Below, piece after piece: positions 1 through 64,000 of a stretch of 64,000 nt of DNA (the stretch's first letter is position 1; the number at the start of each line of letters is the position of its first letter). The DNA is from Piromyces finnis finn (taxonomy: Eukaryota; Fungi; Neocallimastigomycota): assembly GCA_002104945.1 (NCBI GenBank), contig MCFH01000053.1, positions 62,001 through 126,000 of the forward strand. The letters run 5' to 3'. The notes below the pieces were generated by a model. That model did no database searches. It worked only from the letters and a program-made list of their open reading frames with translations, and was not told the origin of the DNA. The translations under genes were made by a program, and so were the position numbers.

Positions 1-1951
1 TACTTGAAATTTTTAATGATGTATTGAATGATTTTATTACCAGGTACTAAATTTTATAATTTATGAAAAATGAATAAATTGTATTTTCTTTTTAATTATT
101 ATTTATTTATATAAATTTAATAAGATGTTCTTATTTATGATAAAAATTAATAACTAATCCATACTTAATATATATATATAATTATTTTTAAAAAAAAAAA
201 TTAAAAGTATTTTGTCAAACTTTTTTTTTTGTTTTTTAAAAAAATGTTTAGTAATAATTAAACTAATTATTTTTAAATTATTTTATTAATGTAATTAATT
301 TAAATTAATTTCTTTGGAAAATAAAAATTTATGAAAATGACACATTTACATGATATGATAAAATGATAATTTAAATTTTGTAAATTTTAAATAATTAAGT
401 TTTATACTAAATAAAATCTTTTTTTTTTTTTTTAAATCATAACTTTTCTTTATTTAATTTAATTATATTTGAACCGAATTTACAAATTATTTAGTTAACT
501 TAAATTTAAATTTAAATTCACCAATAATTTACGTTTTTTGAAATTAAAATGAAGTTTTAATTAGGATATACAATCTATATTTAATAATCATTATTAATAG
601 TATTCTTTTTATAATGAATTTAAAGAAGGATGATTTACTTTAAAAATTTTAAATTATAATACTAACAAATAGTTAAAGGATTAATACTTTTTTGGTAGTT
701 GTTTTTTCCATATAATTAAAAACACTATTAATGTTATTAAAACATCTCTTGAATATAATATTTTCATTATTAAAAATGAGTTTGTTAATACAAAATTTAT
801 AAAAGGTTAGAAAACGACAAACAACACATCTAAAAATTCATAATGGCCATATTTTTGTATACATGTTATATATATAAATAATATATAAAAAGAAATTTTT
901 TAAAACATATATATATATATAATAGTATATGGATGGTTACTTGTTTTATAATTAGTATATTGATTTAAAAATAATAATATGATTAAATAATTATTAAGAA
1001 AAACAACAAGATAAACTATTCATTCTAATAACAATAGGAAACGCTTATAATTAAAAAAAAATAATAATAATCTATTATCATTTGAATATTTTTGATTTAA
1101 TAATTATAGAACTTTCATATCCTCTTTTGTAATTTATTTATTTAATTAATTCTTTTTAATTTTATATTTTCCTATTAATTAAATTAAATAGTAATTATAT
1201 TACTAAAAATTATGATAACACAGAATTACATTTACCTTTTTTTTTTTTTTTTCTTTTTAATAACCTTGAAATAATTTTAAACCTTAATTATAATAATTAA
1301 GGAAATTTAAAAGAAAATTTAAAAAAAGTAAAAATAAATAGTAAAAAAAAAAAAAGTTTATACACTTTTGTACAATCGTTTAACTTTGTTGTATTAAAAT
1401 ATTTTCTGATTATAATATTTTAAAAACATTATATATTTATTTCAAATATAAATCATTTCATATTAATATAGACATATGTATTTTTTTAATTTTAGACCCA
1501 AACTATTAGCTTTTAGTAAACCTTTTTTAGTTTTTTTTTTGTTTTTCTTTTTTTTTTTTATTATCTTTTTTTATTGTTTTTTTTTTTTTTAATTTTTTTA
1601 AAAATAATATTTACTTTATCTGTAGTTAATATTATTTTTTTTCAATAAAAATTATTCTCTTAAATAAATTAATAAAAGAAAAAAATAACTATATTATATT
1701 TAATATTATTTTACATTCTATTTATCAATATTTTAAAAAAGTAATTTAATTTTTTCATTACTTTACTAGATTATTAAACATATTAAAATATCGATAAAAT
1801 CTTCTAAAGTCATGCATGCTTTATATTTTAATTATTAACTTTTGGGTAATATTTTTAATTTTTTTTTCTTGTTATTGTAATATTACTAATTTATAGTATT
1901 ATTATTTTCTATATATTTATAATTTATTCTATTTTAACCACTTTAAATTCT

Positions 1952-3097
1952 TTAATTTAAAGATTCGAAAACAGTGGAAAGGAAGTTGTATAAACCAGCG
2001 TTAACAGCTGGACCATCGTGATCAGCACCTGGAACTTCAAACCAAATGTGTTCTTGGTTGTTTCTAGTTAAAATTTCATGATAACTCTTTGGGAATTGTT
2101 GAACAACAGAATCGTTAGTACCACAAGAAATAAGAGTAACGTATGGGGTATTATCAGTACGGAATTCATCTTCAGTGAATAAACCCTTGTGGTAACCTGA
2201 GAAATCAGTACCTGGAGTAACACCTGGAGCTGGTGAGAAAGCACCAACATAACCGAATAAATCTGGTCTCTTGTAACCGATGTAAAGACTGTTACGACCA
2301 CCCATAGAGAAACCGCAGATAGCAGTGTTATCTCTACCAGTAGCAACAGAGTAAGTTGATTCAATGTATGGCATAATATTTTCAGTTAAATCATTAATGA
2401 AGTTATCATAACCATCAAAGTATTCTTGAGCGAAAGAAGCTTCAACAGCATTACCGTCTTGTGGAGCATAAGTATTTGGAAGAACCATAATGAATTCTTT
2501 AGTTTTTCCTTCATTTAATAAATTAGTTGGAATTTGAATGGTGGCATATTGATCTTCTAACATAGTATCTTCATTACAGAAGATACCATGTAAGAAATAA
2601 ACAACTGGGTATTTTTTATCTTCAGAGTAATTTACTGGAAGAATAATATTTAATGGACGTTCAGATTTAGTAGTGTTGGAGTAGTAGTATACCTTTTGAG
2701 CAGTTGGGTAAGTAACACCATCATGGAAAGTAGAAGCTTCTACTGGACAAGTATTAACAACATTAAGTTTACTCATATATTCACTTGGAATAATAGTTGA
2801 AGTTTCTTCTTCACTGAAAGAGTCTTCTTCGACATTATTATCATCAACATTAACTGAAACTTCTTCTTCAGAAGAAATTTCATCTTCACTGTAAGTTTCT
2901 GGAATGGCATTACTAGCAACGCTTTGAATTCCACACCATTGACCATTTTCAATACCCCATTCACCATTTTCATCAACATGAACAACTTCAGTTGTGTTTT
3001 CACAACATGAGTATCCTAAAGTTTCAGAAAAGCAATTAGCTGAAACTTCTGAAGCTAAAACAACAGCAACTAAAGATAAAATATTTGAGGCCTTCAT
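1952..3097 (-). CDS. Secreted fungal-dockerin (CBM10/NCDD)-fused CE1 esterase, feruloyl-esterase-like (cellulosome component)
   Basis: Intronless 381-aa ORF. Signal peptide MKASNILSLVAVVLASEVSA, dockerin CFSETLGYSCC...WGIENGQWCGI, acidic linker, then alpha/beta-hydrolase with YPVVYFLHG, nucleophile GFSMGG, CGTND (Asp) and GADHD (His), as in clostridial/ruminococcal XynY/XynZ-type FAE domains. Confidence 0.9.
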   Translation of the reverse strand: MKASNILSLVAVVLASEVSANCFSETLGYSCCENTTEVVHVDENGEWGIENGQWCGIQSVASNAIPETYSEDEISSEEEVSVNVDDNNVEEDSFSEEETSTIIPSEYMSKLNVVNTCPVEASTFHDGVTYPTAQKVYYYSNTTKSERPLNIILPVNYSEDKKYPVVYFLHGIFCNEDTMLEDQYATIQIPTNLLNEGKTKEFIMVLPNTYAPQDGNAVEASFAQEYFDGYDNFINDLTENIMPYIESTYSVATGRDNTAICGFSMGGRNSLYIGYKRPDLFGYVGAFSPAPGVTPGTDFSGYHKGLFTEDEFRTDNTPYVTLISCGTNDSVVQQFPKSYHEILTRNNQEHIWFEVPGADHDGPAVNAGLYNFLSTVFESLN

Positions 3098-5704
3098 TTT
3101 AATTATATTAATAAATATTAAATTATGTTAATTATATAATAAATAATAACTAATTAATTTAGATATTAGATTAAAAAAAAAAAAAGAAGTTGCCAACTAT
3201 TTATATTAAAATTTTTCTTTTAATATTTATTATAAAATAAAATTCTTTTTTATTAATTATTTTTTAGTATAACACAAAATTATGACTAAAAATTTTAATA
3301 AATATTATATTAATTAAAATTTTTCAATTTATTATTAATATATTCAGTATCTATTTGTTTACATCCTAGTTTATTAAAGTTTTCTAGTTAATATTTTTCT
3401 CTATAGCAAATCAGATGCTCTCAAAAAAGATCATCCTTATACTATAGCTTTTTAATTAACCTTATCTTTTATTTATTTAAAATAAAATTTTGAGTTTAAA
3501 GATTCATATTTTCTATATTATATAAGGCTATTGTTACATTATATATTAAAAATATATTATTTTTCAATTACATAATATTATGTAAAAACCTTGTTGGTTG
3601 TGTAACAAATGTTGATTTCTTGTTTTTTATTGGTTAATTCAATTATTATAATTATTATTAAAAAATAATGGTTAATAAAATGGGATAAATTCTGTGTAAA
3701 TTTTATGATTATGATAAAATTGAAATACTTGAACAAAAGATATTGTTTATATTGTTTGTTGTTTATTAAAAAGACATAATATAATAAAATTATTTTAGGG
3801 ACATTTTAGTTAATATGTTTTTTGTATTAAAATGGTAATGCATTTGCACTTTTATTTCTTTGATTATATCTTTAGTATGATTAAAGAAAAGTAAGAATAA
3901 TAAAGATATAAAAAAATGTATTAAATATTTTTTTTATAAATTAAATAATTTCAATAATATATTAATCAGTTTTATCTTTTTTGTTTAAACCTATAATTAA
4001 TTAGTTTTTTATAATGAGTATTATTATCTTTTAATTATTTTCTTTTGGAAATGTCACCATTATACAAATTAAATGATTTACACCCTAAATTTCTATATAT
4101 GTTAATATTAATGTTATAAAGAAAAATTAAGTGTAAATCAATATTTTTGTGTATCATTATTTTAATATATTTAATTATTCTATTTTTTATCCAATTCTTT
4201 TTTTGTTTTTTCATTTTATTAACAGATTTTTATATTGAAGCTCAATCTTTACCTAATAATGTAATAAATAAATTTCTCTAAACTTTTTTTTTATAAACAT
4301 TTTTCTTTTAATAAATATTTAATATATTTTTAAATAAAATAAATGAATTTTTAATTGAAAAGAGCTTCAACATTAATTACTTTCTATTTATTTATGTTAA
4401 CTTTACATTGATACTCACAATTATTTTATTTTGTAAAAAATAACTATATTGAATGAATATTAATAAAAAAAAAACATAATGCTTTTCTCAAATAAAAACA
4501 TAACAAAATACTACACTATGGTTTATTTAATATCAATAATAATATTAATTTATATTTATGCCATTTTCAATTGATTATAAAAATATTTATATCTATATAC
4601 TTTTTTTTTTTTGGAGAAAATAAGGAATTGATACAAATAATTAAAACATGGAATGTTCATTCTTTTTAAAACAATATTGTATATTGTGAATTTACTAATA
4701 GGTTGTTTGAAAAATTCTATTAATATTTTTATGGGATGAATTTCATTTACAAAATTTATAAAATTTAATCATTTCTTTTCATTTTATATTATTAATACTT
4801 TATTTCTAAATAATTTGAAAGATTTTAGTATGTTAATAGTGCTTAGATAAATAGTATCCCTTATTTTTTTGATGCTGATAGCATTCCTATTTATTGAAAT
4901 TATTAGACATTTTAATTCTATATTAAATAAAATTATTTAATTCTATTAAAAAAAGAGTAACATTTTTTAATTTATATAAAAAATAATTACACACATAAAA
5001 ATTGATATTCAAAGGAACAATAAATAAATTAAATTAAATGATAGGCATTAAAAATAACACATATTTTAATTATACTTGTGTAACATAATATAAATAATAA
5101 AATAGAATTTAAATTGTAGTTTTTTTTATTTTTTTATTTTTCTTGGTAAATTAGAATTGTTATTTTTTTTCAGTTTTAATGATTAAAGGTTGACTGATAA
5201 ATTATATTCCAATTAAATGTATTTATTTATTAATAAAAAAAAAATAAATTATTCATTTTAATAGTATTTTTTTTTTTTTTTGTTGTTGTTGTTGTTGTTG
5301 TTGGTATTTATTACAATAGTTTTTTTTTTTTTTTTAATTAATTCTATAAATAATATGTACCAAAAAAAGAAAAAGAAAAAGAGGTATGATTCTCAATAGC
5401 TATAAAACTAAATTTTTAATAAGAATCAATTGAATTTAAATTCTTTTAATATTTATTCAATCGTCAAAATCTATAAATACATATATTGTTTATATTTCTA
5501 TATAATATTTAATCATTAGTTATTGTACTAAAATATAATAAAATAAATACTTTTTAACGAAAAAGTTTTTTTTTTTTTTTTTTTTTTTAATATTAAAAAC
5601 TTTACATTAACCTATTATTGTTTTGTTTTTGTAAAATTTTGTTATACTATTTTTATTTTTAAAATTTTGTCTCTTTTTTTTTATTTATTAATTTATTTAT
5701 TAAT

Positions 5705-5743
<39 letters not shown>

Positions 5744-5748
5744 TTTGT

Positions 5749-5783
<35 letters not shown>

Positions 5784-5857
5784 TTCTATTAGTGTTATTT
5801 TAAAATAACATTTTTTTAATTACTTTTTTTTAAAAAATAGTATATATTATATTTATT

Positions 5858-8484
5858 TTAATTAGCTATCCATGAGCATACAATACTCATAATTATAAAC
5901 AAGAGAGTAATTGATGTAGTAAAAGACATTGATGAACCACTAGAAGTAGTATTATTAGAAGATGCATTATCATCTTCATTACTGGAACCAATAGACATTA
6001 TTTTTCCTCCTACAACACCATATCTTGGATCAGATTTAAGACTTGGTATTCCTCCATAGGCTTGTTGAACATCAACAGCTTTATATTTGACCCAAGCTCT
6101 TAAATTTTCAGTTGAAACTTCAGTATCTGAATATTGAGCTTCTATAACAGAAGTAGTTGGTTTATTTTGTACATCTGCATTACTAAAAGTTTGAGTTTGA
6201 ATAATATTATAACAAAATACATCCCAATATAAATCATCAATTAAAAATTGATGGAAATATTCGATTCTTGGACCTAAAGCTTCAATATTAAATAAATTTC
6301 CTACAACATCCTTTATCATTTCTTCAAATTTTGGTTTAATATTGATATTGTTAATAATTTTATCATAAAGAATTGGATTTTTTTTTCCTGGATTTGGACC
6401 ATAACTTTGGTGCTTAGTATCTTCAACATTAGCAATATAATCATCAAATGTTCCCTTATAATAAAAAAATATTATTAATAATATAAAAATATAAAATATA
6501 ATTAATATAAAAATTAATATTAACAGTTACCTTTCCTGGTTTACACCATTTACCAAAAGTTAAATCAAAATCATAAGAGAAGAAATGGTACTTTCCATTA
6601 TTTGGTTCGATGTAGGTAAAGAAATTATTACCATTAATATTATAACTATATATAATATAATTATTCGTATAAATATCATAAATTATTAATAGCTATTATT
6701 TAATATTTTATAAATATAACTATATAAATTAAATATTTACCCATCCCATTGACAAATTAAATATTCGATAATACAGCTTTTTACAAATTCATTAGATAAA
6801 AATTTACAGTTCATTAGATAAAAAAAAACACGCTAACTAAATAAAAAATATATAATAATATATTTGCTTACTATTTTAAAAACATATCAACATCAAATTG
6901 CTTTTCAATTTCTTCTAAAGGAGCATTTAATGGTAAATTTTCAGCCCATCTATTATTTATACATATATATAAATAATTTAAGAATTATTTTAAATTTTAT
7001 TTTACATACAAATTATAAATTAATATATGCTTAATCTAATTTTAAATATATTTTGATTATTTTTGTTTGTTACATACGCAATCATGTTGTTTATATCTTG
7101 ATGAGGATCGTAACCACCTGTTGGTTCAACAACACTTTCATAAAGATCTTGAATTCTGGAATTACCAATATCACTATAGAAATAGGCTGGGTATACACCA
7201 GAAACGCCCTATTAAATTTGTTTTTTATTTATAATTTTTAAAATTATTTTAATTTTTATTATTATACTATTATTATTATTATATTTTTATATTAATTTTT
7301 TACCTTATATAATGAACCATAGACATATCCATCTGTATTCTTTTGGATATTAAAGAATCTTTTTAAAAATGATTTTTTGTACATATCAGCAATTTCATAC
7401 AAACCATATGATTTATTATTAATATATAATCTACATGGAGCAGATTGAGCAATTGGTAAACCTAAAGATTCTGCAATATCACCTGCTAACTTATTTTTAA
7501 TACCAGATTCATCATAACGTATACTACGAAGTTTGAATTGACTACGGTTGAAAATTTTTGTATTCTTTTTGTCGGCATCCCCTTCAGATAAATCAAATTT
7601 ATATGGTTTCTTTTCTTGACCTTTAGAACCTTGACCTGAAAGTCCAAGAGTAACATTGGTGAAAGTTAATTTTTCATATGGACTAATAGTAATTAGTTAA
7701 TATGTAATCATTACAATTTTAAATATTATATATAATTATATTCATGTGTACAATGTTTACAATTAAATAAAATATTGAATTAATTTTCCGTTAGTATTAT
7801 AAGTATTTATAATTATCACTATATATCATTGATACATACGAATAGAAATCAAATGAAACTTTATATTCAACGTCTTGATTACTAGAAAGTTGTGTTAAAG
7901 AGTTATAATCAGCAATTTCCATATGAAGATTAATTACTGGGATTTCACCTTCTTGGAAAAGTTGAGAATATTTATCATAACCTTCAAGTTTTGGATAAAG
8001 TCTTGGAATTGTTTGAATAATAGAATCACCTATTGTGTTACGACGTCCGAAGACTTCATATAAAGTGGTTGTACTCGATGGATCCCACTGTCTTTGAGAT
8101 TGAAATAAGACTGATTCATTTTGTGTTGTACCAGTGACTTCATAATAATATTGAGTTGGTGTTCCGTCATACTCAAATTCATACAAAATATCATTGTTTT
8201 TGGATACCATAGGATATGATGCACCATCAATATAAACTGTTACACCAGTTCCTCCGTAATCGCCTGCTGCACATAAAACCTTAAAAGAAACAGCAGATGC
8301 AGTACTAGCAAAAGAAGCTAATACTTTTGATAATTAAATAATTAACACAAAAAAAGAAAAAAAAAGTTTTATTAAAATTTACATTTAATATTTACAATAA
8401 ATATATATTATTGTTATATCTATATTATTATAGTTTAAAAAAATATTCTATACCTAATAAAGAATTTAATGATATGAACTTCAT
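5858..8484 (-). CDS. cotH: CotH-family kinase / spore-coat-like secreted protein, multi-exon, hydrophobic GPI/TM-like C-terminus
   Basis: Spliced start MKFISLNSLL|VLASFASTASAVSFKVLC (ATG 8484, intron about 8453-8324). Internal exons read GLSGQGSKGQEKKPYKFDL, FKLRSIRYDESGIKNKLAGDI, CRLYINNKSYGLYEI, typical of CotH. Last exon ends in a Ser-rich linker plus a hydrophobic tail. Internal exon boundaries not all resolved. Confidence 0.85.
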
Positions 8485-10379
8485 TTTTTTGTTTATCTAT
8501 ATAAATCAATTATATATATAAATAAATTTGCTCTATATCTAAATTTTTTTTTATTATTATTTTTAACTTTTTTTATTTATTTATTTAAAGATATGAAAGA
8601 TTAAAGCAACTCCCTATATTTTAATAAGATTAAGTATAATATTAATTAAAAAGTTATACTATTTAAAAAAAAATTAAAAAAAAAAATAATAATATTAGAG
8701 TAGAAATAACATTTGAGGGGTCTTCATATTTTATATATTTTATATTTATATTTATGAATAAAATATTTTCTTAATTTATTCTATTTAATTATCTTACTTT
8801 GTTTGTTATAATATATAATTTTGTATTTTTACATTTTTATATTTTAATTTTATAAATTCGTGAAAAATGTTATATTTTTAATATTAATATATATATATTA
8901 TATATATCATTATTTAAATAATTCAATTATCTAATTTATTAAGGAAATTAAATCAACTTGAAATTTGATTTGTATTTATAATGAATTATTCAATAATATA
9001 AGATTGTTCAAACTTTTATTCATTTTTCTTTTAATAAACTATATAATATAATAAATTATTTATTATAGCTAACAATCCTAGTATATATACATTAATATAC
9101 TTTTTATCGATTTTATTGATTTACTTTTTGTCAAATTAGTTTGTTTCCCCCAAATTTTATATTTTGTTTGTTTCATTTTCATTACATTTATTAAAATAAT
9201 TTTTTATACATATGCGAAATCCTTTAAATTTAAATATATATTTATATTAAATAAAAAAAAAATACTTTTAAACTTTATCTAGCTTATAAAATTTAATAGA
9301 ATTTTTTGTCTTTAATACTTAAAAATCTATAATTCAAACAATTATTTTATAATTTTAAAAATCTATTATTATTTTTAATAGAAAAAAAAAATAAATAAAT
9401 AAAAATAATTTTCTATATCAATATCGAACCACAAATACAAATACAAATGAAACGGATGAAACTTTATTTTTATTATTTTTATAAATATGTAACAATTTAA
9501 TTAATTTTTTTTATTTCATTTCAATTATATTGGAAAAAAAGAAGAAAAAAAAAATAGGGTGACAATAATTAAACAAAATATTTAGCTAAGCTAAATATTA
9601 ATAATTTATTATTTTAATGCTTCATTCTCTTATAAATTAAAGTTACTATTATATTATTATAATTAAATAAATATCAAATAGTTTCTTTAAAACCAAAATT
9701 CTCATCTATAAAATTTATAATACTGGATGGGATCTGAATATTATAATTTGTTAAAGGCATAATTATATAATGAAACTTATATATATATATATTTTTTATA
9801 TTAATAACTAAATTCACTTATTAACAAAATAATATTATGCGATTTTTAATTTATTTAATTATAATGTATATACATTTAATATTTAAATATAATTTATTTA
9901 TATTTTTAAAGTATCCATTTATTTTTACATATTATAGAAATGCTTTTAATAATAGTAATAAAACATTAAAATATTAATTAATATTATATATTAATTGTAT
10001 TATAAATTTTGATGTTCATTATACCAACAATAGGTGGCACTATACTTTCAAATAATGCTTCAATTTCAATGTTATTGATATATAAACAATTAATGCATAT
10101 TTTCTTGATATATAAATATACGATTTAATATTTTATTTAAATATTAAATTTATTATTTTATATATTACTAATTTGCCTTTGATAAATAACAAAATTAAAA
10201 AGTTTCATTAATAAAATTAATACAAACAAAATTTATTATTTATAAAATGTCTTCTTTATAATATAATAAATATTCCCAATTTATAATATATAGATATGTA
10301 TAATGAATAATGTCATCAGAATTTAAATATGTATTTAAAAATCTTTTAATAAACTATTTTTTTTTTATATATATCTATA

Positions 10380-10915
10380 TCTCTAATATTTCATATAAGC
10401 CATAAACTTGTTATTAATGTATAATCTATAGATGAGTAATTGATAATACTTAATGATTTATACATATCACTCACCATTTCGTTTTTTAATAAACTTAAAT
10501 TTTCTTAGACCAGAAACTTTTGAATTATCATATTAGTTTCATTCAAGTTTGTATGAACTCTTCTATTTCTTAAATCTTAACATGAAAAACTAAAACTATG
10601 GAAAATATGATAGAATTCATGATCTAATATATTAAATATATCATTAATTACATAAAATGAAGTTGTTGATGTTATTTATTATTATTACAATTAATCTTTC
10701 CTATTGTAAAGATGTTAATTATTATTATCATTTTTGCACTAATAGTATATAGCATATTTTGAAAAAAAAAAAAAAAATAACTATTTATCATATTCATCAA
10801 AAGGAATATAAAACCTTGGTTATATTCCAATTATATTATACTTAATGATCTACCAAATCCTCATATATAGTTGTAATACTTATTGTATCTCAATGATTTG
10901 CTTCACCAAATAAGC
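10380..10915 (-). pseudogene. Decayed CotH paralog (stops and frameshifts)
   Basis: Hand translation of the minus strand gives fragments colinear with the neighbouring CotH: EANHWD.ISITT..FGRS, PRFYIPFDEYDK, LLKNEMVSDMYKSL, YRLYINNK / YGLYEILE (cf. QRQWDPSSTTTLYEVFGRR, PRLYPKLEGYDK, IKNKLAGDIAESL, CRLYINNKSYGLYEI). May extend further toward about 10000. Confidence 0.6.
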
Positions 10916-11141
10916 TTTATTTTATTTTATAATTTAATCCTTAATAATTATAAATTATAGATTTTATATAGTATAAATTTTTTACTTTTTATTTAATGAA
11001 TATGAATATAGAATTATCTATTTTTTAATCAAAGTAATAATTATTTAATTTATTTATAAAACTTTAATTATAATAAATAATTGATTTGAATCTATTTTAT
11101 TTGAATATTAATATTAATATATACTGAATTTTTTTTAATCC

Positions 11142-11358
11142 TATTAAGAGTTGTTTAATTTAGGTTTATAATTATGTCAACTTTATTAATATATTTTATG
11201 ATAAAGAACTACTTGCGTTACATTCTTCTCAAACTACATGTATTTATACATTTACATTGTGGCTTAAACATATAATCAAATACAATATATACAAATACGT
11301 TTTAATACATTTCAATACATTTGAATACATGTGACATAACGTTTCACATATTCTAACA
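11142..11358 (-). mobile_element. Solo LTR (217 bp) of the same family as the 32693-37588 element
   Basis: Near-identical to the 32693-32908 LTR (differences mainly in the first ~30 nt plus two substitutions). Flanked by 5-bp direct repeat AATCC (11137-11141 and 11359-11363). Minus-strand termini TGTTAG...TTAATA. Confidence 0.9.
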
Positions 11359-13028
11359 AATCCTATTAATTAAATTTAATTCAAAAACAAAATAACTAAA
11401 CTTTAATTATATACATAAAATTTGTACCACTAAAGAAAGCCTATTTTTTTTTTTTCAGGAATATTAAATAAAATGTAGTTTTACTTTTACGATGACTATT
11501 ATATAATAGTTTTTTTTTTTTTTAGTAATATTGTATATTTACTCTTTTTCATTTATTTTGGTATATAATATTATTATTATAAAAAAAATTGGTATCATCT
11601 GAATATTTATTTGAAAAAAAAGAAGATTAATATATACTCAAACACAAAATGATATTGTATTAATATAATAGTAACTGTTTTTTTACTAAAATAATAATAT
11701 AATGATTATCCTTAAAAATAATAATTAATTAATATATATATTTTTTGAATCTTATATATGTATAAATGAATAGTATTTCAATAATATATAATAATATTGG
11801 AATATAATTTAAAAGTATTCTAAAATTTATATTTAAGGATTTAAAAGAAATAAAAAAATATAATCATATAATTTTATATATTTAATAGTTTTTTTATTAA
11901 AATATAAATAATATATTATTTACACTAATTATATTTGTTAGAAGATTATAATTTTAAATAGAATATTAAATTATTATTACTAATCTTTATTCTAAAAGAG
12001 ACTTTTTATAATTGCAACAATATTCATATAGAAATTCTATAAGTTTACTATTATAAAATTAATACTTATTTCATATATATATTTTTGAACACTAATAAAT
12101 TAATACCTTAAAAGTTGCATGAAATATATATATTATTTTATCATAGTTTATTTATTATTTTTATTATTAAAACGATAATGATGATTCTTATAAGTCCAAA
12201 AAAATATCTATATTATAAAAAAAGTTTAACTTTTTCTAGTGAATACTAACAAGAGGCTAAATTAAATTGATAATAATAAAAAAAAAAAAAAGTAACATAG
12301 CATACAATATTTAACTAAATAAATATATAAAAAATAATTAAATAAATAAAACAGTAAAATTTATTTAATTATTTTTCTTTTTAAATTTTTTACTTTTCTT
12401 TATGATTAGTTTTTTCTTTTTCTCATAAATACTCTTTTATACTCTTTCATTTGAAATGATAATAAATAATAAATTACGACTAATATACCTAATATATATA
12501 TTGAACTATTTGAATAGATGATATTCTATACCTTTTTTAATAAATCATTCTATAACATGCTGCTGTTGTTTTGTTGATATGTTGTGTTTTTGTTTTTGTT
12601 TTTTAAATAAAGTATTTTTCTGCAACGAGATCCATACATATTATTGTATAGTTAATGATTTATAGCTATTATAGTGGTTTTTAATAATTTTATAAATTAT
12701 CTACTTAAAAAACTTTTCAACATTCTTAAGCATAAAAAAGTTGGCAAAGTTCCACTATTTCTTCGGTAAAAATTATAACATAATCTGATAAATATATTAT
12801 CATTTATATTATTATCAATACTATTTTCAAATTAATTAACATTTATTCATTTATATATATATATATATATAGGTGTATATCTAAAAAATTAAATCGCATT
12901 TTAATTTTCATTTGTATCTTATTTTGTTGGGAAAAAAAGGTGAAAATGACTATCATATTTTTAAATTTTTCGTTTTTTATAAAAAAAAAAAATAGACTTA
13001 TTAGCATGTTATAAATATAATAAAGCAC

Positions 13029-16000
13029 CTAAAACATGGTAGTCTTTTTTGGATTAATTTCTGATTGACTTTTCATCTTAAAGGCTTGAGAAAAGTTTTC
13101 AACCTGACTTTGATATTCTTCCAAATATACAGAAATATCTTGACTATTTGATGCTAATTTATCTTCTTGAGTAAAAGCCTGAGAATTATTCATAAAACCA
13201 AGTTGACTAGATTGAGTAAGGAAAGATTGTGAAGAACCAAAGGTTGGACCAATAGATTGTTGAGATTTAAGACCAATATCTTTATAGTTGGAATTACTAG
13301 ATCTAAACATTGATTGAGAATTAGATAATTGAGAATTCATATCTTGACTGTATCCTTGAGAATATAACGGTATTTGGAATTGAGAATAGGAACGGTTTGG
13401 ATCAATAAAACCAACAGAATCATGAAATGCAGAATAGGATGGCTTTCCAGATGCAAAATTTGCTGAAATATTCATATTTCCAAGACCATTAGTAACTATT
13501 TTTAATAAAAAATAAAATCATTTAGTATTACGAAATATTTATATTTATAAATAATAATGACAATATAATAATATAAAAATTTACCATCTTTAACTCCGTT
13601 ATTAACATCTGTTGTACTACTAGTTGGACTTCTCTTATCATTATTAAAGTATTTGTATTTACCATTCTTTAATCTTCTTGGTCTTTGGAATTGAATCATA
13701 CTAGTCTTGAGATTATTTAATGGACCTTCAACTAAAACATTTCTTTCCTTATAGTGATTTAAGAATTGATACCAAAGTGGATGTTTGGAAAGAACCTTTG
13801 GATTACCTAAAATACAAATACCATACTTAGCACGAGTTAAGGCAACATTTAAACGACGTGGATCGTTTAAGAAACCAATACCTTGATGCTCATTAGAACG
13901 AACACAAGATAAAATAATATAATCCTTTTCACGTCCTTGGAATGCATCAACACTAGCAACTTCAATTTCTTTATAATAATCTTTCTTTAATGAACCATTA
14001 TATTGCATATAACTAACAACAAAGGAACGTTGACCTTCATATGGGGTAATAATACCAATTTGTTGTGGTTTAACACCACTTTTTACTAAACGCGTGACAA
14101 TTTTTTCACAATTTGCTGCTTCGGTTCTATTTAAATACGAAGTACCAGAAGATGAGATTTCTTCTTGTCCAAATGAGGAATGGAAGAACATTGGAGTTTC
14201 TGGTACTGGCCATGGGAAGTCAATTTCCTTTCTTAAACGTTCATGAATGGTAACACCATTTTGAAGACTACCTTCATAGAACATATTAGATGGGAATTCA
14301 GAGAGGCATGGATGCATACGGTATTGTACTTGTAAACGAATTGGACGAATACCCAAAATAACTAATCTTTCGAATAATGATTGACTTAAACCTGCTCTTT
14401 CAGCTTTCTTACTTAAAATTACAGGGCCTAATTGTTTATGATCACCAACCAAAACAGCTTGTTTACAACCCATAACTAATGGAATAAGACATTCTGGTTC
14501 ACAAGCTTGGGTAGCTTCATCAATTAAAACTGTCTTAAATTTGAAGTTAGCTAAACGTGGATCACCAGCACCAACACAAGTACAACAAATAACATCTGCA
14601 TTTTGAAGAATTTCTCTTTCACAAGTTTTCTTTAAAGATTTGTATTTCTTTTCATCTTGAGAACTTAATTCACCTAATTCATTTTTTAAACGAATTAACT
14701 TTTGAAGTTCAGTGTTTGTATCATTATTTTGAACTTGTTCATGAAGAGTAAGGAATGAAACAGGAGATTCAAGAGCTTCTCTACTCTTTGCTGTCATTCT
14801 TACAACTTTTAAACCTGTTTGATGAATTTTTTCAGTTAATTGATCAACAGCAACATTACTTGGAGCACAAACTAAAACTTGACCAGGATTCATTTTAGCT
14901 AAATGATAAACAATTGTAGCTGAAGTTACAGTTTTACCAGTACCTGGAGGACCTTGAATTAAACTCAATGGTCTTTGTAAAACACTCTTAACGGCGTAGA
15001 CTTGAGAATGATTCAACTCTGGTAAGTTTTCAGCAGAAAATCTTTTTGGAATTTGAGTTTTTAAAATTTGTGGTTCAACATCATGACCAAGAAGACGATG
15101 ATAAATGTAACCACTAATTGAAGTTTCATCAACAGCAAAGATTTTCATTGCATGTTGCATTCTATCAAAAGAAACTGATTTCCAAACAAAATCAACAGAG
15201 AAATTATGAGTGCAATCAATTGGAATATGGTCATTTCTGGTAAATTCAAGTGCAACTTCATCTGATAAATTATTTGGAATCTTAATTACGTGACCTTTGC
15301 CTTCCCATTTACTATGTAATTCACCTTCATAACGTAAAATTAATTCATCACCAATCATTAATTTAATATCACCTTGTTCCAATTTTGGTAAAATGAAATA
15401 TGCAACTCTCTTTTGATTTAAACCCATATCCCATCTTACAACAACGTCTTCTTCTGTTTGGGACTCCTTTAATTGTTTATCATAATCAGCTTCTATTTTA
15501 ACTAATGGTCCAAAAATATTTTGATATTGATAAGCATCTTCATACCTTTTATATAATAATAAAAATTATCAAAAAAAATTTTTAAAAAAAAAATTTATTA
15601 TATATATAATGAAAAAAAATCAATAAATAATATATTTATCTATGTTTTAATAAATAATATATTTTTAACTTTTAGGAATAAATAATTACTTTAATAAAAT
15701 AGATTGAGGTTCATCATCAACATTTGGTTTTTCTAAATCTTCTAAATTTACTTCATTATTACTTCTCCATAATTCTTCTAATTTATTAATTTGTTGTGTT
15801 GTTATATGACGAGCTCTTAATTGTTCTTGTTCTGATGGAACTCTAACTAACCAATTTAAGAAACAATGGTCATCAATTAATGGTAACCACTGTGAAACAT
15901 CCCAATTCATATCTTTCTGATTTGATATACTTGCACATGGCTGTCTATATAATTTGATTTTTAATTATAGCATTTTAATTAAAAATATTGATCCCAACAT

Positions 16001-16884
16001 TTAGGATAATACATTTTTTGATATAAATTATCATTTATATTCAGAGAAGATAAATAAAAAAATGATTAATATATATATATATATAATATATTTTAAAAAT
16101 ATAATATATAATTATATGATATTATAATATTATTATTAACTATAAAAAATAAAACAAGGTTTTTGATTAATTATACCTGCACAAAAGAACTACAACAGTA
16201 TCAGACTTTGCTGGAATGAAACCAAGTAAGAAAATATTTTTACAACCACAATTGTAACATTCTAATGTAATCTCACCTAAAGGTGAATCAGGATGTAAAC
16301 CAACTTCTTTGTGTTTTGATCTAACTAAATGACTAACTATATGAGAGCCAGATGTATTTCCTCTAGAATTACAGAACCATTTTCCGCAGGTTAAACATTT
16401 TACTAAACTGTTTGGATTATGAATACCACAGTATCTTTTTTAATTACAAAATAAAATAAAGATAATTATTCAAAGATTTCATTTTAAATATTTTTGTAAT
16501 ATTGATATATAATAATTAATTTATATATTTCATAATAAAATAAAAGATATATAATTATTTAAAATGTTGATAACATTATGATGTGTATAATAACATAATA
16601 TAAATTTATATATATATGTATAACATTTACTGGCAACATTCTTTATGTTCATTTTGATCTTCTGTCACAAAATCAAGGTCATTTTCTTCAGTATCCTCAA
16701 AATTTAAATCTGAACTTTGACTTCCATCTTCAATGAAATCTTTTTCGGTTGTTTGAGTTAATGTCAAACTATCTATAATATCATTATCATCTTTATCTAT
16801 TTGAGAATTTTGTGTATAATCTGAATATTCATACTGAGATCCTTGTGTATCTCCTGTATCAAAAAATTTCAATCCTTTATCCAT
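13029..16884 (-). CDS. UPF1: UPF1/NAM7 nonsense-mediated decay SF1 RNA helicase, multi-exon
   Basis: CH domain exon [44 protein letters not shown]. Helicase motifs [46 protein letters not shown]. Intron 13584-13496 joins a terminal SQ-rich exon ending at TAG 13029. Confidence 0.97.
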
Positions 16885-17469
16885 TAATTATAACAATCTA
16901 TTTTCTCTAATAATATTCCTCTATAATTTTCTTATACCTTCATATATATTAAAAATTATAATGATATATATGATATAAATAAATAAAAAATAAATGTTAA
17001 TATATTTAGTAAAGTTTTCTCTTTCTTTTTAAAATAATTTATCATTCTTATTAATACAAATAAATTGATCTTATTCAATAATTAATATAATTATTATTTT
17101 TTTCACATCTTTATATAATATATATACATATGAATATATTTATGATAAGAATTATTCTTTTGTAGATTCATATCAAATTTTAACAATTATTTATGTCGTC
17201 AAAATTACAAATTTCTAAAAGACTTAAGTATAATTTATTTTTCTACTTAAAATTTACTCACTTTTAAATAATATTTAATTTTAAATGAAAAAGAAAAATA
17301 CTATTATTGTAATAAAAAATGAAAAAAAAAAAAAAAAGTAAATTTTTTTTGTTTTATATTTAATTATGTATTAATTTTTTTTAATTTATTATCAAAAAAA
17401 AAAAAAATAAAATAAACTTTATATTAATCTAATGTATTTAATTTAATTTAATACATTTCAGTACATTTT

Positions 17470-17525
<56 letters not shown>

Positions 17526-17931
17526 TTCATTCATTCATTCATTCATTTTTTTAAAGATTATATATTTATTTGGATATTTGGATATGACTATTATTAGAAT
17601 GAAAAAGTATTAATAATATTAATAATTAATAAATAAAAAATCATTTATTAAGGTTATTAATATTATTTTGTTTTTTTCTACTTTAATTCTCTTATAAGAT
17701 AGTATATTAGATTTTTATTATATTTTATTTTATTTTATATTCATTATTCATTATTTTTTAAATTAAAAAAAAATTAAATATGAAAAGTTAAATGCATATA
17801 TTATATATTATGAATATTATATTTAATAATAAGTAGCTTGAAAGAGTTTTTTAAGAAAAAAATATTTCCCATCTAATTAAGAAAAATACTTTTAAAAATC
17901 CCAAAAAGTGTTGATTTATATTTGGTTTATT

Positions 17932-18415
17932 TTATTTACTAAATGTAAAGTAAATAAAATAGAGAAGACATAATATAACAGTTACTAATATTACCATTAG
18001 TTTTGTATTTTTCCACCACATTTGTCTTTTTAGTGCTGTACTTCTTTTCTTAAAAGCAAAAGATTGTTGATTAAGACTATCTGTCTTATCAACAAGAATC
18101 TAGTATATTAAAATTATTAATAATTTTTTATAAATAAAACATATATTAGCATTAAGATAAATGAGTATTTTTTCATTATATATTGTTAACATTGAAAACA
18201 TTATTAAGTAATTTCATTAAGCAATTTTTCATATATACCTCAATTCTTTCACCTCTTTCCAATACTTTTTCAATATTATGAACCATTACATCTTTAACTT
18301 GTTCTATTTCTCCCTTTACTTGATGTATCTTATCAATAGCACTTGGATTTTCGTTGTAGTATTGCTTTTATATATATTATATTATTTTTTATGTTATTTC
18401 ATATATTTTCAAAAA

Positions 18416-18447
<32 letters not shown>

Positions 18448-19123
18448 CATATTAATTATAATTAATAGTAAAGTTATTAAATGAACAATTAATAATTGAA
18501 CAAAATTACCATTCTCTCTGCTAAAACCTTAGAATATTCATTTAACCCATATGAAACTTCAGTTAAAGCACGTTCACCATATCTTGCTTCAAATTGATTT
18601 TTGATATCTTCAAGGAAAGTAAATGGAATTCTTCTTCCTTTATATATATAAAAAATTAATTTTTAAATTACTTTTAATATTAAAATGCTTATTAATTGAA
18701 TATACCAAAATTATCATCAGCCATTGCTAAATATATAATTCCATCAGTTGAGATATAATGGAATAAATAACTAAATTACCACGTAATATTTTTCATGAAA
18801 ATTAAATATTTATTTAAATAAATATTTTTTGTTATTTATTATTATAATAATAAAATAATAATTGATTTTAATTTTGATTATTTCATTATATTACTTATCA
18901 TAAACATATGTTAATTTAGAATTTCCTTCTGGAATTTTTTCTAAAATATGCTAAAATTAAATAAATATGTATATATCATTAATATTAAAAAATAAAAATA
19001 TTTTTCTTTCAATTATATAATTACTTGAGCAATTGCTGGGAAATTTCCAGAACTACTTGAATATTCTGCTAAAACTATAGTTCCTCTAGAAATAACAGAG
19101 TAAATAATTCCATTTTCTGGCAT
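17932..19123 (-). CDS. VAMP7: VAMP7-type longin R-SNARE, multi-exon
   Basis: Six exons translate to MPENGIIYSVISRGTIVLAEYSS..., YLFHYISTDGIIYLAMADDNFG, RRIPFTFLEDIKNQF (longin), synaptobrevin core VKGEIEQVKDVMVHNIEKVLERGERIE/ILVDKTDSL, and KRQMWWKN plus a TM helix. 3' end approximate. Confidence 0.9.
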
Positions 19124-20510
19124 TTTTATTATTCTTTTTTAAAAAAAAAAAGTAATAAACTATCCTAAAAAGAGAAATAAAATATTATATAAACAATTAT
19201 TTATTATATATCTATAAAATTAACATTATTTGTATAATAAAAATTACCTCAATTCTTTTTAACAAAATAAATTTAAAATTTTTCTTTTAACAAAATAAAA
19301 AAAAAAAAAAAGAAACCAAAATATTATTTGATTTCTGATTATTAAAAATTTATATATTAATAATTAACTCTAATATATTATATTTTTAATTGTAATTTAT
19401 TAGCAAAATTGAATTAATATATATTAAAAATAGGAGAGCTAAAAATTATAAAATAAAAATAAAAAAATCTTTTAACATACAAATTTTTCATGGTTTTATT
19501 GTTTTATAATATTAAAATAACGAAATGTGATGCTTAATAATATCTTATTAAATATTAGACATTAAGTTATTATAAAAAAGAAACTTTAATTATAATTTAT
19601 AATTATAATAATTATCCAATTGTATAGTTAAAAGAACCAAAAAAAAAAATTTTATTGTAATTTAATATTCTATAAAATAATATTAATTTCCAATAAATCA
19701 AAAAATAATGCATTTCTTCTTTTAAAGTCAATTTCAGATATTTTTTAATAATAATTATAATAATTATAATAAGAATAAGAATAATATAATAAATTTATTA
19801 TTATGCTTATTATAACACTTTTTATTATTATTTATTTATATCGAAACTTAGAATTAAAACTAAAAAACTCTATGATTTAATAAAATAAAATGAATTATTT
19901 AATTTTAAAATAACCTTTCATAAAATGTTACACAACAAAAAATAAATTAAACTTTATATTTTATCTTTATAAAAAAAAGGATATAAAATTAAAATAATGG
20001 TAATCTATTTTAAAATTGAATTTCCTTAAAAAATACTTATTAAATAGTAACCATCTATTTTAAAGATTTAAAAGTGGAAAAATAATAATAATAATAATAA
20101 TAAAATAAAAAGCTTTTATAAATTCATATATGTTATCAATTCTTTTTTAAAAAAAAAAAATAAAATATATAACATAATAAAATTTCATTTAATAATATAT
20201 TATAGCAATTCGAATAAGAATCAATTTCTATAATTATATATTAATAATAGTTTATTTTCTCTATATATTATCGTTGTTGTTGTTACTTAATAAATATTAA
20301 TTTTGTTTTCTTTCTTTCATATATATAAAATGATTTTTTGAAATATTAATAATAAAAATTCTGAATTAAAGGTGTTGTGTTGTTTATAAATGATTGTTGT
20401 AAATATATAATTATTTATTTTTATTATTATTTTCATAAAATTTGATTTAAAAAAAAAAAAAAAAAAAGATAAAATATAATTACAAATATATATATGATAA
20501 ATAATATAGT

Positions 20511-25937
<5,427 letters not shown>

Positions 25938-26281
25938 TATATATTATAAGAATTTAATAATATAAAAATTAAATAAGCAAAGATTTATTTATCTTTTGTT
26001 ATATTATTTTCATTATATATTTATTTAATTATTTACATTTATTAAAAAGATTTTTTTTTTTTTTTTTTTCATTTTTATATTTGAGCATTAAAATTAAAAA
26101 AAATAAAATAAATAAAAAGATTATTAACAATATGTAATAATTCTTAAAAAAAAAAAAAAAGATATTTTAATAATAAATACATTATTAATAGTTATTAATA
26201 ATAAGACTTTTATTATTGTTATTTAATATTATAATTTTATTCTTTTTTATAATTGTAATTAAAGGAAAATACGGAAAATAA

Positions 26282-32408
<6,127 letters not shown>

Positions 32409-33280
32409 TTTTATACCATATTTTTATTCTCTTTTATAATTCTAATTGTATGCTGTTTTAATTATAACAATTTAAAACAAAATATTAATATAAAATGAAT
32501 ATATAATTAAAATTAAAAATGAATATAAATATATTTATATATTATTCATATGTATTACTTAAAAAAGAAATTTTATCCTAATATTTGGTATTAAAAAAGA
32601 GAATTATTCTTTATTTTATTATATTTTCTTCTTTAAATATACCATAATTTTAATTTAAATTATATTAAAAATATTTAAATATTATTTGTTTATATTAAGA
32701 GTGGTAATTTAGGATTTATGATTATGTCAACTTTATTAATATATTTTATGATAAAGAACTACTTGCGTTACATTCTTCTCAAACTACATGTATTTATACA
32801 TTTGCATTGTGGCTTAAACATATAATTAAATACAATATATACAAATACGTTTTAATACATTTCAATACATTTGAATACATGTGACATAACGTTTCACATA
32901 TTCTAACATTCCCCCTCAAACCTAATTTTCTACTAAGTAAAATTTGGTTTGCTGGTGAATATGTGCATTTTATTATTTCTAAACTATTAACTATAAACTA
33001 AATCTAATGTTTAAAATTTTTATATTTCATTAACTGGAATTTAAAATATTTCACATATATTATTCACTAATTGCTTTAAAGAATTTAAATATTACCCTAT
33101 AACTTCGTTTTTATGGATAAACTGAAAACCTTTGTATAATTGGGTAGTATTAAAGTTTAAAATTTGGATTGGATATTCATAAATTGTTATACCATCCATT
33201 AAGGATTGAAAACCCTTCCGGTTTTACATTATCCTATAAACTATATTGGTAATCTCTCTGAGATTTACACAGAATTATAG

Positions 33281-33515
33281 ACAACACATGGTTTATCTCT
33301 TTGATTTTACGTCCTTATGACAACGCATGGTTTACCTCTTTGGTTTTACGTTTTCTTAACAACTCATGGTTAACCTTTGATTTTACGTCCTTATGACAAC
33401 ACATATGGATAACTCCTTTTGGTTTTACGTTCTCTTAACAACCTATGGTTAATCTTCTTGGTTTTACGTTCTTCGGACAACCTATGGATAACTCTCTGGT
33501 TTTATGTCCTTATAA
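33281..33515. repeat. Tandem 37-42 bp repeat (6 units) inside the LTR element
   Basis: Units start ACAAC at 33281, 33320, 33359, 33396, 33438 and 33477; consensus approximately ACAACNYATGGWTWACTCTYTGRTTTTACGTYYT. Confidence 0.85.
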
Positions 33516-35396
33516 CTACAATTTTCTTTAGAATATTAGCATAATTGTATTTCAATCTATTTGTAAATACTAATTAATAATGGTAAAATTTTAATTAAAT
33601 TCTTAATAGTTATTTAGTTTATGTATATTGAATTTTAACATTTTCTTTTAGGTGTTTTTCCTTCCTTTTATGCCTTTTGTATTGATTAATTATTCTTATA
33701 ATATTTAAGAATATTTTACTTTGTATTTGAAATTTTGTTCTTTTCATTTTTACATATTGAATATTGAATCTTATAGATTTTTACATTTGAATTTCAATTC
33801 ATTCTATTTATTAAGCCTTAGTTTCTATGCAATGTTTTAGTTATTTCCAATGTTTAACTAGAAACAAAAATTATTATCTTGAATTTTAAATTTCGTATAT
33901 TCACTACTTCCCCCTCAAATCTAGATGTTTAGTAATAAATATTTAGATTTGAAAATGAGAAATTTAAATTTCATAAAATTTCATTCATTTTGCATCAAAT
34001 TTTCATAATAATGAATAAATTTTCATAACATATACGATAAATTTTAATGCCTATATTAAAATAAATAACATATTCTAATGTTTTCATTCATTTTTCTCAA
34101 TTACTAATCCTTTTAAGTGTTGTGAAATTAATGAAATGATTATTAAAATCAATCAAACAATTAAAATATACTTCAAGTATTTATTTCTTTACTTCAAATT
34201 AAAATAAGTAAATATACCAGTAAGATTATAACAAGTTAATATGATAAGATAATGACATTTAAAGTATCGATTGTTGAAGAGAATAAAGTTCTTCTAAACA
34301 ATATCGAAGTCGGCTCGGTTAATTAGAATGTCAGCTAATAGGTCGGCGATCACTCACTACGTTTAAAGTGGCGATATGTATATGAGGGTTTCTAAAATCA
34401 CCGTAAATTTAATTTTAAAACGGCGTCACAACATTCTTGAATGTTGGTAATAAATATATATGATGAATCAATGTCATCTAAATTTATGGAGCCCTTTCTA
34501 TAAAGGTGCTACATTTTATTGATGGGACCAAATTAAATATATGTAGATCTTGAACCATCATTAATAAATATCTATGAATTTAACTCATTTCACGCTAAGT
34601 TAAATCATGATAAGTTGTTAAAATATTATTGAATGCACCCATTTCACGCTAGGTCATTCTAAATATATATGTGTAGAATATGCTCATTTCACGCTAAGCA
34701 TTTCTAACTTTAATAAATTACCTCATTTAAAATATATGCTTTGTAGATTAGCAATAACTAATAATTGCCTACGGGATGAGCATTTGACCAGAAATATATT
34801 TGCTTTGTAGATTAGCAATAACTTTAATAATGCTTTTGAGGCTAAATATATTATCTTAATGTGTTGTTATAGTAAATCAATTCAAAGAGTTGTATACTGG
34901 ATTAAATAATATATACTAATTTTGAGTGATATTATCATGATGAAGTTGTTTGACATTTTCACAAGGATAGTTCAATTCTTTTTGTATAATTTCATTGTAA
35001 TAGGATATTTTATATAAACTTATCAAATAATGTTTAATTATTCTAATTATTGTTTCTAATTGTAAAAATTAATTATTTTCTTCAATTCTTTCCCCTATGG
35101 CGGAAAGGATATTATCTCATTAAAATAGTAGTAGTTAAAATATTCGAATATTTCACAAACAATTTATTTACTTGAAATAAATATGTATGCTTTTAATAAC
35201 GATAATGCTATTTTATGAATGTTAATAAAACTAATTCTTTTAAAAATAAAATGAATGTTTGTAGGTGTATGTATGTTTATGAATATTTACATAATTGAAT
35301 ATATGGATTTTTAAATGATAATGAATGTAAATTGACATAATGAGTAGATCAAAATCAAATTAATAAATTTAATAAATTGAGTAAATTAGGAGAATT

Positions 35397-36599
35397 CTAA
35401 TATACAATGTTTATTTGCCAAAACATTACTGACATTAAAATAATAAATACATTTGCGAGAGAAATATATTTGAAGTTTACAGTTCCGTTTGAATCTTCTT
35501 GTTCGTCATTAAGTTGGTTATCAACAATATAATAACCACAAGATTCACTATCAACTATATTAATGTCATTAGAAATATTAGTTATATCGGTATTGTTAGA
35601 GATAATTGGTATTTTGGATATACTGACTTTACTAATGTCAACTTTATAACCAAGATCGCATAACTTTTTAATATAAAATTCACCAATATGATCACAAATT
35701 TCTATACCAATTTTAGTATATGTTTTACCAAAATTGATATAGGTTGAATAGTCACAACCTGCAAATAGTGCAGCCTCAGCTGCTCTTCTTCTTACTAATC
35801 CTGGAAGAGGTTTTAAAACACCGTTTACATATCCTTTGTTGTATTCTAAAATCTTTTTATTAATTTCTTCCTTTGTTCTCCGACCATTATTAGTTAATCC
35901 ATCAATACTTCCAACATTATAAGCAAAACTACATAATGCATCATATTCATTTTGATTCCAATTATATTTATAATTGAAAGATTTTACATTAGGACCATAT
36001 TTTTTTTCGATTGAAAGTTTTAACCATTTCTCTGCAGTTTTTTCATCTATTGTTAAGCCCTCGTTGATATATGTTCCAGTAATATCATAGTTAGCACTGG
36101 TAGTACCGTAACCAATAGTCCATACTCCAACCGGATCTAAATAGGCAGTTAATACACATCCTTCAAAAATTTTGATTATGTTAATTATATTGTCACTTAC
36201 TTTTAATTGATCATTATTTTGATTTGTATTTGGAACGCATAGTCGAATAACACTAGGTCCTGGGCATTGGTCCATATATCTCGTGTAAGATTCTTCTGAA
36301 CAGTCATCTTCATTTATATTTTTACATTTTCCTGTATTTAGAAGAGCTGTTCCATCTGTAAGTGTATCGACATCTTTTATACAGCATTTAATATTAACTG
36401 AGTCATGTGTACAAAAACCTGCATATGCTTTAGCATTGCCAGTTTGTTTATCATTTAATTTACATTGATCCTCTCTAACGCAAACACCTGTTCCGACATC
36501 GGTTACATGACATTTTTGATTTTCAGCAATTACCAATGGTAGAATTAAAATTGTCGAAAAAATATTTAAAAAATATATTACTTTGCTTCTTAATCTCAT
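35397..36599 (-). CDS. GH24 phage-type lysozyme (muramidase) with N-terminal signal, Cys-rich fungal domain(s) and C-terminal hydrophobic anchor
   Basis: Intronless 400-aa ORF. FEGCVLTAYLDPVGVWTIGYG carries the E-x8-D-x5-T catalytic triad; NQNEYDALCSFAYNVG and LPGLVRRRAAEAALF are endolysin/autolysin-type GH24 signatures. N-terminal hydrophobic leader, two Cys-rich repeats (GVCVREDQC...GFCTHDSVNIKCC; GKC...C...CPGPSVIRLC), tail ISLANVFIILMSVMFW. Confidence 0.93.
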   Translation of the reverse strand: MRLRSKVIYFLNIFSTILILPLVIAENQKCHVTDVGTGVCVREDQCKLNDKQTGNAKAYAGFCTHDSVNIKCCIKDVDTLTDGTALLNTGKCKNINEDDCSEESYTRYMDQCPGPSVIRLCVPNTNQNNDQLKVSDNIINIIKIFEGCVLTAYLDPVGVWTIGYGTTSANYDITGTYINEGLTIDEKTAEKWLKLSIEKKYGPNVKSFNYKYNWNQNEYDALCSFAYNVGSIDGLTNNGRRTKEEINKKILEYNKGYVNGVLKPLPGLVRRRAAEAALFAGCDYSTYINFGKTYTKIGIEICDHIGEFYIKKLCDLGYKVDISKVSISKIPIISNNTDITNISNDINIVDSESCGYYIVDNQLNDEQEDSNGTVNFKYISLANVFIILMSVMFWQINIVY

Positions 36600-37899
36600 T
36601 CTTTGGAGTATTTATAATATTAATATATTTGATGAAATTTAATAACTCAATTGTAAATAATTATATAAAATAAATTTAGAGTTCACTAGTTAATTTATAC
36701 TGTTTGTAGTGAATAAGGTAAACTGAGAATGAAATTCTATTGTTTATTTAATTCTAAATTTATATTTCGAATTTGTACTTTATTAACTTTGAATTTAATT
36801 TTACAATATCTATTCATAAATAGTTTCTAAAATAATTAATTCTTTTCAATTTTGAATACTTTAATTTATTTCTGAGTTTTAGGCATTGGTTGTATTTGAA
36901 TAAAATAAATTTTATGTTGGTTCAAAATTATTTAGAGTTCAATTTGTTTTGTTTATTTTTAAATTTAAAGATTTAAATTAAAAGTTAAAAAATTCAAAAT
37001 TCAATTTTAGAATAATTTGCTTTCGGAATTTAAAATTGTCTATATTATTTTAGTATAAGGAAACTTTGTTTATATCAGGTAATGTTTTTCTTTCATTTTA
37101 CTGGATTATTTGGTATTTCGTGGTTTTTCAATTTTAGATTGCCATTTCAATTTCAAAATTTTTGAAATCTCAAATTCTAGATCTCAAAACAGTTTTACCA
37201 AACATAGATAATTTCAGATTAAATAATTTAATTGTAATGGTTAGAATTTCCTACTGTTTTCTCCTTTGACATAATACTGTATCCGGCAGTTTGATTCATC
37301 TTTCAGAGAATCATTTGAGAGTCAATGAGGGTCATTGAGATTCTCTCTTGAGAGTCATTGAGACTCTTAATCTATTAAGAGTGGTAATTTAGGATTTATG
37401 ATTATGTCAACTTTATTAATATATTTTATGATAAAGAACTACTTGCGTTACATTCTTCTCAAACTACATGTATTTATACATTTGCATTGTGGCTTAAACA
37501 TATAATTAAATACAATATATACAAATACGTTTTAATACATTTCAATACATTTGAATACATGTGACATAACGTTTCACATATTCTAACAGTTTACGACCAT
37601 ATATGTTTTAAATGCTTTAAATTATTAAATTTCTAAAATTAATAAACTACAATTCAAATAATAGAATTTATTATAGATTAGGTTTTGATCTAAATATTAT
37701 AATATGTAATGACCATTTTTCACTTAAAAGTTATAACCACATCCAAAAAAAAATGAATAGGAAAGAAAAAGAACCTATTACTAATCGGCATTATGAAAGA
37801 AATTATAAAATTATTTAATAAAAATTATTATATTAGCATTTAAATAAACAATATTTTTAATATAAATCGTATTAAGAAAATAAAATATATTTAATTTAT

Positions 37900-38378
37900 A
37901 ATATTAATAAATATAAAATGATCAATTAAATATATATGTTTTTATTATTATTTAAGCTTGTAAGCTTGTTAAAATTAAAATTGCCATCAATCCTTATTAT
38001 TGGTATTATTTTTACTAAATAAATAACATTACTATTATATATTTATTTGAATATCAGTAAAGTATTTTTATAAATAATCTTTGTATTTTTACCACTATTG
38101 TTATTAAAATTATTAAGCTATTATTATTAGAATTCAATTCTGTATTAGAATTTCTTATCTTTTTGGCATTGACACCATCAGTAACGATTAGTCTAATAAT
38201 GTACAAATCGATTATTGTGTAAAAGTCTCAAATCACAACAAAAATAACATTAGTAAGGAATTTCGCAAACCCTATAGCATAATAATACAGTAATGAAGAA
38301 TCTCGAAAAGGTGAATGAAAAATATTTAATTAACCCACAACTTAATGTTTAAAATATCATTTCTGCTGAGAAGGATAC
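37900..38378 (-). mobile_element. Possible very old LINE 3' relic (third family)
   Basis: Minus-strand fragment YAIGFAKFLTNVIFVV resembles the LINE C-terminal motif of the neighbours (YVEGLAAFLTKTIPII; FLTVTAELLTKIMPF). Stops present; boundaries uncertain. Confidence 0.3.
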
Positions 38379-38380
38379 AC

Positions 38381-38443
38381 TTTTTTTTTAGACTAGGAAG
38401 AGAATACTTTTTCTTTTATTAATTTATTAATTTATTAATTAAT

Positions 38444-38534
<91 letters not shown>

Positions 38535-39659
38535 TTTGTGATTTTACAATATAATATGTGATAATACATATTGATATAATAAGAATAAATAAGGATAATA
38601 AAATATAAATAAAAAAAATAAAATAAAATAATTATATAAGTTGCATAAAAGTTTAATGAACCTTGCAATTTATACTGTGTAGGATTGGCAACCTAATAAA
38701 TTAAATGAAATAAAAAAGAGAAATAACATTAAGTATGATAGTATGGTTTCCGCTAAACTCTCCCATAAACTTATAATGTTTTCATTCAAAGAAATACTAA
38801 CGTTGAGCCCTGTGTACGGAATGTTCCTTTGCCATATCGATACGACGTCGGCGCTCTTGATTACGTTATATTTCTTACTAAACCTATCAAAAAGTAGCTT
38901 CATTGAGCTACTAATGATAGGGATTGTTTTAGTAAGAAAAGCCGCGAGACCCTCTACATATGGAAAATAAGACCCCAATGAACTGTAAAGCTGTTCATTC
39001 AAATGTATTTGTTTCGCCTTATCGATTTGTAGCTCATCATAAGCTAAAGTTCCACCAAGAAGGAACGTAAAAATTTAGTTATAAACTGTTTTTCTTACTT
39101 CCACTTCAGGAAGTAAATGATAAATTGATTTTTGCATTTATTGTGAAAAAGGGTAAAAGAATCATCAAGAAAGCTAAGTGAAGAAGTTCTGTATTCAGAG
39201 AATGCAAAACATTCTAAAATCCAATGATATAAAGATTGTTCGTCATATCCACAACATGGACAGACACGAGGGCAGTCAGATGTAACTCTATTACTGACAA
39301 TAGCAATTCTGATAGTATTTTCATAACCACATCGAATACGAATAATTCAAGTAATTCCTAAATTTAAGTGAGGTTTGTCGAGGCCGATATGCATTAGGCG
39401 ATTTGAATTAAGGAATTTTTTGTTAGTATATATGAGAACTTTTTTTATTATTTAGACTATTATTATTCCAATGGTGTTCTCTAATATCTTTAGTATTTAT
39501 TTTCATATGTTTCTTACGTAGTGAACAAGATTCTTTGGCCCAAGGGTAATGAGACATTGGAGGGATAGATCAGACGAGATCTTTAATAATACAGTTTGAT
39601 TTTCTTCATTTAACAAAGTAATTTCACTTGTTGCGCAGCACAAATACCTGAAAGAGTTG
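38381..39659 (-). mobile_element. Degenerate LINE 3' portion, second (older) family
   Basis: Minus strand gives PTLSGICAAQQVK..., IIRIRCGYENTIRIA, DCPRVCPCCGYDEQSLYHWILEC (CCHC), IFTFLLGG and YVEGLAAFLTKTIPII, colinear with the C-terminus of the intact LINE ORF. Multiple stops. 3' end CTAGTCT(A)9. Confidence 0.85.
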
Positions 39660-41459
39660 TTTTTTTTTTAACGGCATCAAATATTTTTAAACTTTATTAC
39701 TAATTTAATTAAAATTATAATACAAGTTATAAAAAACAAAATTAAAAATAAAAATAAAAATTATAAAAAAAAATATGCTTAAATAAATACAAATGAATAA
39801 AAATAGTGTATAATGTATTCTAGCAACTTTAATTAAAGTAGGAGGCCTACTACTACACTAAAGTATAATTGTATTTGACTTCTAATGGGACACCGAGCCA
39901 AGGATCAAAATTTTATCATGGGACAAAATTATGATCTCATTGGTCGAGCTGGCCCTCCTGGCTTGTCTTACTGTTTCTTCAGCATCGACGCTCTTGGATA
40001 CCTTTTGAACATTGACCATTACTTGACAATAACAAAAGGCATGATTTTGGTTAGATTTTTTTTTTTTTTTTTTTTTTAACGGCATCAAATATTTTAAACT
40101 TTATTATTAATTTAATTAAAATTATAATACATGTAATATAAAAAATTAAAAATAAAAATAAAAATAAAAATAAAAATAAAAATAAAAATAAAAATAAAAA
40201 TAAAAATAAAAATAAAAATAAAAATAAAAATATGTTTAAATAAACACAAATGAATAAAAATTGGGTATAATGTATTCTAGTAATTTTAATTAAAGTAAGA
40301 AAGCCACTATTATACTAAAGTATAATAATTGTATTTGACTTCCAATGGGACACCGAGCCAAGGATCAAAATTTTATCATGGGACAAAATTATGATCTCCA
40401 TTGGTTGCGCTGGCCCTCCTGGCCTGTCTTACTGTTTCTTCAGCATTGACGCTCTTGGATGTTGCTTCAAACCTTTTGAACATTGACCATTGCTGGCCAA
40501 TAGCAAAAGGCATGATTTTGGTTAGAAGTTCCGCGGTTACCGTCAAGAATGGTGTTCCTTCATTAGTACCAGATTGAATCTGACACTTGCAAAGTTCTTT
40601 CCATTCCCTTGAATTGTAATTGATAATGTTAAAACTTCTTCCCCCAAGAAGGAATTTAAATATTTTACTGCACACGCTAGAATAATCATACACATTAATA
40701 TTCACCGGATTATTAGAACTATTACTATCATTAACTAAATTACTATCTAAATTAGAATTATTATCTTCACTATTGCTATCATTACTAATATTATTATTTC
40801 TATTACTACTATTGTTATTATTACTATTTCTATTACTACTATTGTTATTATTACTATTGTTACTATTACTATTGTTATTACTACTATTGTTACTATTACT
40901 ATTAATGTTATTGCTATCTCTACTGATATTAACATTTTCATTATTATTGATAGGACTATTGGAATTACGTTGACTGAAAAAATTTAGTAGCTGGACTATG
41001 GAATCACAATGTTTAATACGGATATCTCTAAATATTGGACAATCTAATAACCAATGTTTAATACTTTGAACACCACACTTGCAACATGGACAGTAGTTAG
41101 GACAAACTCTGCTGATTACTTGTGAGTTAAGTACTAGTTTTTTGAAAGGAATAAGAATATTAGGATTTCTTAAGAATTTACTGACTGAGAATAGTCCTTT
41201 CAAAACCTTGTTATTAAGAGCTTTAATTACTGGTTTAAGGGACAAATTCTTATCAAATGGAACACCAAGATAAGTGTAGCAGTCAGTAGTTGGAATGGGT
41301 TGTCCTGCTAAGTAAAATGTTGAATCTCTCTTGTTCTGATTTTCTATTGATTCAGGACGAATCACCATTATCGTTGAACATTTCTGGATACCAAATTCCA
41401 TTTCATTATACAATGCCCATTCATTAACTCTTCTAAGCATCTTTTTTAAGGATCCTCTT

Positions 41460-41460
<1 letters not shown>

Positions 41461-41502
<42 letters not shown>

Positions 41503-44500
41503 GGCATCAAATATTTTAAACTTTATTATTAATTTAATTAAAATTATAATACATGTAATAAAAAATTAAAAAATAAAAATAAAAATAAAAAAAATATGTT
41601 TAAATAAACACAAATGAATAAAATTTGGGTATAATGTATTCTAGTAATTTTAATTAAAGTAAGAAAGCCACTATCATACTAAAGTATAATAATTGTATTT
41701 GACTTCCAATGGGACACCGAGCCAAAGATCAAAATTTTGTCATGGAACAAAATTATGATCTCCATTGGTTGCGCTGGCCCTCCTGGCCTGTCTTACTGTT
41801 TCTTCAGCATTGACGCTCTTGGATGTTGCTTCAAACCTTTTGAACATTGACCATTGCTGGCCAATAGCAAAAGGCATGATTTTGGTTAGAAGTTCCGCGG
41901 TTACCGTCAAGAATGGTGTTCCTTCGTTAGTATCAGATTGAATCTGACGCTTACAAAGTTCTTTCCATTCCCTTGAATTGTAATTAATATTGTTAAAACT
42001 TCTTCCCCCAAGAAGGAATTTAAATATTTTACTGCACACACTAGAATAATCATACACATTAATATTCACCGGATTATTAGAACTTTTACTATCATTAACT
42101 AAATTACTATCTAAATTAGAATTATTATCTTCACTATTGCTATCATTACTAATATTATTATTTCTATTATTGTTATTATTACTATTGTTACTATTACTAT
42201 TGTTACTATTACTATTGTTATTACTACTATTGTTACTATTACTATTAATGTTATTACTATCTCTACTGATATTATCAATTTCATTATTATTGATAGGACT
42301 ATTGGAATTACGTTGACTGAAAAAATTTAATAGCTGGACTATGGAATCATAATGTTTAATACGGATATCTCTAAATGTTGGACAATCAATAACCAATGTT
42401 TAATACTTTGATCTCCACACTTGCAACATGGACAGTAGTTAGGACAAACTGGATCAACAAATTTGGCAGCTTTGGCAACTCTAGCATCCAACTTGTATCC
42501 GCTTCTTGCTTTCAATAGCCAGTAGAAGCCATAGGCAAACTCTGGGTATTCATAACATAATTTAATAAAATCTTTAGTTTCAATAAATTTATTATCATCA
42601 TAATATTGCGCTTTGATTGAATTCCCTTTGAGATCTTTCCAATAAAAGTTTTTAACTGCTTTAACATCTCCATGTTTCTTTAATTTTTTATCAAGTGTCC
42701 TACTTGATTTGCACCACGTGTATTTTCTAAATTTAGGAATGTAATTGACAAGGTGTGAGATAATACAATTTGAGTTTTTCCATTTGTTAAAACATCTAAC
42801 CTGAGCTAACGCACATTTGGCTGACAATGGAGGAATATTCAAATCTTTTGAAATAGAGTATAAAGATATAAACGATACAGCTTTATGAACTCCGGCAACC
42901 CATCGTATTCCTTTGTTAACATGCTTCTGAGCAATCCTAGACCTAGCTTTGTTGGATCCAAGTAATGGTGCAAAGTATGAAACTCTGCTAATCACTTGTG
43001 AGTTAAGTACTAGCTTTTTGAAGGGAATAGGAATATTAGGATTTCTTAAGAATTTACTGACTGAGAAAAGCCCTTTCAAAACCTTGTTATTAAGAGCTTT
43101 AATTACTGGTTTAAGGGACAGATTCTTATCAAATGGAACACCAAGATAAGTATAACAATCAGTAGTTGGAATGGGTTGTCCTGCTAAGTAAAATGTTGGA
43201 TCTCTCTTGTTCTGATTTTCTATTGATTCAGGACGAATCACCATCGTTGAACATTTCTGGATACCAAATTCCATTTCATTATACAATTCCCATTCATTAA
43301 CTCTTCTAAGCATCTTTTTTAAGCATCCTCTTGTTGGAGCACAAATAACTATATCATCTGCAAAAAGTCCACCACAGCATCGAGTGTCATCTAAACTGAC
43401 TCCTAGATCTTCGCACTCTCTAAATATATCATTAATAAAGAGATTAAAGAGAATAGGAGAAAGAGGGCAACCTTGACGGACTCCTTTCTTCACATCAAAA
43501 GATTTCGAGAATTGTCCATCTAATTTGACATTAGCCTTAGATGTTAAATATAAATTTTTGATAAATTGTAGACTCTTACCTCGGATTCCTAAACAATCTA
43601 ATTTATGGAGAATATTACCGATTGGGACTGAATCGTATGCTTTCCTGAGATCTAAAAAGGCCAAATATGTCTCTTTATTATCTAATTGACGTCTACGGCA
43701 TATTTCTTGGATTGAAATGAAAAGACTAATACTTTCTTCCTTTTTTCGAAAACCAAATTGTTCAGGTCTAATGAAATTATTCTTTAAACCATATTCTGAG
43801 ATTCTAGTGGTGACAATTTTGGAAATCAACTTAATACCATTATTGATAAGTGATATACCTCGATAGTTATCACAATCTGTCAAATCTCCCTTCTTAGGAA
43901 TAGAAACAATACTGGATTCATTCCATGAGTTGGGGAAATCTCCATCCCAAATACGGTTGAATAATTTAAGAATAAAATTTAAACCATGAGCATCATTATC
44001 TGAAGTAGTATTACCAGAAGAATTATTATCTGTAGCATTATTAGAATCATTACTTGATGGAACTAATGCTTTGTAAAATTCAATTGGAATACCATCCGGA
44101 CCTGATGCTTTATAATTTGGAGTAGTGAGGATAGCTGACTTGACTTCATCAATACTAATATCTTGGTTGATATCCCACTCATCAAGCATAGGAAGTGAAA
44201 AACGTTTATTCGTTGGTTCTTCATACCAATGCTCCAAATCAAGACTTACACCACTTGGGTCTGATGCAAGATTTTCGAAATGATCATGCCACACATCTAG
44301 TTGTTCTTCCGTAGCAACAACTAATTCTCCATTTTTATTTTTAATTGGTTGAGCAATAAAGAAAGAATCTTTTCCAATTTTTGCAGTTTTCTTGATCCAT
44401 TTCCAGGCCTTCTTAGGATTATGACTCTTCATATACTCACATCCTGTTTTAATCCAATGAAGATATTCTTGCTTCCTAAATTCATTACATCTTTTGTGGA

Positions 44501-47271
44501 TGTAATCAATGAGTTTACGGTAGATTTTAATTCTTTTAATAAATTCATCTATATCATAAATTCTTTCTTTTTTAAATCTCTTATACAACTTCATTTTGAT
44601 TTTTTGAAGATTAAAAATTTGTTGTGAAATATGAAATGAAGACTTTATAACATTATTTGCTGAAGTAATACTGAGCTCGTCTGCAATTGAAAAAGCAGTT
44701 GAAGTAAACTCTTTGGAAAGTTCATCTGTAGAAACATTAGGATCGTTGGATTTTGCTGAAAGTATTTGGAATTTATTATGACTGAGAATAGATTCCTTTT
44801 CCTCAATACATTTTAATCTATTCCATTTCAGAATTTTCTTAGGAACATTAAAGTCATTAGAAAAATCTTCCATAGGAATAATTTTACCATTAATAAGAAG
44901 TGGCTTATGGTCTGATACAGGATAAAAATTATTTATAAATGATCCTGAGTGAATAAGATCTTTCATCTTCGAATTGATAAGAGCATGGTCAATGTCGGAA
45001 GATTGATCACCTCGAGTCCAAGAGATAGTAGACCCTCTAAGCGGAAGAATTTCCCAATCTCCTAATCCATTAGTTGATAACCAGTTGGATAATTTTACTT
45101 TAGACATATTAAAATCACCAACAAGAATCGATGGATGGGATGAATGAGTTTGTAACCACAAGCGAACTTCTCACTTTGCATGATCAACATAGATGTTGTG
45201 ATGACTATGAGGCATATAAACATTTCCAATCGAGCATTTGAATCTATTCCAGAGACTAAAAGTATAAATAGAAATAATATACTTTCCAGAGAAGTTTTCA
45301 AGTGAGGCTTGACACGAATTGTGAAAACCTAAATATAAACCTCTCATTCCCGGAACTGATTCGTCAGCTTTCTTGAAAAAGTGTCTATAGTTTCGCAAAG
45401 TAACACGACAAGGATAATCTGTATTCGATCCAGAACCATTACCAGTTTCTTGGAAACATAAAAATAATGGTTTGAAAATAGCTGTGAAATAGCTAATACT
45501 ATCTCTCTTTTCGTGATTCCACCCATTGGTGTTCCAACTAAGACAAAAAGAAAAGTTATCAGGCTTGTTGGATGAGGAAGAATCGTTGCTATTATTATTA
45601 TTATTAAAGTCATCGTTATTAATGGATGATGCATCAGAGGAATAAGTAGAACTATTACTAGATGGCTGTGAAACTGAAGAACTATCAACTATTGAACTGT
45701 TATCAGAGTTGATAGAGCTATTAGAATTAATTGTTGAATGTTGAGATTGAAATTGTGTTTGCTGTAGATCTGGAATATTTTCATGATTGGAAACTTGTTG
45801 AAGATCTTGTTGAAGATCTAGTTGAAGATCGGATTGTTGATGAGATTGTTGAACTGATTGTTGAAATGATTGTTGAATAGAATGTTGGTGTTTATTAGAA
45901 ACTAAAATTTTACGTTTGAGAGTGGAAAAAGTGTATTTGTGATTCCTTCTACTACGAGCTGAAAAGGAAATTGAGGTAACTGAAAGTTTCTTCTTTAACA
46001 TGTGTAAGATTTTAATACAATCTTTCGATGAACCATGAACCTTGACTAAGAAAAAGTGATCATTGAAAGTCTGAAAATATTTAACACTAATAACTGAATT
46101 AAATTTATCTTCTAGAATAACCTCGAGTTTTTCCCATAGCATATTTACTGACCATGATCGAATACCACGGATAAAGAAGGAGCGAATATCATCTAAGGGG
46201 ATACCATAAGACCGGGTACCACGTCTGATATAATTCTTGTCTTTAATATAAAGGACTGACATGATAATAAATTCTAATTAAAAATATTGAATATAAAATA
46301 AATACTAATAAAAATTATAAATATAACGTATATGGAAAAAAAAATCTGTCTCTCTCTCTCTTCTTAAAAGTACTGGATAGTACAAAAATTGTTACGATGC
46401 TTTGTTTAAAGTTTCTTTTTTTGAATTCTAGTTGTAAATTTTCTTTAAAAATTCTAGTTTTGGTTTGTTGTTAGTAAATTCGAATCGCTTTTTGACACTA
46501 AACTTGTTTGACTTTACTTTTCATTAAATATTTAAATTGGTAAAAAATTTGAATCAAGAATGTCGACACCAGAAAGCTTGTGAATAGTATTTTTACATGA
46601 TGTAGAGTGAATCAGTCTCTTACAAGAAACAATACAACAATAGCTACATGAATATAAAAATACAATGCAAATGCTAAAGTTGACTACATTGGATTCTTAC
46701 AAGAGAAGAGTAGTACTACATGAATACATGAATAAAAGAAAAAATACAGCAACAAAATGTATTACTCTTCTAATTAAATACTATACAAACTTACCTGAAT
46801 ATCAAACATTCAACTTATTCATCAAATACTTAATTCGATGAATAAAATGTTTTTTAATCGCTCAGTACCATGAGCTTAGTCCTAATAATTTTCCCTTAAA
46901 GACTAACCAAGCATCCATTGCGCAATGCTTGGATTTAATTCTTCCTACTCTCTCAGTACCATGAGCATGAGTAGACCCCCTTGAGAAACTACATTTATTA
47001 AATAAAATGAAGGCACGTTTCCAAGAGGGCACCAAGCATCCATTGCGCAATACTTGGATTTAATTCTTTCTACTCTCTCAGTACCATGAGCATGAGTAGA
47101 CCCCCTTGAGAAACTACATTTATTAAATAAATGAAGGCACGTTCCCAAGAGGGAAATAGAAATAATATACTTTCCAGAGAAGTTTTCAAGTGAGGCTTGA
47201 CACGAATTGTGAAAACCTAAATATAAACCTCTCATTCCTGGAACTGATTCGTCAGCTTTCTTGAAAAAGTG
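41461..47271 (-). mobile_element. LINE copy C, full length but inactivated, inserted in B
   Basis: TSD AGGATCCTCTTG (41449-41460 and 47272-47283). Near-identical to copy E, but has a TTA>TGA stop at about 45171-45173 and a 1-nt deletion near 42388. 5' UTR and repeats run to 47153, followed by 118 bp of extra EN-derived sequence. Confidence 0.92.
46907..47153 (-). repeat. Two ~124-bp hairpin-rich tandem units at the 5' end of LINE copy C
   Basis: Units start CCAAGCATCC at 46907 and 47032. Inverted repeats CCAAGCAT/ATGCTTGG, CTACTC/GAGTAG, CTCA/TGAG, CATTTATT/AATAAATG, CCCCTTGAGA/TCCCAAGAGGG. Confidence 0.9.
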
Positions 47272-47342
47272 AGGATCCTCTTGTTGGAGCACAAATAACT
47301 ATATCATCTGCAAAAAGTCCACCACAGCATCGAGTGTCACCT

Positions 47343-47402
<60 letters not shown>

Positions 47403-49589
47403 GGCATCAAATATTTTAAACTTTATTATTAATTTAATTAAAATTATAATACATGTAATAAAAAATTAAAAATAAAAATAAAAATAAAAAAAATATGTTT
47501 AAATAAACACAAATGAATAAAAATTGGGTATAATGTATTCTAGTAATTTTAATTAAAGTAAGAAAGCCACTATTATACTAAAGTATAATAATTGTATTTG
47601 ACTTCCAATGGGACACCGAGCCAAAAATCAAAATTTTGTCATGGAACAAAATTATGATCTCCATTGGTTGCGCTGGCCCTCCTGGCCTGTCTTACTGTTT
47701 CTTCAGCATTGACGCTCTTGGATGTTGCTTCAAACCTTTTGAACATTGACCATTGCTGACCAATAGCAAAAGGCATGATTTTGGTTAGAAGTTCCGCGGT
47801 TACCATCAAGAATGGTGTTCCTTCGTTAGTACCAGATTGAATCTGACGCTTACAAAGTTCTTTCCATTCCCTTGAATTGTAATTAATATTGTTAAAACTT
47901 CTTCCCCCAAGAAGGAATTTAAATATTTTACTGCACACACTAGAATAATCATACACATTAATATTCACCGGATTATTAGAACTATTACTATCATCAACTA
48001 AATTACTATCTAAATTAGAATTATTATCATCACTATTGCTATCATTACTAATATTATTATTTCTATTATTGTTATTATTACTATTGTTATTATTAATATT
48101 ATTACTATTACTATTACTGTTATTGCTATCTCTGCTGATATTAACACATTCATTATTATTGATAGGACTATTGGAATTACGTTGACTGAAAAAATTTAAT
48201 AGATGGACTATAGAATCATAATGTTTAATACGGATATCTCTAAATGTTGGACAATCTAATAACCAATGTTTAATACTTTGATCTCCACACTTGCAACATG
48301 GACAGTAGTTAGGACAAACTGGATCAACAAATTTAGCAGCTTTGGCAACTCTAGCATCCAACTTGTATCCGCTTCTTGCTTTCAATAGCCAGTAGAAGCC
48401 ATAGGCAAACTCTGGGTACTCATAACATAATTTAATAAAATCTTTAGTTTCAATAAATTTATTATCATCATAATATTGCGCTTTGATTGAATTCCCTTTG
48501 AGATCTTTCCAATAAAAGTTTTTAACTGCTTTAACATCTCCATGTTTCTTTAGTTTTTTATCAAGTGTCCTACTTGATTTGCACCACGTGTATTTTCTAA
48601 ATTTAGGAATGTAATTGACAAGGTGTGAGATAATACAATTTGAGTTTTTCCATTTGTTAAAACATCTAACCTGAGCTAACGCACATTTGGCTGACAATGG
48701 AGGAATATTCAAATCTTTTGAGATAGAGTATAAAGATATAAACGATACAGCTTTATGAACTCCGGCAACCCATCGTATTCCTTTGTTAACATGCTTCTGA
48801 GCAATCCTAGACCTAGCTTTGTTGGATCCAAGTAATGGTGCAAAGTATGAAACTCTGCTAATCACTTGTGAGTTAAGTACTAGTTTTTTGAAAGGAATAG
48901 GAATATTAGGATTTCTTAAGAATTTACTGACTGAGAAAAGTCCTTTCAAAACCTTGTTATTAAGAACTTTAATTACTGGTTTAAGGGACAAATTCTTATC
49001 AAATGGAACACCAAGATAAGTGTAGCAGTCAGTAGTTGGAATGGGTTGTCCTGCTAAGTAAAATGTTGGATCTCTCTTGTTCTGATTTTCTATTGATTCA
49101 GGACGAATCACCATCGTTGAACATTTCTGGATACCAAATTCCATTTCATTATACAAGGCCCATTCATTAACTCTTCTAAGCATCTTTTTTAAGCATCCTC
49201 TTGTTGGAGCACAAATAACTATATCATCTGCAAAAAGTCCACCACAGCATCGAGTGTCACCTAAACTGACTCCGAGATCTTCACACTCTTTAAATATATC
49301 ATTAATAAAGAGATTAAAAAGAATAGGAGAAAGTGGGCAACCTTGACGGACTCCTTTCTTCACATCAAAAGATTTCGAGAATTGTCCATCTAATTTGACA
49401 TTAGCCTTAGATGTTAAATATAAATTTTTGATAAATTGTAAACTCTTACCTCGGATTCCTAAACAATCTAATTTATGGAGAATATTACCGATAGGGACTG
49501 AATCGTATGCTTTCCTGAGATCTAAAAAGGCCAAATATGTCTCTTTATTATCTAATTGACGTCTACGGCATATTTCTTGGATTGAAATG

Positions 49590-49623
<34 letters not shown>

Positions 49624-49858
49624 GGCATCAAATATTTTAAACTTTATTATTAATTTAATTAAAATTATAATACATGTAATATAAAAATTAAAATAAAATA
49701 AAAATAAAAAAAATATGTTTAAATAAACACAAATGAATAAAAATTGGGTATAATGTATTCTAGTAATTTTAATTAAAGTAAGAAAGCCACTATCATACTA
49801 AAGTATAATAATTGTATTTGACTTCCAATGGGACACCGAGCCAAAGATCAAAATTTTG

Positions 49859-52800
49859 TCATGGAACAAAATTATGATCTCCATTGGTTGCGCTGGCCCT
49901 CCTGGCCTGTCTTACTGTTTCTTCAGCATTGACGCTCTTGGATGTTGCTTCAAACCTTTTGAACATTGTCCATTGCTGGCCAATAGCAAAAGGCATGATT
50001 TTGGTTAGAAGTTCCGCGGTTACCGTCAAGAATGGTGTTCCTTCGTTAGTACCAGATTGAATCTGACGCTTACAAAGTTCTTTCCATTCCCTTGAATTGT
50101 AATTAATATTGTTAAAACTTCTTCCCCCAAGAAGGAATTTAAATATTTTACTGCACACACTAGAATAATCATACACATTAATATTCACCGGATTATTAGA
50201 ACTATTACTATCATTAACTAAATTACTATCTAAATTAGAATTATTATCTTCACTATTGCTATCATTACTAATATTATTATTTCTATTATTGTTATTATTA
50301 CTATTGTTACTATTACTATTGTTACTATTACTATTGTTATTACTACTATTGTTACTATTACTATTAATGTTATTACTATCTCTACTGATATTATCAATTT
50401 CATTATTATTGATAGGACTATTGGAATTACGTTGACTGAAAAAATTTAATAGCTGGTCTATAGAATCATAATGTTTAATACGGATATCTCTAAATGTTGG
50501 ACAATCTAATAACCAATGTTTAATACTTTGATCTCCACACTTGCAACATGGACAGTAGTTAGGACAAACTGGATCAACAAATTTGGCAGCTTTGGCAACT
50601 CTAGCATCCAACTTATATCCGCTTCTTGCTTTCAATAGCCAGTAGAAGCCATAGGCAAACTCTGGGTACTCATAACATAATTTAATAAAATCTTTAGTTT
50701 CAATAAATTTATTATCATCATAATATTGCGCTTTGATTGAATTCCCTTTGAGATCTTTCCAATAAAAGTTTTTAACTGCTTTAACATCTCCATGTTTCTT
50801 TAATTTTTTATCAAGTGTCCTACTTGATTTGCACCACGTGTATTTTCTAAATTTAGGAATGTAATTGACAAGGTGTGAGATAATACAATTTGAGTTTTTC
50901 CATTTGTTAAAACATCTAACCTGAGCTAACGCACATTTGGCTGACAATGGAGGAATATTCAAATCTTTTGAAATAGAGTATAAAGATATAAACGATACAG
51001 CTTTATGAACTCCGGCAACCCATCGTATTCCTTTGTTAACATGCTTCTGAGCAATCCTAGACCTAGCTTTGTTGGATCCAAGTAATGGTGCAAAGTATGA
51101 AACTCTGCTAATCACTTGTGAGTTAAGTACTAGTTTTTTGAAAGGAATAGGAATATTAGGATTTCTTAAGAATTTACTGACTGAGAAAAGCCCTTTCAAA
51201 ACCTTGTTATTAAGAGCTTTAATTACTGGTTTAAGGGACAGATTCTTATCAAATGGAACACCAAGATAAGTATAACAATCAGTAGTTGGAATGGGTTGTC
51301 CTGCTAAGTAAAATGTTGGATCTCTCTTGTTCTGATTTTCTATTGATTCAGGACGAATCACCATCGTTGAACATTTCTGGATACCAAATTCCATTTCATT
51401 ATACAATGCCCATTCATTAACTCTTCTAAGCATCTTTTTTAAGCATCCTCTTGTTGGAGCACAAATAACTATATCATCTGCAAAAAGTCCACCACAGCAT
51501 CGAGTGTCACCTAAACTGACTCCTAGATCTTCGCACTCTCTAAATATATCATTAATAAAGAGATTAAAGAGAATAGGAGAAAGAGGGCAACCTTGACGGA
51601 CTCCTTTCTTCACATCAAAAGATTTCGAGAATTGTCCATCTAATTTGACATTAGCCTTAGATGTTAAATATAAATTTTTGATAAATTGTAGACTCTTACC
51701 TCGGATTCCTAAACAATCTAATTTATGGAGAATATTACCGATTGGGACTGAATCGTATGCTTTCCTGAGATCTAAAAAGGCCAAATATGTCTCTTTATTA
51801 TCTAATTGACGTCTACGGCATATTTCTTGGATTGAAATGAAAAGACTAATACTTTCTTCCTTTTTTCGAAAACCAAATTGTTCAGGTCTAATGAAATTAT
51901 TCTTTAAACCATATTCTGAGATTCTAGTGGTGACAATTTTGGAAATCAACTTAATACCATTATTGATAAGTGATATACCTCGATAGTTATCACAATCTGT
52001 CAAATCACCCTTCTTAGGAATAGAAACAATACTGGATTCATTCCATGAGTTGGGGAAATCTCCATCCCAAATACGGTAGAATAATTTAAGAATAAAATTT
52101 AAACCATGAGCATCATTATCTGAAGTGGTATTACCAGAAGAATTATTATCTGTAGCATTATTAGAATCATTACTTGATGGAACTAATGCTTTGTAAAATT
52201 CAATTGGAATACCATCCGGACCTGATGCTTTATAATTTGGAGTAGTGAGGATAGCTGACTTGACTTCATCAATACTAATATCTTGGTTGATATCCCACTC
52301 ATCAAGCATAGGAAGTGAAAAACGTTTATTCGTTGGTTCTTCATACCAATGCTCCAAATCAAGACTTACACCACTTGGGTCTGATGCAAGATTTTCGAAA
52401 TGATCATGCCACACATCTAGTTGTTCTTCTGTAGCAACAACTAATTCTCCATTTTTATTTTTAATTGGTTGAGCAATAAAGAAAGAATCTTTTCCTATTT
52501 TTGCAGTTTTCTTGATCCATTTCCAGGCCTTCTTAGGATTATGACTCTTCATATACTCACATCCTGTTTTAATCCAATGAAGATATTCTTGCTTCCTAAA
52601 TTCATTACATCTTTTGTGGATGTAATCAATGAGTTTACGGTAGATTTTAATTCTTTTAATAAATTCATCTATATCATAAATTCTTTCTTTTTTAAATCTC
52701 TTATACAACTTCATTTTGATTTTTTGAAGATTAAAAATTTGTTGTGAAATATGAAATGAAGACTTTATAACATTATTTGCTGAGGTAATACTGAGCTCGT

Positions 52801-54382
52801 CTGCAATTGAAAAAGCAGTTGAAGTAAACTCTTTGGAAAGTTCATCTGTAGAAACATTAGGATCGTTGAATTTTGCTGAAAGTATTTGGAATTTATTATG
52901 ACTGAGAATAGATTCCTTTTCCTCAATACATTTTAATCTATTCCATTTCAGAATTTTCTTAGGAACATTAAAGTCATTAGAAAAATCTTCCATAGGAATA
53001 ATTTTACCATTAATAAGAAGTGGCTTATGGTCTGATACAGGATAAAAATTATTTATAAATGATCCTGAGTGAATAAGATCTTTCATCTTCGAATTGATAA
53101 GAGCATGGTCAATGTCGGAAGATTGATCACCTCGAGTCCAAGAGATAGTCGACCCTCTAAGCGGAAGAATTTCCCAATCTCCTAATCCATTAGTTGATAA
53201 CCAGTTGGATAATTTTACTTTAGACATATTAAAATCACCAACAAGAATCGATGGATGGGATGAATGAGTTTGTAACCACAAGCGAACTTCTAACTTTGCA
53301 TGATCAACATAGATGTTGTGATGACTATGAGGCATATAAACATTTCCAATCGAGCATTTGAATCTATTCCAGAGACTAAAAGTATAAATAGAAATAATAT
53401 ACTTTCCAGAGAAGTTTTCAAGTGAGGCTTGACATGAATTGTGAAAACCTAAATATAAACCTCTCATTCCCGGAACTGATTCGTCAGCTTTCTTGAAAAA
53501 GTGTCTATAGTTTCGCAAAGTAACACGACAAGGATAATCTGTATTCGATCCAGAACCATTACCAGTTTCTTGGAAACATAAAAATAATGGTTTGAAAATA
53601 GCTGTGAAATAGCTAATACTATCTCTCTTTTCGTGATTCCACCCATTGGTGTTCCAACTAAGACAAAAAGAAAAGTTATCAGGCTTGTTGGATGAGGAAG
53701 AATCGTTGCTATTATTATTATTATTAAAGTCATCGTTATTAATGGATGATGCATCAGAGGAATAAGTAGAACTATTACTAGATGGCTGTGAAACTGAAGA
53801 ACTATCAACTATTGAACTGTTATCAGAGTTGATAGAGCTATTAGAATTAATTGTTGAATGTTGAGATTGAAATTGTGTTTGCTGTAGATCTGGAATATTT
53901 TCATGATTGGAAACTTGTTGAAGATCTTGTTGAAGATCTAGTTGAAGATCGGATTGTTGATGAGATTGTTGAACTGATTGTTGAAATGATTGTTGAATAG
54001 AATGTTGATGTTTATTAGAAACTAAAATTTTACGTTTGAGAGTGGAAAAAGTGTATTTGTGATTCCTTCTACTACGAGCTGAAAAGGAAATTGAGGTAAC
54101 TGAAAGTTTCTTCTTTAACATGTGTAAGATTTTAATACAATCTTTCGATGAACCATGAACCTTGACTAAGAAAAAGTGATCATTGAAAGTCTGAAAATAT
54201 TTAACACTAATAACTGAATTAAATTTATCTTCTAGAATAACCTCGAGTTTTTCCCATAGCATATTTACTGACCATGATCGAATACCACGGATAAAGAAGG
54301 AGCGAATATCATCTAAGGGGATACCATAAGACCGGGTACCACGTCTGATATAATTCTTGTCTTTAATATAAAGGACTGACAT
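49859..54382 (-). CDS. Single LINE polyprotein: RRM-like N-terminus, APE endonuclease, reverse transcriptase, CCHC zinc knuckle, Asn-rich tail
   Basis: 1507 aa. APE motifs SWNTNG, FQETG, GNVY, LVGDFN, SDIDH, SDHKP. RT motifs NYRGISL, QFGFR, FLDLRKAYDSV, GVRQGCPLSPILFN, LFADDI, YTYLG. CPCCKCGDQSIKHWLLDC. No RNase H seen. Clade not determined. Confidence 0.97.
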   Translation of the reverse strand: MSVLYIKDKNYIRRGTRSYGIPLDDIRSFFIRGIRSWSVNMLWEKLEVILEDKFNSVISVKYFQTFNDHFFLVKVHGSSKDCIKILHMLKKKLSVTSISFSARSRRNHKYTFSTLKRKILVSNKHQHSIQQSFQQSVQQSHQQSDLQLDLQQDLQQVSNHENIPDLQQTQFQSQHSTINSNSSINSDNSSIVDSSSVSQPSSNSSTYSSDASSINNDDFNNNNNSNDSSSSNKPDNFSFCLSWNTNGWNHEKRDSISYFTAIFKPLFLCFQETGNGSGSNTDYPCRVTLRNYRHFFKKADESVPGMRGLYLGFHNSCQASLENFSGKYIISIYTFSLWNRFKCSIGNVYMPHSHHNIYVDHAKLEVRLWLQTHSSHPSILVGDFNMSKVKLSNWLSTNGLGDWEILPLRGSTISWTRGDQSSDIDHALINSKMKDLIHSGSFINNFYPVSDHKPLLINGKIIPMEDFSNDFNVPKKILKWNRLKCIEEKESILSHNKFQILSAKFNDPNVSTDELSKEFTSTAFSIADELSITSANNVIKSSFHISQQIFNLQKIKMKLYKRFKKERIYDIDEFIKRIKIYRKLIDYIHKRCNEFRKQEYLHWIKTGCEYMKSHNPKKAWKWIKKTAKIGKDSFFIAQPIKNKNGELVVATEEQLDVWHDHFENLASDPSGVSLDLEHWYEEPTNKRFSLPMLDEWDINQDISIDEVKSAILTTPNYKASGPDGIPIEFYKALVPSSNDSNNATDNNSSGNTTSDNDAHGLNFILKLFYRIWDGDFPNSWNESSIVSIPKKGDLTDCDNYRGISLINNGIKLISKIVTTRISEYGLKNNFIRPEQFGFRKKEESISLFISIQEICRRRQLDNKETYLAFLDLRKAYDSVPIGNILHKLDCLGIRGKSLQFIKNLYLTSKANVKLDGQFSKSFDVKKGVRQGCPLSPILFNLFINDIFRECEDLGVSLGDTRCCGGLFADDIVICAPTRGCLKKMLRRVNEWALYNEMEFGIQKCSTMVIRPESIENQNKRDPTFYLAGQPIPTTDCYTYLGVPFDKNLSLKPVIKALNNKVLKGLFSVSKFLRNPNIPIPFKKLVLNSQVISRVSYFAPLLGSNKARSRIAQKHVNKGIRWVAGVHKAVSFISLYSISKDLNIPPLSAKCALAQVRCFNKWKNSNCIISHLVNYIPKFRKYTWCKSSRTLDKKLKKHGDVKAVKNFYWKDLKGNSIKAQYYDDNKFIETKDFIKLCYEYPEFAYGFYWLLKARSGYKLDARVAKAAKFVDPVCPNYCPCCKCGDQSIKHWLLDCPTFRDIRIKHYDSIDQLLNFFSQRNSNSPINNNEIDNISRDSNNINSNSNNSSNNNSNSNNSNSNNSNNNNNRNNNISNDSNSEDNNSNLDSNLVNDSNSSNNPVNINVYDYSSVCSKIFKFLLGGRSFNNINYNSREWKELCKRQIQSGTNEGTPFLTVTAELLTKIMPFAIGQQWTMFKRFEATSKSVNAEETVRQARRASATNGDHNFVP

Positions 54383-55026
54383 GATAATAAATTCTAATTA
54401 AAAATATTGAATATAAAATAAATACTAATAAAAATTATAAATATAACGTATATGGAAAAAAAATCTGTCTCTCTCTCTCTTCTTAAAAGTACTGGATAGT
54501 ACAAAAATTGTTACGATGCTTTGTTTAAAGTTTCTTTTTTTTGAATTCTAGTTGTAAATTTTCTTTAAAAATTCTAGTTTTGGTTTGTTGTTAGTAAATT
54601 CGAATCGCTTTTTGACACTAAACTTGTTTGACTTTACTTTTCATTAAATATTTAAATTGGTAAAAAATTTGAATCAAGAATGTCGACACCAGAAAGCTTG
54701 TGGATAGTATTTTTACATGATGTAGAGTGAATCAGTCTCTTACAAGAAACAATACAACAATAGCTACATGAATATAAAAATACAATGCAAATGCTAAAGT
54801 TGACTACATTGGATTCTTACAAGAGAAGAGTAGTACTACATGAATACATGAATAAAAGAAAAAATACAGCAACAAAATGTATTACTCTTCTAATTAAATA
54901 CTATACAAACTTACCTGAATATCAAACATTCAACTTATTCATCAAATACTTAATTCGATGAATAAAATGTTTTTTAATCGCTCAGTACCATGAGCTTAAT
55001 CCTAATAATTTTCCCTTAAAGACTAA

Positions 55027-55271
55027 CCAAGCATCCATTGCGCAATGCTTGGATTTAATTCTTTCTACTCTCTCAGTACCATGAGCATGAGTAGACCCCC
55101 TTGATAAACTCCATTATTAAATAAATGAAGGCACGTTCCTAAGAGGGCACCAAGCATCCATTGCGCAATACTTGGATTTAATTCTTTCTACTCTCTCAGT
55201 ACCATGAGCATGAGTAGACCCCCTTGAGAAACTACATTTATTAAATAAATGAAGGCACGTTCCCAAGAGGG
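55027..55271 (-). repeat. Two ~123-bp hairpin-rich tandem units at the 5' end of LINE copy E
   Basis: Same units as in copy C (starts 55027 and 55150), ending at the identical base (...GTTCCCAAGAGGG). Confidence 0.9.
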
Positions 55272-55949
55272 ATGGATTGAAATGAAAAGACTGATACTTT
55301 CTTCCTTTTTTCGAAAACCAAATTGTTCAGGTCTAATGAAATTATTCTTAAGACCATATTCTGAGATTCTAGTTGTCACCTAAACTGACTCCTAGATCTT
55401 CGCACTCTTTTAAATATATCATTAATAAAGAGAATAGAAGAAAGTGGGCAACCTTGACGGATGATTTTGGTTAGAAGTTCACCATGAAAAAACGAAAAAG
55501 ATAGTATAAAAAACAATATATATTTCAATAAAAATTGAAATAAAAGTATTGCAAACATTCTTGCCAACCTTTTTGTACTAAGCAATATATTAATTTTATC
55601 AAAAATAATATACAAATTTAACATCCACTTTCTTCGAAACAAAGATATATAAATTCAAATTAAGTTATGAAATTAATATACTTCCAATAAAATAAAATTA
55701 CTATAATTATTCCAAATTATGAAATTTAACTAATATTTTTAAATAATTTAAAAAATAAAACAATTAAACACAATAATTGTACAAAATTTATAACTTTACA
55801 TATATATATTTTTTTAACTTTTTTTATTTTTTTATTTTATCTGAGAAAGTCAATAACTCTAATTCGCGTTTAAATTTATATAATAAAGTATAAATTAATA
55901 ATTATAATTATTTTCAAAAAGTAATAATTACATATATAATTCTTACAAT

Positions 55950-56420
<471 letters not shown>

Positions 56421-57041
56421 TTAATTAAATATATAATTCTCATTTAATATACATCACATTTATTCATTCATCATTAAAACATTAAATAAATAATCATTAA
56501 TATATACCTATTCGTTTGTTTAAGAGAGAGATTAAATTATTTGCAATTATTCATTCACTTTTACTAACAGAATTTATGTGGCAAAGTTAATATTTACATA
56601 TGATTGGGTGAAATAAATATACATTTTGTATTAAATTGTAATGTAAATGAAATTATTTCTATTCAATGATGATTTGCATTATATTTTTTTTGGAAAAATA
56701 CTATTGTTTTTTATATATGATGAATAAATATAAAATTAAAATAGTTATAATTTTTGTGACATATCTTTTAATATCACATAATAAAAACTTAAAAATTTTA
56801 ATATGTTTATAATGCTTATATGATAATAAAATAATAAAAATACTATAGTTTTTGTGTAACAATTATTGGATTTATTGAATTGATAAAGCATTAATAAAAA
56901 GTTTATAAATAGGAATTTTATTATTATTAATAAGCCAATTAAACTTTTTTAAATTTAATTATAAAAATTTATTTAAATAAATACTTATGTGTTTAATCAA
57001 CTCTTTAAAGAATTAAAAATTTAAATTTATAAATTTATAAA

Positions 57042-58416
57042 ATGCTTTCCACACAATCTTTATTAAAGAATACTATAGTCAGAGGTATTTCTACCTCTGG
57101 TATGACTTTATCATCATTAAAGTTAGCTACAAATTACAGTACTATTTCTAAAGCTATGGTTTGTGAAAAGCATGGTCAACCAAAAGATGTTTTAAGGTAC
57201 ATAAAACAATTAATTAAATAGGTTGCTTTTTTTTCTTTGTTATTAAATAATTTATAGAGTTAAAGGAACTTCATATTTATCTATTCATAACAAAATGATA
57301 TCTAATAATATCCACTATACTATAATATAAAATATATAATAATATTATCATTTTTTTACTATTTAAATGATATAAAATTATCTCTATTTTTAAATAGATT
57401 AAAGGAACTTACTATTCCAAAAATTAAAGATGATGAAGTTTTAGTTAAATTTTTAGCTGCACCAATTAATCCTTCCGATATTAATCAAATCGAAGGTAAC
57501 ATAATCAATTTCATAATCAGCATAGAAATATTATTTATTAAAACATATATATTGATTTCAAAAATATATATATTAAAATAAAAGTTAAGTCATCCATCAA
57601 ATAAAGAATTTAATAATTAATTATTATAATTATATTATAATAAAGGTGTTTATCCAATTAAGCCAAGATTTAAAAAGTATGGTGCTGTTGGTGGAAACGA
57701 AGGTGTTGCTGAAGTCGTTGCTGCTGGTAACAAAGTTAAAAATTTAACTGTTGGTGATTGGGTTATTCCAGATACTAAAGCTTTTGGTAATTAAAATAAT
57801 TAAAATGACATTTAAAAATTACTTTTAACTATTATTATTTATTTTTCAATATCTAATAATAATTAAAAAATGAACAAAAAAAAAAAAAACTTTCTAAATA
57901 TTGTATTATACTTCATTAAATATATATAAAGGTACTTGGCAAACTTTTGCTGCTAGTCCAGAAAATGAATTACAAAAAATCAGTAAAAATATTTCAAAAA
58001 TTAGTGCTAGTACTATTTCTGTAAATAAATACTATTTCAAAATATAGAATAAAATTATTATTTTTTCTTCTTAATTTAATATAATTAACAATAATAAAAA
58101 TATGTCAAACTTTTATTAATAAGATTCTAAAATATATTGTATAGGTTAATCCACCAACTGCTTACAGAATGTTAAAAGACTTCGTTAACTTAAAGAAAGG
58201 TATATATATATTGATATTTTAGTTCTGGCTTAATGAAAATATATTAATGATTAACTATTAAAATTAATAATTTAAAAATTATAGGTGATGTTATTATTCA
58301 AAATGGTGCTAATAGTGCTGTTGGTCAAGCTGTTATTCAAATTGCTAAAGCATGGGGAATTAAGACTATTAATGTTGTTCGTGACAGGTACGATGCATTA
58401 TAAACTATTTTAACTA

Positions 58417-58454
<38 letters not shown>

Positions 58455-59498
58455 TATAATAAACTTAATTCTTATTTCTATATATATATATATATAATTT
58501 TAATTTTAATATAATACATAATACATATATAATACATATATATAAAAAGACCAAACTTTGATGAACTTGCTGATCAATTACATAAGCTTGGTGCCACTTT
58601 AGTCATTAAAGAAGAAGACTTACGTGCTAACAGTACTCGTGAACTTGTTAAGAATTTAGGAAGTCCAGTTCGTTTAGGTTTAAACTGTGTTGGTGGTAAA
58701 TCAGCCAATGGAATTACACGTTTACTTGGGTAGATCTCTATGTCAATTTAATAATTATTAAACAATGATATAATATAATATAATATAATATAATATAATA
58801 TAATATAATATAATATAATATAATATAATATAATATAATATAATATAATATAATATAATATAAAAATATAATATAATATAATATAATATAATATAATATA
58901 ATATAATATAATATAATATAATATAATATAATATAATATAATATAATATAATAATAAATATAATATAATATAATATAATATAATATAATATAATATAATA
59001 TAATATAATATAATATAATATTAATATAATATAATATAATATAATATAATATAATATAATATAATATAATTATTTAAAAGAATAATTGAAATATCATATT
59101 AAATTTCAAGACAATTAATTTTTTTTTTTTTGATAATTTGCTTTTTCTTTAATTTTGTTTTAATGATTAATAGACATAATGCTTCTCTTGTTACTTACGG
59201 TGGTATGTCCAAGCAACCACTTACTTTTGGTACTGGACCATTTATTTTTAAAAACTTAAAAGCCTGTGGTTTCTGGGTCTCTCGCTGGAATAAGGAAGCT
59301 TCAAAGAAGGATAAGCAATATATGTTTGATGATCTTTGTGAACTTATTCGTGGAGGTTATTTAGCTGAACCATGGCATGATGAAACTAAGTGGGAACTTA
59401 GTGATGATAACAAAACTTTAAACAGAAAATTCATGAAAGCACTTAGCAAAGCAGGAGCTAGCTTCGGTAACAAGAAACAAATCTTAACTTTCGAATAA
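57042..59498 (+). CDS. MECR: Trans-2-enoyl-thioester reductase (MECR/ETR1), copy 1, with organellar (hydrogenosomal) leader; multi-exon
   Basis: [15 protein letters not shown]... leader. [15 protein letters not shown]|[68 protein letters not shown]. Confidence 0.95.
58765..59070. repeat. (AATAT)n microsatellite in an MECR copy 1 intron
   Basis: About 300 bp of AATAT units; the equivalent intron in copy 2 has only about 8 units. Confidence 0.95.
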
Positions 59499-60110
59499 AT
59501 TATATATTTAAATAAAAATTTAAACGAAAAATTAAAAATTATTTATAAATATATATGTAAATAATTTATAAAAGTTACTAATGAAAATTTAAAAAGTAAA
59601 TAATTATATAAGATAATAATAAAAATAAAATAAAAATTGTATTATTTAACTAATAATAATAAGAATAAAAATAAAAATAAGAAAATAAAAAAAAATTATA
59701 GTAAATTGATTATAAAAATTCATTAAAATAAATAAAATAATAAAACAATATACGATTATGAATATTTGTAATAACTCTTTGAAGAATATTTAGATTTTCC
59801 TTAAATCTTGATATTTATTAATTACCATTTTTAATGTTATGCTAAAATTAATATTAATAACCAATATTAATAATAATTTTAAATAATTGTTTACAGTTAA
59901 TATCTTATTAATAAAAATGAATTTGAGAATTTTATAATTTTTTATTTTTTAATATAATATCAAATGGAAAAAATCGGAATTAAATTTTCTATATTTAACT
60001 CAATTATATATATATAATATATTAATAAAATTAGTTATTTAATCATACTTTGATAAATTTCATTTTATTCTCTTTAAAGAATTAAAAATTTAAATTTATA
60101 AATTTATAAA

Positions 60111-60689
60111 ATGCTTTCCACACAATCTTTATTAAAGAATACTATAGTCAGAGGTATTCCTACCTCTGGTATGACTTTATCATCATTAAAGTTAGCTACA
60201 AATTACAGTACTATTTCTAAAGCTATGGTTTGTGAAAAGCATGGTAAACCAAAAGATGTTTTAAGGTACATAAAACAATAAATTAAACATGCCGTTTTTT
60301 TTTTTTTTTTACTTTGTATTATTATTTTTTGTTTTGATATTTAATATATCGAACTTCATATTTACCTATTCATAATAAAATAATATCTAATAATATCTAC
60401 TATACTATAATATAAAATATATAATAATATTATCATTTTTTATTATTTAAATAATATATAATTATCTCTATTTTTAAATAGATTAAAGGAACTTACTATT
60501 CCAAAAATTAAAGATGATGAAGTTTTAGTTAAATTTTTAGCTGCACCAATTAATCCTTCCGATATTAATCAAATCGAAGGTAATATAATCAATTTCATAA
60601 TCAGTAGAGAAACATATTTATTTAAAAAAAGAAGAATAAAAACAGTTATTTATATATTGTTGTTGTATTGTTATTGTTTGTTTGTTTAC

Positions 60690-60752
<63 letters not shown>

Positions 60753-61615
60753 TTTTTTTTTTTTTTTTGATAAAATTAATAAAGTGAAGTTGTCCATCAA
60801 ATAAAGAATTTAATAATTAATTATTATAATTATATTATAATAAAGGTGTTTATCCAATTAAGCCAAGATTTAAAAAGTATGGTGCTGTTGGTGGAAACGA
60901 AGGTGTTGCTGAAGTCGTTGCTGCTGGTAACAAAGTTAAAAATTTAACTGTTGGTGATTGGGTTATTCCAGATACTAAAGCTTTTGGTAATTAAAATAAT
61001 TAAAATGACATTTAAAAATTACTTTTAACTATTATTATTTATTTTTCAATATCTAATAATAATTAAAAAATGAACAAAAAAAAAAAAACTTTCTAAATAT
61101 TGTATTATACTTCATTAAATATATATAAAGGTACTTGGCAAACTTTTGCTGCTAGTCCAGAAAATGAATTACAAAAAATCAGTAAAAATATTTCAAAAAT
61201 TAGTGCTAGTACTATTTCTGTAAATAAATACTATTTCAAAATATAGAATAAAATTATTATTTTTTCTTCTTAATTTAATATAATTAACAATAATAAAAAT
61301 ATGTCAAACTTTTATTAATAAGATTCTAAAATATATTGTATAGGTTAATCCACCAACTGCTTACAGAATGTTAAAAGACTTCGTTAACTTAAAGAAAGGT
61401 ATATATATATTGATATTTTAGTTCTGGCTTAATGAAAATATATTAATGATTAACTATTAAAATTAATAATTTAAAAATTATAGGTGATGTTATTATTCAA
61501 AATGGTGCTAATAGTGCTGTTGGTCAAGCTGTTATTCAAATTGCTAAAGCATGGGGAATTAAGACTATTAATGTTGTTCGTGACAGGTACGATGCATTAT
61601 AAACTATTTTAACTA

Positions 61616-61651
<36 letters not shown>

Positions 61652-61668
61652 TATAATAAACTTAATTC

Positions 61669-61699
<31 letters not shown>

Positions 61700-62437
61700 A
61701 TTTTAATTTTAATATAATACATAATACATATATAATACATATATATAAAAAGACCAAACTTTGATGAACTTGCTGATCAATTACATAAGCTTGGTGCCAC
61801 TTTAGTCATTAAAGAAGAAGACTTACGTGCTAACAGTACTCGTGAACTTGTTAAGAATTTAGGAAGTCCAGTTCGTTTAGGTTTAAACTGTGTTGGTGGT
61901 AAATCAGCCAATGGAATTACACGTTTACTTGGGTAGATCTCTATGTCAATTTAATAATTATTAAACAATGATATAATATAATATAATATAATATAATATA
62001 ATATAATTATTTAAAAGAATAATTGAAATATCATATTAAATTTCAAGACAATTAATTTTTTTTTTTTTTTGATAATTTGCTTTTTCTTTAATTTTGTTTT
62101 AATGATTAATAGACATAATGCTTCTCTTGTTACTTACGGTGGTATGTCCAAGCAACCACTTACTTTTGGTACTGGACCATTTATTTTTAAAAACTTAAAA
62201 GCCTGTGGTTTCTGGAACTCTCGCTGGAATAAGGAAGCTTCAAAGAAGGATAAGCAATATATGTTTGATGATCTTTGTGAACTTATTCGTGGAGGTTATT
62301 TAGCTGAACCATGGCATGATGAAACTAAGTGGGAACTTAGTGATGATAACAAAACTTTAAACAGAAAATTCATGAAAGCACTTAGCAAAGCAGGAGCTAG
62401 CTTCGGTAACAAGAAACAAATCTTAACTTTCGAATAA
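60111..62437 (+). CDS. MECR: Trans-2-enoyl-thioester reductase (MECR/ETR1), tandem copy 2
   Basis: Same exon-intron structure as copy 1. Coding differences seen: leader S>P, HGQP>HGKP, GFWVS>GFWNS. Confidence 0.93.
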
Positions 62438-62899
62438 ATTATATATTTAAATAAAAATTTAAAAACGAAAAAATTAAAAATTATTAATAAGCATAAAAAT
62501 CAATTTATATAATATGATTTATTAAAATAATCATGTTTAAATATTCAATTTTATATTTATTTTAAAATAAGCAAGTTATTTTTTAATTTTTAAAAAAAAA
62601 AAAAAAAAAATATATATGATGATATAAATAATAGTTTTCAATTTATCCATTTTATAACACTTTATAATGAGTAATGAATAATAAATTAATATAACATAAT
62701 AATATGTATGTAAATTTAATTTTTATTTAAAATAAATTAAATAAATTAAATAAATTTTATTAAATTTAAAGGTTAGAATATAAATGATGAACGTATAACC
62801 TAATCTTTAATAATATAGACATTGTCTATTTAATTACATTTATTTTTTCAATAAGAATGTTAAGCAAGATATTAAAATATTTATATATAAGATGTTCCT

Positions 62900-63425
62900 A
62901 AAGACATTTGAATGAACAGCTTTATAGTTCATCGGGGTCTCATGTTCCATATGTAGAAGGTCTCACAGCTTTTCTTACTAAAACAATCCCTATCATTAGT
63001 AGCTCAATGAAACTCCTTTTTTATAGGTTAATAAGATATCTAACGTAGTCAAGAGTGCCGACGTCGTACCAATATGACAAAGGAACATTCCTAATGTTTT
63101 GTACACAGGGTTCAATGTTAGTATTTCTTCGAATGAAACCATTATGAACTCATAGGAGAGTTTAATAACCATCACACTATTATACTTGATACTCTCTTTT
63201 TATTTTATTTAATTTATTAGGTAGGGACTAATCACATATAGTATGAATTGCAGAGTTCATTGAACTTTTATGCAACTTAAATAATTATTTTATATTATTT
63301 TATATTTATATTTTTATTTATTATTTATTATATCAATATGTATTATCACCTAATATTATGTAATATCACAAATTAAATAAATAAATAAAAGATGTGTATT
63401 CTTTCCTAGTCTAAAAAAAAAAAAG
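62900..63425 (+). mobile_element. 5'-truncated LINE of the second family with TSD
   Basis: Homologous to the reverse complement of about 38381-39010. Ends CTAGTCT(A)n. 10-bp TSD AGATGTTCCT (62890-62899 and 63426-63435). Confidence 0.88.
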
Positions 63426-64000
63426 AGATGTTCCTGTGTAAAATATTAAATAAAATAGTATTCTCAACAACAATTTCATAATCACTATTATACTCTTGGT
63501 TTTATTCATTTATTTATTTGAAGAAAAAATTAAAAATAAATATTAATAAACATATTAAGTTTTTATTATTTATTTTAATATTCATAAAAATTATAGAAAC
63601 AAAGAAGAAACATCATAAAATTTATATACAAAACAGCATTAAACCATTAATCTTTACTGCAAAAACTCTCTATATATAATTATATAATAATTAATTATTA
63701 TATGTATGTAAAATTTAGAAGATAAGTCTAAATCATGATTGGGTTAGAAGAATAAGAATTGTGGCGCTTATTGGTTAAATATTAAAATAATTGTGTAACC
63801 TGAAAACATATTGAAAAATTGAAATAATAAACAAAAAAAAAATTAAAATTTTATTATTATATTTTATTCTTTTAATATTAGTAAAAAAAGAGTATTATTA
63901 ATATTAATATATAAATATAATATTAATAGTAGTTTTATTATTATGTTATTTTACTAAATATCGTTTTATTTACAATAACTATTTAAAAATATTTTTTTAA

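Follow-up and report, generated by a model that had tools for sequence, protein, structure and literature searches.

A recently transposed, non-autonomous copia-derived LTR element of Piromyces finnis with a putative antibacterial GH24 gene in a recombining cargo slot

How does an uninterrupted lysozyme gene come to be the only gene of an LTR retroelement in the fungus Piromyces finnis, and is it kept there by anything other than chance? The question is raised by a 64,000-nt stretch of contig MCFH01000053.1 (62,001-126,000, forward strand), here called the window, whose positions are used throughout. The element occupies 32693-37588 on the minus strand (4,896 nt) and is bounded by two LTRs of 216 nt, the 3' LTR at 32693-32908 and the 5' LTR at 37373-37588, which are 100% identical (216/216). 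Outside them lie the two copies of a 5-bp target site duplication (TSD), GTTTA, at 32688-32692 and 37589-37593, and a polypurine tract (PPT), TTGAGGGGGAA (32909-32919, minus strand), abuts the LTR on the left of the window, which places the sense strand of the element, like that of its ORF, on the minus strand; both TSD copies and the PPT were read directly from the letters. An earlier reading made from the letters of this DNA, hereafter the sequence-only reading, had taken these features as signs of a very recent retrotransposition, and the genome bears this out. A sister copy on C189 differs from the window element at 1 nt in 4,896, and the change is present in both C189 LTRs, which fits the regeneration of both from one RNA template; this change and the lack of introns in the cargo bear indirectly on copying through RNA. 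The window element transposed very recently and belongs to the non-autonomous LTR elements.

The P. finnis genome is rich in LTR debris, and nothing more specific would favour an origin without retrotransposition, in which a host gene came to lie between two solo LTRs, or the unit arose by segmental duplication at the DNA level or by an assembly error. Such an origin is hardly credible in the light of the family, of which at least 21 full copies, each at a locus of its own, and 9 solo LTRs were counted. The repeated unit is bounded exactly by the LTR ends, with the primer-binding site (PBS) and PPT in place and flanking DNA that is different at every locus; each full copy has its own 5-bp TSD, except two that are damaged (L044 and L049), as do the solo LTRs (9/9), and the substitution common to both LTRs of C189 points the same way. 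LTR identity within the element is 213-216/217 in most sister copies.

In element orientation the LTR runs TGTTAGAA...TCTTAATA, starting with TG and ending, in all family copies, with TA instead of the canonical CA, in which the LTRs of related Copia families of this genome end. Within the LTR, a TATA-like box spans positions 111-118, and in the 3' LTR AATAAA stands at 172-177. The 14-nt PBS (37359-37372, minus strand) abuts the 5' LTR and is a perfect complement (14/14 nt) of nt 27-40 of tRNA-Lys(CUU), the gene of which is located on contig C227. Drosophila copia and yeast Ty5 use internal (half-tRNA) priming with initiator tRNA-Met, and here too the site right after the 5' LTR pairs with the anticodon stem-loop region of the tRNA and not with its 3' end, whereas the primer is tRNA-Lys(CUU), common to all the Copia families examined in P. 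finnis. The PBS core occurs at about 150 genome sites, against 1 for the control, and is found at the PBS position of Copia elements bearing reverse transcriptase (RT), in which rve hits follow at 1.5 kb and RVT_2 hits at 2.9 kb, both within one polyprotein ORF (e.g., on C79). Exact matches to the junction between PPT and LTR start number 38 in the genome, whereas the reversed control, with as many as 3 mismatches allowed, gave 2; the junction lies also downstream of RVT_2 hits on C159, C188, C206, C229 and C198. Judged by the primer site and these shared cis signals, the element is of copia type. As for a Copia element sharing LTR, PBS and PPT with it, PBS and PPT/LTR-start junction are shared with RT-bearing elements, but the LTRs of two Copia families with the same PBS are unrelated to those of the element.

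The absence of intact gag or pol, remarked on in the sequence-only reading, extends to the whole family. No family copy is among the genome-wide RVT_2, RVT_1 and rve hits, gag-pol was found inside none of the family's LTR loci examined (0/30), tblastn with two Copia gag-side segments gave no match, and the element holds no ORF above 45 aa besides that of the lysozyme. By these searches it is LARD-like, devoid of gag, protease, integrase and reverse transcriptase, so a family of ordinary gag-pol elements with one aberrant member is not what is found. Candidate autonomous partners are the RT-bearing relatives with a matching 3' junction; those with the common 19-nt 3' junction have open frames of just 267-629 aa and look broken.

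The interior is arranged around what all the copies have in common. A LARD-like region of 2.46 kb (32909-35366, minus strand), in which no ORF above 45 aa is present, is common to all family members at about 91-93% across cargo groups, and a leader at 37144-37358 (minus strand) is common to every cargo group (about 85-91% shared). The last ~1 kb of the interior (32909-33908, minus strand) forms a nearly invariant 3' domain, with a p-distance of 0.001-0.015 among all cargo groups versus LTR differences of up to 0.08. It includes a tandem-repeat array of ~39-nt units (33261-33492, minus strand; direct-repeat family D3), has no Rfam match, and its folding energy is not unusual (z = -0.3). Metatranscriptome contigs cover 32734-33652, their type being uncertain and their depths explicable by copy number alone. 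Plants and fungi are described, in a secondary account, as hosts of non-autonomous LTR elements termed large retrotransposon derivatives (LARDs; Kalendar et al. 2004, via PMC4646964). As outlined there, they likewise have LTRs around a long conserved non-coding interior, no gag/pol, many copies and, presumably, mobilisation in trans; however, they are by definition non-coding, and the P. finnis family has a slot with intact, apparently selected protein genes that are swapped between copies.

In the window copy, the slot holds one intronless ORF of 400 aa (35397-36599, minus strand), encoding a signal peptide (aa 1-25; 36525-36599), a ten-cysteine domain (aa 27-130; 36210-36521), a GH24 phage-type lysozyme domain (aa 143-275; 35775-36173) and a hydrophobic tail (aa 378-400; 35400-35468), all on the minus strand. 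The GH24 assignment, already made from the letters, is firm: Pfam PF00959 (Phage_lysozyme) matches with 90.5 bits, the cut-off being 22.3 (E = 1.4e-25; profile positions 1-125 of 125), and solved GH24 endolysins match at E = 1e-16. The proposed catalytic triad was recovered as Glu146, Asp155 and Thr161, 9 and 6 residues apart, a spacing that we take to be that of the T4 lysozyme triad; the three residues stand in a conserved stretch aligned with the solved endolysins and are retained in the diverged C222 copy. As for the suggested horizontal origin, the domain is 55-64% identical to endolysin-type proteins, one of which is encoded beside a holin in a prophage, and by this resemblance it is phage-derived, of endolysin origin. 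The remainder of the protein is of another kind. The N-terminal domain consists of two Cys-knot-like modules, belongs to no Pfam family and keeps all ten Cys invariant despite a dN/dS of 1.5-3.9 between lineages. Similar Cys modules are repeated in P0003 and P0007. The only two hydrophobic windows are the signal peptide, at the N-terminus, which shows 0 amino-acid changes among cargo variants A and B, and the C-terminal tail, common to variants A, B and C and putatively a membrane or GPI-type anchor signal. Read by its domains, the cargo is a chimera of a fungal-type signal peptide, Cys-knot domain and C-terminal anchor with a phage-derived GH24 domain, and the protein is probably secreted and surface-anchored. 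Upstream, a cargo-proximal stretch with TATA-like boxes (36600-36719, minus strand) may act as an internal promoter: A and B copies are identical over the final ~75 nt ahead of the ATG, against a divergence of about 30% between their leaders, which suggests that the ORF would probably be transcribed from a promoter of its own and not from the LTR.

The window copy is not alone in carrying the lysozyme, which six copies of the family have, each at its own locus. Relative to the window ORF, those on C189 and C200 are identical, that on C43 is 96% identical, and those on C35 and C222 are 82-83% identical. Between the common leader and the 3' domain, the content of the slot varies from copy to copy, and among the 21 full copies there are 6 with lysozyme, 4 with a domain of colicin-M-like fold (one of these 4 with a possible NlpC/P60-like domain), 1 with an unknown 196-aa ORF and 10 with a dead seryl-tRNA synthetase (SerRS). 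The slot takes several cargoes interchangeably, the lysozyme among them. The effector ORFs are open in 10/10 copies and the SerRS cargo, a pseudogene recognised at E = 9e-28 (group E), is dead in 10/10. The domain of variants B and C is modelled at pLDDT 91, and ColM-class bacteriocins and a T6SS effector make up the whole of its top 15 Foldseek and top 5 VIA hits, the scores being moderate (E from 1.5e-4, TM 0.42-0.54, Z 5.8-7.2). The active-site motif of the colicin M class is DxYD(x5)HR (PMC8469651). The B/C domain has a conserved DxWDFE with no His-Arg after it; membership of the colicin M-class lipid II hydrolases was therefore rejected, and the likeness concerns the predicted fold. The second domain of variant C matches no Pfam family; in its consensus a motif with a Cys is conserved and a His follows further downstream, and its PDB hit is sub-threshold (E = 0.75).

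This variety of cargo bears on the proposal that the ORF is an env-like or accessory membrane glycoprotein gene belonging to the element and needed by it. Signal peptide, ectodomain and C-terminal hydrophobic anchor would indeed give the topology of an envelope protein, and a second LTR family (C80, C152 and C208) has an ORF with a related N-domain at the same offset from its PBS. We nonetheless consider the proposal very unlikely. Ten young, TSD-flanked copies hold a dead SerRS in place of the ORF, so transposition does not need it; the cargo domains are of wall-degrading enzyme types and not fusion proteins; and in a family devoid of gag-pol there would be nothing for an env to package. As an env-type gene (retroviral or errantiviral) would be present in all transposition-competent copies, that assignment was rejected.

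If the element does not need the ORF, the latter could be a neutral passenger, captured by chance, too young to have decayed and of no function for fungus or element. Of the lysozyme copies, three are very young and do not differ from one another, elements with a dead SerRS cargo spread no less well, and the contig depths fit copy number alone. The diverged copies make this account quite improbable. The lysozyme lineages are about 8.5% apart in the ORF and all are open, for which a neutral simulation gives P = 0.002-0.003, and 1 indel, in frame, is observed where 7 are expected. Comparison of the copies, which the sequence-only reading had regarded as informative, gives a dN of 0.10 and a dS of 0.04, with 0.05 for the non-coding divergence of the element; the ORF evolves faster than non-coding DNA of the element, and chiefly at the amino-acid level. 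The resulting dN/dS of ~2-2.6 is an estimate from three lysozyme lineages of one very AT-rich genome by simple counting methods that recombination with diverged paralogs could inflate. Among changed codons, 92% are nonsynonymous versus 78% expected (P = 0.0004), while the Cys scaffold and the signal peptide are invariant among lineages. It would appear that the ORF is kept open while amino-acid changes accumulate faster than in neutral DNA, a pattern that fits an arms-race protein.

The lysozyme would most likely attack the walls of bacteria touching the fungus. A protein that is real and selected might instead serve nutrition, by digestion of bacterial peptidoglycan, or reshape the surface of the fungus itself. 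Against these roles, fungal walls contain no peptidoglycan, diversifying selection is typical of conflict and not of housekeeping, and in sister copies the cargo is similar to bacteriocin or T6SS toxin domains. Some weight is nevertheless due to such roles, which we hold to be unlikely, since relatives fuse GH24 with chitin-binding modules and GH24 of early-diverging fungi has been placed, albeit without evidence, under cell-wall remodelling (PMC8778642).

Mosaic distances and a paraphyletic distribution of cargo on the backbone tree indicate that family copies recombine with one another, template switching being the simplest route. All in all, we regard the window element as one that transposed recently and belongs to a copia-derived, LARD-like, non-autonomous family with a recombining cargo slot and a selected, putatively antibacterial GH24 gene, with a probability of roughly 0.8. 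The sequence-only reading is thereby upheld in all the parts open to testing. The element would retain only cis-acting parts, namely LTRs that carry TATA-like and poly(A) signals, a PBS matched to the tRNA-Lys(CUU) half with the anticodon stem-loop, the short leader, the strongly constrained 3' domain and the PPT, with Gag, protease, integrase and reverse transcriptase presumably supplied in trans by Copia elements using the same primer. In the slot would sit an intronless gene in which a disulfide-rich module is fused to a GH24 muramidase domain. Leaders, N-domains, effector domains and backbones may be shuffled as copying switches template between co-packaged RNAs, each combination then being multiplied by retrotransposition. 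Since the element has no gene of its own besides an intact lysozyme, and its sister copies hold other putatively wall-attacking domains or a dead host gene, a selfish element would be copying and reshuffling apparent antibacterial weapons; the subfamily with SerRS has more copies than any other, so that spread does not depend on cargo function.

GH25 lysozymes and dae amidases of T6SS origin are antibacterial genes that moved from bacteria or phages to eukaryotes. Like them, the P. finnis cargo includes a wall-degrading enzyme of prokaryotic or phage origin kept by a eukaryote, but they are single host loci, whereas this gene rides on a retroelement by which it is multiplied and recombined. 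Maize Bs1 is a gene-capturing LTR retrotransposon. Gene capture in maize has been discussed (PMC2774510), and here too host sequence was taken in and amplified with the element, the SerRS copies being the ordinary case; plant captured fragments, however, are mostly partial and decaying, and the P. finnis ORFs are complete, with signal peptides, open in 10/10 copies and with dN > dS. Bdelloid rotifer LTR retrotransposons, which carry varied extra ORF3s, resemble the family in the modular gain of enzymatic ORFs and their sharing between element lineages, but are autonomous (gag-pol) and have ORF3s presumed to benefit the element itself (PMC5408684), while the P. finnis vehicle is gene-less and its cargo looks host-beneficial. 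The multiplication of a secreted effector gene by a mobile element in a fungus is paralleled by ToxB, amplified by a Helitron-like element (bioRxiv 10.1101/2025.11.13.688278), and by the AvrLm6-like genes of Venturia, which overlap LARD/TRIM predictions (PMC4646964); the mechanism is a Helitron in the former and was left open in the latter, the targets are plants and not bacteria, and no interchangeable cargo slot is described in these accounts.

A further step, which we offer tentatively and regard as doubtful, would be to see the family as a retroelement-based system that diversifies and amplifies a eukaryotic antibacterial arsenal. A secretion and anchoring scaffold would be shuffled with the GH24 muramidase, the colicin-M-like-fold domain and possible NlpC/P60-type peptidases; gene-less copia derivatives would recombine, and successful combinations would be copied under diversifying selection. 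If true, this would be a eukaryotic, RNA-mediated counterpart of the polymorphic-toxin cassettes of bacteria.

The window also holds a solo LTR of the same family (L026; 11142-11358, minus strand), 97% identical to the LTR of the element and flanked by its own TSD, AATCC, at 11137-11141 and 11359-11363.

Between its two LTRs (32693-32908 and 37373-37588; 216 nt each, 100% identical), the element in the window has a polypurine tract (PPT) at 32909-32919 on the minus strand, and the target-site duplication GTTTA was read directly at both element ends. Reverse-complemented, positions 32909-32919 give the purine run TTGAGGGGGAA, and thus the element reads on the minus strand, as does its ORF. This ORF (35397-36599, minus strand, 400 aa), the only long one, matches the Pfam family Phage_lysozyme (GH24) with 90.5 bits over the whole profile, can be aligned to solved GH24 endolysins across the catalytic stretch, and has Glu146, Asp155 and Thr161 spaced as in T4 lysozyme. 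Thus, the sequence-only reading, which had reported identical LTRs, a 5-bp duplication and a PPT around an uninterrupted, co-oriented GH24 ORF with its catalytic triad, is borne out in all these features.

The insertion lies within the upstream region of a Dis3-like exonuclease gene (26282-32408, minus strand, RNB domain, several exons), since the start of this gene is about 285 nt from the 3' LTR of the element. Further neighbours in the window are a CBM10 esterase (1952-3097), a UPF1-type helicase (13502-15427) and three large ORFs of 940, 631 and 1507 aa (42339-54382, minus strand) with RVT_1 domains and without an integrase match, which are other retroelements and lift the GC content to about 30% over 39-57 kb. 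A tRNA scan of the 64-kb window found no tRNA.

Throughout the genome searched (56.5 Mb in 232 contigs), the LTR is present at 42 places at least, from 137 first-look candidates. The full elements extracted (21, of 4.2-5.5 kb) all start with TGTTAGAA and end with TCTTAATA and, with the exception of two damaged ones (loci L044 and L049), each has its own 5-bp duplication at a different locus; the LTR identity within an element is mostly 213-216/217. Besides these elements, there are nine solo LTRs, with a 5-bp duplication at 9/9. One of the nine is in the window, at 11142-11358; 97% identical to the LTR of the element and with its own duplication AATCC, it is evidence of an older insertion lost by LTR-LTR recombination.

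Other LTR pairs carrying the lysozyme, for which a search had been suggested from the window, were found, so that six copies are known, named here after their contigs (C182, which is the window copy, C189, C200, C43, C35 and C222). The C189 copy differs from the window copy in one base of 4,896, located in the U3 part of the LTR and present in both its LTRs, the outcome expected from the regeneration of both LTRs off one RNA template. The C200 copy carries a 598-nt SINE-like insertion (locus L032:1883-2480) with a tRNA-type head and a poly(A) stretch of some 70 nt at its tail, bounded by a 13-bp duplication; the element is otherwise identical, and thus SINE/LINE retrotransposition has also been active very recently. 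Elsewhere on C200 (348490-351706, locus L022) there is an internally deleted mini-element, formed by LTR, 82 nt of leader, about 300 nt of the 3' domain and LTR, followed by another PPT and LTR in a tandem LTR-interior-LTR-interior-LTR arrangement. Sequences 69-75% similar to the LTR appear within about 100 nt of the end of the C189 copy and within 16 nt of that of the C43 copy (L031:5707-5849 and L033:5689-5806, respectively), which could reflect insertion beside older related LTRs or a target preference.

In element orientation (1-4896), the LTR at 1-216 is followed by a leader common to all copies (217-445), a variable slot extending from 445 or 977 to about 2223-2239, an ORF-less region, also common to all copies, up to 4680, and the second LTR (4681-4896). 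The slot holds the lysozyme ORF in the six copies mentioned (group A). In three copies (group B) the signal peptide, the Cys-rich domain and the tail are as in A and the middle domain is different, and one copy (group C) combines a different signal peptide with the B-type domain, a further domain and the same tail. Group D, also a single copy, carries an unrelated 196-aa ORF, and the ten copies of group E carry a stop-riddled copy of a cytoplasmic seryl-tRNA synthetase (SerRS; E = 9e-28 to fungal SerRS). With the Cys-rich N-terminal domain (N-domain), a word-based protein search retrieved nothing beyond the proteins of the element itself, and the ESM Atlas gave no match. Tandem clusters of intact 309-412-aa ORFs, whose N-termini are 35-42% identical to the Cys-rich domain, lie at C184:236173-248934, and also at C146:154449-156847 and C180:303213-303860; these may be paralogs belonging to the host, from which the scaffold was captured or which descend from it.

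The domain shared by B and C gave no significant match in sequence or profile searches of Pfam and PDB. Folded from a 26-sequence alignment, it yields a confident predicted model (pLDDT 91), for which two independent structure searches gave, as top matches, nothing but bacteriocins of the colicin M class and a T6SS effector from Bacteroides. It has a near-invariant DxWDFE, resembling the DxYDF core of colicin M, and lacks the essential His-Arg of the colicin M motif DxYD(x5)HR; the domain is therefore called a fold relative of colicin M, and not a member of its family. A 746-aa homolog of it is encoded on an AT-rich metagenome contig (L077:3074-3287 and 7567-7752), which also contains short LTR-like repeats and a PPT-like run, 75-85% similar to those of the element over 50-120 nt; on the metagenome contigs with homologs of this domain, such LTR-like or PPT-like resemblance was all short and too weak to call. 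The second domain of variant C shows a conserved Cys-then-His pattern with a sub-threshold NlpC/P60 match; folded from a single sequence, this variant gave an unusable model (pLDDT 31), and it had no match in the ESM Atlas, where variant D retrieved only lead-level papain-like or TseH-type rows. Attack on the bacterial wall as a common theme is therefore solid for GH24, moderately supported for the colicin M-like domain and tentative for the remaining cargo domains. In practical terms, these cargos offer a lead to enzyme families that are new and may target the cell wall, among them a colicin M fold relative in a eukaryote.

The family has no coding capacity of its own for transposition, in agreement with the earlier claim that an intact gag/pol is missing. 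Other than the cargo, the element contains no ORF of more than 45 aa; no family copy appears in the genome-wide lists of RVT_2, RVT_1 and rve matches; gag-pol was found inside 0/30 LTR loci; and tblastn detected no gag similarity. As a vehicle, the element falls into a class already known, that of non-autonomous LTR elements resembling LARDs (PMC4646964).

Directly after the 5' LTR, the primer-binding site (PBS, 37359-37372) is a 14-nt perfect complement of nucleotides 27-40 of tRNA-Lys(CUU), whose gene is on C227 (L069:1470-1543, minus strand) and was confirmed with ARAGORN. The PBS core has about 150 sites in the genome, against 1 for the control, and appears at the start of polyprotein ORFs giving rve and then RVT_2 matches, the Copia gene order. 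In all the Copia families of the genome that were examined, the PBS complements the anticodon stem-loop half of tRNA-Lys(CUU) rather than a tRNA 3' end or initiator tRNA-Met. Drosophila copia and Ty5 likewise use the half of a tRNA with the anticodon stem-loop as primer, although the tRNA used by the P. finnis family is another, and a copia lineage whose primer is half of tRNA-Lys is in itself a practical lead.

An autonomous Copia with the same LTR, PBS and PPT had been proposed as something to look for, and candidate relatives were found. The exact 19-nt junction of PPT and LTR start occurs at 38 genome sites, and in at least five of them (on C159, C188, C206, C229 and C198) it lies 0.7-0.9 kb downstream of RVT_2 matches on the same strand; thus, an RT-bearing lineage, for which the open frames listed are only of 267-629 aa, shares the 3' junction of the family. 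LTR similarity did not identify a helper: in two PBS-sharing Copia families, of 1439 aa and 1509 aa, the LTR scores are within the shuffled range. A second, smaller LTR family with a 3.8-kb interior (C152:619541-623381, C208:151354-155194 and C80:17583-21422) has the same LTR-end/PBS junction as the lysozyme family and a PPT junction that is nearly identical. In its C152 and C208 copies, a 483-aa ORF is located some 875 nt past the PBS, and the N-terminus of this ORF shares 37-38% identity with the Cys-rich domain of the cargo.

Distances among the copies are mosaic. The last kilobase of the interior before the 3' LTR (32909-33908) differs by 0.1-1.5% among all groups, whereas the LTRs differ by up to 8%, and the leaders are of two types, about 30% apart, which do not follow the cargo type. 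Moreover, in its N-domain the window copy is nearer to group B than to the lysozyme copy on C222, and lysozyme carriers are paraphyletic in a tree of the shared backbone. Exchange between co-packaged RNAs would be the simplest mechanism for this mosaicism. The invariant 3' kilobase, which has the highest depth in all sequence sets aligned to the element, could be a packaging signal, a stretch in common with the helper, or a separate RNA; an Rfam search of the element gave only sub-threshold noise, and folding of this domain revealed nothing unusual (z = -0.3).

Above the Pfam cut-off, GH24 is found in the genome only in the six element copies and in one marginal match on C186 (27.3 bits, cut-off 22.3). 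An expansion of GH24 in Piromyces has been reported without mechanism or explanation (PMC8778642), and that of P. finnis is here traced to retrotransposition. The domain is 55-64% identical to proteins with bacterial wall-binding modules, and one close relative immediately follows a holin within the lysis cassette of a temperate phage. A metagenome scan with the lysozyme ORF gave only GH24 relatives at 30% identity. A 658-aa protein of another organism (P0003, Logan contigs L070 and L071) contains the same GH24 at 77% nucleotide identity, in an arrangement of Cys-knot, GH24, more Cys-knot, chitin-binding and NlpC/P60 modules and a hydrophobic tail similar to that of the cargo. Taking into account that the DNA downstream of its gene is collinear with part of the ORF-less region of the element (66-75%), the association of gene and backbone predates P. 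finnis.

Counting methods, applied in AT-rich DNA to a few lineages of one genome whose copies recombine, give a dN of ~0.10 and a dS of ~0.04 between lysozyme lineages, with a non-coding divergence of ~0.05. When neutral evolution was simulated with the substitution spectrum found in the non-coding DNA of the same elements, 0.2-0.3% of runs kept the ORF open. Nonsynonymous changes account for 92% of the changed codons, where 78% would be expected (P = 0.0004), the rate of change is higher in the ORF than in the non-coding DNA (P = 3e-5), and one in-frame indel is seen where seven are expected. The signal peptide and all ten cysteines of the N-domain are invariant, and the dN/dS of this domain is 1.5-3.9. 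An internal control is provided by the SerRS cargo, of which 10/10 copies have no more than 92 open codons, whereas the A, B and C ORFs are fully open in 10/10.

Anaerobic gut fungi live packed among bacteria, and to our knowledge how they hold their ground there is poorly known. The family provides a concrete, testable case of a selfish element that multiplies and recombines intact genes that appear beneficial to the host, joining three usually separate fields: phage-to-eukaryote gene transfer, gene capture by transposons, and the evolution of antimicrobial proteins in an arms race. LTR elements are known to capture genes (PMC2774510, PMC5408684), and the transposon-driven amplification of fungal effectors is known as well, by a Helitron-like element (bioRxiv 10.1101/2025.11.13.688278). 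The sequence-only reading knew of no description of such retro-mobilised antimicrobial cargo in these fungi, and our literature search likewise found neither a lysozyme carried by an LTR element nor exchangeable antibacterial cargo described for anaerobic fungi.

With regard to expression, three of the four sequence sets on the element are contigs of uncertain type (RNA or DNA) whose depths track copy number, and in the one true metatranscriptome only the invariant 3' kilobase is covered, with no coverage of the lysozyme ORF; for these reasons, transcription of the ORF is not claimed. The leader is 740-890 nt long and contains 6-10 upstream ATGs, and the stretch of approximately 75 nt just ahead of the ATG, which has TATA-like boxes, does not differ between leader types, from which we infer a putative internal promoter for the ORF.
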